Shown here piece after piece: positions 1 through 37,360 of a stretch of 37,360 nucleotides of DNA. The translations under genes were made by a program, and so were the position numbers. The DNA comes from a virus (lineage: Duplodnaviria; Heunggongvirae; Uroviricota; Caudoviricetes). How positions within the stretch are numbered: the first letter of the stretch is position 1; every line of letters begins with the position of its first letter. The stretch is from IMG/VR virus record IMGVR_UViG_2541047905_000010; one strand, given 5' to 3'. Below the pieces are notes generated by a model. It saw only the letters and a program-made list of their open reading frames with translations. It was not told where the DNA came from and did not search any database.

Positions 1-39
1 AGGTTGCTCCGGGCTATGAAATAGAAAAATGAATCCGTT

Positions 40-134
40 GAAGCCTGCTTTTTTATACTAAGTTGGCATTATAAAAAAGCATTGCTTATCAATTTGTTGC
101 AACGAACAGGTCACTATCAGTCAAAATAAAATCA
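40..134. other. attL: attL (host B arm - 15-bp core - phage P' arm); core GCTTTTTTATACTAA at 47-61
   Basis: Sequence gttgaagcctGCTTTTTTATACTAAgttggcattataaaaaagcattgcttatcaatttgttgcaacgaacaggtcactatcagtcaaaataaaatc matches the lambda att core and P' arm from memory; bases 1-46 are not phage-like; int lies immediately adjacent. Confidence 0.85.
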
Positions 135-1205
135 TTATTTGATTTCAATTTTGTCCCACTCCCTGCCTCTGTCATCACGATACTGTGATGCCATGGTGTC
201 CGACTTATGCCCGAGAAGATGTTGAGCAAACTTATCGCTTATCTGCTTCTCATAGAGTCTTGCAGACAAACTGCGCAACTCGTGAAAGGTAGGCGGATCC
301 CCTTCGAAGGAAAGACCTGATGCTTTTCGTGCGCGCATAAAATACCTTGATACTGTGCCGGATGAAAGCGGTTCGCGACGAGTAGATGCAATTATGGTTT
401 CTCCGCCAAGAATCTCTTTGCATTTATCAAGTGTTTCCTTCATTGATATTCCGAGAGCATCAACATGCAATGCTGTTGGGATGGCAATTTTTACGCCTGT
501 TTTGCTTTGCTCGACATAAAGATATCCATCTACGATATCAGACCACTTCATTTCGCATAAATCACCAACTCGTTGCCCGGTAACAACAGCCAGTTCCATT
601 GCAAGTCTGAGCCAACATGGTGATGATTCTGCTGCTTGATAAATTTTCAGGTATTCGTCAGCCGTAAGTCTTGATCTCCTTACCTCTGATTTTGCTGCGC
701 GAGTGGCAGCGACAGGGTTTGTTGTTATATGGCCTTCAGCTATTGCCTCTCGGAATGCATCGCTCAGTGTTGATCTGATTAACTTGGCTGACGCCGCCTT
801 GCCCTCGTCTATGTATCCATTGAGCATTGCCGCAATTTCTTTTGTGGTGATGTCTTCAAGTGGAGCATCAGGCAGACCCCTCCTTATTGCTTTAATTTTG
901 CTCATGTAATTTATGAGTGTCTTCTGCTTGATTCCTCTGCTGGCCAGGATTTTTTCGTAGCGATCAAGCCATGAATGTAACGTAACGGAATTATCACTGT
1001 TGATTCTCGCTGTCAGAGGCTTGTGTTTGTGTCCTGAAAATAACTCAATGTTGGCCTGTATAGCTTCAGTGATTGCGATTCGCCTGTCTCGGCCTAATCC
1101 AAACTCTTTACCCGTCCTTGGGTCCCTGTAGCAGTAATATCCATTGTTTCTTATATAAAGGTTAGGGGGTAAATCCCGGCGCTCATGACTTCGCCTTCTT
1201 CCCAT
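135..1205 (-). CDS. int: Tyrosine integrase (lambda Int, 356 aa)
   Basis: 356-aa ORF; C-terminal HxxR...Y catalytic region (HELRSLSARLY, LLGHKSDTMASQYRDDRG) typical of lambda Int; sits next to the att core. Confidence 0.97.
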   Translation of the reverse strand: MGRRRSHERRDLPPNLYIRNNGYYCYRDPRTGKEFGLGRDRRIAITEAIQANIELFSGHKHKPLTARINSDNSVTLHSWLDRYEKILASRGIKQKTLINYMSKIKAIRRGLPDAPLEDITTKEIAAMLNGYIDEGKAASAKLIRSTLSDAFREAIAEGHITTNPVAATRAAKSEVRRSRLTADEYLKIYQAAESSPCWLRLAMELAVVTGQRVGDLCEMKWSDIVDGYLYVEQSKTGVKIAIPTALHVDALGISMKETLDKCKEILGGETIIASTRREPLSSGTVSRYFMRARKASGLSFEGDPPTFHELRSLSARLYEKQISDKFAQHLLGHKSDTMASQYRDDRGREWDKIEIK

Positions 1206-1401
1206 TTCTGATCCTCTTCAAAAGGCTACCTGTTACTGGTCGATTTAAGTCAACCTTTACCGCTGATTCGTGGAACAGATATTCTCTTCCATCCTTAACC
1301 GGAGGAGGGAATATCCTGCATTCGCGCACCCATCGACGAATTGTTTCAAGGCTTCTTGGGCGTCGCTGGCGAGCGTTCCACTCCTGAAGTGTCAAGTACA
1401 T
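1183..1401 (-). CDS. xis: Excisionase (lambda Xis, 72 aa)
   Basis: 72-aa ORF MYLTLQEWNARQRRPRSLETIRRWVRE... overlapping the int start; classic int-xis overlap. Confidence 0.95.
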   Translation of the reverse strand: MYLTLQEWNARQRRPRSLETIRRWVRECRIFPPPVKDGREYLFHESAVKVDLNRPVTGSLLKRIRNGKKAKS

Positions 1402-1426
1402 CGCAAAGTCTCCGCAATTACACGCA

Positions 1427-1451
1427 AGAAAAAACCGCCATCAGGCGGCTT
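1427..1451 (-). terminator. Intrinsic terminator for leftward transcription upstream of xis
   Basis: Minus-strand RNA gives hairpin GCCGCC-UGAU-GGCGGC followed by a U-run (plus strand aaaaaaccgccatcaggcggctt). Confidence 0.55.
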
Positions 1452-1956
1452 GGTGTTCTTTCAGTTCTTCAATTCGAATATTGGTTACGTCTGCATGTGC
1501 TATCTGCGCCCACAGCATCCAGTGGTTATAGCAGTCGCTGATGTTCTCGGCTTCGATAACTCTGTTGAATGGTTCTCCATTCCATTCACCTGTAACTCGG
1601 AAGTGCATTTATCATCGCCATAAAACAAAACTCGCCGTAGCGAGTTCAGATAAAAGAAAACCCGCACTCGGCGGGTTCGCATTCGTTCAAATTGCGTTTA
1701 CTTCTTGGCGTTCTGTTCATCCATATCGATATACCATGGGTTGCTTCCCTTGGGCATGTTTAACGACTGCTCGCGATAGTATCTGATGCGCTCCATGAAA
1801 TACTCGCGTGAGTGCTCAGGTTGCTCTCATGATACCTGCTCAGTGATAACAGGTATGTTAAGGCGCTCTCTGTACTCCATGCCTGATGCTGCAAGGTCAA
1901 CGTTTACCTTGTTCTGTTTTTCTTTCGATTTCTCGGCGATGTTATGCCTGACATTG

Positions 1957-2241
1957 TCAACCCGCCTCCTTCTGAACATAACGGTTATAAATCAGTCCCT
2001 GAGGGCCATAAGGAAGCGGGATGTGCAACTCCTCTGGTTCAGAAACTATCCATTCCCCGGCCATCTCCGCTGGAGAGGTAATGATAAGTTGTTTGCTAAT
2101 AAAAGGACCACTCCTCTCAACAACAAGCTTACCATCTTCATTAATAAAAGCTTGGATGTCAGGTGTGCTTCCACACTTGGTGATGCAGCGTTTGAACATT
2201 TTGTGTCCCCCCATTTTATGGACGGGGTAATTATAACACAT
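1957..2241 (-). CDS. Hypothetical early-left protein, Ea8.5-like by position
   Basis: 94-aa minus-strand ORF in the slot between xis and the ea22-like region; cysteine-containing N-terminus. Assignment is positional only. Confidence 0.4.
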   Translation of the reverse strand: MCYNYPVHKMGGHKMFKRCITKCGSTPDIQAFINEDGKLVVERSGPFISKQLIITSPAEMAGEWIVSEPEELHIPLPYGPQGLIYNRYVQKEAG

Positions 2242-2325
2242 TGAAATATAGTAATATTTGACGTAGATTTCTTTTGATCTATAAGCGATTTTTTAATGCT
2301 TTTAAGTTATAAATACTTGTTTTCA

Positions 2326-2901
2326 TCACCCATCTTGCTGCGGTGCTACTATTGAAAAGTACTCACACCCTTTAGCCCAAATAGTTTTGATAGTTGTCCA
2401 ACTGACTGGAACCTTGATTTCGATTCTTCCGCTGCCGTCACAAGTTTCGCAATCATCATCACCAAAGCATTCCGGGCAGCTTATAAACGTAGTTTCTGAA
2501 AATTCACCGGATAGCACACCCTTAGCGCCGTTCTCAGCGGTTAGTTTCTTCGGCACTATAACCCAACCATCCGGAGTTACCGGAGAATTGCCATTTATAT
2601 CGAAGTTTGGCTCTGCGTCCTGAACCAGGAGGATGTAACCATTCTTGGCAGTATCAAGTTCTAACGCCTCGGTGACGGTACCGAAATAGCGATTACCTAA
2701 ATCCGCATCACAAGTGCTTACATCAATGGAAACCTCCATGCCTTCGATTAATTCTGGCAAGTTGTAAGTTTGGCTTACAGGTTCTGCTCCCAGTGATGCC
2801 AGTGCAATTCGTGCCAGTTCCATTTGTTCGCCACGAGTAAGCCCGTTTTCAAGCGGATTTTTAATGAACAATTCAATACGTTCTTTGGTAATAGTGGTCA
2901 T
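2326..2901 (-). CDS. Hypothetical protein with C-terminal CxxC...CxxC zinc-ribbon motif
   Basis: 191-aa ORF; AAGGA ribosome-binding site 8 nt upstream of ATG; motif CPECFGDDDCETCDGSG; tightly packed with the upstream gene. Confidence 0.6.
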   Translation of the reverse strand: MTTITKERIELFIKNPLENGLTRGEQMELARIALASLGAEPVSQTYNLPELIEGMEVSIDVSTCDADLGNRYFGTVTEALELDTAKNGYILLVQDAEPNFDINGNSPVTPDGWVIVPKKLTAENGAKGVLSGEFSETTFISCPECFGDDDCETCDGSGRIEIKVPVSWTTIKTIWAKGCEYFSIVAPQQDG

Positions 2902-2911
2902 TTGTTAGTCC

Positions 2912-3667
2912 TTAAACTGCTAGTTGCAATTGCATTTCAAAGCGGTCGCGTTGTTCACAATACGCAAGAGAACCAGGGCTATTGTGTGCCTCAATCCGTT
3001 CTACCATTAATGCTGCGCGTGTCTCTTTACTTGCAGGTGCATAAGCCCCAGACCAGGCTTTATCAATACCGATGTTTCGAGCGACGTTCGTACTATCTGC
3101 GCTGGCTAAGGGTAATTTTGTGAATATCAGCGGATTTAACATGCGCAATCCATGTAGTTTCGTAACCAGCTGACCATGCCCATCAACAATGTGACGAATC
3201 AGGTCTTTCATTCTGGCTACCGCAAGAGTTGGGCGCTTTACGTCATAGTCGCCACAACTACCGATAGCCACTCGCGGAAACTCATTGCACAAATGAATAA
3301 ATCGCTCGTCACTTTCATTCATGTGCCACACTGGAACGCCAGCTAGTTTTCCGTGAGGCCACTCATTCAGAAGCGCATCATTTTCCTCCTCTCCGCCATC
3401 AATAACATCCGGGATAATGGCAAAATCGAATCTTGGGTGATTCTTCCAGCGAGCAACAAACTCGTAGTAATCGCTCCAGTCGATTTTGTTTTTGCCAGCT
3501 GCTTTCCAGGCGGTGAATGCACCGTTGTCCAGCGCGAACGACTGACAGTATTCAGCCGCGAGATTGATCTGGCCTGAATGCGCAAAACTGATAAACGCAT
3601 GTCGCCCTTTCCATGCTCTCATTGCGCACGTATCAGGAGTAATAGGCCCACCGTGGTAGTGAATCAT
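2912..3667 (-). CDS. Hypothetical protein (251 aa from the second Met; the track ORF extends to 3709)
   Basis: AAGGAGAG ribosome-binding site 6 nt upstream of the ATG at 3667, placed 1 nt after the upstream gene's stop codon; no family recognised by eye. Confidence 0.55.
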   Translation of the reverse strand: MIHYHGGPITPDTCAMRAWKGRHAFISFAHSGQINLAAEYCQSFALDNGAFTAWKAAGKNKIDWSDYYEFVARWKNHPRFDFAIIPDVIDGGEEENDALLNEWPHGKLAGVPVWHMNESDERFIHLCNEFPRVAIGSCGDYDVKRPTLAVARMKDLIRHIVDGHGQLVTKLHGLRMLNPLIFTKLPLASADSTNVARNIGIDKAWSGAYAPASKETRAALMVERIEAHNSPGSLAYCEQRDRFEMQLQLAV

Positions 3668-3668
3668 C

Positions 3669-4076
3669 TCACTCTCCTTTGATGCGAATGCCAGTAGCGC
3701 GGATTGCATCGATGACTTCAGAAACTTTGTATGCCATTACCGTTTGGTAATCATCGTGAAAATCTGTTCGATGAAGCATGCTGCTACGTTCCGGGAGCAG
3801 TATTTCCCGCGCTTCCAGTTCTGCAATGCGCTTTTTTGCTGCTTCCAGTTCATCCAGTAATTCCAGCACGGTAGCCGGATTAGCCTTGGCAACAAAATCC
3901 CGGACTGGCTTACAATCAATCTCCGCAATGGGTTGATACGATGTGTAGCCATGCTGTCTTGTATAACTACCGTGACGAATAACGAAAAAATCACCATTTA
4001 TTTTTTTAGCCTGCCACTTATCTTCACCGGCTTTCTCTGCCGCTTCACGCAGTGCCTGAGAGTTAATTTCGCTCAC
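3669..4076 (-). CDS. Ead/Ea22-like protein
   Basis: 135-aa ORF with a coiled-coil segment (LLDELEAAKKRIAELEAREI) characteristic of Ead/Ea22-like proteins in lambdoid early-left operons. Confidence 0.55.
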   Translation of the reverse strand: MSEINSQALREAAEKAGEDKWQAKKINGDFFVIRHGSYTRQHGYTSYQPIAEIDCKPVRDFVAKANPATVLELLDELEAAKKRIAELEAREILLPERSSMLHRTDFHDDYQTVMAYKVSEVIDAIRATGIRIKGE

Positions 4077-4294
4077 GTCGAACCTCTCTGTTTACTGATA
4101 AGCTCCAGATCTTGCTGGCAACTGGCACAAGTCCGACAACCCTGAACGGCCAGTCGTCTTCGTTCATCTATCGGATCGCCACACTCACAACAATGAGTGG
4201 CAGATATAGCCTGGTGGTTCAGGCGGCGCATTTTTATTGCTGTGTTGCGCTGTAATTCTTCAATTTCTGATGCTGAATCAATTATGTCTGCCAT
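4073..4294 (-). CDS. DksA/TraR-family C4 zinc-finger protein (lambda Orf73-like)
   Basis: 73-aa ORF with CCECGDPIDERRRLAVQGCRTCASCQ, the four-cysteine finger of the TraR/DksA family. Confidence 0.75.
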   Translation of the reverse strand: MADIIDSASEIEELQRNTAIKMRRLNHQAISATHCCECGDPIDERRRLAVQGCRTCASCQQDLELISKQRGST

Positions 4295-4392
4295 CTTTCA
4301 TTAATCCCTGAATTGTTGGTTAATACGCTTGAGGGTGAATGCGAATAATAAAAAAGGAGCCTGTAGCTCCCTGATGATTTTGCTTTTCATGT

Positions 4393-4608
4393 TCACCGTT
4401 CCTTAAAGACGCCGTTCAACATGCCGATCGCCAGGCTTAAATGAGTCGGTGTGAATCCCATCAGCGTTACCGTTTCGCGGTGCTTCTTTAGTACGCTACG
4501 GCAAATGTCATCGACGTTTTTATCCGGAAACTGCTGTCTGGCTTTTTTGATTTCAGAATTAGCCTGACGGGCAATGCTGCGAAGGGCGTTTTCTTGCTGA
4601 GGTGTCAT
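4393..4608 (-). CDS. Hypothetical small protein (71 aa from the internal Met)
   Basis: Minus-strand ORF in the early-left operon; start chosen at MTPQQENALR. Confidence 0.45.
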   Translation of the reverse strand: MTPQQENALRSIARQANSEIKKARQQFPDKNVDDICRSVLKKHRETVTLMGFTPTHLSLAIGMLNGVFKER

Positions 4609-4684
4609 TGAACAAGCCCCATGTCGGCAAGCATAAGCACACAGAATATGAAGCCCGCTGCCAGAAAAATGCATTCAGTGGTTG

Positions 4685-4876
4685 TCATACCTGGTCTCTC
4701 TCATCTGCTTCTGCTTTCGCCACCATCATTTCCAGCTTTTGTGAAAGGGATGCGGCTAACGTATGAAATTCTTCGTCTGTTTCTACTGATATTGGCACAA
4801 ACCTGACTCCAATTTGAGCGAGGCTATGTGCCATCTCGATACTCGTTCTTAACTCAACGGGAGATGCTTTGTGCAT
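4685..4876 (-). CDS. Hypothetical small protein (lambda orf63-like position)
   Basis: 63-aa ORF immediately upstream (in the leftward operon) of the exo-proximal small ORF. Confidence 0.45.
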   Translation of the reverse strand: MHKASPVELRTSIEMAHSLAQIGVRFVPISVETDEEFHTLAASLSQKLEMMVAKAEADERDQV

Positions 4877-5037
4877 ACAGCTCCCCGTTTATTATTTATC
4901 TCCTCAGCCAGCCGCTGTGCTTTCAGGGGATTTCTGATAACAGAAAGGCCGGGAAATACCCAGCCTCGCTTTGTAATGGAGTAGACGAAAGTGATCGCGC
5001 CCACCCGGATATTATCGTGAGGATGCGTCATCGCCAT
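4849..5037 (-). CDS. Hypothetical small protein (lambda orf60a-like position)
   Basis: 62-aa ORF overlapping the exo start region; positional assignment. Confidence 0.35.
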
Positions 5038-5708
5038 TGCTCCCCAAATACAAAACCAATTTCAGCCAGTGCCTCGTCCATTTTTTCGATGAACTCCGGC
5101 ACCATCTCGTCAAAACTCGCCATGTACTTTTCATCCCGCTCAACCACGACATAATGCAGGCCTTCACGCTTCATACGCGGGTCATAGTTGGCAAAGTACC
5201 AGGCATCTTTTCGCGTCACCCACATGCTGTACTGCACCTGGGCCATGTAAGCCGACTTTATGGCCTCGAAACCACCGAGCCGGAACTTCATGAAATCCCG
5301 GGAGGTAAACGGGCATTTCAGCTCAAGGCCATTGCCGTCACTGCATAAACCATCGGGAGAGCAGGCGGTACGCATACTTTCGTCGCGATAGATGATCGGG
5401 GATTCAGTAACATTCACGCCGGAAGTGAATTCAAACAGAGTTCTGGCGTCGTTCTCGTACTGTTTTCCCCATGCCAGCGCCTTAGCATTAACTTCCGGAG
5501 CCACACCGGTGCAAACCTCAGCCAGCAGGGTGTGGAAGTAGGACATTTTCATGTCAGGCCACTTTTTTCCGGAGCGGGGTTTTGCTATCACATTGTGAAC
5601 TTCTGAAGCGGTGATGACGCCGAGCCGTAATTTGTGCCACGCATCATCCCCCTGTTCGACAGCTCTCACGTCGATTCCGGTACGCTGCAGGATAATGTCC
5701 GGTGTCAT
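5028..5708 (-). CDS. exo: Lambda exonuclease (Red-alpha, 226 aa)
   Basis: 226-aa ORF matching lambda Exo from memory ([40 protein letters not shown]...). Confidence 0.97.
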
Positions 5709-6490
5709 GCAGCCACCTTCTGCTCAGTGGCTTTCTGTTTCAGGAATCCAAGAGCTTTCACTGCTTCGGCCTGTGTCAGTTCTGACGATGCGCGAATGTC
5801 GCGGCGAAATATCTGGGAACAGAGCGGCAATAAGTCGTCATCCCATGTTTTATCCAGGGCAATCAGCAGAGTGTTAATCTCCTGCATGGTTTCATCGTTA
5901 ACCGGAGTGATGTCGCGTTCCGGCTGACGTTCTGCAGTGTATGCGGTATTTTCGACAATGCGCTCGGCTTCATCCTTGTCATAGATACCCGCAAATCCGA
6001 AGGCCAGACGGGCACACTGAATCATGGCTTTATGCCGTAACATCCGTTTGGGATGCGACTGCCACGGCCCCGTAATTTCTCTGCCTTCGCGGGTTTTGAA
6101 TGGTTCGCGGCGGCATTCATCCATCCACTCGGTAACGCAGATCGGATGATTACGGTCCTTGCGGTAAATCCGGCATGTACAGGATTCATTGTCCTGCTCA
6201 AAGTCCATGCCATCAAACTGCTGGTTTTCATTGATGATGCGGGACCAGCCATCAACGCCCACCACCGGAACGATGCCATTCTGCTTATCAGGAAAGGTGT
6301 AAATTTCTTTCGTCCACGGATTAAGGCCGTACTGGTTGGCAACGATCAGTAATGCGATGAACTGCGCATCGCTGGCATCACCTTTAAATGCCGTCTGGCG
6401 AAGAGTGGTGATCAGTTCCTGTGGGTCGACAGAATCCATGCCGACACGTTCAGCCAGCTTCCCAGCCAGCGTTGCGAGTGCTGTACTCAT
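5705..6490 (-). CDS. bet: Beta single-strand annealing protein (Red-beta, 261 aa)
   Basis: 261-aa [62 protein letters not shown]...; overlaps the exo start. Confidence 0.97.
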
Positions 6491-6495
6491 CCGTT

Positions 6496-6792
6496 TTATA
6501 CCTCTGAATCAATATCAACCTGGTGGTGAGCAATGGTTTCAACCATGTACCGGATGTGTTCTGCCATGCGCTCCTGAAACTCAACATCGTCATCAAACGC
6601 ACGGGTAATGGCTTTTTTGCTGGCCCCGTGGCGTTGCAAATGATCGATGCATAGCGATTCAAACAGGTGCTGGGGCAGGCCTTTTTCCATGTCGTCTGCC
6701 AGTTCTGCCTCTTTCTCTTCACGGGCGATCTGCTGGTAGTGACGCGCCCAGCTCTGAGCCTCAAGACGATCCTGAATGTAATAAGCGTTCAT
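6496..6792 (-). CDS. gam: Gam, RecBCD inhibitor, short form only (98 aa)
   Basis: [21 protein letters not shown]...[10 protein letters not shown]; the reading frame upstream of this Met has an in-frame stop and no start codon. Confidence 0.9.
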
Positions 6793-6867
6793 GGCTGAAC
6801 TCCTGAAAATGGCTGTGAAAATATCGCCCGCGAAATGCCAGGCTGATTAGGAAAACAGGAAAGGGGA

Positions 6868-7158
6868 TTAGCGATTCAGGCCGTTACCGCGTCCGTCGAG
6901 AAAAACTTCCACGAGCAAATCACGGGTATAAGTGCGCTCGATGCCGCGATGCAGATAAAGCCGTCCGCGTAAATTAGCTGATGCAGTCCAGGTACCATCT
7001 TTGTGTTTGACCAGCATTCCTGGCATGACCGCACCTCGATTAACGGTCTGCGTTCCGTAATGTTGATGAACCATAAAAACTCCTGCCCGTAAGCTGGGCT
7101 GCTGAACATATAGAGACTTCTGCGCGTATTCAGGCGGTGGATGGCCGCCGGTTGTCAT
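6868..7158 (-). CDS. Hypothetical protein in the first-gene position of the leftward early operon (96 aa from ATG; track ORF extends to 7278 from TTG with an Arg-rich N-terminus)
   Basis: Only substantial minus-strand ORF between the candidate pL/OL and gam; not recognisably N, kil or cIII. Confidence 0.35.
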
Positions 7159-7295
7159 AACTAAGTCGCCTCGTTGAAGCGACTGAGGTATGAAGTGTTG
7201 AGTTGATTTCAGCTGGTCACACCGACGTTCACGCGTCCGCTTCACCCCTCGCACTCCCCGAAGCCTGCTGAAATTCAAACTGCGGATCTAAGCGG

Positions 7296-7347
7296 TCATC
7301 GCAACGGTGAAACAGGTGGTTACCGTATCGTTGTGTCGTTGCGATGA
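7296..7347 (-). promoter_or_regulatory. 11-bp perfect inverted repeat (tcatcgcaacg / cgttgcgatga) with 30-bp spacer, in the leader of the leftward early transcript
   Basis: Read directly from the sequence; no U-tract follows, so it is not an intrinsic terminator. Confidence 0.3.
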
Positions 7348-7363
7348 ATTTATTTAAAACTAT

Positions 7364-7430
7364 AGTTGTTTTATCGTCAACAACAAAAGTTGTTTTGTCG
7401 GTTGTTTTAAATATAACTGGTTGTATTTAG
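7364..7430 (-). promoter_or_regulatory. Candidate OL/pL operator-promoter region
   Basis: gttgtt-N8-aacaac at 7365-7384 has the same half-sites as the palindrome between the repressor and cro-like genes; further GTTGT repeats follow at 7389-7425. Confidence 0.35.
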
Positions 7431-7516
7431 GATGGATTTATTTTGTGACTTGCATCGCATAGCGATAACTGAAGTGAGGTGTGGTGGTTTTTTGGACGGT
7501 ATGAGTTATGAGGGGG

Positions 7517-7546
7517 AGGAAAAGAAAACCCGGCGCGGTTGCCGGG
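7517..7546 (-). terminator. Intrinsic terminator downstream of the lipoprotein gene
   Basis: Minus-strand RNA: CCCGGC-AACCGC-GCCGGG followed by UUUUCUUUUC, 9 nt after the stop codon. Confidence 0.65.
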
Positions 7547-7554
7547 TATGATTA

Positions 7555-7935
7555 TCAGTCAGCCCAACCTGATTTCGAGTTTATTTGGGTTTCTGACATT
7601 GTGTATTTCTTAATCGTGTCATCGTTAAAAAGAATAGTAAGTTCTTTTTTCGTACCGTTCGTTCCATTATGGAATAATCCATAGAATGGAATAAAAGTGG
7701 TGCCATTAACTTTTACTTTTGCAAAGGCGTACTTCCAGATCTCGTTTCCACTGTCAGTATATGAAACAGCATCAGGAGAACCAAAGTAAGATTTAACCTC
7801 ATTCTTGGTTGTTTTACCTTCCTGAAGTTTAGACTGGACACTAATTTCAGTTTCATTTTTGAGTTGCTGGTTGCCTGAAGAAGCACACCCAGCCAATACA
7901 GATGCCATCATGGCAGCGATTAGGATTTTTCTCAT
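7555..7935 (-). CDS. Lipoprotein (signal peptide with LAGC lipobox), BamE/OmlA-like fold suspected; lysogenic-conversion moron
   Basis: MRKILIAAMMASVLAGCASS...; AT-rich codon usage; sits directly downstream of the repressor gene on the same strand and has its own terminator. Confidence 0.8.
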   Translation of the reverse strand: MRKILIAAMMASVLAGCASSGNQQLKNETEISVQSKLQEGKTTKNEVKSYFGSPDAVSYTDSGNEIWKYAFAKVKVNGTTFIPFYGLFHNGTNGTKKELTILFNDDTIKKYTMSETQINSKSGWAD

Positions 7936-8164
7936 TTTATGTTTCCATTCATTATAATCAGAAACATCTTAACATAATGATTCGAAATAAAAACCGCTAC
8001 GAGATAGGGGGACATTTTGCTGACAGTAGCAACAAATCTCAGCTAACAACGAGAATATTTACTGAAATATGCAAACAGATTTGGCGTTCTTATAGAGAAT
8101 TTAGTGCAATATCTAATCCGAGTGGTATAAACCTTAACCTTCGCTCCCTTAAGTCGTAGATAAA

Positions 8165-8854
8165 TTAACCATGCTTCCTGTACGTCTGCGGCATGCTTCC
8201 AATGACCTTACCGAATATGAACACCCGGTTCATCTCGTCTTTCTCGATCGGGTCCCACGGCGAGTAGCTCTTGTTATCAGAGATAACCAGCAGCTTATCC
8301 TTCATCATTTGAAGACGTTTTACATGGGCAGTGTCGTCGTACAGAAACGCATAGATGCCATCACCGTCGAAAGATTTAACAGTGATATCAACGAACAGCA
8401 GGTCACCTGGTTCGATCGTCCCTGACATGCTGTCACCTCGCACGTTAATGATGCGGATATTTTCCGCCTTCCTGCCATCGAACATGTGACGAGCATCGTC
8501 AAACGAGTACTCAACCGAGCGTAGAACTTCTACAAACTCACGGTTGATTACACCTGGCCCGGCACTGACTTCTATATCAAGAACGTCAATTTTGAAGTAT
8601 TTGGAATGGCTGACAGTTGATTGTATTGGTTGCACTGTACTGTCTGACATATTTCCAACGCCAGAAGATAACCATTCTGCGCGCACACCCAAAGCGTTCG
8701 CGATCTCCACGATTTTAGTTGTTTGGTTAGCTTTCCCTGTTTCGATTTTCTGAATAGCAGCCTGGCTAACCCCGACCAAATCCCCAAGCGCCTTTTGTGT
8801 AAGGCCTCGCGCTAATCTGGCTTCTTTAAGTCTTTCTGAGAGTGTTGTTTTCAT
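8165..8854 (-). CDS. Prophage repressor, HTH (XRE) + S24 LexA-like peptidase domain (CI-type, not lambda cI)
   Basis: 229 aa; N-terminal LTQKALGDLVGVSQAAIQKIETGK helix-turn-helix; C-terminal Ser/Lys autocleavage module (GDSMSGT...KRL); divergent from the cro-like gene. Confidence 0.9.
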   Translation of the reverse strand: MKTTLSERLKEARLARGLTQKALGDLVGVSQAAIQKIETGKANQTTKIVEIANALGVRAEWLSSGVGNMSDSTVQPIQSTVSHSKYFKIDVLDIEVSAGPGVINREFVEVLRSVEYSFDDARHMFDGRKAENIRIINVRGDSMSGTIEPGDLLFVDITVKSFDGDGIYAFLYDDTAHVKRLQMMKDKLLVISDNKSYSPWDPIEKDEMNRVFIFGKVIGSMPQTYRKHG

Positions 8855-8958
8855 AGATCAAATGTACAACCAAGGTTTTATTTCATCAAACGAAAATGGT
8901 TGTTGACTAAAAACAACCATAGTTTTAATCTTGATTCGGATTAACCACGGAGGTTGTT
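8855..8958. promoter_or_regulatory. OR / pRM-pR divergent promoter-operator region
   Basis: Palindrome atggttgtt-gactaaa-aacaaccat at 8896-8920 overlapping a TTGACT -35-like hexamer; further ACAACC/GGTTGT half-sites at 8866-8876 and 8952-8957. Confidence 0.6.
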
Positions 8959-9189
8959 ATGAACCCAGCAATCAAAACAGCGATCAATATCGTTGGTTCA
9001 CAAAAGAAACTAGGCGATGCCTGCGAAGTTTCACAGCAGGCCGTCTATAAGTGGCTTCACAACAAAGCAAAGGTATCCCCTGAACATGTCGGCAGCATTG
9101 TTACGGCTACTGGTGGAGTTGTGAAGGCATACCAGATTCGCCCGGATCTTCCGAAGTTGTTTCCACACACCGAAAAGAACGCAGCTTAA
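8959..9189 (+). CDS. Cro-like regulator (YdaS/Cro family HTH)
   Basis: 76-aa ORF divergent from the repressor; GGAGG ribosome-binding site; resembles Rac/CP-933P YdaS-type Cro. Confidence 0.8.
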   Translation: MNPAIKTAINIVGSQKKLGDACEVSQQAVYKWLHNKAKVSPEHVGSIVTATGGVVKAYQIRPDLPKLFPHTEKNAA

Positions 9190-9201
9190 ATTTCCATTTC
9201 A

Positions 9202-9213
9202 CGCTCTTTAACA
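9202..9213 (+). promoter_or_regulatory. boxA-like antitermination element (CGCTCTTTAACA)
   Basis: Matches the boxA consensus GCTCTTTAACAA at the position expected for nutR (just downstream of cro); no obvious boxB hairpin follows. Confidence 0.4.
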
Positions 9214-9258
9214 ATAAGCAATCAACTTAACAGTCAATTCAAACTAAAGGAGTCAATT

Positions 9259-9798
9259 ATGCAACCACTTACATACCAACAGACTAGCGGATTTATTCCG
9301 ACTGCGGTGATAAATCGTTCTCAAACAAAACAAGCTCCAGGCCACGAAAAAATCCGTGATGCCGTCCGCGCCTGGTCGGCTGTAGATAATCAGGATGTCG
9401 TTGCCGCACTCATTGTGAATGAGTATCGGGAGCAGGGCGACGGCACCATCGATTTCCCTGATGATGTCAGCCGTGCACGCCAGAAGCTGTTCCGCTTCCT
9501 CGATAACAAATTCGATTCTGAAAAATACCGAAATAACGTGCGTGAACTGACCCCGGCAATTCTGGCGGTACTACCGCTGGAATATCGCGGTTACCTGGTT
9601 GAGCAGGATAGCTTCATGACTCGGTTGGCTGAAATGGAAAAGGAACTCAGTGAGGCAAAACAGGCTGTCATTCTCAACGCACCACGCCACCAGAAACTGA
9701 AGGAAATGAGTGAAGGTATTGTGTCGATGTTTCGTGTGGACCCGGATCTGGCTGGTCCATTAATGGCGATGGTGACCACCATGCTGGGGGCAATATGA
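9259..9798 (+). CDS. YdaT-family protein (proposed CII functional analogue)
   Basis: 179 aa; occupies the cII slot; motif LTPAILAVLPLEYRGYL resembles the YdaT family as recalled. Confidence 0.65.
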   Translation: MQPLTYQQTSGFIPTAVINRSQTKQAPGHEKIRDAVRAWSAVDNQDVVAALIVNEYREQGDGTIDFPDDVSRARQKLFRFLDNKFDSEKYRNNVRELTPAILAVLPLEYRGYLVEQDSFMTRLAEMEKELSEAKQAVILNAPRHQKLKEMSEGIVSMFRVDPDLAGPLMAMVTTMLGAI

Positions 9799-9884
9799 CA
9801 GGTTCAGAAATGGCGAAAGTCGGTCTGCGGGAACAGAACCGACTTTCAGGTGCAAATCGTAACACACTCATTGCGGGAGGAATT

Positions 9885-10814
9885 ATGGCAAACACTGCTG
9901 AGATATTCAATTTTCCAGTGCCGGATGCGGCACAAAAGGAGCCGCGCGTGGCAGATCTCGATGATGGTTATACGCGCATTGCAAATGAGTTGCTGGAAGC
10001 TGTGATGCTGGCCGGATTAACACAGCACCAGCTTCTGGTCTTCCTGGCTGTCATGCGCAAAACATATGGCTTTAATAAAAAACTGGATTGGGTGAGCAAC
10101 GAGCAACTTTCCGAGTTGACCGGGATATTGCCGCACAAGTGTTCTGCTGCAAAAAGCGTTCTGGTAAAGCGTGGGATTCTTATTCAGAGCGGGCGGAATA
10201 TCGGCATTAATAATGTGGTCAGTGAATGGTCAACATTACCCGAATCAGGTAAGAAAAATAAAGTTTACCTGAAAGAGGTAAATTTACCTGAATCAGGTAA
10301 GAAAAGTTTACCCAAATCAGGTAAAGGCGTTTACCCGAATCAGGTAAACACAAAAGACAAACTAACAAAAGACAATATAAAACCTTTTTCGTCCGAGAAT
10401 TCTGGCGAATCCTCTGACCAACCAGAAAACGATCTTCCTGTGGAGAAACCAGATGCTGCAATTCAGAGCGGCAGCAGGTGGGGGACAGCAGAAGACCTGA
10501 CCGCCGCAGAGTGGATGTTTGACATGGTGAAGACCATCGCGCCATCAGCCAGAAAACCGAATTTTGCAGGGTGGGCTAACGATATCCGCCTGATGCGTGA
10601 ACGTGACGGACGTAACCACCGCGACATGTGCGTGCTGTTCCGCTGGGCATGCCAGGACAACTTCTGGTCCGGTAACGTGCTAAGTCCGGCCAAACTCCGC
10701 GACAAGTGGACCCAACTCGAAATCAACCGTAACAAGCAACAGGCTGGCGTGACAGCCGGAAAATCAAAACTCGACCTGACAAACACTGACTGGATTTATG
10801 GGGTGGATTTATGA
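9885..10814 (+). CDS. O: Replication initiator O (lambda O family); track ORF starts at 9795
   Basis: N-terminal region VADLDDGYTRIANELLEA...RKTYGFNK matches lambda O; ori iterons embedded in the coding sequence; GGAGG ribosome-binding site before ATG 9885. Confidence 0.9.
   Translation: MANTAEIFNFPVPDAAQKEPRVADLDDGYTRIANELLEAVMLAGLTQHQLLVFLAVMRKTYGFNKKLDWVSNEQLSELTGILPHKCSAAKSVLVKRGILIQSGRNIGINNVVSEWSTLPESGKKNKVYLKEVNLPESGKKSLPKSGKGVYPNQVNTKDKLTKDNIKPFSSENSGESSDQPENDLPVEKPDAAIQSGSRWGTAEDLTAAEWMFDMVKTIAPSARKPNFAGWANDIRLMRERDGRNHRDMCVLFRWACQDNFWSGNVLSPAKLRDKWTQLEINRNKQQAGVTAGKSKLDLTNTDWIYGVDL
10236..10385. repeat. Origin of replication: four to five ~19-bp iterons (tttacccgaatcaggtaag-type) plus A-rich tract
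   Basis: Direct repeats at about 10236-10253, 10283-10301, 10307-10325, 10329-10347 with a degenerate copy at 10264-10282, then cacaaaagacaaactaacaaaagacaatataaaa. Confidence 0.85.
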
Positions 10815-11512
10815 AAAACATCGCCGCACAGATGGTTAACTTTGACCGTGAGCAGATGCGCCGGATCGCCAACAACATGCCGGAACAGTACGACGAAAAG
10901 CCGCAGGTACAGCAGGTAGCGCGGATCATCAACGGTGTGTTCAGCCAGTTACTGGCAACTTTCCCGGCGAGCCTGGCTAACCGGGACCAGAACGAACTGA
11001 ACGAAATCCGCCGCCAGTGGGTTCTGGCTTTCCGGGAAAACGGGATCACCACAATGGAACAGGTTAACGCAGGAATGCGCGTAGCCCGTCGGCAGAATCG
11101 ACCATTCCTGCCATCACCCGGGCAGTTTGTCGCCTGGTGCCGGGAAGAAGCATCCGTTACCGCCGGACTGCCAAACGCCAGCGAGCTGGTTGATATGGTT
11201 TACGAGTATTGCCGGAAGCGTGGCCTGTATCCGGACGCAGAGTCTTATCCATGGAAATCAAACGCGCACTACTGGTTGGTTACCAACCTGTACCAGAACA
11301 TGCGGGCCAATGCGCTGACTGACGCGGAATTACGGCGTAAAGCTGCCGATGAGCTGACCTGTATGACCGCGCGAATTAACCGTGGTGAGGCGATACCTGA
11401 ACCAGTAAAACAACTTCCTGTCATGGGCGGTAGGCCTCTAAATCGTGCACAGGCTCTGGCGAAGATCGCAGAAATCAAAGCGAAGTTCGGACTGAAAGGA
11501 GCAACTGTATGA
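10811..11512 (+). CDS. P: Replication protein P (DnaB helicase loader, 233 aa)
   Basis: 233-aa ORF matching lambda P from memory (MKNIAAQMVNFDREQMRRIANNMPEQYDEKPQVQQVA...). Confidence 0.96.
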   Translation: MKNIAAQMVNFDREQMRRIANNMPEQYDEKPQVQQVARIINGVFSQLLATFPASLANRDQNELNEIRRQWVLAFRENGITTMEQVNAGMRVARRQNRPFLPSPGQFVAWCREEASVTAGLPNASELVDMVYEYCRKRGLYPDAESYPWKSNAHYWLVTNLYQNMRANALTDAELRRKAADELTCMTARINRGEAIPEPVKQLPVMGGRPLNRAQALAKIAEIKAKFGLKGATV

Positions 11513-11682
11513 CGGGCAAAGAGGCAATTATTCATTATCTGGAGACGCACAAGAGCTTCTGTGCGCCGGACGTTGCTGCGACAACAGGTGTGACATTAAC
11601 CAGCATAAATCAGGCTGCGGCAAAAATGGCGCGGGCAGGAATCCTGGTCATTGATGGTAAGGTCTGGCGAACGTTTGTTTAA
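11509..11682 (+). CDS. ren: Ren-like protein, C-terminally truncated (57 aa)
   Basis: MTGKEAIIHYLETHKSFCAPDVAATTGVTLTSINQAAAKMARAGILVIDGKVWRTFV matches the N-terminal ~55 residues of lambda Ren as recalled; start overlaps the P stop (ATGA). Confidence 0.7.
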   Translation: MTGKEAIIHYLETHKSFCAPDVAATTGVTLTSINQAAAKMARAGILVIDGKVWRTFV

Positions 11683-11828
11683 CGGTTAGCTACTCAGGAT
11701 GATAGGGCGGGGCAAGTGAGTATGAAGCGGATTTTCAGGAATGCCATCAGAGTTTGGAAATAAAGTGGGTTTTCTAGTGGCAAGAGACTTGATAATATTT
11801 AGTTCTTTAAATCCAAGGAGATAGGGTT

Positions 11829-12323
11829 ATGAGAAAATTTATTATAGCCTTTGTCATAAGTGCCTCGTTTACTGCAAATGCTGGTGTAGAGAAGTTAGGG
11901 TCGTGGATAACAAAGTCTGAGATAAATAAAATGACTGACCAGACTGACTTTGTGGCTCTTAATTTATCACCAGATTCATATAACAAAGCAGGTACTGATC
12001 GTGCAACTTCACTGGTGTTGCGTTGTAGTGATAACAAAACAGATGCCTATTTATCATTCAATGATTATATGGGTTCGGACAACCCAAGAATTACAGTGCG
12101 GTTAGATGGCGGAAAGCCGGTCAAGAGTGCTTGGGGAGGTGGGGAAGGCGGTGATTCTGCATTTGCTCCACAACCAATACAATTTATAAAGACCTTGGCT
12201 AAGCATAAAAAAGCTATTTTTGGGTTTGAACCTTATGGATCAACTATGCAAGTAGTTGAGTTTGACTTGTCTGAGATTGATAAGGTTGTGGAAAAAATTT
12301 CACAGTCTTGCAATTGGAAATGA
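11829..12323 (+). CDS. Secreted/periplasmic hypothetical protein (Sec signal peptide, two Cys); AT-rich moron
   Basis: 164 aa; MRKFIIAFVISASFTANA signal peptide; AAGGAGA ribosome-binding site; followed by an intrinsic terminator; lower GC than the flanks. Confidence 0.7.
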   Translation: MRKFIIAFVISASFTANAGVEKLGSWITKSEINKMTDQTDFVALNLSPDSYNKAGTDRATSLVLRCSDNKTDAYLSFNDYMGSDNPRITVRLDGGKPVKSAWGGGEGGDSAFAPQPIQFIKTLAKHKKAIFGFEPYGSTMQVVEFDLSEIDKVVEKISQSCNWK

Positions 12324-12340
12324 CAAAAAAATTTCATATG

Positions 12341-12368
12341 AACCCAGTTGGCGCTGGGTTTTTTATTT
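12341..12368 (+). terminator. Intrinsic terminator after the secreted-protein gene
   Basis: aacccag-ttggcg-ctgggtt hairpin followed by ttttatttc. Confidence 0.65.
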
Positions 12369-13096
12369 CAGTAGCCAATAATGCATTCAAAATCTCTTAC
12401 TTGAGAAACGGCCTATTTGAGATTTCAGTCGTGGCAGGATGATCAGTTGATTCGAGTATTGACGCATTTGCGTTCGGAGCGATTACAGTAGATTGTAAAT
12501 AATAATGAGAAACACATAGCCACATAGCCACCCCGTGGTATTGAAACCATATAATGTTGGATTTGAAAACAGATCTTTTCCCATGTATTAATAACTACAT
12601 CCCCGCGAGTGATTCAAAAAGGAGGGCCCAATTTTGTCCGAGTTTTTGTATTCCCCCGCATGCCGCTGCGGAGCACTACATCTGAGTGTCTGACTAGGGG
12701 ATAAAATTAGACTGGATAGTGAGAAGAAAGTGGCGCGCTAGGCTGTGCCGAGTGCTACCAGTACACCTTGGGGGTGTGCAGCTTTCGCCGAGACTGTAGT
12801 GGGTATCGGTTAATGCACGAAAAACCGAGAGGTCAGACAACCAATTTGCCGTAGGATTGTTTCCGGTGCGATACCGGTCTACTAACTGAAAGCAATGCGA
12901 AAAAGCATAAACTCGGTCCTTCAGTCGCCCTACACACTATTTACTAAGAAGGGCTGAAGCATGGATACAATTATTACATGGATGGGAGATCGTCTGTTGG
13001 GGGGGACACAAAAATCCGATCTGCAGCAGATGGCGATCACTGGATTAACTTCCGCGATTTGTTCAACAATTTTGTACACTGAAAAATTAAAACATG

Positions 13097-13105
13097 GTGA
13101 GCCTA
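13097..13105. repeat. IS1 target-site duplication, left copy (gtgagccta)
   Basis: Identical 9-mer directly flanks both IS1 ends. Confidence 0.9.
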
Positions 13106-13120
13106 GGTAATGACTCCAAC

Positions 13121-13624
13121 TTATTGATAGTGTTTTATGTTCAGATAATGCCCGATGACTTTGTCATGCAGCTCCACCGATTTTGAGAACGACAGCGACT
13201 TCCGTCCCAGCCGTGCCAGGTGCTGCCTCAGATTCAGGTTATGCCGCTCAATTCGCTGCGTATATCGCTTGCTGATTACGTGCAGCTTTCCCTTCAGGCG
13301 GGATTCATACAGCGGCCAGCCATCCGTCATCCATATCACCACGTCAAAGGGTGACAGCAGGCTCATAAGACGCCCCAGCGTCGCCATAGTGCGTTCACCG
13401 AATACGTGCGCAACAACCGTCTTCCGGAGCCTGTCATACGCGTAAAACAGCCAGCGCTGGCGCGATTTAGCCCCGACATAGCCCCACTGTTCGTCCATTT
13501 CCGCGCAGACGATGACGTCACTGCCCGGCTGTATGCGCGAGGTTACCGACTGCGGCCTGAGTTTTTTAAGTGACGTAAAATCGTGTTGAGGCCAACGCCC
13601 ATAATGCGGGCTGTTGCCCGGCAT
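13121..13624 (-). CDS. insB: IS1 transposase InsB (expressed as InsAB' by -1 frameshift)
   Basis: 167-aa ORF matching IS1 InsB from memory ([58 protein letters not shown]...). Confidence 0.93.
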
Positions 13625-13818
13625 CCAACGCCATTCATGGCCATATCAATGATTTTCTGGTGCGTACCGGGTTGAGAAGCGGTGTAAGTGAACTGCAGTT
13701 GCCATGTTTTACGGCAGTGAGAGCAGAGATAGCGCTGATGTCCGGCGGTGCTTTTGCCGTTACGCACCACCCCGTCAGTAGCTGAACAGGAGGGACAGCT
13801 GATAGAAACAGAAGCCAC
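13543..13818 (-). CDS. insA: IS1 InsA (transposition inhibitor / N-terminal part of InsAB')
   Basis: 91-aa [45 protein letters not shown]... Confidence 0.93.
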
Positions 13819-13873
13819 TGGAGCACCTCAAAAACACCATCATACACTAAATCAGTAAGTTGGCAGCATCACC

Positions 13874-13882
13874 GTGAGCCTA
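13874..13882. repeat. IS1 target-site duplication, right copy (gtgagccta)
   Basis: Identical to 13097-13105. Confidence 0.9.
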
Positions 13883-14144
13883 TTAACCCAAACGAAGAAG
13901 AAAAACTTTATAGGCTTTGGTATGAAGGAAACGCTTGAAAGAATAAAGCACAATTAAAACCTTTGATTTGCGATAATCAACTTGCCATAATTAAGTAATC
14001 GGAGCCTGAACAACTCCGGTGACTTCTGCGCTAAACGGGGACGTTTATGCGCACATACAATCCAAACTATCTTCTCCTTTCACAGATGCAGAAATGCACC
14101 TGCAATTCTTTGCATCTAGCGTTTGACCTCTGTGGAGGTGAAGC

Positions 14145-14600
14145 GTGAACCTCCCACAAGATGGCATCAAATTGCATCGCGGTAACTTCACCGCTATCGG
14201 TCAGCAGATCCAGCCTTATCTGGAAGACGGCAAATGCTTTCGCATGGTGCTTAAACCGTGGCGAGAGAGACGCAGTCTTTCCCAGAATGCACTCAGCCAC
14301 ATGTGGTACAGCGAAATCAGTGAATACCTCATCAGCAGGGGGAAATCGTTCGCTACCGCAGCATGGGTAAAAGATGCTCTCAAACACACATACCTCGGTT
14401 ATGAAACCAAGGACCTGGTTGATGTCGTAACCGGCGAAATCACTACTATCCAGTCGTTACGCCATACCTCCGATCTTGATACCGGAGAGATGTATGTCTT
14501 CCTGTGTAAGGTTGAAGCCTGGGCGATGAATATTGGCTGCCACCTGACTATTCCGCAGAGCTGCGAGTTCCAGCTGCTGCGCGACAAGCAGGAGGCGTAA
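14145..14600 (+). CDS. ninB: NinB-family recombination protein (DLP12 YbcN-like)
   Basis: 151 aa with GTG start; [20 protein letters not shown] motif typical of the NinB family; first gene of the nin module. Confidence 0.75.
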
Positions 14601-14770
14601 TGGCTACACCGCTTATTCGTGTCATGAACGGACACATCTACAAAGTACCAAATCGTCGTAAGCGTAAACCTGAGCTGAAGCCATCCGAAATACCAACACT
14701 GCTCGGATATACCGCTAGCCTGGTTGATAAAAAATGGTTGCGACTGGCAGCAAGGAGGAATCATGGCTGA
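14600..14770 (+). CDS. ninE: NinE-like small protein (56 aa)
   Basis: Small ORF overlapping the ninB stop (TAATG); basic KPxxxP...WLRLAARR pattern resembles lambda NinE as recalled. Confidence 0.55.
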   Translation: MATPLIRVMNGHIYKVPNRRKRKPELKPSEIPTLLGYTASLVDKKWLRLAARRNHG

Positions 14771-15053
14771 TTTGAGAAAAGCAGCGCGTGGTCGGGAATG
14801 CCAGGTAAGAATCCCTGGCGTATGTAATGGCAACCCTGAAACGTCTGTACTGGCACATATCCGGCTGACTGGATTGTGCGGCACCGGTACGAAACCGCCA
14901 GACCTGATTGCCACCATTGCATGTTCTGCCTGCCACGACGAAATCGACCGCCGCACGCATTTTGTTGACGCTGGATATGCAAAAGAATGCGCGCTGGAAG
15001 GTATGGCGAGAACGCAGGTTATCTGGCTGAAAGAGGGGGTAATTAAGGCGTGA
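14763..15053 (+). CDS. DUF1364-family zinc-finger protein (DLP12 YbcO-like, 96 aa)
   Basis: CQVRIPGVC...[11 protein letters not shown] cysteine motifs; gene immediately precedes rusA as in DLP12. Confidence 0.7.
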
Positions 15054-15412
15054 ATACTTACCACATCACACTACCCTGGCCGCCGAGCAATAACCGCTAC
15101 TACCGCCATAATCGAGGGCGCACGCACATCAGCGCAGAAGGGCAGGCATACCGCGATAACGTCGCCCGAATCATTAAAGGCTCAATGCTGGATATCGGTC
15201 TGGCTATGCCTGTGAAAATCCGCATTGAGTGCCACATGCCGGATCGCCGTCGCCGTGACCTGGATAATCTACAAAAAGCCTCTTTTGACGCACTCACCAA
15301 AGCAGGTTTCTGGCTGGATGATGCTCAGGTCGTTGATTACCGCGTTGTGAAGATGCCTGTTACCAAAGGTGGGAGGCTGGAACTGACCATCACCGAAATG
15401 GGGAATGAATGA
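15050..15412 (+). CDS. rusA: RusA Holliday-junction resolvase (120 aa)
   Basis: [26 protein letters not shown]...[11 protein letters not shown]; near-identical to E. coli RusA as recalled. Confidence 0.95.
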
Positions 15413-15549
15413 TGTTTGAGTTTTATATGGCAGAACTTCTTCGCCACCGCTGGGGGCATCTGCGCTTATATCGTTTCCCCGGTTCTGTTTTGACCGATTA
15501 CCGAATACTGAAGAATTACGCCAAAACCCTGACAGGAGCAGGAGTATGA
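15409..15549 (+). CDS. YlcG-like small protein (46 aa)
   Basis: Small ORF overlapping the rusA stop (ATGATG); corresponds to the ylcG slot between rusA and Q in DLP12. Confidence 0.45.
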
Positions 15550-15634
15550 AGTCAGAGATAACAATCAACTAATACTGTTTTGTTGATTTTTGCTTGTAAT
15601 TGGCGTTCTGGTCTGATTTTTGTGGAGTAAGTTG

Positions 15635-16018
15635 ATGCGTGATATTCAGATGGTTCTTGAGCGTTGGGGAGCGTGGGCGGCTAATAATCATGAAGATGTG
15701 ACCTGGTCGTCCATTGCCGCCGGTTTTAAGGGATTAATTACTTCAAAAGTAAAATCTCGCCCGCAATGTTGTGACGATGACGCTATGATCATTTGCGGGT
15801 GCATGGCCCGTCTGAAAAAGAACAACAGCGATTTGCACGATTTATTAGTAGATTATTATGTAGTCGGTATGACATTCATGTCACTGGCAGGTAAGCATTG
15901 CTGCTCTGATGGTTATATCGGGAAAAGGTTACAGAAGGCTGAGGGCATAATTGAAGGGATGTTAATGGCATTAGATATCCAGTTAGAGATGGATATCGTT
16001 GTTAATAACTCTAATTAA
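15635..16018 (+). CDS. Q: Late-gene antiterminator Q (DLP12 QuuD-like, 127 aa from ATG)
   Basis: Position between rusA and the lysis genes; cysteine-rich ([16 protein letters not shown]); track ORF begins at an upstream TTG. Confidence 0.8.
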
Positions 16019-16039
16019 TATGCCAATTGTTTACTAAAA

Positions 16040-16207
16040 ATTATTAAAAATGGGGCGTTGAGACGCCCCCAAAAATAAAGGGTAATATATAACAGAAGGT
16101 TTATATAGTTAGAAGCAAGGTTGTGCTTCTAAAGGAAGTGGCTTGAGGGAGCCACTTATATGTTGGGGAGGCAACGCCTCCCGCAACATATCTTTTTCGT
16201 AATCAGA
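16040..16207 (-). ncRNA. Candidate small RNA / structured 3'UTR downstream of the porin gene (IpeX-like position)
   Basis: Minus-strand RNA folds into consecutive hairpins (GCGGGAGGCGUUGCCUCCC; GUGGCUCCCUCAAGCCAC; GAAGCACAACCUUGCUUC) ending in GGGGCGUCUCAACGCCCC + AUUUUUAAUAAUUUUU. Confidence 0.3.
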
Positions 16208-17290
16208 TTAGAACTGGTAAACCAGACCTACAGCGACGATGTCGTCGGTATCAATATCAGCTGTTTTGGTAAACTTACTATCGTCAATTAAGTTGATTTT
16301 GTAATCAACAAAAGTGGACATGTTTTTATTAAAGTAGTAAGTAGCACCGACATCGACATACTTGACTAAGTCTCGGTCACCATGAACACCAAGGTCTTTA
16401 CCTTTTGACTGAAGGTAAGCAACAGATGGGCGCAGACCGAAGTCAAACTGATATTGTGCTACTGCTTCAAAGTTTTGTGCTTTGTTTGCAATATGGTTAT
16501 TACCAAAAACGGTCATATTCTGAGTTTCAGAATATGTGGTAGCCAGATAGATATTGTTCGCATCATATTTCAGGCCTGCAGCCCATACTTCCGCATTTTT
16601 GCCGGAGGCATTGAATTTGCTCTTACCATAGGCGACCTGACCGTCAGTGCGATCTGATTTAGCATAGGTTGCACCCACGCCGAATCCTTCATACTCATAA
16701 GTAGTGGAGAAACCGAAACCATCACCATTGGCTTCAGTTACGTCAGTGCGGTCATTTTTACCCTGATACTGAGCAGCAAAGTTCAGGCCATCGACCAGAC
16801 CAAAGAAGTCGTTGTTACGATAAGTTGCAACACCAGTAGTGCGACCAGTCATGAACACATCTGTTTGGGTCCAGGTATCACCACCGAATTCTGGCAGAAC
16901 GTCAGTCCACGCACCGATGTCGTATGCTACACCGTAGTTACGGCCGTAATCGATTGAGCCGTAATCACCAAATTTCAGGCCTGCAAATGCAAGACGGGTT
17001 TTGTCTTTGGAAGAACCTTGAGATTCAGCGCGGTTGCCTTTGAATTCATATTCCCACTGACCGAAACCAGTCAGTTGATCGTTGATTTGGGTTTCACCTT
17101 TGAAGCCAAGACGGGCATAAGTAGTATCACCATCATCTGCATCATTAGAGGAGAAGTAGTGCTTAGCATTAACTTTCCCGTACAGATCCAGCTTGTTACT
17201 GTCTTTATTATAAATTTCAGCTGCCTGAGCAGACATCGCCATCAGTACTGATGCAGCTACAGCAGAAATTGCCACTGTTAATTTTTTCAT
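16208..17290 (-). CDS. nmpC: Outer-membrane general porin, NmpC/Lc (OmpC/OmpF/PhoE family), intact; lysogenic-conversion moron
   Basis: 360 aa from [23 protein letters not shown] (signal peptide) to C-terminal ...VAVGLVYQF; track ORF adds 20 spurious N-terminal codons. Confidence 0.95.
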
Positions 17291-17717
17291 CGTGAGCCCT
17301 TTTTTTGAACTATTATTAAAAAATGATGTCACTGCGCGATAAATATTCATCTAATCAATGTGATTATTTCAAGATGTAAGTTTTGGTTTCTCGTTTGATT
17401 TGTGAAGTAGATCTCTATTTTTATCTGAACTTTTTTCTATCGAATCCTATTCATGGCTCTTGGCTGAATAAAAATAAATCTATTAGCCAATTTATATTAA
17501 TGGCTGTTATTTATAAGTGCTCTATAATTTGAAGGTTCAATTTAAATCGGCTAAAAATAACGCTGGAAATTATTTGTTGGTTATTTGTTGAGATTTGCTT
17601 ATGTATTTGTAGTGGTGTTTTCAATACTCGGTAGCATTCTCGCAAATATCATTTAGTGGTTTACGTACGTAAAAAATTGGTTATGCTGTTAAGAGTGGTT
17701 ACTTCGTCACACAGCTT

Positions 17718-17750
17718 AAACCCGCCGTCGAGCGGGTTTTTCCATTTTTT
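17718..17750 (+). terminator. Intrinsic terminator upstream of the lysis cassette (candidate tR')
   Basis: aaacccgc-cgtcga-gcgggttt followed by ttccatttttt on the plus strand, 113 bp before the holin start. Confidence 0.5.
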
Positions 17751-17862
17751 GAGTCTCGATATTAGCTGATAACCCAATACCTGAGTTATTCACTGACTCC
17801 GAGTCTGTTACGTTTCGTAGTATTCCCTCAATTTACACCCGCTTTGTCTGCGAGGTGGGGTT

Positions 17863-18078
17863 ATGAAATCCATGGATAAGTTAACAACGGGTGTCGCCTA
17901 TGGCACCTCAGCAGGTAGTGCCGGGTACTGGTTTTTACAGCTGCTAGATAAAGTCACGCCCTCACAGTGGGCGGCAATTGGAGTGCTGGGTAGCCTGGTA
18001 TTTGGCCTGCTGACGTACCTGACAAACCTTTATTTCAAGATTAAAGAAGATAAGCGCAAGGCTGCGAGAGGTGAATAA
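17863..18078 (+). CDS. S: Holin, phage-21 S-type pinholin with dual start (MKSM)
   Basis: 71 aa; Met1-Lys-Ser-Met4 dual-start motif; two transmembrane segments; C-terminal [13 protein letters not shown]. Confidence 0.9.
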
Positions 18079-18575
18079 TGCCTCCATCATTACGAAAAGC
18101 CGTTGCTGCTGCTATTGGTGGCGGAGCAATTGCTATAGCATCAGTGTTAATTACTGGCCCAAGTGGTAACGATGGTCTGGAAGGTGTCAGCTACATACCA
18201 TACAAAGATATTGTTGGTGTATGGACTGTATGTCACGGGCATACAGGAAAAGACATCATGCTCGGTAAAACGTATACCAAAGCAGAATGCAAAGCACTCT
18301 TGAATAAAGACCTTGCCACTGTCGCCAGACAAATTAACCCGTACATCAAAGTCGATATACCGGAAACAACGCGCGGCGCTCTTTACTCATTCGTTTACAA
18401 CGTGGGTGCTGGCAATTTCAGAACATCGACGCTTCTTCGCAAAATAAACCAGGGCGATATCAAAGGCGCATGTGATCAGCTACGTCGCTGGACATATGCT
18501 GGCGGTAAGCAATGGAAAGGTCTCATGACTCGTCGTGAGATTGAGCGTGAAATCTGTTTGTGGGGTCAGCAATGA
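18078..18575 (+). CDS. R: SAR endolysin (GH24 lysozyme with N-terminal signal-anchor-release domain)
   Basis: 165 aa; hydrophobic Gly/Ala-rich N-terminus [20 protein letters not shown] followed by a catalytic region with an E...D...T lysozyme pattern. Confidence 0.9.
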
Positions 18576-19033
18576 ACAGAGTAACCGCGATTATCTCCGC
18601 TCTGGTTATCTGCATCATCGTCTGCCTGTCATGGGCTGTTAATCATTACCGTGATAACGCCATTACCTACAAAGCCCAGCGCGACAAAAATGCCAGAGAA
18701 CTGAAGCTGGCGAACGCAACCATTACTGATATGCAGGTGCGCCAGCGCGATGTTGCTGCGCTCGATGCAAAATACACGAAGGAGTTAGCTGATGCGAAAG
18801 CTGAAAATGATGCTCTGCGTGATGATGTTGCCGCTGGTCGTCGTCGGTTGCACATCAAAGCAGTCTGTCAGTCAGTGCGTGAAGCCACCACCGCCTCCGG
18901 CGTGGATAATGCAGCCTCCCCCCGACTGGCAGACACCGCTGAACGGGATTATTTCACCCTCAGAGAGAGGCTGATCACTATGCAAAAACAACTGGAAGGA
19001 ACCCAGAAGTATATTAATGAGCAGTGCAGATAG
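18572..19033 (+). CDS. Rz: Rz i-spanin
   Basis: Start overlaps the endolysin stop (ATGA); N-terminal transmembrane segment then coiled-coil periplasmic domain. Confidence 0.85.
18792..18974 (+). CDS. Rz1: Rz1 o-spanin lipoprotein, embedded in Rz in the +1 frame
   Basis: 60 aa; [20 protein letters not shown] lipobox then proline-rich [15 protein letters not shown]; entirely inside Rz. Confidence 0.85.
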
Positions 19034-19064
19034 AGCTGCCCATATCGATGGGCAACTCATGCAA

Positions 19065-19358
19065 TTATTGTGAGCAATACACACGCGCTTCCAGCGGAGT
19101 ATAAATGCCTAAAGTAATAAAACCGAGAAATCCATTTACGAATGTTTGCTGGGTTTCTGTTTTAACAACATTTTCTGCGCCGCCACAAATTTTGGCTGCA
19201 TCAACAGTTTTCTCCTGTCCAATTCCCGAAACGAAGAAATGATGGGTGATGGTTTCCTTTGGTGTTACTGCTGTCGGTTTGTTTCCAACAGTAAACGTCT
19301 GTTGAGCACATCCTGTAATAAGCATTGCCAGAGCGGCAGAAAACAACATTTTTTTCAT
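19065..19358 (-). CDS. bor: Bor lipoprotein (serum-resistance factor), 97 aa
   Basis: MKKMLFSAALAMLITGCAQQTFTV...EARVYCSQ matches lambda Bor from memory; track ORF has a 16-codon spurious extension. Confidence 0.92.
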   Translation of the reverse strand: MKKMLFSAALAMLITGCAQQTFTVGNKPTAVTPKETITHHFFVSGIGQEKTVDAAKICGGAENVVKTETQQTFVNGFLGFITLGIYTPLEARVYCSQ

Positions 19359-19719
19359 CTTATTATCCTGCATTGTTAAAAACGGCAGAATCCTATGTGA
19401 CAACAATTAAACGATAGTTAAATGGATTGATGAAAATTAAAACTATATAGGTGGATGCTCAGCCTATTGGAGGAGGGGGGGGCACTCAGAATCCTGTGGA
19501 ATGAAATAAACCGCTCTATCTGTCCATTACCCTTTTAGCTGCGCTGTATCGTCGCCGTATTCCCGCATTAACCATGACCGTAGCCCGACGGGGAATTCCT
19601 TCTGCGTGAGTGTGCGGGAATAATCAAAAACGATGCACACCGGGTTTTACTGTGCTGACAGACGCAGGGTTACCCTCATAGTCGCTTTTCCGGTGCGATG
19701 GTGGAAGAAACCGGGATGT

Positions 19720-19914
19720 TCATCCATCATCACTTTGGATTGATGTATATGCTCTCTTTTCTGACGTTAGTCTCCGACGGCAGGCTTCAATGACCCAGGC
19801 TGAGAAATTCCCGGACCCTTTTTGCTCAAGAGCGATGTTAATTTGTTCAATCATTTGGTTAGGAAAGCGGATGTTGCGGGTTGTTGTTCTGCGGGTTCTG
19901 TTCTTCGTTGACAT
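19720..19914 (-). CDS. Hypothetical 64-aa basic protein of the lambda right end
   Basis: ORF located between bor and cos, as in lambda; function unknown. Confidence 0.5.
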   Translation of the reverse strand: MSTKNRTRRTTTRNIRFPNQMIEQINIALEQKGSGNFSAWVIEACRRRLTSEKRAYTSIQSDDG

Positions 19915-20113
19915 GAGGTTGCCCCGTATTCAGTGTCGCTGATTTGTATTGTCTGAAGTTGTTTTTACGTTAAGTTGATGCAGATCAATTAATACGATAC
20001 CTGCGTCATAATTGATTATTTGACGTGGTTTGATGGCGTAGATGCACGTTGTGACATGTAGATGATAATTATTATCATTTTGCGGGTCCTTTCCGGCGAT
20101 CCGACAGGTTACG

Positions 20114-20125
20114 GGGCGGCGACCT
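20114..20125. other. cos: cos cohesive-end site (cosN; 12-nt overhang GGGCGGCGACCT), with cosB/cosQ flanks
   Basis: ccgacaggttacg|GGGCGGCGACCT|cgtgggttttcgctatttatgaaaattttcc matches the lambda cos region from memory; immediately upstream of nu1. Confidence 0.88.
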
Positions 20126-20302
20126 CGTGGGTTTTCGCTATTTATGAAAATTTTCCGGCTTAAGGCGTTTCCGTTCTTCTTCGCCGTAACTTCATGTTTT
20201 TATTTAAAACACCCCCTAAAAAGAAAGGAAACGACAGGTGCTGAAAACGGGCTTTTTGGCCTCTGTCGTTTCCTTTCTCTGTTTTTGGCCGTGGAATGAA
20301 CA

Positions 20303-20822
20303 ATGGAAGTCAACAAAAAGCAGCTGGCTGACATTTTCGGTGCGAGTATCCGTACCATTCAGAACTGGCAGGAACAGGGAATGCCCGTTCTGCGAGGCGG
20401 TGGCAAGGGTAATGAGGTGCTTTATGACTCTGCCGCCGTTATAAAATGGTATGCCGAAAGGGATGCTGAAATTGAGAACGAAAAGCTGCGCCGGGAGGTT
20501 GAAGAACTGCGGCAGGCCCGCGAGGCAGATCTCCAGCCAGGGACTATTGAGTACGAACGCCATCGACTTACGCGTGCGCAGGCCGACGCACAGGAACTGA
20601 AGAATGCCAGAGACTCCGCTGAAGTGGTGGAAACCGCATTCTGTACTTTCGTGCTGTCGCGGATCGCAGGTGAAATTGCCAGTATTCTCGACGGGATCCC
20701 CCTGTCGGTGCAGCGGCGTTTTCCGGAACTGGAAAACCGACATGTTGATTTCCTGAAACGGGATATCATCAAAGCCATGAACAAAGCAGCCGCGCTGGAT
20801 GAACTGATACCGGGGTTGCTGA

Positions 20823-20848
<26 letters not shown>
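20303..20848 (+). CDS. nu1: Terminase small subunit Nu1 (181 aa)
   Basis: MEVNKKQLADIFGASIRTIQNWQEQGMPVLRGGGKGNEVLYD... Confidence 0.97.
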
Positions 20849-24529
<3,681 letters not shown>

Positions 24530-24549
<20 letters not shown>

Positions 24550-25849
24550 TCTCCCGCATATTGCCAGCATGGCCTTTAATGAGCCGCTGATGCTTGAACC
24601 CGCCTATGCGCGGGTTTTCTTTTGTGCGCTTGCAGGCCAGCTTGGGATCAGCCGCCTGACGGATGCGGTGTCCGGTGACAGCCTGACTGCCGGAGAGGCA
24701 CCCGCGACGCTGGCGTTATCCGTTAATGATGACGGACCACGACAGGCCCGCAGTTATCAGGTCATGAATGGCATCGCCGTGCTGCCGGTTTCCGGCACGC
24801 TGGTCAGCCGGACGCGGGCGCTGCAGCCGTATTCGGGGATGACCGGTTACAACGGCATTATCGCCCGTCTGCAACAGGCTGCCAGTGACCCGATGGTGGA
24901 CGGCATTCTGCTGGATATGGACACGCCAGGCGGAATGGTGGCGGGGGCATTTGACTGCGCTGACATCATCGCCCGTGTGCGTGACATAAAACCGGTATGG
25001 GCGCTGGCCAACGACATGAACTGCAGTGCAGGTCAGCTGCTTGCCAGTGCCGCCTCCCGGCGTCTGGTCACGCAGACCGCCCGGACAGGCTCCATCGGCG
25101 TCATGATGGCTCACAGTAATTACGGTGCTGCCCTGGAGAAACAGGGTGTGGAAATCACGCTGATTTACAGCGGCAGCCATAAGGTGGATGGCAATCCCTA
25201 CAGCCATCTTCCGGATGACGTCCGGGAGACACTGCAGTCCCGGATGGACGCAACCCGCCAGATGTTTGCGCAGAAGGTGTCGGCATATACCGGCCTGTCT
25301 GTGCAGGCTGTGCTGGATACCGAGGCTGCAGTGTACAGCGGTCAGGAGGCCATTGATGCCGGACTGGCTGATGAACTTGTTAACAGCACCGATGCGATCA
25401 CCGTCATGCGTGATGCACTGGATGCGCGTAAATCCCGTCTCTCAGGAGGGCGAATGACCAAAGAGACTCAATCAACAACTGTTTCAGCCACTGCTTCGCA
25501 GGCTGACGTTACTGACGTGGTGCCAGCGACGGAGGGCGAAAACGCCAGCGCGGCGCAGCCGGACGTGAACGCGCAGATCACCGCAGCGGTTGCGGCAGAA
25601 AACAGCCGCATTATGGGGATCCTCAACTGTGAGGAGGCTCACGGACGCGAAGAACAGGCGCGCGTTCTGGCAGAAACCCCCGGAATGACCGTGGAAACGG
25701 CCCGCCGCATTCTGGCTGCAGCACCACAGAGTGCACAGGCGCGCAGTGACACTGCGCTGGATCGTCTGATGCAGGGGGCACCGGCACCGCTGGCTGCAGG
25801 TAACCCGGCATCTGATGCCGTTAACGATTTGCTGAACACACCAGTGTAA
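24530..25849 (+). CDS. C: Head maturation protease C (439 aa, GTG start)
   Basis: VTAELRNLPHIASMAFNEPLMLEPAYARVFF...; ClpP/S49-like protease region; track ORF begins upstream inside B. Confidence 0.93.
25244..25849 (+). CDS. nu3: Scaffolding protein Nu3 (in-frame internal start within C)
   Basis: In-frame ATG (MDATRQMF...) in the C-terminal third of C, as in lambda. Confidence 0.65.
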   Translation: MDATRQMFAQKVSAYTGLSVQAVLDTEAAVYSGQEAIDAGLADELVNSTDAITVMRDALDARKSRLSGGRMTKETQSTTVSATASQADVTDVVPATEGENASAAQPDVNAQITAAVAAENSRIMGILNCEEAHGREEQARVLAETPGMTVETARRILAAAPQSAQARSDTALDRLMQGAPAPLAAGNPASDAVNDLLNTPV

Positions 25850-25858
25850 GGGATGTTT

Positions 25859-26191
25859 ATGACGAGCAAAGAAACCTTTACCCATTACCAGCCGCTGGGC
25901 AACAGTGACCCGGCTCATACCGCAACCGCGCCCGGCGGATTGAGTGCGAAAGCGCCTGCAATGACCCCGCTGATGCTGGACACCTCCACCCGTAAGCTGG
26001 TTGCGTGGGATGGCACCACCGACGGTGCTGCCGTTGGCATTCTGGCGGTTGCTGCTGACCAGACCAGCACCACGCTGACGTTCTACAAGTCCGGCACGTT
26101 CCGTTATGAGGATGTGCTCTGGCCGGAGGCTGCCAGCGACGAGACGAAAAAACGGACCGCGTTTGCCGGAACGGCAATCAGCATCGTTTAA
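25859..26191 (+). CDS. D: Head decoration protein D (110 aa)
   Basis: [43 protein letters not shown]... Confidence 0.96.
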
Positions 26192-26211
26192 CTTTACCCT
26201 TCATCACTAAA

Positions 26212-26233
26212 GGCCGCCTGTGCGGCTTTTTTT
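26212..26233 (+). terminator. Hairpin + T-run between D and E (terminator-like attenuator)
   Basis: ggccgc-ctgt-gcggc followed by ttttttt. Confidence 0.4.
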
Positions 26234-26246
26234 ACGGGATTTTTTT

Positions 26247-27272
26247 ATGTCGATGTACACAACCGCCCAGCTGCTGGCGGCAAATGAGCAGAAATTTAAG
26301 TTTGATCCGCTGTTTCTGCGTCTCTTTTTCCGTGAGAGCTATCCCTTCACTACGGAGAAAGTCTATCTCTCACAAATTCCGGGACTGGTAAACATGGCGC
26401 TGTACGTTTCGCCGATTGTTTCCGGTGAGGTTATCCGTTCCCGTGGCGGCTCCACCTCTGAATTTACGCCGGGATATGTCAAGCCGAAGCATGAAGTGAA
26501 TCCGCAGATGACCCTGCGTCGCCTGCCGGATGAAGATCCGCAGAATCTGGCGGACCCGGCTTACCGCCGCCGTCGCATCATCATGCAGAACATGCGTGAC
26601 GAAGAGCTGGCCATTGCTCAGGTCGAAGAGATGCAGGCAGTTTCTGCCGTGCTTAAGGGCAAATACACCATGACCGGTGAAGCCTTCGATCCGGTTGAGG
26701 TGGATATGGGCCGCAGTGAGGAGAATAACATCACGCAGTCCGGCGGCACGGAGTGGAGCAAGCGTGACAAGTCCACGTATGACCCGACCGACGATATCGA
26801 AGCCTACGCGCTGAACGCCAGCGGTGTGGTGAATATCATCGTGTTCGATCCGAAAGGCTGGGCGCTGTTCCGTTCCTTCAAAGCCGTCAAGGAGAAGCTG
26901 GATACCCGTCGCGGCTCTAATTCCGAGCTGGAGACAGCGGTAAAAGACCTGGGCGAAGCGGTGTCCTATAAGGGAATGTATGGCGATACGGCGATCGTCG
27001 TGTATTCCGGACAGTACGTGGAAAACGACGTCAAAAAGAACTTCCTGCCGGACAACACGATGGTGCTGGGGAACACTCAGGCACGCGGTCTGCGCACCTA
27101 TGGCTGCATTCAGGATGCGGACGCACAGCGCGAAGGTATTAACGCCTCTGCCCGCTACCCGAAAAACTGGGTGACCACCGGCGATCCGGCGCGTGAGTTC
27201 ACCATGATTCAGTCAGCACCGCTGATGCTGCTGGCTGACCCTGATGCGTTCGTGTCCGTACAACTGGCGTAA
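26247..27272 (+). CDS. E: Major capsid protein E (341 aa)
   Basis: MSMYTTAQLLAANEQKFKFDPLFLRLFFRESYPF... Confidence 0.97.
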   Translation: MSMYTTAQLLAANEQKFKFDPLFLRLFFRESYPFTTEKVYLSQIPGLVNMALYVSPIVSGEVIRSRGGSTSEFTPGYVKPKHEVNPQMTLRRLPDEDPQNLADPAYRRRRIIMQNMRDEELAIAQVEEMQAVSAVLKGKYTMTGEAFDPVEVDMGRSEENNITQSGGTEWSKRDKSTYDPTDDIEAYALNASGVVNIIVFDPKGWALFRSFKAVKEKLDTRRGSNSELETAVKDLGEAVSYKGMYGDTAIVVYSGQYVENDVKKNFLPDNTMVLGNTQARGLRTYGCIQDADAQREGINASARYPKNWVTTGDPAREFTMIQSAPLMLLADPDAFVSVQLA

Positions 27273-27274
27273 TC

Positions 27275-27299
27275 ATGGCCCTTCGGGGCCATTTTCTCT
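27275..27299 (+). terminator. UUCG-tetraloop hairpin + U-rich tract between E and FI
   Basis: tggccc-ttcg-gggcca followed by ttttctctc, 3 nt after the E stop. Confidence 0.4.
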
Positions 27300-27313
27300 C
27301 TGTGGAGGAGTCC

Positions 27314-27712
27314 ATGACGAAAGATGAACTGATTGCCCGTCTCCGGTCGCTGGGTGAACAACTGAACCGTGATGTCAGCCTGACGGGGACGAAAGAAGAA
27401 CTGGCGCTCCGTGTGGCAGAGCTGGAAGAGGAGCTTGATGACACGGATGAAACTGCCGGTCAGGACACCCCTCTCAGCCGGGAAAATGTGCTGACCGGAC
27501 ATGAAAATGAGGTGGGATCAGCGCAGCCGGATACCGTGATTCTGGATACGTCTGAACTGGTCACGGTCGTGGCACTGGTGAAGCTGCATACTGATGCACT
27601 TCACGCCACGCGGGATGAACCTGTGGCATTTGTGCTGCCGGGAACGGCGTTTCGTGTCTCTGCCGGTGTGGCAGCCGAAATGACAGAGCGCGGCCTGGCC
27701 AGAATGCAATAA
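27314..27712 (+). CDS. FI: DNA-packaging protein FI (132 aa)
   Basis: MTKDELIARLRSLGEQLNRDVSLTGTKEELALRVAELEEELDD...; GGAGG ribosome-binding site. Confidence 0.95.
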   Translation: MTKDELIARLRSLGEQLNRDVSLTGTKEELALRVAELEEELDDTDETAGQDTPLSRENVLTGHENEVGSAQPDTVILDTSELVTVVALVKLHTDALHATRDEPVAFVLPGTAFRVSAGVAAEMTERGLARMQ

Positions 27713-27723
27713 CGGGAGGCGCT

Positions 27724-28077
27724 GTGGCTGATTTCGATAACCTGTTCGATGCTGCCATTGCCCGCGCCGATGAAACGATACGCGGGTACATGGGAACGTC
27801 AGCCACCATGACATCCGGTGAGCAGTCAGGTGCGGTGATACGTGGTGTTTTTGATGACCCTGAAAATATCAGCTATGCCGGACAGGGCGTGCGCGTTGAA
27901 GGCTCCAGCCCGTCCCTGTTTGTCCGGACTGATGAGGTGCGGCAGCTGCGGCGTGGAGACACGCTGACCATCGGTGAGGAAAATTTCTGGGTAGATCGGG
28001 TTTCGCCGGATGATGGCGGAAGTTGTCATCTCTGGCTTGGACGGGGCGTACCGCCTGCCGTTAACCGTCGCCGCTGA
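27724..28077 (+). CDS. FII: Head-tail connector FII (117 aa)
   Basis: MADFDNLFDAAIARADETIRGYMGTSA... Confidence 0.96.
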   Translation: MADFDNLFDAAIARADETIRGYMGTSATMTSGEQSGAVIRGVFDDPENISYAGQGVRVEGSSPSLFVRTDEVRQLRRGDTLTIGEENFWVDRVSPDDGGSCHLWLGRGVPPAVNRRR

Positions 28078-28088
28078 AAGGGGGATGT

Positions 28089-28667
28089 ATGGCCATAAAA
28101 GGTCTTGAGCAGGCCGTTGAAAACCTCAGCCGTATCAGCAAAACGGCGGTGCCCGGTGCCGCCGCAATGGCCATTAACCGCGTTGCTTCATCCGCGATAT
28201 CGCAGTCTGCGTCACAGGTTGCCCGTGAGACAAAGGTACGCCGGAAACTGGTAAAGGAAAGGGCCAGGCTGAAAAGGGCCACGGTCAAAAATCCGCAGGC
28301 CAGAATCAAAGTTAACCGGGGGGATTTGCCCGTAATCAAGCTGGGTAATGCGCGGGTTGTCCTGTCCCGCCGCAGGCGTCGTAAAAAGGGGCAGCGTTCA
28401 TCCCTGAAAGGTGGCGGCAGCGTGCTTGTGGTGGGTAACCGTCGTATTCCCGGCGCGTTTATTCAGCAACTGAAAAACGGCCGGTGGCATGTTATGCAGC
28501 GTGTGGCCGGGAAAAACCGTTACCCCATTGATGTGGTGAAAATCCCGATGGCGGTGCCGCTGACCACGGCGTTTAAACAGAATATTGAGCGGATACGGCG
28601 TGAACGTCTTCCGAAAGAGCTGGGCTATGCGCTGCAGCATCAACTGAGGATGGTAATAAAGCGATGA
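28089..28667 (+). CDS. Z: Tail completion protein Z (192 aa)
   Basis: 192-aa ORF; lambda gpZ. Confidence 0.95.
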   Translation: MAIKGLEQAVENLSRISKTAVPGAAAMAINRVASSAISQSASQVARETKVRRKLVKERARLKRATVKNPQARIKVNRGDLPVIKLGNARVVLSRRRRRKKGQRSSLKGGGSVLVVGNRRIPGAFIQQLKNGRWHVMQRVAGKNRYPIDVVKIPMAVPLTTAFKQNIERIRRERLPKELGYALQHQLRMVIKR

Positions 28668-29059
28668 AACATACTGAACTCCGTGCAGCCGTACTGGATG
28701 CACTGGAGAAGCATGACACCGGGGCGACGTTTTTTGATGGTCGCCCCGCTGTTTTTGATGAGGCGGATTTTCCGGCAGTTGCCGTTTATCTCACCGGCGC
28801 TGAATACACGGGCGAAGAGCTGGACAGCGATACCTGGCAGGCGGAGCTGCATATCGAAATTTTCCTGCCTGCTCAGGTGCCGGATTCAGAGCTGGATGCG
28901 TGGATGGAGTCCCGGATTTATCCGGTGATGAGCGATATCCCGGCACTGTCAGATTTGATCACCAGTATGGTGGTCAGTGGCTATGACTACCGGCGCGACG
29001 ATGATGCGGGCCTGTGGAGTTCAGCCGATATGACTTATGTCATTACCTATGAAATGTGA
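28664..29059 (+). CDS. U: Tail terminator protein U (131 aa)
   Basis: 131-aa ORF; lambda gpU. Confidence 0.95.
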
Positions 29060-29066
29060 GGACGCT

Positions 29067-29807
29067 ATGCCTGTACCAAATCCTACAATGCCGGTGAAAG
29101 GTGCCGGGACCACCCTGTGGGTTTATAAGGGGAGCGGTGACCCTTATGCGAATCCGCTTTCAGACGTTGACTGGTCGCGTCTGGCAAAAGTTAAAGACCT
29201 GACGCCCGGCGAACTGACCGCTGAGTCCTATGACGACAGCTATCTCGATGATGAAGATGCAGACTGGACTGCGACCGGGCAGGGGCAGAAATCTGCCGGA
29301 GATACCAGCTTCACGCTGGCGTGGATGCCCGGAGAGCAGGGGCAGCAGGCGCTGCTGGCGTGGTTTAATGAAGGCGATACCCGTGCCTATAAAATCCGCT
29401 TCCCGAACGGCACGGTCGATGTGTTCCGTGGCTGGGTCAGCAGTATCGGTAAGGCGGTGACGGCGAAGGAAGTGATCACCCGCACGGTGAAAGTCACCAA
29501 TGTGGGCCGTCCGTCGATGGCAGAAGATCGCAGCACGGTAACAGCGGCAACCGGCATGACCGTGACGCCTGCCAGCACCTCGGTGGTGAAAGGGCAGAGC
29601 ACCACGCTGACCGTGGCCTTCCAGCCGGAGGGCGTAACCGACAAGAGCTTTCGTGCGGTGTCTGCGGATAAAACAAAAGCCACCGTGTCGGTCAGTGGTA
29701 TGACCATCACCGTGAACGGCGTTGCTGCAGGCAAGGTCAACATTCCGGTTGTATCCGGTAATGGTGAACTTGCTGCGGTTGCAGAAATCACCGTCACCGA
29801 CAGTTAA
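29067..29807 (+). CDS. V: Major tail tube protein V (246 aa)
   Basis: [42 protein letters not shown]...; C-terminal Ig-like domain. Confidence 0.96.
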
Positions 29808-29822
29808 TCCGGAGAGTCAGCG

Positions 29823-30245
29823 ATGTTCCTGAAAACCGAATCATTTGAACATAACGGCGTGACCGTCACGCTTTCTGAACTGTCAGCCCTGCAGCGTATT
29901 GAGCATCTTGCCTGGTTGAAAGAGCAGGAAAAAAAGGCTGAATCCAGTGGCAACCTGCAGGTGTCTGTAGAGGCGCTTATCAGAGGCGGGGCGTTTCTGG
30001 TGGCGATGTCTCTGTGGCATAACCATCCACAGAAGACAAAGCTGCCGTCCATGAATGAAGCCATTACGCAGATTGAGCAGGAAGTGCTTACCACCTGGCC
30101 CACGGAGGCAATTGCTCAGGCTGAAAACGTGGTGTTACGTCTGTCCGGAATGTCTGAGTTTGTGGTGAATAATGCCCCTGAACAGGCAGAGGACGCCGGG
30201 CCTGCAGAGCCTGTTTCTGCGGGAAAGTGTTCGACGGTGAGCTGA
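29823..30245 (+). CDS. G: Tail assembly chaperone G (140 aa)
   Basis: 140-aa ORF ending ...PAEPVSAGKCSTVS with the slippery sequence near its 3' end. Confidence 0.95.
   Translation: MFLKTESFEHNGVTVTLSELSALQRIEHLAWLKEQEKKAESSGNLQVSVEALIRGGAFLVAMSLWHNHPQKTKLPSMNEAITQIEQEVLTTWPTEAIAQAENVVLRLSGMSEFVVNNAPEQAEDAGPAEPVSAGKCSTVS
30221..30227 (+). promoter_or_regulatory. Programmed -1 ribosomal frameshift slippery heptamer G GGA AAG (G to G-T fusion)
   Basis: GGGAAAG in the G frame 6 codons before the G stop; the T frame opens at 30227 in the -1 frame. Confidence 0.85.
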
Positions 30246-30661
30246 GTTTTGCCCTGAAACTGGCGCGTGAGATGGGGCGACCCGACTGGCGCGCCATGCT
30301 TGCCGGGATGTCATCCACGGAGTATGCCGACTGGCACCGCTTTTACAGTACCCATTATTTTCATGATGTTCTGCTGGATATGCACTTTTCCGGGCTGACG
30401 TACACCGTACTCAGCCTGTTTTTCAGCGATCCGGATATGCATCCGCTGGATTTCAGTCTGCTGAACCGGCGCGAGGCTGACGAAGAGCCTGAAGATGATG
30501 TGCTGATGCAGAAAGCGGCAGGGCTTGCCGGAGGCGTTCGTTTTGGCCCGGACGGGAATGAAGTTATCCCCGCTTCCCCGGATGTGGCGGACATGACGGA
30601 GGATGACGTAATGCTGATGACAGTATCAGAAGGGATCGCAGGAGGAGTCCGGTATGGCTGA
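30227..30661 (+). CDS. T: Tail assembly protein T (expressed as G-T frameshift fusion)
   Basis: 144-aa ORF in the -1 frame relative to G, overlapping the G 3' end. Confidence 0.9.
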   Translation: MFDGELSFALKLAREMGRPDWRAMLAGMSSTEYADWHRFYSTHYFHDVLLDMHFSGLTYTVLSLFFSDPDMHPLDFSLLNRREADEEPEDDVLMQKAAGLAGGVRFGPDGNEVIPASPDVADMTEDDVMLMTVSEGIAGGVRYG

Positions 30662-33209
30662 ACCGGTAGGCGATCTGGTCGTTGATTTGAGTCTGGATGC
30701 GGCCAGATTTGACGAGCAGATGGCCAGAGTCAGGCGTCATTTTTCCGGTACGGAAAGTGATGCGAAAAAAACAGCGGCAGTCGTTGAACAGTCGCTGAGC
30801 CGACAGGCGCTGGCTGCACAGAAAGCGGGGATTTCCGTCGGGCAGTATAAAGCCGCCATGCGTATGCTGCCTGCACAGTTCACCGACGTGGCCACGCAGC
30901 TTGCAGGCGGGCAAAGTCCGTGGCTGATCCTGCTGCAACAGGGTGGTCAGGTTAAGGACTCCTTCGGCGGGATGATCCCCATGTTCAGGGGGCTTGCCGG
31001 TGCGATCACCCTGCCGATGGTGGGGGCCACCTCGCTGGCGGTGGCGACCGGTGCGCTGGCGTATGCCTGGTATCAGGGCAACTCAACCCTGTCCGATTTC
31101 AACAAAACGCTGGTCCTTTCCGGCAATCAGGCGGGACTGACGGCAGATCGTATGCTGGTCCTGTCCAGAGCCGGGCAGGCGGCAGGGCTGACGTTTAACC
31201 AGACCAGCGAGTCACTCAGCGCACTGGTTAAGGCGGGGGTAAGCGGTGAGGCTCAGATTGCGTCCATCAGCCAGAGTGTGGCGCGTTTCTCCTCTGCATC
31301 CGGCGTGGAGGTGGACAAGGTCGCTGAAGCCTTCGGGAAGCTGACCACAGACCCGACGTCGGGGCTGACGGCGATGGCACGCCAGTTCCATAACGTGACG
31401 GCGGAGCAGATTGCGTATGTTGCTCAGTTGCAGCGTTCCGGCGATGAAGCCGGGGCATTGCAGGCGGCGAACGAGGCCGCAACGAAAGGGTTTGATGACC
31501 AGACCCGCCGCCTGAAAGAGAACATGGGCACGCTGGAGACCTGGGCAGACAGGACAGCGCGGGCATTCAAATCCATGTGGGATGCGGTGCTGGATATTGG
31601 TCGTCCTGATACCGCGCAGGAGATGCTGATTAAGGCAGAGGCTGCGTTTAAGAAAGCAGACGACATCTGGAATCTGCGCAAGGATGATTATTTTGTTAAC
31701 GATGAAGCGCGGGCGCGTTACTGGGATGATCGTGAAAAGGCCCGTCTTGCGCTTGAAGCCGCCCGAAAGAAGGCTGAGCAGCAGACTCAACAGGACAAAA
31801 ATGCGCAGCAGCAGAGCGATACCGAAGCGTCACGGCTGAAATATACCGAAGAGGCGCAGAAGGCTTACGAACGGCTGCAGACGCCGCTGGAGAAATATAC
31901 CGCCCGTCAGGAAGAACTGAACAAGGCACTGAAAGACGGGAAAATCCTGCAGGCGGATTACAACACGCTGATGGCGGCGGCGAAAAAGGATTATGAGTCG
32001 ACGCAGAAAAAGCCGTCCGGCGTGAAGGTGTCTGCGGGCGATCGTCAGGAAGACAGTGCTCATGCTGCCCTGCTGACGCTTCAGGCAGAACTCCGGACGC
32101 TGGAGAAGCATGCCGGAGCGAATGAGAAAATCAGCCAGCAGCGCCGGGATTTGTGGAAGGCAGAAAGTCAGTTCGCGGTACTGGAGGAGGCGGCACAACG
32201 TCGCCAGCTGTCCGCACAGGAGAAATCCCTGCTGGCGCATAAAGATGAGACGCTGGAGTACAAACGCCAGCTGGCTGCACTTGGCGATAAGGTCACGTAT
32301 CAGGAGCGCCTGAACGCGCTGGCGCAGCAAGCGGATAAATTCGCACAGCAGCAACGGGCAAAACGGGCCGCTATTGATGCGAAAAGCCGGGGGCTGACTG
32401 ACCGGCAGGCAGAACGGGAAGCCACGGAACAGCGCCTGAAGGAACAGTATGGCGATAATCCTCTGGCGCTGAATAACGTCATGTCAGAGCAGAAAAAGAC
32501 CTGGGCGGCTGAAGACCTGCTTCGCGGGAGCTGGATGGCAGGCCTCAGGTCCGGCTGGAGCGAGTGGAAAGAGAGTGCCACGGACAGTATGTTGCAGGTT
32601 AAAAGTGCAGCCACGCAGACCTTTGATGGTATTGCGCAGAATATGGCGGCGATGCTGACCGGCAGTGAGCAGAACTGGCGCAGCTTCACCCGTTCCGTGC
32701 TGTCCATGATGACAGAAATTCTGCTTAAGCAGGCAATGGTGGGGATTGTCGGGAGTATCGGCAGCGCCATTGGCGGTGCTGTTGGTGGCGGCGAATCCGC
32801 GTCAGGCGGTACAGCCATTCAGGCAGCTGCGGCGAAATTCCATTTTGCGACCGGAGGATTTACGGGAACCGGCGGCAAATATGAGCCAGCGGGGATTGTT
32901 CATCGTGGTGAATTTGTCTTCACGAAGGAGGCTACCAGCCGGATTGGTGTCGGCAACCTGTACCGCCTGATGCGGGGCTATGCGGAAGGTGGTTATGTGG
33001 GCGGTGCCGGAAGTCCGGCGCAGATGCGGCGGGCTGAAGGCATTAATTTTAATCAGAACAATCACGTGGTGATTCAGAACGACGGTACGAATGGTCTGCC
33101 AGGTCCACAGATGATGAAGGCAGTGTATGACATGGCCCGCAAGGGTGCCCGTGATGAAATTCAGACACAGATGCGTGATGGTGGCCTGTTCTCCGGAGGT
33201 GGACGATGA
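30654..33209 (+). CDS. H: Tail tape-measure protein H (851 aa)
   Basis: 851-aa Ala/Gln-rich coiled-coil protein at the tape-measure position. Confidence 0.96.
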   Translation: MAEPVGDLVVDLSLDAARFDEQMARVRRHFSGTESDAKKTAAVVEQSLSRQALAAQKAGISVGQYKAAMRMLPAQFTDVATQLAGGQSPWLILLQQGGQVKDSFGGMIPMFRGLAGAITLPMVGATSLAVATGALAYAWYQGNSTLSDFNKTLVLSGNQAGLTADRMLVLSRAGQAAGLTFNQTSESLSALVKAGVSGEAQIASISQSVARFSSASGVEVDKVAEAFGKLTTDPTSGLTAMARQFHNVTAEQIAYVAQLQRSGDEAGALQAANEAATKGFDDQTRRLKENMGTLETWADRTARAFKSMWDAVLDIGRPDTAQEMLIKAEAAFKKADDIWNLRKDDYFVNDEARARYWDDREKARLALEAARKKAEQQTQQDKNAQQQSDTEASRLKYTEEAQKAYERLQTPLEKYTARQEELNKALKDGKILQADYNTLMAAAKKDYESTQKKPSGVKVSAGDRQEDSAHAALLTLQAELRTLEKHAGANEKISQQRRDLWKAESQFAVLEEAAQRRQLSAQEKSLLAHKDETLEYKRQLAALGDKVTYQERLNALAQQADKFAQQQRAKRAAIDAKSRGLTDRQAEREATEQRLKEQYGDNPLALNNVMSEQKKTWAAEDLLRGSWMAGLRSGWSEWKESATDSMLQVKSAATQTFDGIAQNMAAMLTGSEQNWRSFTRSVLSMMTEILLKQAMVGIVGSIGSAIGGAVGGGESASGGTAIQAAAAKFHFATGGFTGTGGKYEPAGIVHRGEFVFTKEATSRIGVGNLYRLMRGYAEGGYVGGAGSPAQMRRAEGINFNQNNHVVIQNDGTNGLPGPQMMKAVYDMARKGARDEIQTQMRDGGLFSGGGR

Positions 33210-33535
33210 AAACCTTCCGCTGGAAAGTGAAACCCGGTATGGATGTGGCTTCGGCCCCTTCTGTAAGAAAGGTGCGCTTTGGTGATGGCTATTCCCAGCG
33301 AGCGCCTGCCGGGCTGAATGCCAACCTGAAAACGTACAGCGTGACGCTTTCTGTCCCCCGTGAGGAGGCCACGGTACTGGAGTCGTTTCTGGAAGAGCAC
33401 GGGGGCTGGAAAGCCTTTCTGTGGACGCCGCCTTATGAGTGGCGGCAGATAAAGGTGACCTGCGCAAAATGGTCGTCGCGGGTCAGTATGCTGCGTGTTG
33501 AGTTCAGCGCAGAGTTTGAACAGGTGGTGAACTGA
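33206..33535 (+). CDS. M: Tail tip protein M (109 aa)
   Basis: 109-aa ORF; lambda gpM. Confidence 0.95.
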   Translation: MKTFRWKVKPGMDVASAPSVRKVRFGDGYSQRAPAGLNANLKTYSVTLSVPREEATVLESFLEEHGGWKAFLWTPPYEWRQIKVTCAKWSSRVSMLRVEFSAEFEQVVN

Positions 33536-34233
33536 TGCAGGATATCCGGCAGGAAACACTGAATGAATGCACCCGTGCGGAGCAGTCGGCCAGCGTGGTG
33601 CTCTGGGAAATCGACCTGACAGAGGTCGGTGGAGAACGTTATTTTTTCTGTAATGAGCAGAACGAAAAAGGTGAGCCGGTCACCTGGCAGGGGCGACAGT
33701 ATCAGCCGTATCCCATTCAGGGGAGTGGTTTTGAACTGAATGGCAAAGGCACCAGTACGCGCCCCACGCTGACGGTTTCTAACCTGTACGGTATGGTCAC
33801 CGGTATGGTGGAAGATCTGCAGAGTCTGGTCGGCGGAACGGTGGTCCGGCGTAAGGTTTACGCCCGTTTTCTGGATGCGGTGAACTTCGTCAACGGAAAC
33901 AGTGACGCCGATCCGGAGCAGGAGGTGATCAGCCGCTGGCGCATCGAGCAGTGCAGCGAACTGAGCGCGGTGAGTGCCTCCTTTGTACTGTCCACGCCGA
34001 CGGAAACGGATGGCGCTGTTTTTCCGGGGCGTATCATGCTGGCCAACACCTGCACCTGGACCTATCGCGGCGATGAGTGCGGTTATCACGGTCCGGCAGT
34101 CGCTGATGAATATGACCAGCCGACGTCCGATATCACGAAGGATAAATGCAGCAAATGCCTGAGCGGCTGTAAGTTTCGCAATAACGTCGGCAATTTTGGC
34201 GGCTTCCTTTCCATTAACAAACTTTCGCAGTAA
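33535..34233 (+). CDS. L: Tail tip protein L (232 aa)
   Basis: 232-aa ORF; lambda gpL. Confidence 0.95.
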   Translation: MQDIRQETLNECTRAEQSASVVLWEIDLTEVGGERYFFCNEQNEKGEPVTWQGRQYQPYPIQGSGFELNGKGTSTRPTLTVSNLYGMVTGMVEDLQSLVGGTVVRRKVYARFLDAVNFVNGNSDADPEQEVISRWRIEQCSELSAVSASFVLSTPTETDGAVFPGRIMLANTCTWTYRGDECGYHGPAVADEYDQPTSDITKDKCSKCLSGCKFRNNVGNFGGFLSINKLSQ

Positions 34234-34238
34234 ATACC

Positions 34239-34982
34239 ATGACAGAGACAGAATCAGCGATTCTGGCGCACGCCCGGCGATGTGCGCCAGCGGAGTCGTG
34301 CGGCTTCGTGGTGAGAGCGCCGGAGGGGGAAAGATATTTTCCCTGCGTGAATATTTCCGGTGAGCCGGAGGATTATTTCCGGATGGCTCCGGAGGACTGG
34401 CTGCAGGCAGAGATGCAGGGTGAGATTGTGGCGCTGGTCCACAGCCACCCCGGTGGTCTGCCCTGGCTGAGTGAGGCTGACCGGCGGCTGCAGGTGCAGA
34501 GTGATTTGCCGTGGTGGCTGGTCTGCCGGGGGACGATTCATAAATTCCGCTGTGTGCCGCATCTCACCGGGCGGCGCTTTGAGCACGGGGTGACGGACTG
34601 TTACACGCTGTTCCGGGATGCTTATCATCTGGCGGGAATTGAGATGCCGGATTTTCATCGCGAGGATGACTGGTGGCGTCACGGTCAGAATCTCTATCTG
34701 GATAATCTGGAGGCCACAGGGCTGTATCAGGTGCCGTTGTCATCAGCACAACCGGGCGATGTGCTGCTGTGCTGTTTTGGTTCATCGGTGCCGAATCATG
34801 CCGCCATTTACTGTGGTGATGGCGAGCTGTTGCACCATATTCCTGAACAACTGAGCAAACGAGAGAGGTATACCGACAAATGGCAGCGACGCACACACTC
34901 CCTCTGGCGTCACCAGGCATGGCACGCATCTGCCTTTACGGGGATTTACAACGATTTGTCCGCCGCATCGATCTGCGTGTGA
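34239..34982 (+). CDS. K: Tail tip assembly protein K (MPN/JAMM + NlpC/P60 domains)
   Basis: JAMM motif HSHPGGLPWLSEAD and NlpC/P60 Cys...His (GVTDCYTLF ... HAAIYCGDGELLHH). Confidence 0.9.
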   Translation: MTETESAILAHARRCAPAESCGFVVRAPEGERYFPCVNISGEPEDYFRMAPEDWLQAEMQGEIVALVHSHPGGLPWLSEADRRLQVQSDLPWWLVCRGTIHKFRCVPHLTGRRFEHGVTDCYTLFRDAYHLAGIEMPDFHREDDWWRHGQNLYLDNLEATGLYQVPLSSAQPGDVLLCCFGSSVPNHAAIYCGDGELLHHIPEQLSKRERYTDKWQRRTHSLWRHQAWHASAFTGIYNDLSAASICV

Positions 34983-35521
34983 AAACGGGGGCCGAAGCCA
35001 TCCGGGCGCTGGCCATGCAGATCCCGGCGTTTCGTCAGAAGCTGAGCGACGGCTGGTATCAGGTACGCATTGCCGGGCGTGATACAGGTGAAACGGAATT
35101 ATCAGCCCGTCTGAATGAACCGCTGGCAAATGGTGCTGTGATCCATATCGTGCCGCGTCTGGCAGGAGCCAAAAGTGGCGGTGTGTTTCAGGCTGTGCTG
35201 GGGGCGGCTGTTATGGCGGTTGCTATATGGATGCCGGGGGTAGGAATTATGGCGAGTAATCTGCTGTTTTCTCTCGGTGCCAGTATGACGCTTGGCGGTG
35301 TTGCACAGATGCTGGCCCCTAAACCCAAAACCCCCCGCACACAGACAACGGATAACGGCAAACAGAACACCTATTTTTCTTCACTGGATAATATGGTTGC
35401 CCAGGGCAATGTTCTGCCCGTTCTGTACGGTGAAATGCGCGTGGGATCACGTGTGGTATCTCAGGAGATCAGCACAGCAGATGAAGGTGATGGTGGTCAG
35501 GTTGTGGTGATTGGTCGCTGA
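34880..35521 (+). CDS. I: Tail tip assembly protein I (213 aa)
   Basis: MAATHTLPLASPGMARICLYGDLQRF...GDGGQVVVIGR; overlaps the K 3' end. Confidence 0.93.
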   Translation: MAATHTLPLASPGMARICLYGDLQRFVRRIDLRVKTGAEAIRALAMQIPAFRQKLSDGWYQVRIAGRDTGETELSARLNEPLANGAVIHIVPRLAGAKSGGVFQAVLGAAVMAVAIWMPGVGIMASNLLFSLGASMTLGGVAQMLAPKPKTPRTQTTDNGKQNTYFSSLDNMVAQGNVLPVLYGEMRVGSRVVSQEISTADEGDGGQVVVIGR

Positions 35522-35539
35522 TGAAAAACGTTTTATGTG

Positions 35540-35560
35540 AAACCGCCTCCGGGCGGTTTT
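35540..35560 (+). terminator. Hairpin + U-tract between I and J (terminator-like or processing element)
   Basis: aaaccgcc-tccg-ggcggttt followed by tatcgtttat. Confidence 0.35.
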
Positions 35561-35581
35561 ATCGTTTATGGAGCATGACGA

Positions 35582-37360
35582 ATGGGTAAAGGCAGCAGTA
35601 AGGGGCATACCCCGCGCGAAGCGAAGGACAACCTGAAATCCACGCAGCTGCTGAGTGTGATTGATGCCATCAGCGAAGGGCCGATTGAAGGTCCGGTGGA
35701 TGGATTAAAAAGCGTGCTGCTGAACAGTACGCCGGTGCTGGACAGTGAGGGGAATACCAATATATCCGGCGTCACGGTGGTGTTCCGGGCAGGTGAGCAG
35801 GAGCAGTCACCGCCGGAGGGATTTGAATCCTCCGGCTCCGAGACGGTGCTGGGTACGGAAGTGAAATATGACACGCCGATCACCCGCACCATTACGTCGG
35901 CAAACATCGACCGTCTGCGCTTTACCTTCGGTGTACAGGCACTGGTGGAAACCACCTCAAAGGGTGACAGGAATCCGTCGGAAGTCCGTCTGCTGGTTCA
36001 GATACAGCGTAATGGTGGCTGGGTGACGGAAAAAGACATCACCATTAAGGGCAAAACCACCTCGCAGTATCTGGCCTCGGTGGTGGTGGGTAACCTGCCG
36101 CCGCGCCCGTTCAATATACGGATGCGCAGGATGACGCCGGACAGCACCACAGACCAGCTGCAGAACAAAACGCTCTGGTCGTCATACACCGAAATCATCG
36201 ATGTGAAACAGTGCTACCCGAACACGGCACTGGTCGGCGTGCAGGTGGATTCGGAGCAGTTCGGCAGCCAGCAGGTGAGCCGTAATTATCATCTGCGCGG
36301 GCGCATTCTGCAGGTGCCGTCGAACTATAACCCGCAGACGCGGCAATACAGCGGTATCTGGGACGGAACGTTTAAGCCAGCATACAGCAACAACATGGCC
36401 TGGTGTCTGTGGGATATGCTGACCCATCCGCGCTACGGCATGGGGAAACGTCTTGGTGCGGCGGATGTGGATAAATGGGCGCTGTATGTCATCGGCCAGT
36501 ACTGCGACCAGTCAGTGCCGGACGGCTTTGGCGGCACGGAGCCGCGCATCACCTGTAATGCGTACCTGACCACACAGCGCAAGGCGTGGGATGTGCTCAG
36601 TGATTTCTGCTCGGCGATGCGCTGTATGCCGGTATGGAACGGGCAGACGCTGACGTTCGTGCAGGACCGGCCATCAGATAAGGTGTGGACCTATAACCGC
36701 AGTAATGTGGTGATGCCGGATGATGGCGCGCCGTTCCGCTACAGCTTCAGCGCCCTGAAGGACCGCCATAATGCCGTTGAGGTGAACTGGATTGACCCGA
36801 ACAACGGCTGGGAGACGGCGACAGAGCTTGTGGAGGACACGCAGGCCATTGCCCGTTACGGTCGTAACGTCACGAAGATGGATGCTTTTGGCTGTACCAG
36901 CCGGGGGCAGGCACACCGCGCCGGGCTGTGGCTGATTAAAACAGAACTGCTGGAAACGCAGACCGTGGACTTCAGCGTGGGTGCCGAAGGGCTTCGCCAT
37001 GTACCGGGCGATGTCATTGAAATCTGCGATGATGACTATGCCGGTATCAGCACCGGCGGGCGCGTGCTGGCGGTAAACAGCCAGACCCGGACGCTGACGC
37101 TCGACCGTGAAATCACGCTGCCATCTTCCGGCACCACGCTGATAAGCCTGGTTGACGGGCAGGGGAGTCCGGTCAGCGTGGAGGTTCAGTCCGTCACCGA
37201 CGGCGTGAAGGTAAAAGTGAGCCGTGTTCCTGACGGTGTTGCTGAATACAGCGTATGGGGGCTGAAGCTGCCGACGCTGCGCCAGCGACTGTTCCGCTGC
37301 GTGAGTATCCGTGAGAACGACGACGGCACGTATGCCATCACCGCCGTGCAGCATGTGCCG
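35582..37360 (+). CDS. J: Tail tip/central fibre protein J (5' part; runs off the window end)
   Basis: MGKGSSKGHTPREAKDNLKSTQLLSVIDAISEGPIEGPVDG...; open frame to the window end; absent from the ORF track because no stop is reached. Confidence 0.95.
   Translation, partial: MGKGSSKGHTPREAKDNLKSTQLLSVIDAISEGPIEGPVDGLKSVLLNSTPVLDSEGNTNISGVTVVFRAGEQEQSPPEGFESSGSETVLGTEVKYDTPITRTITSANIDRLRFTFGVQALVETTSKGDRNPSEVRLLVQIQRNGGWVTEKDITIKGKTTSQYLASVVVGNLPPRPFNIRMRRMTPDSTTDQLQNKTLWSSYTEIIDVKQCYPNTALVGVQVDSEQFGSQQVSRNYHLRGRILQVPSNYNPQTRQYSGIWDGTFKPAYSNNMAWCLWDMLTHPRYGMGKRLGAADVDKWALYVIGQYCDQSVPDGFGGTEPRITCNAYLTTQRKAWDVLSDFCSAMRCMPVWNGQTLTFVQDRPSDKVWTYNRSNVVMPDDGAPFRYSFSALKDRHNAVEVNWIDPNNGWETATELVEDTQAIARYGRNVTKMDAFGCTSRGQAHRAGLWLIKTELLETQTVDFSVGAEGLRHVPGDVIEICDDDYAGISTGGRVLAVNSQTRTLTLDREITLPSSGTTLISLVDGQGSPVSVEVQSVTDGVKVKVSRVPDGVAEYSVWGLKLPTLRQRLFRCVSIRENDDGTYAITAVQHVP

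Follow-up and report, generated by a model that had tools for sequence, protein, structure and literature searches.

A probable DpdA-only transglycosylase homologue and an unrelated mosaic Ea22/EaA-type gene in the exo-xis region of a lambda-like prophage

Our data suggest that a 251-aa gene in the xis-exo interval of the window (the whole analysed stretch of 37,360 nt) probably codes for a phage DpdA of the DpdA-only ('singleton') type, a small enzyme of the TGT superfamily with a predicted TIM-barrel fold, and that the adjoining 191-aa gene is not its partner. DpdA swaps guanines of phage DNA for 7-deazaguanine bases, by which the DNA escapes restriction. This reading is based on observed family membership, conservation of the catalytic motifs, purifying selection, the lack of phage precursor genes and the position in the operon. 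One of two genes previously described as unknown hence belongs to a catalogued family and the other is an unrelated, shuffled accessory gene of the Ea22 type, which makes the finding largely ordinary.

Organization of the exo-xis locus

The xis-exo interval contains three tightly packed genes on the minus strand, coding for an Ead/Ea22-like protein of 135 aa, the 251-aa protein and the 191-aa protein. The features are listed below with positions of the window.

4073..4294, minus strand: DksA/TraR-type zinc-finger gene, 73 aa (Pfam PF01258, E 5.1e-9; PHROG 54, E 1.7e-25)
3669..4076, minus strand: Ead/Ea22-like gene, 135 aa, GTG start; N-terminal domain of the Ea22 family, coiled coil and short unrelated tail
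3665..3680, minus strand: stop-start junction with AAAGGAGAG ribosome-binding site, TGA, 1-nt gap and ATG, read from the sequence
2912..3667, minus strand: dpdA homologue, 251 aa; homologue of DpdA-only phage DNA 7-deazaguanine transglycosylases
2326..2901, minus strand: gene of the 191-aa mosaic Ea22/EaA-type protein, PHROG 60 match
2788..2901, minus strand: leader module of the 191-aa protein, residues 1-38 (MTTITKE...ELARIALASL)
2569..2787, minus strand: module A of the 191-aa protein, about residues 39-111
2347..2568, minus strand: module B of the 191-aa protein, about residues 112-185, a small domain

The DksA/TraR-type gene precedes the three and belongs to this densely packed run as well. 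The mechanical ORF around dpdA spans 2912-3709 and would encode 265 aa. Since all homologues begin with MIHYHGGP (M1, I2, H3 and H5 are invariant in the alignment), the true start is the ATG at 3667, resulting in a protein of 251 aa. The stop codon of the Ead/Ea22-like gene (TGA, 3671-3669) is followed by one base and then by the dpdA ATG (3667-3665), with GGAG located at 3677-3674, 6 nt upstream of this start codon. Judged by its sequence, the junction is consistent with translational coupling. Further downstream, 10 nt separate the dpdA stop from the start of the 191-aa gene. From 4300 down to 2300 the minus strand contains no promoter-like site. The preliminary description of the locus had reported the packed three-gene block, the 1-nt gap behind the stop, a strong ribosome-binding site and CPECFGDDDCETCDGSG (residues 141-157 of the 191-aa protein, window 2431-2481), all of which are present on the minus strand.

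Both genes are real and not chance ORFs. For dpdA this follows from 1,507 relatives at the level of 50% clusters and from strong purifying selection against the orthologue of Salmonella phage BTP1 (dN/dS ~0.02 with pN 0.044 and pS 0.70, the latter being near saturation), for the 191-aa gene from thousands of relatives. The locus is the variable exo-xis accessory region.

Family and conserved residues of the 251-aa protein

The 251-aa protein matches PHROG 887 with an E-value of 2.9e-103. The same PHROG contains a protein of phage 7-11 (7.1e-74) and DpdA1 of the Queuovirinae (CAjan, 9g and Iggy, the last with 5.1e-86), for which insertion of preQ0 into DNA was shown experimentally. A profile of 62 family sequences was compared to CAjan DpdA using hhalign, which resulted in a probability of 99.7% (E 8.5e-27) over about 185 residues. 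Paired motifs are LDNGAF/LDSGAF, PVWH/PCFH, IGS/IGG, KLHGL/KLHAF and SADST/SCDSS (family/CAjan), so that LD(N/S)GAF, H, IG(S/G), K-x-H and (A/C)DS(T/S) are common to the 251-aa protein and Queuovirinae DpdA1. In contrast, overall identity to the latter is about 22-26% and the 251-aa protein is 55-60 residues shorter. With Iggy DpdA as query, tblastn finds the dpdA gene of the window (E 6.3e-11).

Closer relatives are found in temperate phages. Identity over the full length is 92% to the proteins of BTP1 and SPN3UB, 68% to that of SfI and 36% to that of 7-11, and the orthologues of BTP1, SfI, SPN3UB and HK106 are catalogued as belonging to 'DpdA only' phages (Hutinet et al. 2019, Supplementary Data 1). 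In this catalogue group 3 comprises phages of gamma-proteobacteria, whereas groups 1 and 2 co-encode preQ0/G+ genes. As preQ0 pathway genes are missing (see below), we place the 251-aa protein in the DpdA-only group 3. The members considered here (BTP1 SIU02687/YP_009639228, SPN3UB, SfI YP_009147480, HK106 and 7-11) share the size of ~250 aa, the lack of phage preQ0 genes and, in temperate phages of the lambdoid and P22-like kinds, a location in the exo-xis or early region. Nothing substantive differs in the window, which carries an E. coli allele in a prophage with a lambda-type int and another downstream gene.

Taken together, the matches place the 251-aa protein in DpdA, a phage enzyme family that had been catalogued before. 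It had been described as an unplaced unknown with a speculative resemblance to base-modifying enzymes. The 92% identical BTP1 orthologue in the 2019 catalogue overturns the former, and the PHROG 887 and CAjan comparisons bear out the latter in that they point to a DpdA-family DNA guanine transglycosylase homologue. RefSeq labels the BTP1 and SfI orthologues queuine tRNA-ribosyltransferase, which is the label of a superfamily and not a function; NCBI PGAP annotates the E. coli copies as 'hypothetical protein'. In the papers searched, we found no functional work on DpdA of temperate or lambdoid phages beyond the 2019 catalogue.

Neither the single sequence nor three profiles gave a match in Pfam, NCBIfam, PADLOC or PDB sequences. 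Direct family assignment thus failed with these resources and succeeded only with PHROGs and the profile-profile comparison to CAjan. An identity as tRNA-guanine transglycosylase was rejected, because the Pfam TGT model (PF01702) has no match in the 251-aa protein or in the 62 family sequences and a C-terminal zinc site as typical for TGTs (CxCxxC...H) is absent, with no such cysteine cluster following D191. As hhalign returned no meaningful alignment to E. coli TGT, any mapping of residues onto TGT and bacterial DpdA is inferential. Likewise, no similarity to bacterial DpdA (Salmonella Montevideo, PDB 7UI4) or to TGTs was detected by HMMER or hhalign. The 251-aa protein lacks the large Ins8/zinc subdomain of bacterial DpdA/TGT (251 aa compared to 413) and, unlike bacterial DpdA, it is accompanied in the window neither by a DpdB partner nor by dpd restriction genes. 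Cap10 of type IV CBASS (PDB 9NTN) was also rejected. It is 10% identical to the 251-aa protein and resides in a defence island, whereas dpdA of the window lies in a phage early operon next to Ead/Ea22, DksA-like and Ea22-type genes. Moreover the partners of Cap10 are a CD-NTase with M(G/S)GG at its N-terminus and the QueC-like Cap9. Both are absent from the window and no CD-NTase/Cap9-type operon is formed.

Four residues (D47, H172, D191 and S192) are invariant among the 62 family sequences, and D87, H115, G136, G173 and L174 are conserved to at least 90%. D47 and D191-S192 align with LDSGAF and CDSS of CAjan and Iggy. Based on motif order and spacing only, D47/F51, D87, H115, G136, L174 and D191 would parallel D95/F99, D130, H181, G206, L236 and D256 of Salmonella Montevideo DpdA (numbering taken from PMC10164549). 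H172 aligns with the K-L-H of CAjan and is a putative counterpart of His196 of 9g DpdA, the histidine which separates DpdA1 from DpdA2. The clade exhibits P-D87-x-I where CAjan and Iggy carry A-S-V-L-D, hence the aspartate for substrate recognition may sit differently. AF2 models the 251-aa protein as a TIM barrel (pTM 0.78), and the predicted pI of 6.45 is not notably basic.

The 191-aa protein and its relation to dpdA

The 191-aa protein is acidic (pI 4.2) and matches PHROG 60, a family of unknown function (E 1.4e-41), with no match in Pfam, NCBIfam or PDB. Homologues are labelled EaA, Eaa2 or Ea22 in phage records. Its leader is common to many proteins of the exo-xis region: the 45 N-terminal residues match five different PHROGs, BTP1 EaA and other variants begin with the same leader, and at the nucleotide level Salmonella phages S107, S135 and S137 match only across dpdA and the leader. 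Module A is found without module B in HK620 hkaE, HK633 and HK629 (96-97% identity) as well as in P22-like EaA/Eaa2 and Stx phages (74-87%). Module B in turn is encoded on its own, as proteins of 76-80 aa, in other phages and in metagenomes. It is characterized by the invariant motifs P..LTAENGAK....GEF and W..IK (P117, L120, T121, N124, G125, A126, K127, G132, E133, W168 and K172) and carries a CxxC...CxxCxGxG knuckle pair at 2431-2481, whose cysteines are not invariant across the domain family. The AF2 model is poor (pLDDT 57). It is confident only for residues ~131-183, which form a beta-hairpin and a helix, while module A remains below 50; Foldseek returned no structural match with this model. 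The NCBI name 'molecular chaperone DnaJ' was rejected: no J domain or other DnaJ Pfam domain is present, the cysteines are not conserved, there are two knuckles with one CxxCxGxG compared to four repeats in DnaJ, and the match to the cysteine-rich DnaJ domain 1exk has an E-value of 7.3. A Pfam match to Lar restriction alleviation was seen in 1 of 44 sequences, a distant member, from which we draw no inference.

In other prophages residues 39-191 are fused, in numerous cases, to N-terminal parts of Ead/Ea22, DUF550-named or DUF551-named proteins. They are ~99% identical to the C-terminal part of P0079, a PF13935 protein with an Ead/Ea22 N-terminal part. The 135-aa protein of the window also belongs to PF13935 (E 2.6e-17; 64.1 bits at a cut-off of 27) and to PHROG 1667 (E 1.7e-56), and has ...LEAAKKRIAELEA in common with P0079. 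By these alignments the 191-aa protein belongs to the Ea22/EaA accessory family as a recombinational mosaic composed of leader, module A and module B, and its body is an Ea22-type variable C-terminal domain. The published architecture of Ea22 (short N-terminal part, coiled coil, variable C-terminal domain; PMC10834534) fits the window genes, whose nearest relatives are the mosaic exo-xis proteins of the lambda Ea22/P22 EaA family, with PF13935 and the coiled coil in the 135-aa gene and the EaA-type leader MTTITKE in the 191-aa protein. Unlike in Ea22, two separate genes code for the N-terminal part and the C-terminal-type body, and dpdA is located between them. No sequence match exists between the 191-aa protein and the solved C-terminal domain of lambda Ea22. 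By analogy to lambda Ea22, protein contacts affecting phage development appear more likely for the 191-aa protein than DNA modification. A simple replacement of ea22, as suggested before, does not describe this locus, given that the Ea22-family N-terminal gene is still there and the 191-aa body is of the Ea22 C-terminal type.

The two genes could also be read as a two-component system, in which the zinc-knuckle protein would act as cofactor or targeting subunit comparable to DpdB. They adjoin in the same operon with a 10-nt spacer, and bacterial DpdA does require DpdB (PMC10164549). Among 5,426 E. coli genomes dpdA occurs in 204 and module B with its zinc knuckle in 191, both being adjacent in 39 where ~7 co-occurrences are expected by chance. 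Examples of E. coli strains with the intact block are FORC 064 and DLI.6n. However, the 39 adjacent copies are ~99.9% identical, suggesting shared descent, and ~80% of the E. coli dpdA copies have no adjoining module B; the reverse is also true. None of 32 loci from other genomes shows the arrangement of the window, the sole weak partial match to the 191-aa protein being located upstream of dpdA. Clustering of all flanking ORFs in 35 loci revealed no conserved partner of dpdA, nor is any neighbour conserved among the 32 loci. Downstream of dpdA different genes are found (DUF550-named, DUF551-named or other), dpdA has different neighbours in BTP1, SfI and Vibrio phages, the 191-aa body serves as Ea22 C-terminal domain in prophages without dpdA, and 9g DpdA works alone in E. 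coli. A two-component system is therefore largely refuted by the distribution data and very improbable, and a DpdB-like cofactor role of the 191-aa protein was rejected on the same data. Based on the E. coli distribution, the 32 loci, the variable downstream gene and the P0079 fusion, dpdA and the 191-aa gene are not a functional unit. The preliminary description had framed them as a pair whose co-occurrence was to be checked and had named a confident homology to a characterized family or a lack of co-occurrence as findings that would speak against its view; both were obtained.

Precursor supply, possible action and biological meaning

CAjan, 9g and Iggy co-encode FolE, QueD, QueE, QueC and a YhhQ-like transporter and modify 16-32% of their G. 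In contrast, comparison with FolE, QueD, QueE, QueC and YhhQ of CAjan or Iggy reveals no homologue in the window, and the annotation of the related IAI1 prophage likewise contains no preQ0 pathway genes. The base must thus come from the host. Hosts of DpdA-only enterobacterial phages do have the full queuosine pathway (Hutinet et al. 2019). In the T1-like phage Phleasolo, a YhhQ/VUT-like gene lies directly 5' of the dpdA homologue.

We propose the following course. In the lambda-like prophage dpdA belongs to the leftward early (pL) operon and would be expressed after induction or infection. The enzyme would form a covalent Asp-deoxyribose intermediate, with D191 as putative nucleophile and D47 as putative general acid/base, by which guanine is removed from double-stranded DNA, and would insert a 7-deazaguanine, most likely preQ0, supplied by host FolE/QueD/QueE/QueC. 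Packaged DNA would then bear low-level, motif-restricted dPreQ0 or a derivative, by which restriction enzymes would be hindered. In this course we infer the DNA substrate, the inserted base, the roles of the catalytic residues, the modification level and any protective effect. Deletion of dpdA in CAjan abolishes dPreQ0, and in E. coli 9g DpdA alone modifies plasmid DNA with preQ0 of the host (790 per 10^6 nt; PMC6884629).

With host preQ0, 9g DpdA alone modifies only 0.03-0.3% of G. The only two DpdA-only phages assayed show no efficient modification, with 50 dADG per 10^6 nt (0.02% of G) in 7-11 and none in Orion. Supply by the host alone is expected to give low modification, which may be too little for general anti-restriction. 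It is conceivable, if unlikely, that the DNA is modified at trace level only and that the benefit is another one, such as self-marking against Dpd systems restricting 7-deazaguanine-free DNA or a regulatory or epigenetic mark. The 9g and 7-11 values agree with this, bacterial Dpd modifies <0.1% of G and yet discriminates self from non-self, and many carriers are temperate phages of Salmonella and other enterobacteria, but the scenario is purely hypothetical as to target motif, level and Dpd hosts. With similarly low probability, the DpdA-only clade has diverged from DNA hypermodification and kept the transglycosylase chemistry for another substrate or purpose, a functional divergence which Hutinet et al. 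(2019) left open. Options are protein-linked 7-deazaguanine as with Cap10, a different inserted base, or interference with host 7-deazaguanine-based immunity (type IV CBASS, QatABCD, Dpd). We give equally little weight to the more general view that DpdA-only enzymes of temperate enterobacterial phages use host precursors otherwise (sparse anti-immunity marks or a Cap10-like non-DNA target) and that, separately, the LTAENGAK/zinc-knuckle module represents a new, widespread small anti-host phage domain.

The dpdA gene is found in ~4% of complete E. coli genomes, and also in many prophages of Salmonella, Shigella, Klebsiella, Yersinia, Serratia and Vibrio. The 191-aa gene is chiefly an example of how exo-xis genes are put together from shuffled modules. 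For work on the role of DpdA-only enzymes, no system is more tractable than an E. coli prophage of the lambda type. Provided that the enzyme is active, ordinary temperate phages of the lambda-like and Stx types would exit the cell with DNA marked by 7-deazaguanine from host queuosine precursors. Consequences would concern the success of such phages, toxin-converting ones included, at restriction barriers, the behaviour of their DNA towards restriction enzymes, Cas9 and nanopore sequencing, and the sensitivity of the phages to the newly described glycosylases attacking deazaguanine DNA.

Prophage setting and gene order

The window is a lambda-like prophage, whose small early-left genes are strung between xis and exo on the minus strand. 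The block studied here lies in the middle of this exo-xis interval:

135-1205, minus: int, lambda-type
1183-1401, minus: xis
2326-2901, minus: 191-aa ORF, with CPECFGDDDCETCDGSG at residues 141-157
2912-3667, minus: dpdA, 251 aa
3669-4076, minus: Ead/Ea22-like gene
5028-5708, minus: exo
5705-6490, minus: bet
6496-6792, minus: gam

Mechanically, the dpdA ORF extends from 3709. All homologues begin with MIHYHGGP, which places the true start codon at 3667 (ATG). The Ead/Ea22-like gene upstream (PF13935, E 2.6e-17) ends with a TGA at 3671-3669, leaving a gap of one base to this ATG, which is preceded at 6 nt by GGAG. All sequence features of the preliminary description, i.e. the 191-aa ORF with its motif, the tight packing, the one-base gap and the ribosome-binding site, are thus present.

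No promoter-like site was found on the minus strand from 4300 to 2300, hence the block should be read within the leftward early transcript. Terminator-like hairpins on the transcribed strand include three between a 94-aa ORF and xis (within 1432-1678, minus) and one just upstream of a DksA-like gene (4354-4372, minus), with 12 sites in all versus 3.5 in shuffled sequence. The block would in that case need antitermination to be expressed.

Of 5,426 complete E. coli genomes, 29 have a near-identical block (99.7-99.9%), e.g. IAI1 at the lambda attachment region. The IAI1 copy (L046, 1372-3802) is decayed: of the 191-aa gene, two fragments are left (part of the leader and a 'DnaJ' remnant of 137 aa), and between the gene and xis lies an IS3-family element. 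Elsewhere in the window, a 126-aa ORF, whose product has a lipoprotein-type signal (MRKILIAAMMASVLAGC...), is located at 7555-7935 (minus) between gam and a CI-like repressor gene (8165-8854). It lies within a low-GC island (~7250-8250, 38-40% GC) and looks like an inserted accessory gene.

The 251-aa protein belongs to the DpdA family

Searches of Pfam, NCBIfam, PADLOC and PDB sequences with the 251-aa protein gave no match, neither with the single sequence nor with family profiles, which explains why the preliminary description left it unplaced and PGAP labels it hypothetical. It falls, however, into PHROG 887, 'queuine tRNA-ribosyltransferase' (E 2.9e-103), together with the DpdA of Pseudomonas phage Iggy and a protein of Salmonella phage 7-11. 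A family profile built from 62 sequences (50%-cluster representatives) matches phage CAjan DpdA (probability 99.7%, E 8.5e-27), the paired motifs (family/CAjan) being LDNGAF/LDSGAF, PVWH/PCFH, IGS/IGG, KLHGL/KLHAF and SADST/SCDSS. CAjan DpdA is required for dPreQ0 in its phage, and 9g DpdA, expressed alone in E. coli, modifies plasmid DNA with the preQ0 of the host (PMC6884629). Using tblastn, homologues were found in 118 phage records, with identities of 92% in BTP1 and SPN3UB, 68% in SfI, 61% in Vibrio phages and 36% in 7-11. In Hutinet et al. 2019 (Supplementary Data 1), BTP1, SPN3UB, SfI and HK106 are named among the phages with DpdA and no precursor pathway ("DpdA-only"), so that the family is already on record. 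The earlier guess of a base-modifying enzyme was right, but the family is a described one.

Among the 62 sequences D47, H172, D191 and S192 are invariant, and D87, H115, G136, G173 and L174 are conserved in at least 90%. Order and spacing of these residues match the active site of Salmonella Montevideo DpdA (D95 with F99, D130, H181, G206, L236 and the nucleophile D256; PMC10164549), from which we infer the residue mapping. AF2 predicts a TIM barrel with moderate confidence (pLDDT 75.7, pTM 0.78), for which Foldseek returned only generic TIM barrels; the fold is therefore supportive but not decisive. The protein differs from TGT and bacterial DpdA in being far shorter and in lacking a zinc-site cysteine cluster. 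Comparison with the BTP1 orthologue yields pS 0.70 (synonymous sites nearly saturated), pN 0.044 and dN/dS ~0.02; these rates show a functional protein under strong constraint.

At residues 85-91 of the 251-aa protein (alignment A3; window ~3395-3415) the DpdA-only clade reads I-P-D-V-I-x-G, and 60 of the 62 sequences have D87. CAjan and Iggy, with their pathway-linked DpdA1, have M-A-S-V-L-D-G at this site. The probable base-recognition aspartate is thus seemingly displaced by three residues, which may reflect a difference in specificity.

In the dpdA of Yersinia similis (L015) and Paraferrimonas sedimenticola (L021), both from 6001 onward, in-frame stops follow after 73 and 205 codons, respectively, despite full-length tblastn alignments. 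Premature stops could make these copies pseudogenes; alternatively, the frame may have been affected by sequence slicing.

dpdA and the 191-aa gene

The 191-aa protein matched only PHROGs of unknown function and has no relatives in Pfam, NCBIfam or PDB. Its sequence is a three-part mosaic:

Residues 1-38: leader, MTTITKE...ELARIALASL, common to many exo-xis proteins
Residues ~39-111: module A, 96-97% identical in HK620 hkaE, HK633 and HK629, without the rest of the protein
Residues ~112-185: module B, a small domain, also found as free-standing 76-80-aa proteins in other phages

Module A is likewise present without the rest in P22-like EaA/Eaa2 proteins (74-87% identity). Invariant in module B are P..LTAENGAK....GE and W..IK; its cysteine knuckles are not, and are absent from some members. 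In other E. coli prophages the body (39-191) is fused to Ead/Ea22 N-terminal domains or to DUF550-/DUF551-named parts. In P0079, an Ea22-family protein, the coiled coil (...LEAAKKRIAELEA) runs directly into EPVSQTYNL... Such fusions agree with the layout published for Ea22 (PMC10834534), in which a coiled coil stands between a short N-terminal part and a variable C-terminal domain. In the window, dpdA lies between the N-terminal part and the C-terminal-type body, each of which is a gene of its own. AF2 models the 191-aa protein poorly, apart from a beta-hairpin and helix in module B, and no structural match to the model was found. The very acidic pI of 4.2 argues against simple DNA binding. 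The NCBI name 'molecular chaperone DnaJ' is unjustified. A Lar restriction-alleviation match (PF14354, E 3.7e-7) was seen in P0258, a distantly related 155-aa metagenomic protein with module B; being confined to 1 of 44 sequences, it was not used as evidence.

The preliminary description had treated both genes as a pair. Across the 5,426 complete E. coli genomes the dpdA allele is found in 204 and module B in 191, but the adjacent pair in only 39. Identity among the listed copies of the pair is ~99.9%, in line with shared descent and not with selection for linkage. Moreover, in 32 loci from one-genome-per-species contigs (Pantoea, Erwinia, Yersinia, Proteus, Aeromonas and others) a 191-aa homologue downstream of dpdA was found in none; the only match, in L007, is weak, partial and upstream of dpdA. 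Clustering of all flanking ORFs gave no conserved neighbour. What recurs in E. coli and Salmonella is a cassette with, in this order, an Ead/Ea22 gene, dpdA and a third gene whose MTTITKE leader is followed by a variable body, located in the exo-xis region, the nin region (IAI39) or a phage-plasmid. Taken together, dpdA belongs to a described family and is not a co-occurring partner of the 191-aa gene, and each of these outcomes had been named in the preliminary description as one that would refute it; the two genes are not a unit and are unrelated in function.

Just downstream of dpdA, BTP1 (L001, 3267-4232) carries a gene annotated as DUF550-domain and E. coli 2014C-3599 (L043, 1693-2397) one annotated as dATP/dGTP pyrophosphohydrolase-domain, in both cases in place of the zinc-knuckle protein. 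The BTP1-type protein occurs in only 4 of 35 loci. That a dGTP-directed enzyme is encoded beside a guanine transglycosylase may have a meaning or may be a chance product of mosaicism. The 97 kb plasmid pDEC12A-1 of E. coli O111:H2 (L044, 2501-4858) has the same dpdA allele (99.6%), a DNA methyltransferase gene two genes away and phage-like genes around (S24 peptidase, DUF968), which suggests a phage-plasmid with two DNA-modification genes.

Precursor supply

Homologues of FolE, QueD, QueE, QueC and the YhhQ transporter are not found in the window. In E. coli, both preQ0 and preQ1 are produced on the way to queuosine, and Hutinet et al. 2019 point out that the pathway is complete in the hosts of DpdA-only enterobacterial phages.

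In the lytic T1-like Escherichia phage Phleasolo (L038, 3522-4825) a gene for a YhhQ/VUT-like putative preQ0 transporter is located directly upstream of the dpdA homologue, its stop overlapping the start of the 276-aa protein, with no preQ0 synthesis genes in the 7.5 kb covered. The transporter-like protein is 24% identical to the putative preQ0 transporter of CAjan (E 4e-6). This neighbour links the dpdA clade to 7-deazaguanine bases. What remains of interest is the role of DpdA-only enzymes, which could be studied in an E. coli lambdoid phage.

Follow-up and report, generated by a model that had tools for sequence, protein, structure and literature searches.

The 98-codon gam gene of this lambdoid Escherichia coli prophage is, with a probability of about 0.88, an ordinary gam gene with its normal start, preceded by an untranslated leader and with nothing functional lost. 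It was analyzed in a window of 37,360 nt (IMG/VR record IMGVR_UViG_2541047905_000010, the whole stretch of DNA considered here), which shares approximately 97% identity with phages such as PhiR26_1 over most of its first 25 kb. In the proposed arrangement, gam would come second in the leftward early operon, after a KilR-like gene that replaces lambda kil and cIII; the leader between the two, being non-coding, would tolerate 1-nt indels and would have acted as a boundary between modules. The GamL frame of phage lambda, 138 codons long, would require both a lambda-type kil, which carries its ATG, and the shorter leader allele, and would represent a minority, lineage-restricted configuration. Annotations of the arrangement seen here, with a 98-aa Gam, already exist for phage 933W, for many other phages and for thousands of E. 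coli genomes in RefSeq; the arrangement carries little biological weight and is an ordinary mosaic feature.

The gam gene and its product

In the window, gam is located at 6496..6792 on the minus strand, immediately upstream of bet (5705..6490, minus strand) and exo (5028..5708, minus strand) in the leftward early operon, and phage PhiR26_1 and E. coli SE11 are annotated alike. Lambda gam occupies the same place before bet and exo and has the same leader hairpin. The ATG (6792..6790) lies 7 nt from the Shine–Dalgarno (SD) motif AGGAG at 6800..6804 and is presumably the start codon used in vivo; lambda GamS (residues 41-138 of the annotated 138 aa) is also 98 aa long and has the same SD and spacing. 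The gam product matches the Gam family models of Pfam (PF06064; positions 1-98 of 98, E 3.4e-65, 216.8 bits against a cutoff of 25) and PHROG (PHROG 259; 1-98 of 98, E 1.2e-60), each of which comprises 98 positions and is matched end to end, and the GamS chains of PDB entries 5MBV and 2UUZ match it over residues 1-98 (E 2.5e-61). The coding sequences of the window and lambda differ at 3 nt, two of which change the protein (L>I and S>A), and, with two amino acid differences from lambda GamS, the window Gam would be expected to bind and inhibit RecBCD.

Gam exists as two forms, GamL and GamS, and the structure of GamS bound to RecBCD was solved by cryo-EM (eLife 2016, PMC5218532). GamL is treated in that work as a real isoform, active from a plasmid: when expressed, both forms lower the ciprofloxacin MIC approximately four-fold in E. 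coli, and in Klebsiella the differences between them are small, with GamL somewhat more effective in some strains (PMC5218532). The initial annotation regarded the short form as the RecBCD-inhibiting species; the solved complex does contain GamS, but activity is not confined to the short form, since GamL also lowers quinolone MICs. In the papers that could be read, no direct evidence was found for the form made by lambda during infection. A 2025 Genome Research paper uses the name GamL for an unrelated protein of phi80.

Under an alternative reading, a functional long isoform is ancestral and was lost here by a junction inside gam, with a functional difference from lambda as a consequence, for example in inhibitor potency or through a second target. 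Both isoforms have been reported, a slight difference between them appears in K. pneumoniae disc assays (PMC5218532), and the lambda reference annotation lists the 138-aa product, which speaks against a short-only view. The 98-position family models point the other way, as do the comparisons below, and we consider this reading improbable.

The reading frame upstream of the gam start

Walking the gam frame upstream of the ATG gives 18 sense codons followed by a TAA at 6849..6847 (minus strand). Within the 18 open codons there is no ATG, GTG or TTG, and the GamL-type ATG, expected in frame approximately 40 codons upstream of the GamS methionine, is absent from the window both by the frame walk and by alignment with lambda. 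The window was aligned directly with the lambda reference (NC_001416; gam 32816..33232, kil 33187..33330). Near-identity extends from the gam stop codon to a TAA (6870..6868) that lies 75 nt before the ATG, and the sequences are unrelated beyond it. Between these points lies the 75-nt leader (6793..6867, minus strand), which is not in the gam frame as it is in lambda: there is an extra T at 6809..6806 in addition to the TAA at 6849..6847. At the variable site (6806..6811, minus strand), lambda reads cacagcTA-TTTcaggag and the window cacagcCATTTTcaggag, that is, TTTT at 6809..6806 where lambda has TTT, and C at 6811 where lambda has T. The leader differs further at 6867 and 6840, with T in the window and C in lambda. 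In lambda, the leader shorter by 1 nt and the kil gene upstream together create a 40-codon in-frame extension (GamL), which is missing in the window.

The initial annotation was borne out in its observations by this alignment. Its central claim that only the short Gam is encoded holds, as the 98-aa protein is the sole product possible from a standard start codon, and the frame does close without an alternative start, the TAA being its 19th codon. The lambda sequence that it gave proved right at the variable site, where the 1-nt difference said to shift the frame is the one extra T. Similarity to lambda, placed at about 70 nt upstream of the methionine, ends at 75 nt, at the TAA (6870..6868) of an unrelated ORF, as had been proposed.

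The upstream gene and the mosaic junction

The gene preceding the leader (6868..7074, minus strand) encodes a putative KilR-like inhibitor of cell division (FtsZ) of 68 aa. Its longest ORF extends to 7278, while the start at 7074 agrees with RefSeq, which in E. coli SE11 annotates a 207-nt gene for a 'phage encoded cell division inhibitor protein' corresponding to window 6868..7074. PHROG 294 ('Kil protein for bacterial septation inhibition') matches residues 60-135 of the longest ORF (E 1.8e-38), and NCBIfam NF008465 ('FtsZ inhibitor protein') matches with E 3.6e-17 and 62.1 bits, under its curated 92-bit cutoff. The 68-aa product covers positions 1-67 of the 73 in the NF008465 profile, and its gene occupies the place in the leftward operon that corresponds to that of lambda kil; with 62 bits against a curated cutoff of 92 in this model of the Rac prophage KilR type, it counts as a relative but falls short of an equivalog. 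No similarity was detected between this product and the 47-aa Kil of lambda. The swap therefore replaces one cell-division inhibitor gene by another that is unrelated to it and apparently has the same role.

The mosaic junction itself lies at 6868..6871 (minus strand), where similarity to lambda begins with cTAA, on the stop codon that ends the upstream gene. A junction positioned exactly on a stop codon is a normal module boundary. The same KilR-like/leader/gam junction is found in E. coli SE11 and prophages of many other strains, as well as in phages PhiR26_1, PhiR34_1 and Turner; SE11 is 100% identical to a 301-nt query spanning the junction. The flanking immunity regions of these prophages and phages differ, and SE11 has other repressor genes. 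Stx2 phage 933W (NC_000924) carries the same +1 leader allele as the window and an annotated gam of 98 aa. Together with other Stx phages, 933W is 99.4% identical to the window from the kil stop codon onward, the matches starting at query position 527-530 (window 6871-6874); upstream, it has a lambda-type kil with the would-be GamL ATG and cIII, where the window has the KilR-like gene.

The initial annotation had placed a recombination junction inside the ancestral 5' part of gam and had made it the cause of the loss of the long form. A mosaic junction does lie approximately 75 nt upstream of the methionine; the word 'ancestral' finds no support, for the reasons given below on divergent relatives, and neither does the single cause. 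The extra T and the kil swap are independent, because each occurs without the other in other prophages, and either alone removes the long frame. The GamL ATG of lambda (33232) lies inside the 3' end of kil, so the window, in which lambda-type kil is absent, has no long-form start of any kind. In lambda, no SD precedes the GamL ATG (the preceding sequence is gcttataaaaa), a further point against an ancestral and functional long isoform.

The KilR-like ORF and gam (6793..7074, minus strand) share a reading frame, and only the TAA codons at 6870..6868 and 6849..6847 lie between them. A longer Gam could accordingly be imagined to arise by read-through from the KilR-like gene, from a non-canonical start such as an ATT in the leader, of which there are two within the 18-codon open stretch, or by programmed frameshifting. 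Two consecutive TAA stops make read-through very unlikely, the ATT codons are preceded by neither a slippery sequence nor an SD while a strong SD stands at the ATG, and leader length varies between relatives. The shared frame is a one-in-three event and probably a coincidence, and we regard a longer product made by any of these routes as very improbable.

Frequency of the leader alleles and of the long frame

Exact-pattern scans found the same 33-mer with the extra T in at least 120 IMG/VR contigs, and the lambda allele likewise in at least 120. Across 5426 complete E. coli genomes, the leader allele of the window was counted in 2590, with a 45-mer unable to seed on the alternative allele, and that of lambda in 900; the short-only allele is thus approximately three times as common as lambda's, which speaks against an ancestral and functional long isoform. 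The KilR-like/gam junction was present in 2165 of the 5426 genomes (at least 80% coverage).

These counts also bear on the accuracy of the sequence. The 1-nt difference sits in a T-run, a typical site of homopolymer sequencing or assembly error, and the true sequence might on that account be in lambda's frame. The extra T is not such an error, because the 33-mer recurs in the IMG/VR contigs and the 45-mer in the complete genomes, and the identical allele stands in phage 933W; a linked T>C substitution accompanies it, and even without the indel there would still be no start codon, as lambda-type kil is absent. The possibility of an error is negligible.

A set of 83 sequences was assembled from 80 IMG/VR loci whose Gam is identical to that of the window, together with lambda, PhiR26_1 and the window itself. 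Their leaders comprise 44 of the lambda type, 32 of the +1 type and 7 unrelated ones, and the long frame is kept in only about 39 of the 83 sequences of this identical-Gam set. Among the matches listed, the 112 scored contigs with the +1 leader have a KilR-like gene in 72 cases and a lambda-type kil in 39, and the long frame is absent in 111 of them. Contigs with the lambda leader (116 among the matches listed) have lambda-type kil in 108 cases and a KilR-like gene in 8. Where lambda kil and the lambda leader are combined, the long frame is open in 99 of the 108 contigs listed and closed in 9. This predominance of the open frame speaks for an ancestral long form and against a short-only view, but the 99 contigs are closely related sequences and not independent events.

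A third frame-breaker, the change ACCCCC>ACCCC directly after the stop codon of lambda-type kil, was found in 12 loci with the lambda leader and kil; by this separate loss of 1 nt from the C-run, the GamL frame is closed in IMG/VR loci that include L212, L242, L248 and L255. At least three independent frame-breaking events have therefore been tolerated, which argues against a long isoform that is ancestral and functional. One locus, L125 (IMGVR_UViG_2713896771_000008), combines the +1 leader and a KilR-like gene with a 130-codon in-frame opening upstream of gam; the opening presumably results from a further indel that fuses gam with another frame of the gene before it.

DNA-level counts were used throughout, since gene callers choose starts by the ribosome-binding site and protein lengths are uninformative about an open frame; even for a genome in which a lambda-type leader and lambda-type kil leave the long frame open, the gam annotated by RefSeq is 297 nt long. 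No arrangement is commoner in E. coli prophages than short-only Gam, and lambda's longer frame is the exception. For annotation, recombineering and cell-free work, the comparisons point to the 98-aa GamS-type protein as the product that is conserved; the 138-aa reference annotation of lambda describes a minority frame in which breaks recur among close relatives whose 98-aa gene is intact.

Divergent relatives and the direction of change

Seven divergent Gam genes were compared (two from Citrobacter and one each from Klebsiella grimontii, Raoultella, Pseudescherichia, Escherichia sp. and an unclassified enterobacterium). Their products share 70-76% amino acid identity with that of the window, and all start at the GamS-equivalent methionine behind an AGGAG-like SD; the motif TTCAGGAG is kept in most of these loci. 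None of the seven has a long in-frame extension, and the sole upstream start among them is a GTG two codons before the methionine in Raoultella. These starts do not support the description of the long 5' part as ancestral and weigh against the corresponding reading; the lambda long frame looks specific to the lambda lineage.

Two outgroup leaders could be aligned over the segment preceding the SD, which reads CACAACCAAATTTTAGGAG in Citrobacter and TACAACCAAATTTCAGGAG in Klebsiella, compared with CACAGCCATTTTCAGGAG in the window and CACAGCTATTTCAGGAG in lambda. The outgroups have the window's C and not lambda's T, and at the indel they are longer, not shorter. Because the window has this C in common with the outgroups and differs less from them in length, parsimony favours its allele as the older, a further argument against an ancestral long form; it is moderately likely that lambda's shorter leader allele is the derived one, as judged from a short, low-complexity stretch.

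We put at even odds the more specific proposal that lambda GamL is a recent, lineage-specific N-terminal extension, in which a 1-nt deletion in the leader brought the ATG inside kil into the gam frame. If so, the 138-aa Gam of lambda found in textbooks would be an accident of evolution or an overprinted extension of very recent origin, and the leader crossed by GamL would be a conserved untranslated element of hairpin and T-run that regulates gam-bet-exo expression. The 25 GamL leader codons that do not overlap kil contain four variable sites, two synonymous and two not, which are too few to reveal a coding signature.

Two further loci, L339 (E. coli ECMA0423) and L340 (Shigella flexneri SFBU1023), contain a gam copy with 83% amino acid identity from which the usual ATG is missing. 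The sole candidate for an in-frame start is a GTG that precedes the matched region by nine codons and is itself preceded by AGGAAGGAG, and from its position there is therefore no lambda-like extension there either; these loci represent either a variant N-terminus or a decaying copy.

A GTDB scan returned mostly lambda DNA contamination in unrelated taxa, and its informative part was the seven divergent enterobacterial loci. Assemblies of unrelated taxa (L323-L338 and L350-L355), including an Oxalobacter MAG, Pseudoxanthomonas, Enterococcus, Shewanella, Kitasatospora, Neobacillus and others, carry a Gam approximately 94-100% identical in protein to that of the window. Most of the contigs are short or of low coverage, and a few are near lambda length (about 48.4-48.5 kb); the sequences are almost certainly contamination by lambda control or cloning DNA.

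The leader hairpin

Independent 1-nt indels occur in the leader of other prophages and leave the 98-aa gene unaffected, and the DNA from the junction to the gam start codon behaves like a leader that is not translated. It contains a terminator-like hairpin (6816..6843, minus strand), in which GCCTGGCATTTCGCGGGC (6843..6826) is followed by GATATTTTCA. The hairpin has a 5-pair stem, short for such a structure, and an 8-nt loop; with the following GATATTTTCA it has the form of a G+C-rich hairpin with a T-run. A terminator consensus scan found two sites, where 1.2 are expected by chance. The predicted fold energy is -9.5 kcal/mol (z -2.4), compared with -11.7 for the lambda version (about 33135..33162), in which the G-U pair of the window is G-C. 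Folded as a whole, the 101-nt leader region is not more stable than its shuffles (z -0.87), and the local hairpin alone stands out.

For divergent loci from Citrobacter, Klebsiella and Pseudescherichia, folding also predicts a hairpin in the corresponding position, where it lacks the T-run; in an alignment of only eight sequences, three of the seven pairs show compensatory changes. The hairpin at 6843..6826 may terminate transcripts, as its form suggests, and could be the equivalent of the lambda tL2c terminator, which maps near here. No terminator features are annotated in the lambda records examined.

The neighbouring control region

A probable PL promoter with operators, serving the KilR-like gene, gam, bet and exo, is located at 7350..7395 on the minus strand. 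Its sequence, AACAACTTTTGTTGTTGACGATAAAACAACTATAGTTTTAAAT (7395..7350, minus strand), closely resembles that of the PR side at 8893..8935 on the plus strand. The near-identical promoter/operator blocks read TTGAC[G/T]A[T/A]AAAACAAC[T/C]ATAGTTTTAA and contain AACAAC/GTTGTT inverted repeats; flanking the repressor region, the two blocks look like PL/OL and PR/OR by their motifs. No ORF for an N-type antiterminator is apparent between the putative PL and the KilR-like gene, and gam would be the second gene of the PL transcript.

A gene for a 126-aa lipoprotein (7555..7935, minus strand; PHROG 3135, with a weak BamE-domain match below the cutoff) lies between the cI-like repressor gene (8165..8854) and the putative PL, in the position of lambda's rexAB. 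It is followed by a terminator, a clear hairpin with a T-run (cccggcaaccgcgccgggttttctttt, about 7519..7545), and looks like a lysogen-expressed accessory (moron) gene.

Follow-up and report, generated by a model that had tools for sequence, protein, structure and literature searches.

Introduction

KilR (b1352) of the Rac prophage of E. coli is a 73-aa inhibitor of FtsZ, encoded ahead of the recombination genes in a leftward early operon. Its toxicity is relieved by overproduction of FtsZ (PMC5793797, PMC12482147), it also acts on MreB (PMC12482147), and its gene is silenced by Rho and NusG (PMC5793797). Lambda Kil, an FtsZ inhibitor of 47 aa, occupies the slot upstream of gam, and its gene is not related in sequence to rac kilR (PMC5793797). 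In lambda, the first place past pL belongs to N and nutL. HK022 and HK639 are N-less lambdoid phages with a structured RNA, put, at the start of the pL transcript; put has a two-stem core and a second copy in the right operon. In phi80 (tL1; M11919, X13065) and HK639 (twin terminators; NC_016158), two hairpins follow a gene, the phi80 'N' and HK639 gp44, respectively, and a strong terminator.

Here, we compare the start of the leftward early operon of another prophage with these systems. The window, by which we mean the whole stretch of 37,360 nucleotides that was analysed (IMG/VR record IMGVR_UViG_2541047905_000010), had been given a preliminary description from its letters alone. This description saw no recognisable N, but an unknown protein with an arginine-rich N-terminus and an 11-bp inverted repeat in its leader; it proposed a divergent N-type antiterminator with its RNA recognition element and, as a fallback, a kil-like or host-modulating protein. 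The fallback was right. Very probably, the leftward early operon of a lambdoid prophage without N begins here, with a KilR-family gene behind a leader that descends from a decayed tL1. The KilR-family protein is already known and annotated at this place; new here are the ancestry of the leader and a covarying hairpin within it.

Gene Content and Map of the Left Operon

By its gene content, taken from the list of open reading frames and from family searches, the window is a lambdoid prophage (Table 1). Just one substantial ORF lies between pL and gam, as had been stated. It can be read for 136 codons from a TTG, with the N-terminus MNFSRLRGVRGVKRTRERR, and it has in-frame ATGs at 7158 (96 aa, MTTGGHPPP) and at 7074 (68 aa, MVHQHYG).

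The lipoprotein gene between cI and OL is BamE/SmpA-like (PF04355, E 1.6e-4; PHROG 3135, E 3e-48) and has its own terminator at 7547-7528; in relatives, the rex slot holds unrelated genes, such as one for an ASCH-domain protein in 4A7. On the left arm, a 265-aa ORF (2912-3709, minus strand) is a Tgt/DpdA-like gene, with a match to PHROG 887, 'queuine tRNA-ribosyltransferase' (E 7e-104), that covers only profile positions 7-267 of 509. The mosaic joint at the end of kilR has 95-99% identity with lambda/Stx-type phages, whose kil is otherwise unrelated, and many Stx and lambda-like phages match the query at positions 687-768 only.

Table 1. Features of the window around the start of the leftward early operon.
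Feature	Position	Strand	Basis or remark
Strong leftward terminators beyond exo	4372-4354, 1678-1658, 1647-1628, 1451-1432	-	
exo	5028-5708	-	
bet	5705-6490	-	
gam	6496-6792	-	
Last codons of kilR and kil-gam spacer (mosaic joint)	6793-6874	-	common to lambda/Stx-type phages
ORF under study, 136 aa from TTG	6868-7278	-	
kilR-type gene, 68 aa (MVHQHYG...GLNR) and stop	6868-7074	-	profiles, Rac KilR alignment, third-position variation, RefSeq
Shine-Dalgarno AGGAG (7084-7080) and 5-nt spacer ahead of ATG 7074	7075-7084	-	direct reading
Hairpin B, GGCGG-CCATCCA-CCGCC	7133-7149	-	GC stem; HK639 and phi80 counterparts
Hairpin 2, 16 bp over 18-nt arms, two internal mismatches, 3-nt loop	7155-7193	-	inverted-repeat search
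G-rich untranslated leader segment	7195-7311	-	no codon periodicity; 1-nt and 5-nt indels
Hairpin 1, 11-bp stem, 30-nt loop	7296-7347	-	repeat search and folding
pL-start motif	7345-7321	-	phi80 (L006) ~2273-2291; HK639 (L218) 2258-2283
OL operators and predicted pL	7352-7430	-	inverted copies of OR/pR; hexamers by direct reading
BamE-like lipoprotein, rex slot	7555-7935	-	
S24-type cI repressor	8165-8854	-	
YdaS-family Cro	8959-9189	+	
YdaT-family protein, cII slot	9259-9798	+	
O	9795-10814	+	
Strong terminator between P and Q	12340-12361	+	

The KilR-Type Gene

The gene consists of the last 68 codons of the ORF only, and going by homology its product is an FtsZ inhibitor of the KilR family. 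NCBIfam NF008465 (PRK11354), 'FtsZ inhibitor protein', matches it over model positions 1-67 of 73 (E 3.6e-17) with 62.1 bits, short of the curated cut-off of 92 bits; on this showing, the protein is related to Rac KilR but falls outside its narrow subfamily. The match to PHROG 294, 'Kil protein for bacterial septation inhibition', takes in the whole protein (residues 1-67 on profile positions 13-79 of 83, E 1.7e-37). BLASTP aligns it with Rac KilR from residue 1 (MVHQHYGT versus MIAHHFGT) at 36% identity (E 9e-13). Rac KilR falls in the same NCBIfam and PHROG families, is of like length, and is encoded at the same place ahead of the recombination genes in a leftward early operon. The window gene, likewise small, stands directly upstream of gam-bet-exo, and kil is next to recombination genes in HK225, HK639, CobraSix, KO-TP1 and S9-5 as well. 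The C-terminal tail differs, being LPVKAESW in Rac KilR, where it is critical, and a shorter, different GRGNGLNR here. The upstream genes differ also, since kilR is the first gene past pL in the window, whereas Rac has sieB, ydaF, ydaG and the KilS small RNA before it. With lambda Kil, the 68-aa protein shares the slot upstream of gam, the kil-gam spacer, the extreme 3' end of the gene and the presumed role, but no sequence similarity.

The limits of the gene are consistent across annotation and homology. RefSeq WP_000233577.1 is exactly the 68-aa form, named 'phage encoded cell division inhibitor protein', and RefSeq leaves 7075-7350 intergenic. Annotated kil genes are 207-210 nt long in HK225, KO-TP1, CobraSix and S9-5. 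GenBank phage records name the ORF Kil, with starts that vary by submitter to give 68, 125 or 139 aa. In eight other genera or species, homology begins only at ATG 7074 (one base earlier in one locus); it starts at this ATG in genomes of Citrobacter, Kluyvera, Enterobacter, Silvania and Pseudocitrobacter. In one locus (L133), ATA replaces ATG 7074. The protein that the preliminary description called unknown therefore has a clear homologue of a different function, which that description had itself named as grounds for giving up the antiterminator.

In the E. coli K-12 Rac locus (L005), RefSeq annotates the KilS small RNA in the kilR leader, at 6406-6503, and so kilR leaders can be independently expressed RNAs. 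We considered the Rac kilR leader and KilS as relatives of the window leader, and by eye they are unrelated to it.

The Extension Upstream of kilR

The arginine-rich sequence that had been taken for the N-terminus of the protein does not behave as translated sequence under selection. Our alignment took in 61 distinct copies, drawn from phages and viral contigs. In kilR (7074-6871), the variable sites at codon positions 1, 2 and 3 number 0, 2 and 17, so that 17 of 19 are in third position. In the extension (7278-7075, same frame), they number 10, 6 and 9, and the two distributions differ (Fisher p = 5e-4). Because the counts in the extension are flat, periodicity is absent in every other frame as well, on both strands. 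The extension has frame-breaking indels in single copies, namely one deletion of 1 nt and insertions of 1 and 5 nt. An extra T in two loci (L182 and L210) puts ATG 7158 out of frame and leaves kilR intact, and the phi80 and HK225 counterparts of 7158-7100 use a different frame, which ends in a stop after 21 codons. The flat distribution and the frame-breaking indels show the extension to be non-coding, an untranslated leader that is free of stops in the kilR frame only by chance. Its arginines come from the G-rich stretch itself, in which the C/G ratio is ~0.5. For the 136-aa form, Pfam gives no family at E up to 1; PHROGs give nothing on the extension, their matches beginning at residue 60 or later. 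A translated arginine-rich motif of the lambda N type should have a coding signature and a match to an N family, and the extension has neither. In all likelihood, then, the 136-aa and 96-aa versions are accidents of the reading frame.

The leader is nevertheless widespread, and part of it varies little. A 276-nt leader query (7075-7350) finds matches in 2225 of 5426 complete E. coli genomes (41%). The G-rich segment 7311-7195 was seen only directly between a pL and hairpin 2. Non-singleton polymorphisms occupy 9 of its 117 positions versus 14 of 68 third positions of kilR (p 0.019), and the segment probably has some function. Its variation is too low for a covariation analysis, and the whole leader folds like its shuffles (z -1.25). 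Two common polymorphisms, 7279 and 7240, turn G.U pairs of the predicted fold into Watson-Crick pairs.

OL, pL and the Predicted Start of the Transcript

The placement of OL and pL upstream of the ORF is borne out by an inverted copy of the OR/pR sequence (7354-7395 versus 8888-8928), with 19 nt matching at 95% and 26 nt at 73%. By direct reading, pL consists of a -35 hexamer TTGACG (7380-7375), a 17-nt spacer and a -10 hexamer TTAAAT (7357-7352). A consensus promoter scan leaves pL unflagged because the -10 hexamer has no A at position 2. The start is predicted at about A7345, which would lie within the left arm of the 11-bp repeat, and its CATCG context is found also at the pL of phi80 and of HK639.

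The first 25 nt of the predicted pL transcript (AATTCATCGCAACGACACAACGATA, 7345-7321) match the HK639 and phi80 pL at 21 of 25 positions, beyond what shuffles give. These ~25 nt around the pL start are conserved across phages with different operators and immunity. The stretch includes AACGAT, which we take to be the -10-like hexamer that induces a sigma-dependent pause at lambda pR'.

The 11-bp Inverted Repeat

The perfect 11-bp inverted repeat is present as described (arms 7296-7306 and 7337-7347, 100% complementary, 30 nt apart), and by direct reading no U-tract follows it. Folded over its full length, this hairpin 1 has -19.2 kcal/mol and z = -4.1 against shuffles. A perfect inverted repeat of at least 11 bp arises in 18 of 3000 dinucleotide shuffles of 6793-7450 (p ~0.006), so that it is more than expected by chance. 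With the start at A7345, 9 of the 11 pairs would be transcribed, as a 5'-terminal stem-loop; folded from there, it has -14.7 kcal/mol (z -2.3).

The repeat had been proposed as an RNA recognition element, and this is where the proposal weakens, since close relatives do not keep hairpin 1 as a structure. Of 61 unique relatives, 48 have an A.C mismatch at 7337. Positions 7345-7347 of the left arm vary, and the right arm has no compensating change. One class of loci has an unrelated promoter, with the recombination joint at 7311, within the loop. In three types of relatives that were folded, the region has z of -0.6 to +0.4. As judged from these sequences, hairpin 1 is stable only in this immunity type, a lineage-specific feature, and its lack of conservation in close relatives makes it a poor candidate for recognition by a protein. 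A 6-bp pairing of the outermost 5' end (AUCGCA, GUCGCA or AUUGCA) with a constant UGCGAU is possible in each of the three promoter classes. This surviving pairing is a faint hint of a stem at the 5' terminus, with a possible role in protecting that end of the mRNA. We also considered hairpin 1 as an extra operator; its arms resemble AACAAC half-sites only loosely and are 30 bp apart, and we rejected this.

Hairpins 2 and B

Downstream of the G-rich segment, hairpins 2 and B together fold with -25.8 kcal/mol (z -4.8). Hairpin 2, whose 3' arm includes the in-frame ATG 7158, is supported by covariation. Over 11 sequences spanning phages of E. coli, Enterobacter, Klebsiella and Salmonella, pairing holds in 97% of cells, and 4 pairs with 9 cells are changed on both sides. 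None of 500 shuffles reaches this score, and slid registers pair at 23-46%. The near-identical E. coli copies alone contain 0 double changes, so the divergent phages were needed for this result.

The two hairpins form a block of ~60 nt, for which a pattern scan of viral contigs returned at least 120 stretches; among all loci examined, 182 copies have enough readable flank. The block is present also in phi80, HK225, HK639 and Enterobacter, Klebsiella and Salmonella P22-like phages. Past the first nine codons (MTTGGHPPP), the downstream sequence varies in length and frame, which argues that the block does not encode a conserved protein. Its surroundings are those of a terminator region. Of 56 distinct upstream contexts, at least 15 have hairpin 2 right up against an intrinsic terminator's T-run, mostly as TTTTTT followed directly by CATACC. 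Hairpin B has a T-run of its own in several viral contigs (L114, L154 and L183). In HK639 (NC_016158), both flanking stems are annotated as terminators, and in phi80 (M11919), the annotated tL1 starts in hairpin B, just 3' of the N gene.

Hairpins 2 and B of the window are homologous to the hairpins beside tL1 in phi80, HK639 and HK225, and they lie upstream of kil as in HK639 and HK225. In phi80 and HK639, they follow a gene and a strong terminator, and the window has neither of the two. HK639 hairpin B has a U-tract, and that of the window does not: a GC-rich stem with a direct U-tract, as in a tL1 terminator, is not found there, hairpin B being followed by UGAAUACG (sequence directly after the hairpin, TGAATACGCGC). 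The U-tract is removed by a deletion in the window relative to HK639 (CCGCC[TGAATAC]GCGCAGAAGTCT versus CCGCC[AGCATATTTTTCGCACAA]GCGCAGAAGTCT). Hairpins 1 and 2 also lack U-tracts, both by direct reading and in the terminator scan, and the upstream terminator of the tL1 region is absent from the window. Since the hairpins are homologous and the upstream terminator and the U-tract are gone, we read the leader as a decayed tL1: by this comparison, it is a tL1 region stripped of its terminators. Hairpin 2 may still act at the RNA level, as an RNase III site or as a translational shield for ATG 7158. We looked for an antisense small RNA or promoter running through hairpin 2, and there is no convincing promoter on the plus strand.

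Antitermination and Terminators

That N is not recognisable is upheld: PHROGs find none among eight left-arm ORFs and one ORF of the nin region. The first 20 kb of the record of PhiR26_1, a 99%-identical isolated phage, run from int to beyond Q with no annotated N. The 'N' of phi80 is unrelated and is not arginine-rich. A remnant of a phi80-type N/nutL was considered and rejected, as only the first 25 nt are like the phi80, HK639 and Citrobacter-type leaders.

With lambda N/nutL, the locus shares the map position, the first past pL, and it keeps a boxA at the position of nutR. It differs in that N is absent, that neither boxA nor boxB occurs in the pL leader, and that the rightward boxA is not followed by a boxB. 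A nut system would have boxA and boxB in both early transcripts; here boxA occurs only after cro, and apart from the operators, the pL leader has no repeat or hairpin in common with the pR operon. The boxA, CGCTCTTTAACAA, is perfect and lies at 9202-9214 (plus strand), 13 nt past the cro/YdaS stop, with no boxB-like hairpin behind it. Of 221 related loci, 54 keep its 12-mer GCTCTTTAACAA, each in a single copy, and it is opposite in strand to kil in the oriented kil loci that can be checked for strand.

HK022 and HK639, too, are N-less and have structured RNA where the pL transcript begins, as the window does, and the window's first 25 nt are like the HK639 pL start. However, the window has no two-stem put core and no second copy in the right operon. 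We built a put covariance model (R1) from the three put RNAs HK022 putL, HK022 putR and HK639 putL, whose own scores are 71-100 bits. With this model of only three sequences, nothing in the window exceeds 13 bits and the weak matches lie outside the early leaders; the search of the window and its relatives was negative, and we dropped the put hypothesis. An Rfam scan of 6400-9400 at E up to 10 returned noise only. Citrobacter and Kluyvera loci (L009, L012-L015) have another conserved and strongly structured leader (GTTCCGCCAGCCTGGCGACAAGGGCAAAG...) ~200 nt upstream of kilR, with a long stem (GCTTCGCGGTGGTG / CACCACCAGCGAAG) and a short form in L010 and L011. It lies between a pL-like promoter and kilR, again with no N gene.

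From pL to the end of exo, there is no strong terminator-like hairpin. The stretch from pL to gam holds two weak terminator-like matches (6925-6909 and 6843-6826). On the minus strand, the first strong terminator past pL is at 4967-4945, beyond exo and inside an orf60a homologue, at what we take to be the position of lambda tL3; others follow it (Table 1). With the upstream terminator and the U-tract of hairpin B gone, kilR-gam-bet-exo need no antiterminator, and a left operon free of antitermination fits the absence of N, nutL and put.

Model and Alternatives

In the model that we favour, loss of the cI repressor would let pL (7380-7352) fire at about A7345 and produce a transcript that begins with an untranslated leader of ~270 nt. 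AGGAG-N5-ATG (7074) would then start translation of the 68-residue KilR-family protein. By homology with Rac KilR, this protein would block assembly of the FtsZ ring, and possibly act on MreB, so that the host would form filaments during lytic growth. gam, bet and exo would follow on the same transcript, and the 5'-terminal hairpin would at most modestly protect the mRNA 5' end.

The alternatives differ in what they make of the leader. If the 125-136-aa form were made, its arginine-rich N-terminus might bind hairpin 1 or another hairpin of the leader, and the protein would be a divergent antiterminator of the N type, possibly a fusion with Kil. This has some appeal, in that VKRTRERR of the extension seems to resemble the TRRRERR arginine-rich motif of lambda N, some GenBank submitters give a 'Kil' of 125 or 139 aa, and terminators stand further down both early operons of a phage with no visible N. 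However, TTG 7278 has no usable Shine-Dalgarno and the GAGGG at GTG 7245 abuts the start codon, the extension lacks codon periodicity, bears frame-breaking indels and draws no Pfam or PHROG match, and RefSeq keeps the stretch intergenic. Its arginine codons follow from the C/G ratio, hairpin 1 is degraded in the same 48 of 61 relatives that keep the supposed binding motif, and the pR operon has no second copy of the leader hairpins. With a KilR homologue in place of the unknown protein, the non-coding extension and the degraded hairpin, the antiterminator reading fails, and we regard it as extremely improbable. A 96-aa KilR isoform made in addition from ATG 7158, gated by hairpin 2, which would sequester this ATG and the GAGG ahead of it, is unlikely but deserves more weight. 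ATG 7158 and its hairpin are conserved, 148 of 154 E. coli copies keep this ATG in the kilR frame, L133 lacks ATG 7074, and the CobraSix gene is annotated from the equivalent ATG. Yet across phages, only the first 9 codons are conserved, to be followed by 16 to 140 codons in different frames, and the in-frame joint belongs to the E. coli lineage alone, having arisen through a deletion relative to HK225 and HK639. The two loci with the extra T keep kilR with the frame broken, and another locus (L083) has kilR without ATG 7158.

The leader, or part of it (7345-7133), might instead work in cis as an RNA through which RNA polymerase withstands Rho or later intrinsic terminators, a functional analogue of put in the place of N. 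A phage that lacks N yet has tL3-like and stronger terminators beyond exo, and another between P and Q, could use such an element. The prophages with this segment all lack N and tL1, and it turns up in 41% of complete E. coli genomes; its variation is lower than that of synonymous sites, and it has the two pair-strengthening polymorphisms. Against this stand the lack of a put-model or Rfam match, the lack of a counterpart in the pR operon, and a whole-leader fold no better than shuffles; the variation on 7311-7195 is too small for covariation, and hairpins 2 and B are already explained by descent from tL1. We consider this quite improbable, and there is a slightly slimmer chance still that the conserved leader 7311-7133 is a new class of cis-acting antitermination RNA, independent of both N and put. 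The balance is much closer for the idea that hairpin 1 has no function itself, its left arm being the conserved initial-transcribed pL motif and the 11-bp match an accident of this lineage. The 21 of 25 matches to HK639 and phi80 pL, where the right arm is missing, and the uncompensated weakening of the stem in relatives speak for it. The rarity of a perfect 11-bp repeat by chance and the pairing of the 5' end with UGCGAU in all three promoter classes, which fits selection, speak against it, and we put it only a little below an even chance.

Discussion

For annotation, the result means that the 125-139-aa 'Kil' proteins of several phage records include untranslated leader and that it is the 68-aa form that is under selection. 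For the evolution of the early operons, it means that an N-independent left operon can arise simply through the loss of tL1. Were the leader 7311-7133 to prove an antitermination RNA after all, it would give the delayed-early genes a way to be expressed that depends on neither N nor put. N-less lambdoid phages of this kind are very common and viable, with an orphan boxA after cro and with terminators beyond exo and before Q, and the passage of these later terminators and the expression of int/xis and Q are matters that concern the phage family as a whole rather than this ORF.

Follow-up and report, generated by a model that had tools for sequence, protein, structure and literature searches.

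A BamE-like lipoprotein gene in the variable slot downstream of a prophage repressor, with a possible role at the cell envelope

What does the single small gene between the repressor gene and the left operator in the immunity region of a lambda-like E. coli prophage encode, is it cargo or a fixed part of the phage, and what might it do for the lysogen? The question arises at positions 7,517 to 8,164 of the IMG/VR record IMGVR_UViG_2541047905_000010, a member of Caudoviricetes, of which the whole 37,360-nt stretch of DNA, referred to as the window, was analysed. The window is a near relative of phage PhiR26_1 and distinct from PhiR26_1 itself. Previously unrecognised functions in host fitness or against phages are often to be found in the cargo slots of prophages, where few of the small envelope proteins have an assigned role.

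The gene lies on the minus strand (7555-7935) and consists of an open reading frame of 126 aa with the N-terminus MRKILIAAMMASVLAGC; its length and its position downstream of the repressor gene on the same strand agree with the initial annotation. The encoded lipoprotein is composed of a signal peptide (residues 1-16), the lipid-modified Cys17 (codon 7887-7885) followed by Ala at +2, a short linker and a BamE-like domain (residues about 30-123). The lipobox L-A-G-C, in the context MRKILIAAMMASVLAG-C17-ASS, fits the pattern [LVI][ASTVI][GAS]C and is without Asp at +2, and Cys17 is invariant among 80 distant family members. From the +2 rule, we infer that the protein would be sorted to the outer membrane. 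The GC content of the gene is 38.1% (GC3 35%) and that of the upstream spacer 34%, compared to 51.4% for the window, 47% for cI and 52% for kil/bet. Both the LAGC lipobox and the AT-rich composition had thus been described correctly. The open reading frame represents a real gene, because it is 99-100% identical in its closest E. coli relatives and its homologues at 63-89% identity in Enterobacterales prophages have a dN/dS of 0.05-0.07, with synonymous sites saturated. In addition, residues 81-103 are identical in every Enterobacterales copy compared, across genera.

Upstream of the lipoprotein gene, the first gene of the immunity transcript (8165-8854, minus strand) encodes a CI-type repressor of 229 aa with HTH_3 and Peptidase_S24 domains, which matches PF00717 (E 1.2e-18) and PF01381 (E 5.4e-13) in Pfam, in addition to the transcriptional repressor family phrog_4 (E 9e-73). 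The same cI type is present at a coverage of at least 80% in 1520 of 5426 complete E. coli genomes. The two genes, both on the minus strand, are separated by 229 nt. The palindrome GTTGTT-N7/8-AACAAC has exactly two matches in the 37 kb, against 0 expected by chance. One of them (7365-7384, GTTGTT-N8-AACAAC, not assigned to a strand) is the left operator OL, which lies left of the immunity terminator and is adjoined on the minus strand by a PL-like TTGACG-17-TTAAAT, the hexamers being read off the sequence. The other (8899-8917) is situated between cI and cro. As the two operator palindromes flank this region, the lipoprotein gene lies between cI and OL, in the place of rexAB in lambda. The earlier assignment to a rexAB-equivalent position is therefore confirmed, with the cargo on the same strand as cI and upstream of the immunity terminator.

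This terminator (7520-7547, minus strand; tImm-like), identified by a terminator scan and by folding, lies 8 nt past the lipoprotein stop codon, with a stem CCCGGC/GCCGGG (7529-7546) followed by TTTTCTTTT. Its folding energy is -18.2 kcal/mol, with a z of -2.6 versus shuffles. The strong intrinsic terminator that the initial annotation placed after the gene is indeed present, but it derives from the backbone and is common to phages without the gene. It is kept in PhiR34_1 and PhiR5_1, both of which are without the lipoprotein gene, and also in Enterobacter prophages. We considered it as the cassette's own terminator as well, which was ruled out by the alignment with PhiR34_1 and PhiR5_1.

The same alignment delimits a replaceable cargo cassette of 617 bp (7548-8164, minus strand), which consists of the spacer and the lipoprotein gene and extends from the first base past the cI stop codon to the last base ahead of the shared terminator. 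The flanks of the cassette are 95-96% identical to those of PhiR34_1 and PhiR5_1, two phages with the same repressor. In place of the 617 bp, PhiR34_1 has 122 bp, and PhiR5_1 has 1730 bp encoding a HipA-like kinase pair (HipA/HipD). These alternative contents in phages of the same immunity, together with the low GC content, bear out the earlier proposal that the gene is horizontally acquired cargo. The full 617 bp is found at an identity of at least 99% in 69 of the 5426 E. coli genomes (1.3%), all chromosomal, compared to the 1520 genomes that have this cI type. Against the moron definition of Juhala and Hendrix, as summarised in PMC3594210, the cassette is extra DNA relative to close phages and has a base composition unlike that of its neighbours; the terminator that it uses belongs to the backbone. 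Other morons of this prophage type, namely bor, lom and porin-type genes, are annotated in PhiR26_1, and most of them fall within the window.

The AT-rich spacer (7976-8164, minus strand) is confined to this E. coli lineage and matches PhiR26_1 only among 50,697 phage records. It aligns with the site of a terminator hairpin in other prophages and is itself without a canonical terminator: the scan between cI and the lipoprotein gene found no hairpin with a T-run, and the predicted RNA fold is no more stable than shuffles (z = -0.42). An 85-aa open reading frame that crosses the spacer on the plus strand (7902-8159) has no PHROG match, and we treated the spacer as non-coding. A search of the whole window against Rfam at gathering thresholds gave no match, which leaves the spacer and the PL-kil region not explained by a known RNA element.

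A candidate promoter, which is a consensus match only, is located at 7966-7993 on the minus strand, with a -35 element TTTTTA (7993-7988), a 16-nt spacer and an extended -10 element TGtTAAGAT (7974-7966). Prophages of Salmonella, Citrobacter and Enterobacter share a conserved block of ~45 nt ahead of the gene, and the candidate falls in this block. In those prophages, a terminator is followed by the conserved block with TGtTAAGAT and then by the lipoprotein gene, so that those copies need a promoter of their own. The candidate -35 element is weak in the window and reads TTGACC in Citrobacter. A TATAAT at 7956-7951 was rejected as a -10 element: its distance of 15 nt from the ATG is too short to accommodate the GGA ribosome-binding site of the leader, and all other prophages have TGCAAT at this place. 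In the lysogen, transcription from PRM probably reads through into the lipoprotein gene, as no terminator lies between this gene and cI; PRE would contribute during establishment. Judging from the conserved upstream block, additional transcription would probably start at the gene's own candidate promoter.

Further analysis of the protein revealed a fold shared with BamE. Comparison of the family profile against E. coli BamE using hhalign gave a probability of 93% (E 3e-7), and 67 of 80 family members match the Pfam family BamE (PF04355) at E ≤0.01, the best at 4e-9. The lipoprotein itself scores 21.8 bits against PF04355, the gathering score of which is 23.2. The AF2 model has a mean pLDDT of 74, with the core above 89, and structural similarity search of the PDB using Foldseek returned BamE for all of the best eight matches. 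The lipoprotein thus has a BamE fold, and what had been noted as an impression of a BamE/OmlA-like fold is now verified. A fold search of BFVD yielded weak matches only, to SmpA/OmlA proteins without annotation in Pseudomonas phages.

BamE (SmpA/OmlA, PF04355), which belongs to the beta-barrel assembly machine, is likewise an outer-membrane-type lipoprotein, of about 110 residues. However, it shares only 22-24% identity with the prophage lipoprotein, and its N-terminal segment RPDINQGNYL has no counterpart in the latter. Moreover, hhalign places a 13-residue gap in BamE at a β-hairpin insertion (codons 77-89, NGTTFIPFYGLFH; 7669-7707, minus strand), which is specific to the family of the prophage lipoprotein and contains a near-invariant FIP motif. 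The residue P83 is conserved in at least 90% of the 80 distant members, and the model confidence is low at the hairpin tip. The hairpin insertion and the divergent N-terminus argue against a simple equivalence with BamE. The prophage lipoprotein comes on top of the BamE that the host encodes; rather than the orthologue of the latter, it represents prophage-borne cargo in 1.3% of E. coli genomes. The NCBI pipeline (PGAP) calls most of the E. coli copies BamE, whereas one recent RefSeq annotation reads "SEN1984 family lipoprotein". The former label overstates current knowledge, and the latter is more neutral. Functions other than in the BAM complex are represented within the same fold by OsmE, BLIP and BtiO.

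The family comprises 1332 cluster representatives at E ≤0.001. The only significant PHROG match of the lipoprotein is phrog_3135 (E 3e-48), and both PHROG and NCBI list the family as of unknown function. The homologues at 63-89% identity in Enterobacterales prophages occupy three separate cargo slots, one downstream of cI, one ahead of the tape-measure gene and one following Q. Those after the repressor belong to Citrobacter, Enterobacter and Salmonella prophages, whose repressors differ. Those with the tail chaperone on one side and the tape-measure gene on the other are found in Serratia, Klebsiella, Raoultella and Phytobacter phages; in Serratia and its relatives, they stand beside cargo such as SocA_Panacea, a YafO toxin, and Arc with an antirepressor. 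One homologue follows the Q antiterminator. More distant copies adjoin the integrase of Pseudomonas phage Lodos, precede, once more, the tape-measure gene of Pseudomonas and Alteromonas phages, or stand beside ParAB genes on a probable plasmid. The lipoprotein gene travels with different tail modules and is not linked to receptor-binding genes. Neighbouring open reading frames were considered as partners and rejected: the convergent ones of 68-75 aa that adjoin it elsewhere fall into two different PHROGs without an assigned function and are absent here, and a 95-aa one in Serratia that overlaps the stop codon of the gene has no PHROG match, nor is a counterpart annotated in Klebsiella phage RAH1.

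Beyond phages, distant relatives at 38-48% identity are ordinary chromosomal genes in housekeeping neighbourhoods of Betaproteobacteria and elsewhere. Because of these relatives, the ancestral role of the family was probably in envelope physiology. SEN1984, carried by the pathogenicity island ROD21 of Salmonella Enteritidis, belongs to the same family, according to the NCBI naming of an identical E. coli gene. It is a lipoprotein of 125-126 aa and BamE-like by Phyre2 (PMC10655114). SEN1984 is carried by an excisable island rather than a prophage and, with no function assigned to it, adds no mechanism; a colonisation defect has been reported for its neighbour SEN1982 only, and none for SEN1984 itself (PMC10655114). 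Literature searches on SEN1984, on BamE-like or OmlA-like prophage proteins and on the PhiR phages found no paper that ascribes a function to the lipoprotein.

Comparison with known exclusion and cargo systems places the gene more precisely. It shares place and strand with lambda rexA-rexB, from cI to OL and closed by the terminator of the immunity transcript, and the slot is similarly variable, with defence-type cargo in sister phages. By contrast, RexA and RexB are a cytoplasmic sensor and a membrane channel, compared to one small exported lipoprotein here, and the lipoprotein gene differs from rexAB in having a 229-nt spacer with a candidate promoter of its own. No homology to RexA or RexB was found in Pfam, PHROG, NCBIfam or PADLOC. 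The equivalence to rexAB is positional only. A search of PADLOC-DB v2 likewise returned 0 families for the lipoprotein at E ≤1.

Llp and Cor exclude FhuA-dependent phages. Llp of T5 and Cor of phi80, N15 and HK022 are small phage lipoproteins at the inner leaflet of the outer membrane that act periplasmically on a beta-barrel (10.64898/2026.03.26.714494; PMC3594210). They serve as a working analogy for the mechanism of the present lipoprotein. No sequence homology to Cor or Llp was detected in PHROGs or Pfam, and among the best structural matches listed, headed by BamE, there are no chains of Llp, Cor or FhuA complexes. Moreover, cor and llp are linked to receptor-binding genes, whereas the prophage lipoprotein gene is not. 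Receptor blocking in the manner of Cor or Llp, or serum resistance, as put forward in the initial annotation, thus finds no support in similarity of sequence or fold to Cor, Llp or Bor. Homologues of the lipoprotein sit exactly in the slot of HK97 gp15, with the tail assembly chaperone on one side and the tape-measure gene on the other, which is a moron position associated with superinfection exclusion (PMC3594210). Like the lipoprotein family, gp15/YebO has chromosomal relatives; however, gp15 is an inner-membrane protein of different sequence, and the gene in the window lies in the immunity region. The lipoprotein Ltp of a streptococcal phage is encoded in the lysogeny module, differs in fold from the BamE-like lipoprotein and targets the tape-measure protein. 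It belongs to a Gram-positive host and is surface-exposed. Ltp of Streptococcus thermophilus phage TP-J34 is expressed from the prophage and takes part in superinfection exclusion (PMC3952083).

We conclude with high confidence that the gene is a mobile accessory gene (moron) in a variable cI-to-terminator slot, encoding a small lipoprotein with a BamE/BLIP-type α-α-β-β-β domain and a conserved FIP β-hairpin. As to its function, we tentatively propose superinfection exclusion at the envelope, distinct from cytoplasmic immunity, a reading suggested by genomic context and fold that may well be right but falls somewhat short of an even chance. The domain would hang in the periplasm on a linker of ~12 residues and bind a periplasm-exposed target, thereby blocking incoming phages at the envelope. 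By analogy with BamE and Llp, the domain might engage an outer-membrane beta-barrel at its periplasmic face; alternatively, as for Ltp in Gram-positive hosts, an incoming siphophage might be bound at its tail tip or tape-measure protein. Precedents for the fold as a binder are BamE in BAM complexes and the BLIP-type inhibitors. Guilt by association with cargo slots is weak evidence, for genes of virulence and fitness, among them bor, lom and porins, are found there too. The occurrence with different tail modules fits poorly with the masking of one specific receptor.

A different role would be that of a Bor-like factor for envelope fitness or virulence, which would aid the lysogen under serum, osmotic or envelope stress or in colonisation with no direct effect on phages. 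Chromosomal relatives in housekeeping neighbourhoods, the presence of SEN1984 in ROD21 and the bor, lom and porin-type morons already annotated for this prophage type in PhiR26_1 all point that way. We nevertheless regard such a role as rather doubtful, with perhaps a minor share of the probability, since SEN1984 is without a reported phenotype, the defect being that of SEN1982, and most neighbours in the cargo slots serve defence or toxin-antitoxin systems rather than virulence. Nor does the lipoprotein match Bor (PF06291) in Pfam at E ≤1, and a separate bor is annotated elsewhere in the sister phage. Still less can be said for a passenger without selected function, that is, a bacterial lipoprotein gene gained by illegitimate recombination and not yet lost. 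Chromosomal relatives exist, and among the 1520 E. coli genomes that have this cI type no more than 69 carry the gene, as would be expected of a passenger. However, the dN/dS of 0.05-0.07 with saturated synonymous sites, the identity of residues 81-103 across genera, the independent recurrence in three prophage slots (63-89% identity), the distant copies that adjoin an integrase or reside on a probable plasmid or an island, and the conserved upstream regulatory block make it very improbable. Homology to a housekeeping lipoprotein taken up passively had been named in the initial annotation as an outcome that would count against its reading. The distant relatives are indeed ordinary chromosomal genes, but the strong purifying selection on the Enterobacterales clade and its recurrence in three phage cargo slots speak against passive carriage.

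Two further readings concern the binding target. BamE modulates the conformation of BamA, which short-tailed Stx phages and CDI toxins use as a receptor. A mimic that docks on BAM or on BamA alone, replacing BamE or sitting beside it, would alter outer-membrane protein assembly or the conformation of the BamA surface. In its favour, neither structure nor profile comparison gave a better match across the entire BamE fold than E. coli BamE. We consider this unlikely, given the identity of 22-24%, the missing RPDINQGNYL segment, the 13-residue insertion, the score of 21.8 bits under the PF04355 gathering threshold of 23.2, and the functions of OsmE, BLIP and BtiO, which share the fold and are unrelated to BAM. 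A periplasmic immunity or inhibitor protein directed against an enzyme or toxin of the periplasm, for instance a T6SS effector, a domain of a colicin or bacteriocin, or a muramidase from phage or host, is improbable to a similar degree. The conserved, exposed hairpin could serve as an inhibitory loop, and family members reside on probable plasmids and islands besides phages; yet no cognate toxin gene adjoins the gene in any context examined, and the cassette in the window holds a single gene. A bolder extension of superinfection exclusion, to which we give little credence at present, is that the widespread SEN1984 family as a whole consists of BamE mimics on phages, plasmids and islands that act periplasmically on BAM or another essential outer-membrane barrel, the FIP hairpin altering how receptor proteins are assembled or which conformation their surface takes, and that could thereby exclude phages broadly through a new mechanistic class.

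The locus offers a clean test case, as it comprises a single 126-aa gene with natural isogenic comparators in which the slot is empty or holds a HipA-like pair. Should the lipoprotein exclude no phages, it would still be misleading that databases commonly name prophage copies "outer membrane protein assembly factor BamE", and the name calls for caution. If the family did consist of BamE mimics, exclusion may extend to CDI toxins or bacteriocins that depend on the barrel. If the lipoprotein does exclude phages, the few exclusion lipoproteins that act in the periplasm would be joined by one with a new, BamE/BLIP-like fold, and a function would be gained for SEN1984 and phrog_3135 as well.

The repressor gene cI (8165-8854, minus strand) encodes a 229-residue protein with HTH_3 and Peptidase_S24 domains, and is followed on the same strand by an AT-rich spacer of 229 nt and the lipoprotein ORF (7555-7935). 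The 126-residue product starts with MRKILIAAMMASVLAGC and carries a textbook-type signal peptide with the lipobox L-A-G-C17. A terminator hairpin (7529-7546, minus strand; CCCGGC-AACCGC-GCCGGG) lies 8 nt past the gene and is followed by the run TTTTCTTTT; its folding energy is -18.2 kcal/mol (z = -2.6 against shuffled sequences). ORF, lipobox and hairpin thus bear out the initial annotation, which had placed a lipoprotein gene downstream of the repressor on the same strand, ahead of a strong terminator. The GC content is 38.1% (GC3 35%) in the gene and 34% in the spacer, compared to 51.4% in the whole window, 47% in cI and 52% in kil and bet.

The palindrome GTTGTT-N7/8-AACAAC occurs twice in the 37 kb, against none by chance. 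One copy (8899-8917) sits between cI and the cro-like gene, and the other (7365-7384) lies to the left of the terminator, adjoining a PL-like TTGACG-17-TTAAAT. The positions of operators and genes therefore give the order kil, PL/OL, terminator, lipoprotein gene, cI, PRM/OR and cro. The arrangement is that of lambda, the lipoprotein gene taking the rexAB position, as had been claimed, and the gene order and the operators on both sides confirm it. The genes labelled Cro and cII in the annotation of the related phage PhiR26_1 (8959-9189 and 9259-9798, plus strand) encode YdaS-like (PF15943) and YdaT-domain (PF06254) proteins, and are a Rac-type pair rather than lambda cro and cII.

Several further features were observed around PL/OL. 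The region between PL/OL and kil (7075-7420) has no N-like antiterminator ORF and no Rfam match. A block of ~60 nt (7133-7195), just upstream of and overlapping the probable kil start and including the stem-loop GTCGC-N9-GCGAC, shares 94-97% identity with otherwise unrelated Enterobacter prophages. In addition, a promoter-like TTGCGA-16-TATAGT (7339-7366, plus strand) is directed at the 3' end of the lipoprotein gene; it may be a relic or the source of an antisense RNA. At the corresponding place, Citrobacter, Enterobacter and Salmonella prophages have a convergent ORF of 68-75 residues (phrog_3975 or phrog_3946, no known function); no related ORF was noticed at this site in the window.

Across 7400-8900, the window shares 99.9% identity with Escherichia phage PhiR26_1 (PV340555.1), a temperate, lambda-like member of a series named PhiR, whose record labels the gene only "hypothetical protein / putative lipoprotein". 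The overall relationship is mosaic, with matches limited to 4115-11753 (98%), 13959-19412 and 19703-37360 at 95-98% identity. The left end (1-4115), where a lambda-type integrase (135-1205, minus strand) replaces that of PhiR26_1, and the nin region (11753-13959) do not match; the window is thus a sister prophage of PhiR26_1 and not PhiR26_1 itself. The nin region is another hot spot, where PhiR26_1 has the defence gene PD-lambda-1 and the window has other content, including an IS1 transposase gene (13121-13624, minus strand) and a 164-residue ORF (11829-12323, plus strand) whose Pfam match to VasI (type VI secretion) is weak and lies just over the gathering score (E 2.9e-6).

The cassette borders were defined by comparison with PhiR34_1 and PhiR5_1, two phages with the same repressor and left arm. 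The flanks are 95-96% identical to both up to the cI stop codon and again from the terminator hairpin. The interval between them spans 617 bp in the window (7548-8164), 122 bp without any gene in PhiR34_1, and 1730 bp in PhiR5_1, where a HipA-like kinase is encoded together with a partner annotated HipD. The cargo hot spot expected by analogy to rexAB is therefore real. The latter two genes (1805-3378 of the PhiR5_1 locus) are a natural comparator and candidate defence cargo. The hairpin being present in both comparators, its introduction by the cassette is ruled out; it is a backbone element that ends the immunity transcript with any cargo. Among 5426 complete E. coli genomes, 1520 carry the same cI type at ≥80% coverage and 69 carry the cassette, always on the chromosome and at ≥99% identity across the full 617 bp; it follows the same cI protein in both genomes examined. 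In one E. coli genome (NZ_CP100994.1, 3597643-3599035), an IS1B element splits the cassette.

Inspection of the 229-nt spacer gave no terminator-like hairpin, and its RNA is predicted to fold no more stably than shuffled sequence. Transcripts from PRM (or, at establishment, PRE) should therefore reach the shared terminator through the lipoprotein gene. Ahead of the homologous gene, Salmonella phage S107 and the Citrobacter and Enterobacter prophages have a terminator hairpin of the backbone type, so these copies must have their own transcription. The 45-nt block after that hairpin is conserved in all copies, including the window, which thereby retains the candidate promoter of the independently transcribed copies. 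It contains a candidate extended -10 (TGtTAAGAT, 7974-7966, minus strand), with a candidate -35 located 16 nt upstream (7993-7988, minus strand; TTTTTA in the window, TTGACC in Citrobacter) and a predicted leader of ~23 nt including a GGA ribosome-binding site (7946-7944). Read-through and an own promoter both predict expression in the lysogen. The predicted leader also holds a near-palindrome GATTATAATG (7950-7959, minus strand), whose counterpart in all other prophage copies is the perfect palindrome GATTGCAATC; it could be a regulator binding site.

Homologues with 71-89% identity are common in Citrobacter, Enterobacter, Cronobacter, Kluyvera, Leclercia, Phytobacter, Scandinavium and others. 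At all ten loci read (Citrobacter and Enterobacter), the gene lies downstream of a prophage repressor on the same strand, in some with a 302-residue gene of no known function in between; S107 has the same arrangement after its repressor. The repressors at these loci vary from a 155-residue HTH-only type to S24 types of 240-251 residues, and the left arms carry RecET, Erf or lambda Red. Other copies, in Serratia and relatives, occupy the tail slot between the tail chaperone and tape-measure genes, adjoining variable cargo (SocA_Panacea or a YafO toxin); a 65% copy there sits beside Arc and a P22-type antirepressor. Copies of 46-47% identity occur in Klebsiella phage RAH1, directly upstream of the tape-measure gene, and in Lambdavirus PDP110P1, whose record has no annotation. 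HK97 has its gene 15, a superinfection exclusion gene and the earliest moron to be described, in this tail slot (PMC3594210). In the Serratia prophages, a 95-residue ORF (5381-5668 of the Serratia loci, plus strand) extends from the lipoprotein stop codon ahead of the tape-measure gene; it has no PHROG match, no annotated counterpart in RAH1 and none in the window.

Further copies are placed after a Q antiterminator (66%), beside ParA/ParB genes (44%), after the integrase of Pseudomonas phage Lodos (32%), and ahead of the tape-measure gene in Pseudomonas phage vB_Pae_U7 and Alteromonas phage P24. An identical E. coli gene is named "SEN1984 family lipoprotein" in one recent RefSeq annotation; SEN1984, a gene without an assigned function, belongs to the excisable island ROD21 of Salmonella Enteritidis and was predicted by Phyre2 to be BamE-like. 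In Paraburkholderia, Comamonas, Neisseria and a marine metagenome, relatives of 38-48% identity have ordinary chromosomal neighbours (KsgA, TIM, SecG, DbpA, DsbA and carbonic anhydrase), and on the chromosomal side too, a 64% copy adjoins transporter genes. When 185,579 species representatives were scanned by pattern, 122 relatives were confirmed, sparse and patchy in distribution; among 25 Enterobacterales representatives, a small marker panel placed 5 in the repressor slot and 7 in the tail slot and left 13 unclassified. Between the window and its homologues dN is 0.14 and dS is saturated, giving a dN/dS of 0.05-0.07. Altogether, the lipoprotein gene is selected, mobile cargo, positioned in a transcript that would be made in lysogens. 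On the most economical history, mobile elements captured a bacterial envelope lipoprotein, a route also proposed for gp15 and YebO, and its gene is now selected cargo moving between standard moron slots.

The protein belongs to phrog_3135 (unknown function, E 3e-48); its Pfam BamE match is sub-threshold (E 1.6e-4, 21.8 bits against a gathering score of 23.2), NCBIfam release 20 gave matches only at the level of the signal peptide, and PADLOC gave none. Exhaustive phmmer search of 1.84 billion representatives retrieved 1332 clusters at E ≤0.001, 309 of them at ≤1e-10. Among 80 aligned members, which share 28-60% identity with the query, Cys17 and Gly52 are invariant and G21, N22, P54, W67, Y69, P83, F103, V108 and G123 nearly so; 67 of the 80 match PF04355 individually (best E 4e-9), and alignment of the family profile to E. 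coli BamE has a probability of 93% (E 3e-7). The AlphaFold2 model, built from 40 sequences, has a mean pLDDT of 74, exceeding 89 at residues 31-70 and reaching 95 at 101-110, with low confidence in the signal peptide and the hairpin tip (78-88). Structural similarity search using Foldseek against the PDB revealed BamE chains as all of the best eight matches. The earlier impression of a BamE/OmlA-like fold thus holds for fold and distant homology. Compared to BamE, the identity is 22-24%, the N-terminal RPDINQGNYL segment has no counterpart, and a 13-residue insertion (residues 77-89, NGTTFIPFYGLFH) lengthens the central β-hairpin. Residues 81-103, covering part of the insertion and the following strand, show no differences among the Enterobacterales copies compared, and the insertion hairpin is the strongest candidate for a functional site. 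By the classical sorting rule, the Ala at +2 behind the lipidated Cys predicts an outer-membrane protein, probably facing the periplasm.

In the periplasm, the BamE/BLIP-type fold recurs as a module for binding other proteins; the partners are BamA and BamD for BamE, an autotransporter barrel for TpgA, β-lactamases for BLIP and a T6SS effector for BtiO. The slots are shared with exclusion or defence genes of well-studied phages (rexAB and HK97 gp15), and slot neighbours in the present comparison include HipA-like and toxin-antitoxin-type genes. As the best explanation, though at somewhat short of an even chance, we tentatively propose that the lipoprotein acts at the envelope to block superinfection. 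It might capture incoming siphophages by their tail tip or tape-measure protein, the interception carried out by Ltp. Alternatively, it might bind an outer-membrane barrel from the periplasmic side, as Llp is described to do with FhuA (10.64898/2026.03.26.714494).

Against superinfection exclusion, the gene shows no linkage to receptor-binding genes and accompanies differing tail modules, and its relatives on chromosomes point to a physiological role in the ancestor. A literature search gave no phenotype for the family. A Bor-like role in fitness or virulence is a less probable alternative. It is improbable that the protein is a true BamE mimic targeting BAM; immunity to a periplasmic toxin or enzyme is given the same low weight. 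A passive passenger is very improbable, as selection and recurrence argue against it.

The likeness to rexAB is positional and does not extend to homology with RexA or RexB. There are conceptual parallels with Llp, Cor, Ltp and gp15, but Pfam, PHROGs and structure comparison found no homology to any of them that could be tested. The protein is BamE-like in fold and is not the BamE orthologue; the common PGAP label BamE overstates knowledge of these genes, and the family is already catalogued as phrog_3135 or the SEN1984 family. Like a moron, the cassette is extra DNA of deviant composition. Its putative promoter has a conserved, consensus-like extended -10 with a weak candidate -35, and its terminator in this phage is borrowed from the backbone. 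A lipoprotein moron beside the repressor is unsurprising to phage biologists and gives as yet no pointer to an unusual mechanism. What we rate as new is an envelope lipoprotein cargo, predicted to be expressed in the lysogen, on a fold not previously tied to such a role, in a cassette that is cleanly delimited, easy to test and provided with natural empty-slot controls.

Follow-up and report, generated by a model that had tools for sequence, protein, structure and literature searches.

What kind of lysis/lysogeny switch is encoded in this stretch of viral DNA, and how much of its operator logic can be read from the sequence? The locus had been predicted to hold an immunity region of the YdaS/YdaT type rather than the lambda type, controlled through a palindrome between its divergent genes. 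Within the window (the whole 37,360-nt stretch analysed here), we consider it probable that this locus controls lysis and lysogeny in a lambdoid E. coli prophage, Bievrevirus/phi80-like and to all appearance largely intact, and that it works through 14-bp operators.

Gene content and relatives of the immunity region

Phage PhiR26_1 (NCBI accession no. PV340555.1) shares 99.9% DNA identity with the window over positions 7200–9900, and 58 complete E. coli genomes match with at least 80% coverage. The same immunity is found in PhiR26_1, PhiR5_1, PhiR34_1, PhiR47_2, IdasGreatGrand and Turner, and the genes of the PhiR26_1 group are annotated as cI, Cro, cII, O and P. PhiR5_1 encodes the same cI (with an earlier start annotated in its record), and its Cro and CII are 96–99% identical to those of the window. 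The main features of the region are as follows.

7344–7439, minus strand: left arm of the immunity region, with OL and PL
7528–7547, minus strand: intrinsic terminator at the end of the cI–moron transcription unit, found by a terminator-like scan
7555–7935, minus strand: lipoprotein moron gene (126 aa) in the rexAB position, from the ORF list
8165–8854, minus strand: cI repressor gene (229 aa), 434-like HTH and S24 autocleavage domain
8959–9189, plus strand: cro gene, YdaS family (76 aa; PF15943)
9259–9798, plus strand: gene for the CII analogue, YdaT family, phi80 type (179 aa; PF06254)

The cro gene is the first of the rightward operon, divergent from cI and separated from it by 104 bp, and is followed by cII and by the O and P replication genes. 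In PHROGs, the repressor matches transcriptional repressor and CI-like repressor families (phrog_4 and phrog_6201), the 76-aa protein a transcriptional repressor family (phrog_35), and the 179-aa protein a family named “CII-like transcriptional activator” (phrog_163, E 1e-66). The terminator has a 7-bp stem with six G-C pairs and a T run, and is conserved in 4A7 and PhiR5_1. The moron product is named a SEN1984 family lipoprotein or BamE in RefSeq; its BamE match is weak (E 1.6e-4, below cut-off), and it also matches phrog_3135. Its slot between cI and OL holds HipA/HipD, GevT/GevA or ASCH genes in relatives, HipA/HipD or GevT/GevA being the occupants in other phages of the same immunity.

A 434-like, probably cleavable repressor

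The 229-aa protein had been described as a LexA-like HTH-S24 repressor, and Pfam bears this out with HTH_3 at residues 9–62 (E 5e-13) and Peptidase_S24 at residues 95–218 (E 1e-18), both above cut-off. Its N-terminal domain aligns with the 434 repressor without gaps (E 4.5e-9). The equivalents of 434 Gln28 and Gln17 are kept, whereas recognition-helix residues differ (QAAIQK vs QQSIEQ), the C-terminal domain is not comparable in PDB matches, and 434 Cro belongs to another family than the Cro of the window. The protein carries Ala98-Gly99, Ser142 (in GDSM) and Lys179 (in VKRL), which by analogy with LexA and lambda cI we take to be the cleavage site and the catalytic dyad. Judged by these features, it is a lambda/434-type S24 cI and is predicted to be SOS-cleavable.

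The assignment to the YdaS/YdaT type holds for the cro and cII slots only. Both CP-933P (PaaR2-YdaS-YdaT) and Rac (RacR-YdaS-YdaT) have a YdaS-type Cro and a YdaT-type CII in the same slots as the window, and alignment to Rac gave 30% identity for YdaS (E 1e-8) and 34% for YdaT (E 3e-11). RacR, however, shows no similarity to the 229-aa repressor (best E 2.3 over 6 residues). The repressors of Rac and CP-933P are small and not of the S24 type, unlike that of the window, PaaR2 being compared by its description as a ~15 kDa protein (PMC8630535). Since the repressor is lambda/434-type S24 and unlike RacR, the module is, as far as sequence can define it, best named phi80-type: a presumably cleavable cI, a YdaS-type Cro and a phi80/YdaT-type CII. 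In phi80 (X13065, NC_021190) the gene order is the same (cI, gene 30, cII), the repressor is also of the S24 type and the Cro analogue is YdaS-like, but phi80 cI is just 24% identical to that of the window and gene 30 is barely similar to its Cro. The classification of the module is correct yet already known, as the prophage is in databases and YdaS and YdaT have been published as Cro and CII analogues.

Predicted operators at OR and OL

The palindrome at 8896–8920 exists as predicted (ATGGTTGTT-N7-AACAACCAT, with perfect 9-nt arms). Its GTTGT/ACAAC half-sites do recur at 7365–7384, although they are nine nucleotides apart at OR (N9) and ten at OL (N10), a difference that bears on how the palindromes are read. 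The pattern GTTGT-N(8-11)-ACAAC occurs just twice in 37 kb (8899–8917 and 7365–7384; 0.15 expected), and GTTGTT, with 37 occurrences against 21 expected, clusters at 7365–7406 and 8844–8958. The operator logic first read from the palindrome has to be revised: the 25 bp are most likely not one operator. Two neighbouring 434-like operators of 14 bp, OR2 and OR1, would each contribute a strong inner half-site to it, and these halves flank the predicted PR -35. The predicted 14-bp sites are listed below, with centres given relative to the cI ATG.

7356–7369: predicted OL1, minus-strand ACAACTATAGTTTT, one mismatch to ACAAC-N4-GTTGT
7380–7393: predicted OL2, ACAACAAAAGTTGT, perfect arms, no mismatch
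7411–7424: possible weak OL3, minus-strand ACAACCAGTTATAT, read from the sequence with three mismatches and no statistical support
8866–8879: predicted OR3, ACAACCAAGGTTTT, centre at -18.5
8890–8903: predicted OR2, ACGAAAATGGTTGT, centre at -42.5
8913–8926: predicted OR1, ACAACCATAGTTTT, centre at -65.5
8944–8957: possible fourth site, ACCACGGAGGTTGT, lying over the ribosome-binding site and start codon of cro, one mismatch to the consensus

The sites in the window follow ACAAC-N4-GTTKT (K = G or T), three at OR and two at OL, and in leave-one-out PWM scans each of these five ranks between 1 and 9 of 37347 positions (OL1 third, OL2 fourth). Matches with at most one mismatch to ACAACNNNNGTTGT number five in the window, all inside OL or OR. 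The centre of OL2 lies 24 bp from that of OL1, the segment 7354–7372 that holds OL1 is 95% complementary to 8910–8928, which holds OR1, and OR3 is a direct repeat and near-copy of OR1. OR2 is a weak match (two mismatches), and in most sites one of the halves is weak and of the AAAAC type. As a third OL operator, neither 7392–7405 nor 7411–7424 is convincing, each having a single good half (ACAACCA in the latter). Operators of 434 are 14 bp long and contain ACAA...TTGT. The DNA-binding domain, the site statistics and the comparison with HK639 and 4A7 are all compatible with a 434-type architecture, in which a 434-like HTH would bind 14-bp dyads, three of them at OR.

The palindrome (GGTTGTT-N7-AACAACC) and its OL counterpart could alternatively each be a single operator for one dimer, so that OR would consist of roughly one strong site over the PR -35. 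Its perfect arms and the restriction of the spaced half-sites to OR and OL would suit such an arrangement, and proteins of the LexA type are able to bind half-sites separated by more than one turn of the helix. We nevertheless regard it as unlikely: the change of spacer between OR and OL is odd for one dimer and normal between two operators, the half-site centres are 14–15 bp apart as against ~10 bp for a 434-like domain, and the site at 8866–8879 would be orphaned despite its near-copy at 8913–8926. Moreover, HK639 and 4A7, whose repressors are homologous, have unambiguous 14-bp palindromes at the same positions.

The cI of HK639 is equal in length to that of the window, 44% identical and near-identical in its recognition helix, while Cro and CII are 63% and 52% identical, respectively. 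Relative to the start of HK639 cI, perfect 14-bp ATAAC-N4-GTTAT sites, three in all, are centred at -18.5, -42.5 and -67.5, which puts the OR2 of HK639 at the same position as that of the window. As its half-site is ATAAC and not ACAAC, HK639 is presumably heteroimmune. The heteroimmune sibling 4A7 is near-identical to the window outside two segments, namely 7344–7439 and a second running from within cI (codons 1–84) via cro to the ydaT ATG. Between kil and the terminator, the window departs from 4A7 in the first of these segments alone, which supports the predicted location of OL at about 7365–7384. In 4A7, 14-bp sites of the ATACGC-NN-GCGTAT type are found at -19.5, -44.5 and -69.5, and between the window and 4A7 cro changes together with OR, OL and the N-terminal domain of cI. 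Read at sequence level, the swap boundaries delimit exactly a specificity unit made up of OL, OR, cro and the N-terminal part of cI. The operators of phi80 are of a different kind, being 19 bp long and of the AATCAACA...TGTTGATT type. Repeats shared between OR and OL are also a feature of the CP-933P and Rac regions. Our literature search turned up no experiments on this type of immunity or on the operators of Bievrevirus.

Promoters and the proposed switch

A simple consensus promoter scan called none of PR, PL and PRM, and their positions were set by comparison with HK639, in which PR (TGGACA-17-TATCTT) is placed relative to OR2 and OR1 as in the window.

7352–7380, minus strand: predicted PL, -35 TTGACG (7380–7375), 17-bp spacer, -10 TTAAAT (7357–7352)
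8861–8889, minus strand: predicted PRM, -35 TTGATG (8889–8884), 17-bp spacer, -10 TACATT (8866–8861)
8903–8931, plus strand: predicted PR, -35 TTGACT (8903–8908), 17-bp spacer, -10 TAATCT (8926–8931)

The layout of PL parallels that of PR, whose -10 is poor. Transcription is predicted to start near 8938 from PR and near 7345 from PL. The predicted +1 of PRM coincides with the first base of the cI start codon (A, 8854), which would make the cI mRNA leaderless; no Shine-Dalgarno sequence precedes the ATG, and HK639 cI has the same -10-to-ATG geometry without a leader. Leaderless cI-like mRNAs have been documented in lambda and in CP-933P (PMC8630535).

In the switch that we propose, cI dimers would bind 14-bp sites 23–24 bp apart, three at OR (8866, 8890 and 8913) and at least two at OL (7356 and 7380). 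Occupancy of OR1 and OR2 would block PR, as the -35 TTGACT sits in the spacer between them, and occupancy of OL1 and OL2 would block PL. Because OR2 is centred at -42.5 from the leaderless cI start, cI bound there could activate PRM, as in lambda. At high cI levels, or when Cro binds, OR3 (-18.5) would serve to turn PRM off. DNA damage would lead to induction through RecA-stimulated cleavage of cI. Once a cell is infected, establishment of lysogeny would be promoted by the YdaT-type CII, as it is by lambda CII; the protein is probably tetrameric and would work through YdaT-box-like sites.

The circuit is not a one-to-one copy of lambda, as tblastn detected no N homologue and no cIII was noticed in the ORF list. 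The N search used phi80 N and lambda N and gave no match in the window. An N gene is also absent from the inspected deposited relatives PhiR26_1, PhiR5_1 and 4A7, which makes its absence a trait of the lineage and not decay. Of the N gene, the nut sites and the oop-like M3 RNA of phi80, no counterpart was found in the window. The ORF at 6868–7278 has an Arg-rich N-terminus (KRTRERR) that is N-like in look. Rfam scans of 6800–9900, of 13900–14200 and of the whole window returned no credible family, and the PL leader, considered as a put-like RNA, folds without unusual stability (z = -1.2). The cro–cII spacer is AT-rich and contains a boxA-like sequence.

9203–9214, plus strand: boxA-like GCTCTTTAACAA, an exact match to what we take to be the rrn boxA consensus and the sole good one in the window

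The IS1 copy that interrupts the ren–ninB region, a difference from the PhiR26_1 group, could, together with the missing N gene, suggest a cryptic prophage whose switch is dead and whose repeats are functionless relics. This is very improbable given that every ORF of the switch is intact, as are the integrase (135–1205) and Q (15620–16018), that N is lacking from the inspected relatives as well, and that the near-identical PhiR26_1 is a deposited phage genome whose record names E. coli K-12 as host.

The Cro and CII analogues

The first rightward gene had been called a YdaS-type Cro and the 179-aa protein in the cII slot a YdaT-family member, and both assignments are confirmed by Pfam. The 76-aa protein matches YdaS_toxin (E 6.6e-17, 61.5 bits against a cut-off of 30) and also P22_Cro (E 7e-5), while the 179-aa protein matches YdaT_toxin (E 4e-30, 104.5 bits against a cut-off of 21) and is 66% identical to phi80 CII over its full length (180 aligned positions, E 7e-92). 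The AlphaFold2 monomer model of the latter is all-helical (pLDDT 78), and its top Foldseek matches are the CP-933P YdaT structures 3c4r and 8bt1 (probability 1.0, TM 0.63–0.66). In the model, a long helix comes after a POU-like HTH domain; the recognition helix QKLFRFLD resembles QKIFRWLD of CP-933P YdaT, with which the protein shares the fold, its overall identity to Rac and CP-933P YdaT being only 27–34%. The statement in the original prediction that YdaT has been proposed as a functional analogue of CII is correct (PMC8630535, PMC9986795), and the function of homologues has been described in the literature (PMC8630535, PMC9986795, PMC11879457).

That the two genes form a toxin-antitoxin pair and are not Cro/CII-type regulators, as the Pfam names “Bacterial toxin YdaS/YdaT” and the toxicity of ectopically expressed Rac ydaS and ydaT (PMC5700377, PMC5700373) might suggest, is scarcely credible, because their place between cI and O is that of cro and cII, the phi80 CII that the 179-aa protein resembles is genetically defined, the predicted fold is the DNA-binding POU-like HTH also seen in 8bt1, and the YdaS and YdaT of CP-933P and Rac are proven transcription factors that do not form such a pair (PMC8630535, PMC11879457, PMC5917428).

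Candidate YdaT boxes

In Rac and CP-933P, the YdaT box lies at the ydaS/ydaT junction, whereas the only perfect box of the window lies 4.7 kb downstream, in the nin region. No good match to the cognate box TTGATT-N6-AATCAA was found at the cro/ydaT junction or the ydaT start. There are imperfect matches at 9208–9225 (three mismatches) and 8931–8948 (two mismatches), and matches with two or three mismatches are near chance overall (28 vs 19 expected). One further site may be a PRE-proximal target.

9307–9324: YdaT-box-like GTGATA-N6-TCTCAA in ydaT codons 17–22, candidate PRE-proximal site, two mismatches to TTGATW-N6-WATCAA

Phage mEp237 has ATGATA-N6-AATCAA at the same position, a comparison confounded by protein-coding constraint. 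For PRE itself, several weak leftward -10 candidates occur at 9274–9299, none of them convincing or conserved in phi80. Without a good box at the junction or a convincing PRE, activation of cI synthesis by CII is proposed by analogy only.

13963–13991, plus strand: perfect YdaT box TTGATTTGCGATAATCAA (13963–13980) over a putative promoter upstream of ninB, -35 TTGATT, 17-bp spacer, -10 CATAAT (13986–13991)

This nin box is the sole exact match in the window, and none was found in 100 shuffles. It overlaps the -35 and spacer of the putative promoter, at the head of the nin-Q region. Its half-sites are invariant and its spacer variable in 4A7, PhiR26_1 and Turner, and a box is likewise present in HK639, HK225, CobraSix and phi80, the last having TTGATA-N6-TATCAA and GCCATAAT upstream of ybcN. 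In the record of phage 82, the same hexamers are marked as a putative -35 and -10. The box is followed by a conserved structured leader RNA with the stem-loops SL1 (loop CCUGAACAA) and SL2. From its sequence, the nin-region box (TTGATT-N6-AATCAA) is a candidate CII target. We tentatively suggest, as a possibility less likely to be right than wrong, that in phi80-like lambdoid phages the YdaT-type CII directly controls delayed-early and Q expression at this conserved box, besides acting near its own gene.

Implications

As first formulated, the finding matters little, since it puts the right label on a known lambdoid immunity module that is annotated in near-identical phages. More useful is the corrected operator map, whose predicted sites are directly testable. 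The natural pair of window-type and 4A7-type immunity, together with HK639, offers a change in the specificity of a 434-like domain (ACAAC, ATAAC, ATACGC) at fixed operator geometry. The nin-region YdaT box provides a concrete target for studying possible regulation by YdaT-type CII beyond the establishment of repression. If such control exists, it would be the functional counterpart of lambda PaQ, exerted by operator occupancy and not by antisense transcription.

Identity of the immunity locus

The window is a lambdoid prophage from a known lineage, and the YdaS/YdaT-type classification that had been proposed for its immunity region is correct, but already known. Among characterised immunity regions, that of phi80, rather than that of Rac, is the nearest. 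Escherichia phage PhiR26_1 is 99.9% identical to positions 7200-9900, and is annotated across the matching stretch with Kil, lipoprotein, cI, Cro, cII, O, and P. The same stretch occurs at ≥80% coverage in 58 of 5426 complete E. coli genomes. The heteroimmune sibling phage 4A7 is assigned to the genus Bievrevirus. The three switch genes were recovered at exactly the positions, and in the families, of the original prediction (ORF list, Pfam, PHROGs).

Genes of the switch and lambdoid landmarks
135-1205, intact lambda-type integrase
8165-8854, minus strand, 229-aa cI repressor; Pfam HTH_3 and Peptidase_S24; PHROGs transcriptional repressor/CI-like repressor (phrog_4, phrog_6201)
8959-9189, plus strand, 76-aa Cro; Pfam YdaS_toxin (61.5 bits, cut-off 30), P22_Cro match weaker; PHROGs transcriptional repressor (phrog_35)
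9259-9798, plus strand, 179-aa CII analogue; Pfam YdaT_toxin (104.5 bits, cut-off 21); PHROGs "CII-like transcriptional activator" (phrog_163)
15620-16018, Q antiterminator

The repressor

Over its N-terminal 64 residues, the repressor gives ungapped alignments with the phage 434 repressor (E 4.5e-9) and with 434 Cro. Its C-terminal domain carries the LexA/lambda-cI self-cleavage features Ala98-Gly99, Ser142 (GDSM), and Lys179 (VKRL). No similarity was found between the repressor and RacR of Rac. It is therefore a lambda/434-type cI, predicted to be SOS-cleavable, and, judged by these alignments, not of the small Rac/CP-933P repressor type. The predicted LexA-like HTH-S24 architecture thus stands, but the contrast drawn with lambda does not extend to the repressor itself. 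HK639 cI has the same length and is 44% identical, with a nearly identical recognition helix (SQPAIQK vs SQAAIQK), and the two Cro proteins are 63% identical.

Operators and promoters

The operator logic had originally been read from a 25-bp palindrome at 8896-8920, with half-sites recurring at 7365-7384. Both are present: the arms of the palindrome (ATGGTTGTT-N7-AACAACCAT) are perfect, and GTTGT-N(8-11)-ACAAC occurs in the 37-kb window only at 8899-8917 and 7365-7384 (0.15 expected). The overlooked detail is that the spacer is N9 at OR vs N10 at OL. The 434-like DNA-binding domain suggests 14-bp sites, and five 14-mers of the form ACAAC-N4-GTTKT are found in the window, three at OR, between cI and cro, and two at OL, left of cI.

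Predicted operators
8866-8879, OR3, ACAACCAAGGTTTT
8890-8903, OR2, ACGAAAATGGTTGT
8913-8926, OR1, ACAACCATAGTTTT
7356-7369, minus strand, OL1, ACAACTATAGTTTT
7380-7393, OL2, ACAACAAAAGTTGT

In leave-one-out PWM scans, every one of the five ranks between 1 and 9 among 37347 positions. Matches to ACAACNNNNGTTGT with at most one mismatch also number five, all in OR or OL, the fifth (8944-8957) lying over the cro ribosome-binding site. The top PWM match outside OR and OL is an operator-like 14-mer resembling OR2, ACGATTTTAGTTGT, at 8709-8722 inside the cI coding region.

The decisive comparison for the predicted 14-bp operators is with HK639, which has three perfect ATAAC-N4-GTTAT sites.

Operator centres upstream of the cI ATG
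Window, ACAAC-N4-GTTKT: OR3 -18.5, OR2 -42.5, OR1 -65.5
HK639, ATAAC-N4-GTTAT: OR3 -18.5, OR2 -42.5, OR1 -67.5
4A7, ATACGC-NN-GCGTAT type: OR3 -19.5, OR2 -44.5, OR1 -69.5

The site positions in HK639 and 4A7 indicate that the 25-bp palindrome is most likely made up of two half-sites, the right one of OR2 (ATGGTTGT) and the left one of OR1 (ACAACCAT), on either side of the PR -35. The N9/N10 difference would then reflect the OR2-OR1 gap vs the OL2-OL1 gap. On the PWM ranks and the HK639/4A7 geometry, the single 25-bp operator should be replaced by the predicted 14-bp, 434-like sites.

Inferred promoters and the terminator
PR: -35 TTGACT 8903-8908, 17 bp spacer, -10 TAATCT 8926-8931
PL: TTGACG 7380-7375, 17 bp spacer, TTAAAT 7357-7352
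PRM: TTGATG 8889-8884, 17 bp spacer, TACATT 8866-8861
7528-7547, minus strand, strong terminator closing the cI-lipoprotein unit

A simple consensus promoter scan called none of PR, PL, and PRM. The first T of the PR -35 is also the last base of OR2, and TGGACA of HK639 is placed exactly alike. OR2 at -42.5 and OR3 at -18.5 match the lambda PRM geometry. The cI ATG begins 7 nt downstream of the PRM -10 and has no Shine-Dalgarno sequence, so the cI mRNA would be leaderless, as is known for lambda cI and has been shown for CP-933P paaR2 (PMC8630535).

Immunity boundaries

The cI of 4A7 has the same C-terminal domain as that of the window, identical from about residue 85, and the CII proteins are 97% identical. 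Its cI N-terminal domain differs, Cro identity falls to 47%, and the two OR sequences are unrelated. On the right, the two DNAs re-converge exactly at the ydaT ATG; on the left, from kil to the terminator, 7344-7439 is the sole divergent stretch. As compared here, the divergence has the classical immunity-region pattern, which places OL/PL in 7344-7439 and independently supports the earlier guess of OL there.

Directly after PL, within 6868-7350 on the minus strand, are a conserved 11-bp-stem hairpin (7296-7347) and then kil. The ORF at 6868-7278, for which three different starts are annotated among relatives, has an Arg-rich N-terminus (RGVKRTRERR) upstream of its Kil domain that resembles the arginine-rich motifs of N proteins. 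Searches by tblastn with phi80 N and lambda N as queries found no N gene. Just past cro, at 9203-9214, is GCTCTTTAACAA, with no obvious boxB hairpin; it is a 12/12 match to the rrn boxA core. At this position 4A7, phi80, and HK639 have a GCCGCC..GGCGGC hairpin instead.

The rexAB slot between cI and OL (7555-8164) is a hotspot for morons (accessory genes). It holds a 126-aa SEN1984/BamE-like lipoprotein, separated from cI by a 230 bp AT-rich spacer; near-identical phages carry HipA/HipD, GevT/GevA, or an ASCH gene plus a hypothetical gene. Further morons lie after ren (11829-12323, plus strand), encoding a 164-aa secreted protein that weakly matches VasI (T6SS), and downstream of Q (16208-17350, minus strand), encoding a 380-aa protein that by eye is OmpC/Lc-type porin-like.

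The CII analogue and the nin region

The 179-aa protein is 66% identical to phi80 CII over its full length, 52% to HK639 CII, and 34% to Rac YdaT (E 3e-11); its sequence match to the CP-933P YdaT structures is weak (E 5e-4). The AlphaFold2 model (pLDDT 78) is all-helical, with residues 1-26 disordered, and its sole significant PDB matches are 3c4r and 8bt1, both CP-933P YdaT (probability 1.0, TM 0.63-0.66). Together with the Pfam match, this confirms YdaT-family membership. The recognition helix SRARQKLFRFLD is similar to ARNTQKIFRWLD of CP-933P YdaT. A search for the family returned 714 sequence clusters, mostly enterobacterial among the 120 listed.

YdaS and YdaT of CP-933P and Rac are Cro/CII-like transcription factors, not a toxin-antitoxin pair, and both YdaT proteins bind TTGATT-N6-AATCAA; the original prediction's reading of the literature, with YdaT as a CII analogue, is correct (PMC8630535, PMC9986795, PMC11879457). 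No perfect YdaT box was found at the cro-ydaT junction, and no convincing PRE. Matches with 2-3 mismatches, a level near chance overall, lie at 8931-8948, 9208-9225, and 9307-9324. The last covers ydaT codons 17-22, where mEp237 has ATGATA-N6-AATCAA, a comparison confounded by coding constraint. The establishment step would, by analogy, be CII-driven.

The single exact box in the window, TTGATTTGCGATAATCAA at 13963-13980 (at least one match in 0 of 100 shuffles), lies about 165 bp upstream of ninB, just right of an IS1 copy. This IS1 (about 13107-13874) is inserted in the variable ren-ninB region; InsA (13543-13818) and InsB (13121-13624) are both on the minus strand, and a terminal repeat ends near 13874. 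Across 4A7, PhiR26_1, and Turner, the nin box keeps its half-sites unchanged and varies in its N6 spacer; homology begins at the box. Conservation of the box, again with a variable spacer, extends to HK639 and CobraSix, whose copies are perfect, and to phage 82. In phi80 and HK225 it reads TTGATA-N6-TATCAA, both half-sites having changed symmetrically so that the dyad is preserved, and mEp237 has one mismatch. No box was found at the corresponding loci of lambda and HK97. The box comes with the nin module by shared inheritance, so finding it alongside the CII type does not count as independent evidence.

Upstream of ninB lies a structured leader RNA (13998-14053, the leader reaching 14144; fold z = -4.65). 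Of its two hairpins, the first has the conserved loop CCUGAACAA; the stems covary in phi80, HK639, mEp237, and a Klebsiella phage, and the RNA has no Rfam match. The nin box overlaps a putative promoter, TTGATT-17-CATAAT (13963-13991). In the 1996 record of phage 82, these two hexamers are labelled putative -35 and -10, and the hairpin that follows them is called a "possible regulator-binding site". We tentatively put forward CII control at this putative nin promoter as a candidate, a possible if rather doubtful role for the YdaT-family protein.

What the first reader, a model, noticed from the sequence alone, without database searches (positions are those of the whole stretch)
9190..9258. Consensus boxA without a boxB hairpin downstream of the cro-like gene
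CGCTCTTTAACAA at 9202-9214 matches the boxA consensus shared by rrn operons and nut sites, at the place where nutR would sit. No GC-rich boxB stem-loop follows within 40 nt, and no boxA is visible on the leftward arm. With the missing N homologue this suggests an atypical antitermination arrangement, either N-independent and boxA-only, or using a divergent factor.
Basis: partly seen in the sequence, partly recalled or inferred. Interest (0 to 1): 0.45.

Follow-up and report, generated by a model that had tools for sequence, protein, structure and literature searches.

The report
Orphan boxA from a decayed nutR
A perfect host-factor binding signal (boxA) sits after the cro gene of this E. coli prophage, but it is the surviving half of an old phage antitermination site whose hairpin was deleted and whose partner protein N is absent, so it is probably a relic and not a new control system.

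Summary
CGCTCTTTAACAA at 9202-9214 is the window's only exact boxA. It lies in the 69-nt cro-cII spacer, no hairpin follows it, and the phage has no N, no nutL and no HK022-type put RNA.

The origin is clear from relatives. In 22 of 50 loci with a homologous cro (YdaS family), a boxA follows the cro stop codon, always with a downstream hairpin. Several of these loci also encode arginine-rich N-like proteins. The nearest relatives have boxA, a 19-20 nt spacer, then GGCUGA-GNRA-UCAGCC. A minority of sibling E. coli prophages keep a weaker hairpin (GACUG-AUUAA-CAGUC). The window lacks exactly those 12 nt, a deletion between two TTAACAG repeats.

The hairpin-less form is in 1,468 of 5,426 complete E. 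coli genomes, against 47 for the hairpin form. It is also in isolated phages (PhiR26_1, PhiR34_1, IdasGreatGrand).

Best reading: an orphan boxA left from an N-dependent nutR. It matches the functional consensus GYTCTTTAANA and sits in an unstructured, C-rich, G-poor stretch 45 nt before the cII start. It therefore probably still binds NusB-S10, and a host-only effect on Rho is possible but untested. Interest is modest.

The parts
9202..9214 (+). boxA (CGCTCTTTAACAA). It is an exact match to the rrn/nut consensus and to the functional consensus GYTCTTTAANA (9203-9213).
   Evidence: It is positionally homologous to the nutR boxA of cro-family relatives.
9190..9258 (+). cro-cII spacer. It is unstructured, C-rich and G-poor (C 14, G 3 in 9190-9245), which is rut-like in composition. 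The cII Shine-Dalgarno sequence AAGGAG is at 9247-9252.
   Evidence: Folds. Composition: the strongest C>G stretch of the pR transcript, at the 97.9th percentile of the window.
9227..9233 (+). TTAACAG, the single remaining copy of a direct repeat and the junction of the 12-nt deletion (ACTGATTAACAG). That deletion removed the boxB-like hairpin GACUG-AUUAA-CAGUC present in sibling prophages.
   Evidence: The outgroups L132, L133-136 and L265-267 keep a hairpin at this place.
8959..9189 (+). cro-like repressor gene (YdaS family, 76 aa). The boxA travels with this gene family.
   Evidence: Pfam PF15943, E = 6.6e-17; phrog_35; homologues.
9259..9798 (+). CII-like gene (YdaT family, 179 aa). Its start codon lies 45 nt after the end of boxA.
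   Evidence: Pfam PF06254, E = 4.3e-30; phrog_163.
8860..8935 (.). OR operators and pR (-35 TTGACT at 8903-8908). This is the start of the transcript that carries boxA.
   Evidence: Sequence; operator inverted repeat 8896-8920; operator copies shared with the left arm (I4 and I5). Promoter hexamers were read by eye.
8165..8854 (-). cI repressor (HTH plus S24 peptidase domains).
7352..7430 (-). OL operators and pL (-35 TTGACG at 7380-7375).
   Evidence: Homologous to the phi80-type pL.
7075..7346 (-). pL leader upstream of kil. It contains no boxA, no N gene and no put RNA. It has a 10-bp stem at its 5' end (7346-7297) and a conserved two-hairpin block (7193-7133).
6868..7074 (-). kil (KilR-type, 68 aa). 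It is the first recognisable gene of the left operon and sits where N would be in lambda.
   Evidence: phrog_294 matches residues 49-124 of the long ORF. Phage 4A7 annotates the 68-aa form.

Best explanation
The boxA is the surviving 5' half of a lambda-type nutR site inherited together with this cro gene family.

Shown:
- Relatives of the cro gene carry boxA plus a boxB-type hairpin at the same place.
- Several of those relatives also have arginine-rich N-like genes or a nutL.
- Sibling E. coli prophages keep a degenerate hairpin.
- The window lost that hairpin through a 12-nt deletion between TTAACAG repeats.
- The phage has no N, no nutL and no put RNA, so N-type processive antitermination cannot operate here.

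Inferred:
- The site became orphaned when the cI-cro-nutR immunity module was recombined into an N-less lambdoid backbone. The boxB half then decayed.
- The remaining sequence is a perfect, single-stranded consensus boxA. The nascent pR transcript should therefore still bind host NusB-S10.
- The most likely residual effect is a modest, host-only, rrn-like damping of Rho action at the C-rich cro-cII spacer.
- The phage does not depend on this.

My estimates: origin as a nutR remnant about 0.9; any measurable Nus-dependent effect today about 0.5; a selected, necessary function about 0.25.
For: Origin in relatives:
- An exact boxA lies 12 nt after the cro stop codon.
- 22 of 50 loci with homologous cro genes, from other Enterobacterales, have boxA at 11/13 or better within 60 nt of the cro stop. 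The background rate is 32 of 9,790 windows.
- All 22 have a hairpin within 45 nt (-3.4 to -17.2 kcal/mol), against -1.7 in the window.
- Left arms of these relatives encode arginine-rich N-like ORFs. L110 has MNAQERRRESRAAKQADWKAAN and L100 has GNAKTRRHERRR.
- Closest relatives (cro 82-87% identical) have boxA-N19/20-GGCUGA-(GGAA/GAAA/GUAA)-UCAGCC.
- L133, L135 and L260 also have a phi80-like nutL.

The deletion:
- Sibling E. coli loci L007, L008, L020, L022 and L033 have the extra 12 nt that form GACUG-AUUAA-CAGUC (-5.7 kcal/mol).
- One stem pair shows a compensatory G-C to A-U change relative to L132.

Absence of partners: no N, no nutL and no put.

The hairpin is dispensable:
- The hairpin-less form is in 1,468 of 5,426 complete E. 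coli genomes, against 47 for the hairpin form.
- Isolated phages PhiR26_1, PhiR34_1 and IdasGreatGrand carry an identical spacer.

Other N-less phages that have putL also carry a boxA-plus-hairpin site on the right arm (L132, L203, L213, L153). However, 32 of 35 L132-type putL phages with at least 2.5 kb of right arm have neither putR nor boxA. This fits mosaic shuffling better than a designed partnership.
Against: - boxA is perfectly intact while its flanks have diverged. It is 13/13 identical to L133, against roughly 55-60% identity in the spacer and unalignable sequence upstream. The boxB half has decayed. This asymmetry could mean that boxA alone is still under selection.
- By published criteria the site counts as a candidate Nus-regulated gene start: GYTCTTTAANA within 50 nt of a start codon (PMC5725501).
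- boxA alone is known to work at rrn, CRISPR and suhB loci.
- The only sibling with a mutated boxA (L033) also has a frameshifted kil region, as if boxA decays only in defective prophages. This is a single case.
- When N was lost in this lineage cannot be dated, so conservation cannot be assigned to the N-less period.
Confidence: 0.55

Rival explanations
1. The orphan boxA is a working host-only antiterminator of the rrn or CRISPR-leader type. NusB-S10 binds the nascent boxA. Together with NusA, NusG and SuhB it makes RNA polymerase from pR resistant to Rho through cII-O-P and beyond. No phage factor is needed.
For: - The site matches the functional consensus exactly.
- It is unstructured.
- It lies in the strongest C>G, rut-like stretch of the pR transcript, as lambda's boxA lies in the rutA part of tR1 (own knowledge).
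- boxA is fully conserved while flanks and boxB decay.
- There is precedent for boxA-only anti-Rho activity in reporters and CRISPR arrays (PMC7665894; PMC5725501 discussion).
- The form is very common and occurs in viable phages.
Against: - The genes downstream are tightly packed and translated, with overlapping stop and start codons at 9795/9798 and 10811/10814. Rho should therefore have little access.
- The next obvious barrier is an intrinsic terminator at 12340-12361. rrn-type complexes do not suppress intrinsic terminators well (own knowledge).
- Related N-less phages such as 4A7, and most putL-only phages, have no boxA on the right arm and still exist.
- There is no boxA on the left arm.
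Confidence: 0.25
2. The boxA acts as a suhB-like attenuator of the CII-like gene. The Nus complex bound 45 nt upstream of the start codon loops the RNA to the polymerase. This represses cII (YdaT) translation and so promotes Rho termination, lowering CII and replication gene expression.
For: - The site meets the published search criterion: GYTCTTTAANA within 50 nt of a start codon.
- Repression at suhB persisted when the boxA-to-SD distance was increased by inserts of 2-100 bp.
- A non-Nus gene in C. koseri is also regulated this way (PMC5725501).
- The boxA and the rut-like sequence overlap here as they do at suhB.
Against: - The element demonstrably descends from a nutR, whose role in relatives is antitermination.
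- The cII Shine-Dalgarno sequence AAGGAG is strong.
- No data exist on direction or size of any effect.
- The spacing to the start codon changed by 12 nt between the sibling forms, which does not suggest a tuned spacing.
Confidence: 0.1
3. A divergent, unrecognised phage factor (an N analogue) or cis-acting RNA uses this boxA together with some other signal.
For: - The pL leader is long (about 270 nt) and structured, with a 10-bp 5' stem and a conserved two-hairpin block shared with 4A7 and L132.
- A short arginine-rich stretch (KRTRERRCDQLK) can be read upstream of and in frame with kil.
Against: - There are no significant hits to 13 N/Nun proteins.
- The arginine-rich reading frame is not conserved in L132, is interrupted in L007 and is frameshifted in L033.
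- No motif other than the operators is shared between the pL and pR transcripts.
- The put covariance model finds nothing: best 11.4 bits, E = 0.74, inside the O gene.
- Rfam finds nothing.
Confidence: 0.05
4. The boxA match is a chance occurrence with no evolutionary or biochemical meaning.
For: With up to 2 mismatches, matches are no more frequent than in shuffles: 2 found against 0.92 expected.
Against: - About 0.001 exact 13-mers are expected per window (arithmetic), and 0.06 for the 11-nt functional consensus.
- The same motif sits at the same place in 22 of 50 homologous loci, against 0.3% of background windows.
Confidence: 0.01

Closest known systems
Lambda-type nutR (boxA, spacer, boxB) of lambdoid phages: lambda, P22, phi80 and the nutR sites of this cro family's relatives
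   Same: It has the same position, just after cro on the pR transcript. It has the same boxA consensus. It is directly homologous by alignment to boxA-N19/20-hairpin sites in relatives. Like lambda rutA/boxA, it lies in a C-rich, G-poor context.
   Different: There is no boxB, because a 12-nt deletion removed it. There is no N gene and no nutL. It cannot nucleate an N complex.
rrn operon leader boxA (rrn antitermination complex: NusB, NusE, NusA, NusG, SuhB, S4)
   Same: 13 of 14 bases are identical to the rrn leader sequence TGCTCTTTAACAAT, recalled from memory. The site is single-stranded. No phage protein would be needed.
   Different: There is no upstream boxB or downstream boxC, and no untranslated structured RNA to protect. 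The downstream RNA is translated mRNA. Function here is untested.
boxA of suhB and of C. koseri CKO_00699 (PMC5725501), and boxA in Salmonella CRISPR leaders (PMC7665894)
   Same: Each is a stand-alone boxA matching GYTCTTTAANA. Those at suhB and CKO_00699 lie within 50 nt of a start codon and overlap a pyrimidine-rich Rho loading region. These cases show that boxA alone can either promote or prevent Rho termination.
   Different: Those sites are conserved as stand-alone elements. This one is demonstrably the remains of a two-part nut site.
HK022 put RNAs (N-independent, RNA-only antitermination)
   Same: The situation is the same: a lambdoid phage without N. A relative with 86% identical cro (L132) does carry a putL on its left arm together with boxA plus a hairpin on the right.
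   Different: The window has no put on either arm. The covariance model built from 29 put sequences finds nothing there, while it scores L132 at 95.9 bits.

Membership tests
Lambda-type nut site | boxA matching CGCTCTT(T)A on the early transcript | tested here: met
   Exact CGCTCTTTAACAA at 9202-9214.
Lambda-type nut site | boxB stem-loop a short distance downstream of boxA | tested here: not met
   The 45 nt after boxA fold at -1.7 kcal/mol, and 9185-9275 has z = -0.01. The hairpin is present in siblings and relatives and was deleted here.
Lambda-type nut site | Phage N protein with an arginine-rich motif encoded downstream of pL | tested here: not met
   No N in the annotation of the 99% identical PhiR26_1. 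No Pfam or PHROG hit. tblastn with 13 N/Nun proteins gave only noise.
Lambda-type nut site | A second site (nutL) on the pL transcript | tested here: not met
   No boxA with up to 2 mismatches anywhere in 6000-13000 other than 9202. No shared inverted motif apart from the operators.
Lambda-type nut site | Position between cro and cII, and homology to accepted nutR sites | tested here: met
   The site lies in the cro-cII spacer. It aligns with boxA-hairpin sites of cro-family relatives.
Stand-alone (host-only) boxA element: rrn, CRISPR leader, suhB type | Match to the functional consensus GYTCTTTAANA | tested here: met
   GCTCTTTAACA at 9203-9213, with 0.06 expected by chance. The consensus is from PMC5725501.
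Stand-alone (host-only) boxA element: rrn, CRISPR leader, suhB type | boxA is accessible as single-stranded RNA | tested here: met
   No significant structure across 9110-9275.
Stand-alone (host-only) boxA element: rrn, CRISPR leader, suhB type | NusB-NusE binding and SuhB recruitment, with a Nus-dependent change in Rho termination | not testable with these tools
   This needs ChIP or reporter assays. Only the rut-like composition was seen.
Stand-alone (host-only) boxA element: rrn, CRISPR leader, suhB type | Conservation as a stand-alone element in the absence of a phage partner | tested here: inconclusive
   boxA is intact in 77 of the 78 sibling IMG/VR loci that could be scored (of 80 fetched) and in the N-less L132, L203 and L213. 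However, the siblings are nearly identical and the time of N loss is unknown.
HK022 put RNA | A two-stem RNA of about 70 nt with the conserved put sequence downstream of pL and/or pR | tested here: not met
   Covariance model R1: the best window hit is 11.4 bits (E = 0.74) inside the O gene. The positive control, L132 putL, scores 95.9 bits.

The most novel reading that the evidence does not exclude
The orphan boxA may have been kept and reused as a phage element that needs only host Nus factors. It could act as an rrn- or CRISPR-like shield against Rho for the pR operon, or as a suhB-like brake on the CII-like gene. It does so in a prophage family present in about a quarter of complete E. coli genomes. 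Loss of the boxB hairpin may even have been favoured, because it removes the handle by which N or Nun proteins of competing lambdoid phages could act on this transcript.
Probability: 0.25. Interest if true: 0.55.

Novelty: new variant of a known kind. Interest (0 to 1): 0.3.

Why it matters
If the relic reading is right, this is a clean, datable example of how a two-part regulatory RNA site decays after mosaic recombination strands it in a phage without its protein partner. The hairpin loop degenerates first, the hairpin is then deleted, and boxA remains.

It also shows that N-less, put-less lambdoid prophages are very common in E. coli: this one immunity type is in 27% of complete genomes. 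How such phages carry early transcription through to Q is an open, testable question.

If boxA is still active, it would be the first phage use of boxA without any phage factor. It would also add a common prophage target to the short list of non-ribosomal Nus-factor targets.

Tried and rejected
- Rfam, at gathering and at permissive thresholds, found nothing relevant.
- HK022-type put RNA. The strong 5' hairpin in the pL leader and a weak resemblance to putL suggested it. A covariance model built from 29 put sequences found nothing in the window or in phage 4A7.
- A hidden N. An arginine-rich stretch upstream of and in frame with kil looked N-like. It is not conserved in L132, is interrupted in L007 and is frameshifted in L033. 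tblastn with lambda, P22 and phi80 N, nine N-like ORFs of relatives, and Nun gave only noise.
- An rrn-style hairpin upstream of boxA: none.
- A shared RNA motif between the pL and pR transcripts: only the operators are shared.
- A YdaT operator (TTGATT-N6-AATCAA, PMC9986795) in the spacer that might explain the conservation: none there.
- A test for purifying selection on boxA within E. coli siblings. The 80 IMG/VR loci are too similar to give any power, with one variant in boxA and one just upstream.
- Whether the closest hairpin-bearing relatives (L133/L260 type) encode an N. They have a phi80-like nutL, but the gene at the N position is not recognisably N-like, and phi80 N gives no hit. 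This was left open.
- The Nus-target supplement of PMC5725501 lists other phage cII/c1 genes with a boxA. The part of the table read here showed no entry that I could match to this YdaT-type gene.

Full report
**Context.** The window is a lambdoid E. coli prophage. The gene order is as follows.

| Feature | Coordinates | Strand |
|---|---|---|
| int | 135-1205 | - |
| exo, bet, gam | 5028-6792 | - |
| KilR-type kil | 6868-7074 | - |
| OL/pL | about 7352-7430 | - |
| lipoprotein moron with its own terminator | 7555-7935 | - |
| cI | 8165-8854 | - |
| OR/pR | about 8860-8935 | . |
| YdaS-family cro | 8959-9189 | + |
| YdaT-family CII-like gene | 9259-9798 | + |
| O | 9795-10814 | + |
| P | 10811-11512 | + |
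| truncated ren | 11509-11682 | + |
| Q | 15620-16018 | + |

This rests. The region 7400-11600 is 99.2% identical to Escherichia phage PhiR26_1, whose annotation has no N gene.

- CGCTCTTTAACAA lies at 9202-9214 and is the only exact copy in the window.
- The functional boxA consensus GYTCTTTAANA, defined experimentally for E. coli in PMC5725501, matches once, at 9203-9213, with 0.06 expected.
- The finding's span, 9190-9258, is exactly the cro-cII spacer.
- The RNA from 9185 to 9275 has no structure beyond chance (-4.1 kcal/mol, z = -0.01).
- The 45 nt after boxA fold at -1.7 kcal/mol.
- There is no hairpin upstream of boxA in the rrn arrangement either.
- A search allowing two mismatches finds no other boxA between 6000 and 13000 on either strand, so the left arm has none.

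**No partner is present.**
- Pfam and PHROGs identify nothing N-like between gam and cI.
- tblastn with lambda N, P22 gp24, phi80 N, HK022 Nun and nine N-like ORFs taken from relatives gives only noise.
- A short arginine-rich stretch can be read upstream of kil in the same frame. It is not conserved in L132, is interrupted in L007 and is frameshifted in L033.
- The pL leader starts with a strong hairpin, so I tested for an HK022-type put RNA. I collected put sequences from IMG/VR with a degenerate pattern, aligned 29 of them and built a covariance model.
- The model scores the putL of a relative (L132) at 95.9 bits. Its best hit in the window is 11.4 bits (E = 0.74) inside the O gene, and it finds nothing in phage 4A7.
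- Rfam finds nothing.
- The two early transcripts share no motif other than the operators.

**Where the boxA comes from: distant relatives.** Cro homologues are spread across Enterobacterales. Using an alignment of 23 of them, I fetched 45 loci from species-representative genomes, plus further loci for closer homologues.
- In 22 of 50 loci, a boxA matching at least 11 of 13 positions lies within 60 nt after the cro stop codon, usually 6-16 nt after it. The background is 32 of 9,790 control windows.
- Every one of the 22 has a hairpin within the next 45 nt (-3.4 to -17.2 kcal/mol).
- Some of these are textbook sites. Serratia L110 has CGCTCTTAAACAT followed by GCTCTGAAGAAGAGC, and its left arm has an ORF beginning MNAQERRRESRAAKQADWKAAN, plainly lambda N-like.
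- L100 has a P22-type GNAKTRRHERRR motif. L095, L098, L101 and L102 share MNRNQRRMAAYNA.
- In this cro family, therefore, a boxA right after cro is a nutR.

**Where the boxA comes from: close relatives.**
- Loci with 82-87% identical Cro read ACGCTCTTTAACAATCTGGAACCCAATTTAAC-GGCTGA-(GGAA, GAAA or GUAA)-TCAGCC. These are L133-136, L265/266 and L267. L265 is followed by a YdaT-type cII, as here.
- L133, L135 and L260 also carry a second boxA-plus-hairpin on the left arm. It is almost identical to the annotated nutL of phi80.
- L132 (Cro 86% identical, YdaT cII) has CGCTCTTTAAAAA, 19 nt, then GGCTGAATTATCAGCC.

**The deletion in E. coli.**
- Among the 78 of 80 sibling IMG/VR loci that could be scored (Cro 99-100% identical), five read ...CAACTTAACAGACTGATTAACAGTCAATTC... 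This folds as GACUG-AUUAA-CAGUC, 19 nt after boxA (-5.7 kcal/mol). The five are L007, L008, L020, L022 and L033.
- The other 73, like the window, read ...CAACTTAACAGTCAATTC....
- The difference is the 12 nt ACTGATTAACAG, bounded by a direct repeat of TTAACAG.
- The outgroups all have a hairpin at that place, and the extra 12 nt are not a copy of neighbouring sequence. The short form is therefore a deletion.
- Relative to L132, the second stem pair changed from G-C to A-U on both sides. This suggests the stem was once maintained.
- The loop goes from GNRA-type in the more distant relatives, to AUUA or AUUAA, to nothing. That looks like stepwise decay.

**The hairpin is dispensable in this phage family.**
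- All sibling loci, long and short, have the same N-less left arm.
- The short form occurs in 1,468 of 5,426 complete E. coli genomes (1,669 places). The long form occurs in 47.
- Three deposited phage isolates have a spacer identical to the window. PhiR26_1 and PhiR34_1 have host given as K-12 MG1655. IdasGreatGrand was isolated from swamp mud.

**Mosaic context.**
- The CII-like gene is shared at about 97% identity with phages such as 4A7 and Perceval. Those phages have a different cro and only a 30-nt spacer with no boxA. The boxA therefore belongs to the cro module, not to cII.
- N-less phages with a putL on the left arm are common in IMG/VR.
- Of 35 L132-type putL loci with enough right arm, 32 have neither putR nor boxA. 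A few (L132, L203, L213, and L153 with an HK022-type putL) carry this boxA-plus-hairpin site.
- This is what free shuffling of immunity modules among backbones would give. It means orphan nutR sites have arisen more than once.

**What it does now.** N-type antitermination is excluded, because boxB, N and nutL all fail the membership test. What remains is a perfect boxA in an unstructured stretch.
- The composition of 9190-9245 is 14 C and 3 G, the strongest C-over-G stretch of the pR transcript. This resembles the overlap of boxA with the rutA part of tR1 in lambda (own knowledge).
- Published work shows that boxA alone recruits NusB-NusE and SuhB. It can prevent Rho termination (rrn reporters, CRISPR arrays; PMC7665894). 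It can also promote it by repressing translation of a gene that starts within about 50-100 nt (suhB, C. koseri CKO_00699; PMC5725501). Here the boxA ends 45 nt before the cII ATG.
- I therefore expect NusB-S10 to bind this RNA.

Whether that matters is unknown. These points argue against a needed role:
- The downstream genes are tightly packed and translated.
- The next clear barrier is an intrinsic terminator at 12340-12361.
- Related N-less phages manage without a right-arm boxA.

These points argue for a role:
- boxA is 13/13 identical to L133, while the adjoining spacer is only about 55-60% identical and the upstream flank cannot be aligned.
- The one sibling with a mutated boxA also has a damaged kil region.
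- Neither point can be assigned to the N-less period, so I treat them as hints.

**Verdict.** The thing is the orphaned boxA half of a decayed nutR in a very common N-less, put-less lambdoid prophage. It is a new variant of a known kind and of modest interest. The live question is whether a consensus boxA on its own still shapes early phage transcription through host Nus factors. That question is directly testable with the isolated phages.

Noticed in passing
window 7133-7193 (- strand); also L132 and L004 (phage 4A7): A block of about 75 nt in the pL leader (CTTCATACCTCAGTCGCTTCAACGAGGCGACTTAGTTATGACAACCGGCGGCCATCCACCGCC) is almost identical in the window, 4A7 and L132, although the rest of the L132 leader is unrelated. 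It folds into two hairpins (-25.8 kcal/mol) and contains an ATG opening MTTGGHPPP. Its function is unknown.
   Followed up: partly
window 7297-7346 (- strand): A perfect 10-bp stem (CAUCGCAACG...CGUUGCGAUG) lies at the very 5' end of the predicted pL transcript and is shared with phage 4A7. It is not a put RNA by the covariance model. The first 30 nt or so resemble the phi80-type pL leader.
   Followed up: partly
L132 856-930 (- strand); IMG/VR loci such as L140, L144: A distinct putL variant (…GTCGGACGCCCGGCGGGCTCAGGGAGAGCGGCAATGGTGCG…) is the commonest put in the IMG/VR sample. It nearly always occurs alone: 32 of 35 loci with enough right arm have no putR and no boxA. Left-arm-only put phages may be a common arrangement.
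   Followed up: partly
L003 (phi80) 3463-3480; L004 (4A7) 3463-3481; L005, L087-L089, L270/271: Many cro genes of this family that lack a boxA end in a GC-rich hairpin spanning the stop codon (for example GCCGCCTAACCGGCGGC), followed by a spacer of only about 30 nt to cII. Its meaning was not examined. It could be a terminator, an attenuator, a boxB-like element, or a consequence of the coding sequence.
   Followed up: no
window 13121-13624 (- strand): A 167-aa transposase ORF (phrog_720) sits in the nin region between ren and ninB. From memory, its size suggests IS1 InsB. This copy of the prophage therefore carries an insertion sequence in the path from pR to Q.
   Followed up: no
window 11829-12361 (+ strand): A moron-like gene (164 aa, weak VasI match, phrog_1848) is followed by a strong intrinsic terminator (GAACCCAGTTGGCGCTGGGTTTTTTATTT, 12340-12361) on the rightward strand. 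In a phage with no N or put, this should stop much of the pR transcription before Q.
   Followed up: no
window 13963-13980 (+ strand): There is a perfect match to the CP-933P YdaT operator consensus TTGATT-N6-AATCAA (TTGATTTGCGATAATCAA). It overlaps a promoter-like site just upstream of ninB. It might be a CII/YdaT-controlled promoter, or chance.
   Followed up: no
window 11509-11682 (+ strand): The ren-like ORF is 57 aa here, against 100 aa in PhiR26_1. A mosaic junction therefore seems to lie inside ren.
   Followed up: no
L260 3876-4900 (- strand): The C. koseri-type relatives have a phi80-like pL, nutL and long leader. At the position of phi80 N they encode an unrelated protein of about 81-94 aa (…MVERVKEALGDAVHSMDECDF…RYRKRKKNGD…). 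It may be an unrecognised N analogue.
   Followed up: partly
window 7555-7935 (- strand): A lipoprotein gene (126 aa, weak BamE-like match, phrog_3135) with its own terminator (7547-7528) lies between cI and pL, where lambda has rexAB. Siblings carry other cargo at this spot.
   Followed up: no

Follow-up and report, generated by a model that had tools for sequence, protein, structure and literature searches.

The region between ren and ninB of the lambda-like prophage studied here very probably contains, at positions 12599-12929 of the plus strand, the core of a large structured non-coding RNA gene, as judged by comparing related copies. The window (i.e., the whole stretch of 37,360 nucleotides of the IMG/VR record IMGVR_UViG_2541047905_000010) had been surveyed in an earlier note, which described 11683-14144 as a single AT-rich island of accessory DNA with a gene for a secreted protein, a stretch at 12330-12960 free of open reading frames, and a small ORF interrupted by IS1. 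The RNA gene lies in the ORF-free stretch, and the reading that we favour, with a little better than even confidence, is that it is a self-contained gene, carried as a moron in the nin region of Enterobacterales lambda-like prophages, whose product would act in trans. The remaining parts of the island are ordinary, i.e., a TagO-like protein, a gene remnant and a small ORF broken by IS1. The features are as follows:

11509-11682, plus strand: truncated ren, 57 codons up to a stop (ORF list)
11829-12323, plus strand: gene for a 164-residue signal-peptide protein, VasI/TagO family, phrog_1848 (Pfam, PHROG and fold)
12340-12368, plus strand: intrinsic terminator of the TagO-like gene, GAACCCAG-TTGG-CGCTGGGTT (12340-12361) followed by a T-run
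12405-12491, plus strand: decayed 3' end resembling the C-terminal part of Ant, 28 codons and a stop (alignment to a protein of phage Turner)
12563-12592, plus strand: putative sigma-70 promoter of the RNA, with -35 TTGAAA at 12563-12568 and -10 TATTAA/ATTAAT at 12586-12592
12599-12929, plus strand: predicted structured non-coding RNA core, 331 nt (alignments A2 and A6, RNAalifold, pair counts and covariance model R1)
12689-12694, plus strand: 5' strand of a predicted inter-domain pseudoknot, UCUGAC, pairing with 12832-12837
12832-12837, plus strand: 3' strand of the predicted pseudoknot, GUCAGA, within the most conserved block, GAGAGGUCAGACAACCAA
12919-12959, plus strand: hairpin between the 3' end of the RNA and the sequence preceding F0, CUUCAGUCGCCCU pairing with AGGGCUGAAG just before the start codon
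12961-13105, plus strand: 5' part of the small accessory ORF F0, 48 codons (66-residue allele; phrog_8527/12412)
13106-13873, minus strand: IS1, 768 bp, insA/insB, with inverted repeats GGTAATGACTCC... and ...GGCAGCATCACC
13097-13105 and 13874-13882: 9-bp target duplication GTGAGCCTA flanking IS1
13883-13938, plus strand: 3' part of the interrupted F0, 18 codons and a stop

Structure and conservation of the RNA core

As the earlier note had stated, 12330-12960 contains no ORF of 60 or more residues on either strand (the longest reaches 48), and its suggestion that this stretch merited a search for RNA was borne out by the conserved structured RNA found there. The core comprises domain I (12599-12702) and domain II (12710-12926), with 17 helices, and its conservation is sharply bounded along the sequence. 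Among 20 divergent lineages, 98.0% of cells in the core are paired, in contrast with 30-47% in controls with slid partners, and double compensatory changes occur at 22 pairs as against 2-5 in these controls. An alignment of 13 lineages made with MAFFT gave 98.2% of paired cells (33-47% with slid partners) and 17 pairs with double changes (2-4 in the controls), a value reached by none of 500 shuffles; the copies were gathered through exact conserved words, and their alignment spans only about 70-100% identity. In strength, this covariation support equals that for accepted RNA classes. When both strands were compared, 98.2% of cells paired on the plus strand versus 86.6% on the minus strand, with 133 G-U cells; because G-U pairs are tolerated only on the plus strand, the RNA is assigned to it.

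Most helices of domain II are backed by compensatory changes; helices P1, P2 and P4 of domain I almost never vary, and are therefore without covariation support. Long unpaired blocks are invariant; the helices vary while the loops and junctions are frozen. The two strands of the predicted pseudoknot are paired in 100% of cells and are invariant except in locus L136, where a C-G pair is replaced by U-A. The GC-rich hairpin ccggtgcgataccgg singled out at 12862-12876 in the earlier note is real and caps a helix for which relatives show covariation; of the gccgag repeat, both copies are present and lie inside RNA helices, and the motif has no meaning of its own. A search for further tertiary pairs by naive column covariation gave a signal swamped by shared ancestry. 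The folding energy of the single sequence did not differ from that of shuffled sequences on either strand (z ~ -0.2), and this measure is therefore uninformative here.

It is hardly credible that the element is functionless, i.e., either what is left of a decayed gene or a site acting at the DNA level (in recombination or replication) that merely looks structured. Decay, as contemplated in the earlier note, does account for 12405-12491, a true degraded gene end within the ORF-free stretch, and several lineages have a stop-free minus-strand frame of 109 codons over the element. Nevertheless, for 12599-12929 this explanation is contradicted by the compensatory double changes at 22 pairs, and it is also at odds with the tolerance of G-U pairs on one strand only, with a conservation that exceeds that of the flanking protein genes, and with the lack of codon periodicity (variable columns fall in the three codon phases as 44/41/39, p=0.86). 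The note's other proviso, that 12330-12960 might have no conserved structure, clearly does not hold. No frame across the element is open in every variant, and two copies carry 1-nt indels; the 109-codon minus-strand frame, present in 7 lineages, broken in the others and devoid of periodicity, was rejected as a gene.

It is also very unlikely, although slightly less so, that the element is a small mRNA in which domain I encodes a 19-residue peptide, MSEFLYSPACRCGALHLSV, and the rest forms a structured 3' region. The frame extends from a UUG at 12634 to the UGA at 12691-12693 and is preceded by a perfect Shine-Dalgarno sequence, AAGGAGG at 12619-12625; it is open in all variants, a 7-nt complementarity to the 3' end of 16S rRNA is kept by differing sequences (AAGGAGG, or GGAGGUG in loci L007, L010 and L128), and a 2-nt deletion in these three loci preserves the spacing of 6-8 nt. 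However, 8 of the 13 changes observed in the frame are non-synonymous, the third codon positions are no freer to vary than the others, helix P5 shows a compensatory change inside the frame, the start codon would be UUG, and domain II (217 nt, with the strongest covariation) is not accounted for.

The Rfam scan that the earlier note had recommended for 12330-12960 returned no catalogued family. Rfam 15 (4227 covariance models) gave no match in the whole window at gathering thresholds and none at E<=10 in 11600-14200 or 12560-12965; with the copy at L007 only three unrelated chance matches were obtained (E 3-8). A tRNA/tmRNA scan found none, and the literature gave no match to the topic or to sequence strings, as far as this could be checked. 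A set of 10,006 unnamed candidate RNAs was predicted from IMG/VR (PMC10690425), and the RNA may be among them. Within the Rfam, RefSeq and literature consulted, and as far as we could check, the RNA has not been described previously.

Covariance model R1 scored 340-396 bits at more than 60 loci. The RNA is present in 159 of 5426 complete E. coli genomes, as a single copy for which RefSeq annotates nothing in any of them, and in 4 of 50,697 phage records; its hosts include Escherichia, Klebsiella, Raoultella, Enterobacter, Kosakonia, Atlantibacter/Cronobacter and Obesumbacterium. It is always found in the nin region, between ren or the replication genes and ninB, most often with one of five unrelated small accessory genes immediately after it, and is absent from related prophages with the same backbone (L125; K-12-like content upstream in Turner). 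A second conserved word retrieved from viral contigs the same loci and two others lacking the 18-mer used, one of which (L070) was a chance match on inspection. Matches to this 18-mer in species-representative genomes belong to unrelated phyla, with weak covariance-model scores (8.4 bits), and were likewise discarded as chance.

The modules around the RNA gene

What had been regarded as one island is a mosaic of at least three modules that are shuffled independently, since 11683-12402 and 12403-13105 are separable and occur apart in phages IdasGreatGrand and Turner. Its character as non-lambda accessory DNA was confirmed, and its uniform AT-richness was not: the GC content is 0.36-0.45 across 11700-12600 and 0.48-0.52 across 12600-13050, the part that holds the RNA. 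The idea that the ren-ninB junction is a moron slot agrees with the different cargo found at the same place in related phages, e.g., a gene for EmrE/QacE and a YbcK-like recombinase in phage Turner. The stretch 12330-12960 is itself composite, formed by a terminator, an 87-bp gene remnant, a promoter and the RNA gene. The region corresponds in part to a known annotated gene set, given that RefSeq annotates both protein genes (as TagO and as a hypothetical protein). No island protein matched the PADLOC defence models, and the prophage of the window seems to be without an N gene.

The truncation of ren is corroborated by RefSeq, which in identical prophages marks 11509-11777 as a frameshifted ren pseudogene. 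The 164-residue protein next to it carries, as proposed, a Sec-type signal peptide (MRKFIIAFVISASFTANA) at its N-terminus, and its gene has its own intrinsic terminator downstream. It scores just above the gathering threshold of PF11319 (27.5 bits, cutoff 26.5) and matches phrog_1848 with E=1e-70; its homologs, found throughout the Enterobacterales, are named TagO, most of them with a precomputed PF11319 assignment. Structure prediction, which the earlier note had called for, gave a beta-rich AF2 model (pLDDT 80.9) whose best Foldseek match is 3dtd, IalB (E=1e-4, TM 0.55-0.6). From its sequence, the protein is assigned to the VasI/TagO family (PF11319) with a predicted IalB-like beta fold. It thus resembles VasI/TagO and the Bartonella protein IalB in Pfam score, homolog names and predicted fold; unlike VasI/TagO, its gene is part of a prophage, flanked by ren and the nin genes, and no type VI secretion genes are close to it.

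A recombination junction at approximately 12402 separates this module from the Ant-like remnant, whose translation, ETAYLRFQSWQDDQLIRVLTHLRSERLQ followed by a stop, aligns with the end of a 107-residue protein of phage Turner (phrog_7640; Ant-like phrog_245/377). At the other end, the claim that IS1 splits a small ORF starting at 12961 is correct, given that excision of IS1 together with one copy of the duplication restores exactly the 66-residue ORF of VR50 and N10. The insertion shows the characteristics of IS1 in length (768 bp), terminal inverted repeats, insA/insB and 9-bp duplication, and F0 is, to judge from the interrupted frame, inactivated in the window.

Transcription signals, downstream genes and possible roles

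The putative promoter of the RNA has a spacer of 17-18 nt, and its form in other lineages is TTGAAA-17-TTTAAT. The -35 and -10 blocks keep their positions in divergent lineages, in contrast to the variable spacer and flanks, and the distance from these promoter-like boxes to the conserved 5' end of the RNA is constant; a simple consensus promoter scanner made no call at 12563-12592. In most lineages outside E. coli an intrinsic terminator begins 7-9 nt past the core; most relatives have a terminator that the RNA in the window lacks. The hairpin at 12919-12959 overlaps, with its 5' arm, the 3' strand of helix P6; it is not followed by a U-tract, and it is poorly conserved in other lineages with the same downstream ORF. 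With regard to the promoter and terminator of their own that define morons, the TagO-like gene has a clear terminator and the RNA has conserved promoter-like boxes.

In the reading that we favour, the RNA would not depend on the phage early operon for its transcription, which would start at a promoter of its own and probably proceed also in lysogens, would fold into a compact tertiary structure, and would act as RNA itself, binding a protein or ligand rather than engaging in short antisense pairing. The pattern of variable helices with frozen loops and junctions, which is that of ribonucleoprotein RNAs, ribozymes and aptamers, points to such action beyond antisense pairing. Its role could lie in phage-host or phage-phage conflict, or in the control of neighbouring cargo. 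Independence from its neighbours is suggested by the varied upstream genes (TagO-like, Ant-like, MazG/EaA-like and others), the five unrelated families found downstream, locus L010, with the RNA and a terminator and no cargo gene, and the homologs of cargo genes that occur without the RNA. We give even chances to an action mainly in trans, as a stand-alone RNA, and consider an action on or with the gene just downstream to be a tentative possibility, clearly below even. The linkage between RNA and cargo is nonetheless persistent, co-oriented and maintained even where the identity between cargo proteins has dropped to 57% (F29) or 69% (F0), and therefore a functional tie to the neighbour is favoured over a purely stand-alone RNA. 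Since the E. coli lineage of the window has no terminator, the RNA would there also be the 5' leader of F0.

A less probable, although tenable, explanation is that the RNA is a cis-regulatory leader, a sensor domain that controls the adjacent accessory gene through terminator read-through where the cargo is F29 or F34, or through accessibility of the start region where it is F0, as in the window. In all but one or two of approximately 20 lineages the RNA lies at most 55 nt upstream of a co-oriented small cargo gene, which leaves no space for a separate cargo promoter, and F0 has no good Shine-Dalgarno sequence in any lineage. The expression platform tracks the cargo perfectly (30 variants with F0 and no terminator, 14 with F29 or F34 and a terminator), and nearly identical RNAs precede different cargo (L023 versus L035), as in aptamer classes. 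In E. coli, the hairpin preceding the start codon and helix P6 share sequence (in the 3' strand of P6), and the alternative folds are nearly iso-energetic (-109.0 versus -110.6 kcal/mol). However, the terminators, given their distance from the core, do not overlap it and show no evident anti-terminator pairing; in the Turner lineage the E. coli hairpin carries a mismatch that goes uncompensated, and the F0 lineages of Enterobacter and Obesumbacterium have only a weak form of it; L010 has no cargo gene; F29 homologs with at most 53% identity occupy the same slot without the RNA, as searched with default covariance-model filters; and 331 nt far exceeds the size of known leaders.

The cargo proteins also bear on an explanation that we regard as improbable, an RNA-plus-effector conflict module in which an RNA antitoxin or sensor accompanies a swappable toxic protein, with the layout of type III toxin-antitoxin systems (ToxIN), and an excess of RNA would restrain or trigger, when a phage infects, an effector of membrane or nuclease type. 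The F29 and F34 lineages do show the order promoter, RNA, terminator and effector; F29 has two transmembrane helices, and one of its homologs (41% identity) is named 'SMODS and SLOG-associating 2TM effector' in UniRef; the R-x4-H motif of F34 (RLRHNLLH) recalls HEPN RNases; the N-terminus of the fifth cargo (MKNIIIDSNAW) is PIN-like by eye only; and the linkage with the RNA is kept over substantial divergence. Nevertheless, the F0, F29, F34, F62 and L103 cargo proteins had no match in Pfam, NCBIfam, PHROG-function or PADLOC, and none resembles ToxN; F29 matched no SLATT profile (Pfam, 81 members; NCBIfam; PADLOC), so that a SLATT, HEPN or PIN identity is confirmed by no profile library. The F29 model (transmembrane helix, four-helix bundle, transmembrane helix) retrieved only generic sensor-domain bundles, the RNA lacks tandem repeats, a single RNA is unlikely to be recognised by five unrelated proteins, and cargo homologs exist without it. 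F0 and F29 were also considered as homologs and rejected, as they share no BLASTP similarity. Equally improbable is the bolder version, in which the RNA would be the sensing or controlling part of a new prophage conflict cassette, with neither reverse transcriptase nor repeats, that gates the expression or activity of interchangeable small effectors (the 2TM protein, the HEPN-like protein, F0 and others) upon infection; should this be true, retrons or type III toxin-antitoxin systems would have in it an RNA-first analogue.

Few genomes have been mined for non-coding RNAs as thoroughly as those of E. coli and Klebsiella, and despite this the 331-nt RNA is unannotated in all its RefSeq carriers and belongs to no Rfam family. 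Large ornate bacterial RNAs are few (RNase P, tmRNA, OLE, GOLLD, ROOL and the IscB/TnpB guide RNAs), and each of them has opened new biology or still poses a puzzle. Phages Turner and IdasGreatGrand are cultured isolates of the tractable lambdoid type, and therefore the function of the RNA is directly testable. If it controls or partners the variable genes behind it, it would represent a new RNA-based module of temperate-phage accessory hotspots.

Comparison with known systems

Several E. coli prophage sRNAs, such as DicF, IpeX, AgvB/AsxR, the Pas sRNAs and svsR, are, like the RNA reported here, non-coding accessory cargo of lambdoid prophages. These are simple hairpins of 50-170 nt that act by base pairing, in contrast with the 331 nt, 17 helices and invariant loops of this RNA, and none of their Rfam models matches it; identity with svsR was rejected, which has 77 nt and is located at the 3' end of cI (PMC12803456).

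Riboswitches and structured leaders are similar in that a conserved domain precedes varied genes, with two downstream arrangements (a terminator or a start-region hairpin). The RNA differs from them in being much larger, in having its terminators outside the conserved domain, in one cargo-free copy and in lacking a candidate ligand. The type III systems ToxIN, CptIN and TenpIN share with most relatives of the RNA the succession of promoter, RNA, intrinsic terminator and promoterless small protein gene; this full order is present in the F29 and F34 lineages, whereas the window and other F0 lineages lack the terminator. They also differ in that the RNA forms one complex structure, with no repeat detected by TRF in 12560-12960, and is followed by five unrelated families, none resembling ToxN/AbiQ-type endoribonucleases.

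The put elements of HK022, approximately 70 nt long with two stem-loops and located just downstream of PL and PR, direct RNA-based processive antitermination. Put RNAs and the RNA are structured phage RNAs of the early-right transcription unit, upstream of terminators, and an N-less prophage, as that of the window seems to be, is a shared trait; in contrast, the RNA has 331 nt and its own putative promoter, and is located about 2.8 kb downstream of cro.

GOLLD and ROOL are large ornate non-coding RNAs often found in prophages of Firmicutes and other bacteria. Their Rfam models match the RNA neither in sequence nor in structure, and it is about half their size, has Enterobacterales hosts and occupies a fixed position in the nin region, not beside tRNA genes. 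Nevertheless, it resembles them in being longer than 300 nt, multi-helix, strongly conserved, without known function, and borne by temperate phages with its own (here predicted) transcription signals.

The accessory island between ren and ninB

The window holds a complete DLP12-like lambdoid prophage of E. coli, in which int, xis, exo-bet-gam, kil, cI, cro, a YdaT-like gene, O, P and ren are followed by the accessory island (11683-14144), and this in turn by ybcN/ninB, ninE, ybcO, rusA, ylcG, quuD, a porin gene, lysis genes and terminase genes. The prophages of E. coli strains VR50 and N10 are nearly identical to it and have no IS1. All features that the earlier note had described were found where it had placed them: ren is truncated by a stop after 57 codons and is a pseudogene according to RefSeq, and 12330-12960 (about 630 bp) contains no ORF of 60 aa or more on either strand. 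The description of the island as AT-rich applies to 11700-12600 (GC 0.36-0.45) and does not hold for 12600-13050 (GC 0.48-0.52).

Genes and elements in and around the island
9795-10814: O
10811-11512: P
11509-11682: truncated ren
11829-12323: gene for a 164-aa secreted protein
12340-12361 plus T-run: intrinsic terminator of the 164-aa gene
12405-12491: remnant of an Ant-like (anti-repressor-like) gene
12599-12929 (+): RNA core
12961 onwards: small ORF (F0), split by IS1
13106-13873: IS1 (768 bp), with 9-bp direct repeats GTGAGCCTA
14145-14600: ybcN/ninB

The 164-aa protein carries a Sec-type signal peptide at its N-terminus, as had been noticed, and its gene is independently terminated. It narrowly passes the Pfam VasI model (PF11319; 27.5 bits, cutoff 26.5) and aligns end to end with phrog_1848; the name type VI secretion system-associated protein TagO is given to homologs of about 165 aa in Salmonella, Enterobacter, Citrobacter, Pantoea, Serratia and Klebsiella. 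Searches for a PDB sequence relative, and for NCBIfam and PADLOC matches, gave none. Its AlphaFold2 model is beta-rich (pLDDT 80.9), and the only significant match to a solved structure is Bartonella invasion-associated protein B (3dtd; E=1e-4, TM 0.55-0.6). The protein is a member of the known TagO/VasI family, carried as a classical protein moron. Comparison with N10 pointed to other classical morons in the prophage, i.e., an OmpC/NmpC-like porin gene at ~16200-17300 (-) and the iss/bor serum-resistance lipoprotein gene at ~19060-19360 (-).

Judged by BLAST comparison with phage genomes, the island is a mosaic, split at ~12402. The part with the 164-aa gene (11683-12402) is found in phage IdasGreatGrand ~1.8 kb from the remaining part, and in phage Turner the genes that precede 12403-13105 are those for EmrE/QacE, a YbcK-like recombinase and a 107-aa Ant-like protein (phrog_7640; Ant-like phrog_245/377). 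The in-frame translation of 12405-12491, ETAYLRFQSWQDDQLIRVLTHLRSERLQ*, equals the final 28 codons of the Turner gene for the Ant-like protein, and the segment is therefore a truncated remnant from recombination. As for the small ORF, excision in silico of IS1 and one repeat gave exactly the 66-aa protein annotated in VR50. Nothing about the protein-coding part of the island is out of the ordinary: it comprises a moron of the TagO/VasI family, the remnant of a gene, and a small hypothetical ORF that IS1 has inactivated.

Other details of the prophage were also recorded. A short tandem repeat (CACATAGC x 2.4; one unit fewer in Turner) occupies 12513-12531, after the gene remnant and before the putative promoter of the RNA. 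The prophage has no recognisable gene for an N antiterminator, and the first leftward gene past cI (8165-8854) encodes a 126-aa BamE/SmpA-like lipoprotein (7555-7935 (-), 7936-8164).

The structured RNA of the ORF-free stretch

Comparison of 12599-12934 with an unannotated stretch of the Klebsiella phage Kp4856-1 showed 79% identity, with invariant runs of 20-50 bases alternating with variable runs, a pattern that is not protein-like. Copies were collected by exact match to an 18-mer, GAGAGGTCAGACAACCAA, taken from the block with the strongest conservation. This bait gave 65 loci in viral contigs and 32 in metagenomes, and a second conserved word recovered the same viral set. A covariance model made from 13 divergent copies gave 340-396 bits on full-length copies, and exactly one match in the window, 12599-12929 (+).

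RNAalifold, applied to a plain MAFFT alignment, predicted 17 helices with 88 pairs in all, which fall into two domains (RNA positions 1-104 and 112-328). In this alignment 98.2% of the cells (sequence x pair) are canonical, versus 33-47% when the 3' partners were slid by 1-3 columns; both sides are changed in 17 pairs, versus 2-4 in the slid controls, and none of 500 shuffles reached the observed values. With more divergent copies added (20 sequences), 98.0% of the cells were paired and the double-change pairs rose to 22, versus 2-5. Covariation lies mostly in domain II (helices P7, P8, P11 and P16), and the hairpin at 12862-12876 singled out in the earlier note forms the tip of P16. Domain I is nearly invariant in sequence, and for this reason its helices are only predicted. 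A pseudoknot between the domains is also predicted, since the invariant blocks UCUGAC (12689-12694) and GUCAGA (12832-12837) are able to pair; in L136, the most divergent copy, its terminal C-G is changed to U-A, which would break the competing local hairpin.

The strand and the non-coding nature of the element were likewise evident. There are 133 G-U cells, and the same structure on the minus strand retains just 86.6% of the pairs. Variable columns are spread evenly over the codon phases (44/41/39; p=0.86), no reading frame is open across all variants, and single-base indels occur in two copies. It is thus firmly shown that 12599-12929 is a conserved, highly structured, non-coding RNA element of the + strand, with gene-like boundaries. 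The minor reading that the stretch has no function at all is excluded for 12599-12929 by the covariation.

Another minor reading is that domain I contains a short ORF. Conserved within the RNA is a Shine-Dalgarno sequence that is perfect, AAGGAGG (three divergent lineages have GGAGGUG instead); it is followed after 6-8 nt by a UUG, from which a 19-codon frame runs to UGA (window 12619-12693 (+)); the frame is open in every variant, and its substitutions have no bias to synonymous sites.

Of 5426 complete E. coli genomes, 159 contain the RNA, each as a single copy, and in none of the 159 does a RefSeq annotation lie beneath it. Four of 50,697 phage records contain it; among species-representative genomes it was not found, apart from chance word matches. 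Judging from neighbouring proteins, the hosts of the divergent copies are Klebsiella pneumoniae, K. oxytoca, Raoultella, the Enterobacter cloacae complex, Kosakonia, Atlantibacter/Cronobacter and Obesumbacterium (Hafniaceae). The location is always the nin region of a lambdoid prophage, in the direction of the early-right operon. The 18-mer was also seen in several Saccharibacteria genomes (L073, L079-L081, L087, L091, L109); given that the RNA model reaches just 8.4 bits over a 100-nt stretch in these contigs, the matches probably belong to a conserved unrelated gene.

Three naturally damaged copies are useful as natural deletion variants: domain I is replaced in L017 (14193-14452), the last ~25 nt are removed by an IS21-like element in L062 (3066-3395), and the -35 region is replaced in L058 (7296-7626).

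Predicted transcription signals, cargo genes and possible function

Conservation begins at a -35-like sequence, followed by 17-18 variable bases, and the invariant 5' end of the RNA, AUCCCCGCGAG, starts 6-7 nt past a putative -10. The conserved 3' limit is CAGUCGCC (12929).

Putative promoter elements
12563-12568 (+): TTGAAA, -35-like
12586-12592 (+): TATTAA/ATTAAT, putative -10, AT-rich; TTTAAT in most other lineages

This putative promoter lies just 3' of a strong terminator (12340-12368), which early-right transcripts would have to traverse on their way to Q. A block common to the E. coli and L029-type lineages, ACCATAT-r-w-TGTTG (12546-12560 (+)), is found 5' of the -35 and might serve as a UP element or as the site of a regulator; for the perfect TATAAT at 12550-12555 there is no usable -35.

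Most copies of the Klebsiella, Raoultella, Enterobacter, Kosakonia and Atlantibacter type have a canonical intrinsic terminator 7-9 nt past the core, with stems that differ in sequence, e.g., ACCGCC-UUGU-GGCGGU-AUUUUUUU and GCCACC-GAAA-GGUGGU-UUUUU. No terminator follows the core in the window or in any other copy followed by F0. The genes 5' of the RNA are varied (TagO-like, Ant-like, MazG/EaA-like and others). Downstream, unrelated small accessory (cargo) proteins are encoded in different lineages, as surveyed in 56 distinct variants.

Sequences downstream of the RNA core, terminator after the core, and number of variants (seven lie outside the table: a decayed F29 copy, L088, and six contigs that are too short)
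F0 (66 or 118 aa); no terminator; 30
F29 (178 aa, two transmembrane helices); terminator; 10 (plus 1 without T-run)
F34 (176-183 aa); terminator; 4
F62 (95 aa); no terminator; 1
177-aa protein (L103); no terminator; 1
No cargo, backbone DUF1367 gene next (L010); terminator; 1
RNA 3' end cut by an IS (L062); no terminator; 1

The RNA-cargo linkage is persistent but not obligatory. The model still detects the RNA 5' of cargo homologs whose protein identity has fallen to 57% (F29) or 69% (F0); F29 homologs at 53%, 41% and 34% identity occupy the same slot without the RNA, one of the three belonging to an E. coli prophage that shares the backbone and the TagO-like gene, and remote F0 homologs are located elsewhere in their phages. 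In L125 (3164-4546; E. coli GCA_001617175.1), which shares backbone and TagO-like gene with the window prophage, the RNA-F0 cassette is replaced by 108-aa and 51-aa ORFs and a 181-aa F29-like protein with two transmembrane helices; the RNA model finds no match in the 370-bp gene-free gap after its TagO-like gene. Nearly identical RNAs precede F0 in L023 and F29 in L035, which indicates that recombination swaps the cargo exactly at the 3' boundary of the RNA.

In F0-type copies pairing is possible between the final 13 nt of the core and the 10 nt preceding the F0 start (window 12919-12931 with 12950-12959). The hairpin so formed shares sequence with the 3' strand of P6, the domain-closing helix, and the states with P6 enforced or with the hairpin are predicted to be near iso-energetic; among the F0 lineages, those of Turner, Enterobacter and Obesumbacterium have a weak or mismatched hairpin. 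The two alternative downstream arrangements (terminator, or hairpin before F0), the absence of a Shine-Dalgarno sequence before F0, and the close, persistent adjacency to promoterless cargo genes favour the main rival explanation, a cis-regulatory leader of the downstream cargo gene, which we consider somewhat unlikely. The reading rated most likely, with about an even chance of being correct, is a stand-alone RNA moron acting in trans, because the terminators lie apart from the core, one copy has no cargo, the cargo families are unrelated and able to exist without the RNA, and, to our knowledge, all known bacterial RNAs of comparable size and style act in trans. Wherever a terminator is present, the RNA would be transcribed from its own promoter as a discrete molecule of some 340-370 nt, and in E. 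coli it may double as leader of F0.

None of the cargo proteins matched Pfam, NCBIfam or PADLOC models. The F29 model (pLDDT 89.8) has a four-helix bundle placed between two transmembrane helices, and its structural matches are generic sensor-domain bundles only; the UniRef label of one homolog, 'SMODS and SLOG-associating 2TM effector', was not confirmed by profile models. Nuclease-toxin-like motifs were noticed in two cargo proteins, RLRHNLLH, reminiscent of the HEPN R-x4-H, in Kp4856-1 (L003 3385-3936), and a PIN-like N-terminal IIIDSNAW in L103 (5704-6237), and no profile library confirmed them.

The most exciting reading, a ToxIN-like module of RNA plus effector, is in our view improbable; the searches above gave no positive sign of toxins among the cargo proteins.

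Comparison with known RNAs

The helices of the RNA drift, and its long loops and junctions are frozen across genera. Such a combination is the signature of RNAs that act by way of tertiary structure and bound partners, i.e., ribonucleoprotein RNAs, ribozymes and aptamers; it is not that of antisense sRNAs or simple attenuators. Rfam 15 has no family matching the RNA, even at E<=10, and a full-text literature search by topic and sequence strings did not find it described. The prophage sRNA svsR is a different element, of 77 nt, at the end of cI. The RNA could be among the 10,006 unnamed candidates predicted from IMG/VR (PMC10690425).

In layout the locus resembles those of type III toxin-antitoxin systems and genes under riboswitch control. 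Unlike a type III antitoxin, the RNA has no tandem repeats (12560-12960), and its cargo proteins match no ToxN-type endoribonuclease; as to a riboswitch-like platform, the terminators of other lineages lie clear of the core, and the hairpin before F0 overlaps P6. Closest in kind are GOLLD and ROOL, large phage-associated RNAs for which self-assembly has been seen and which have no homology to the one in the window. On comparative sequence evidence, the existence of the RNA as a conserved structured element is well supported, and what the ORF-free stretch holds appears to be a member of a large structured RNA class, carried by prophages of E. coli and related bacteria, that had not been described.
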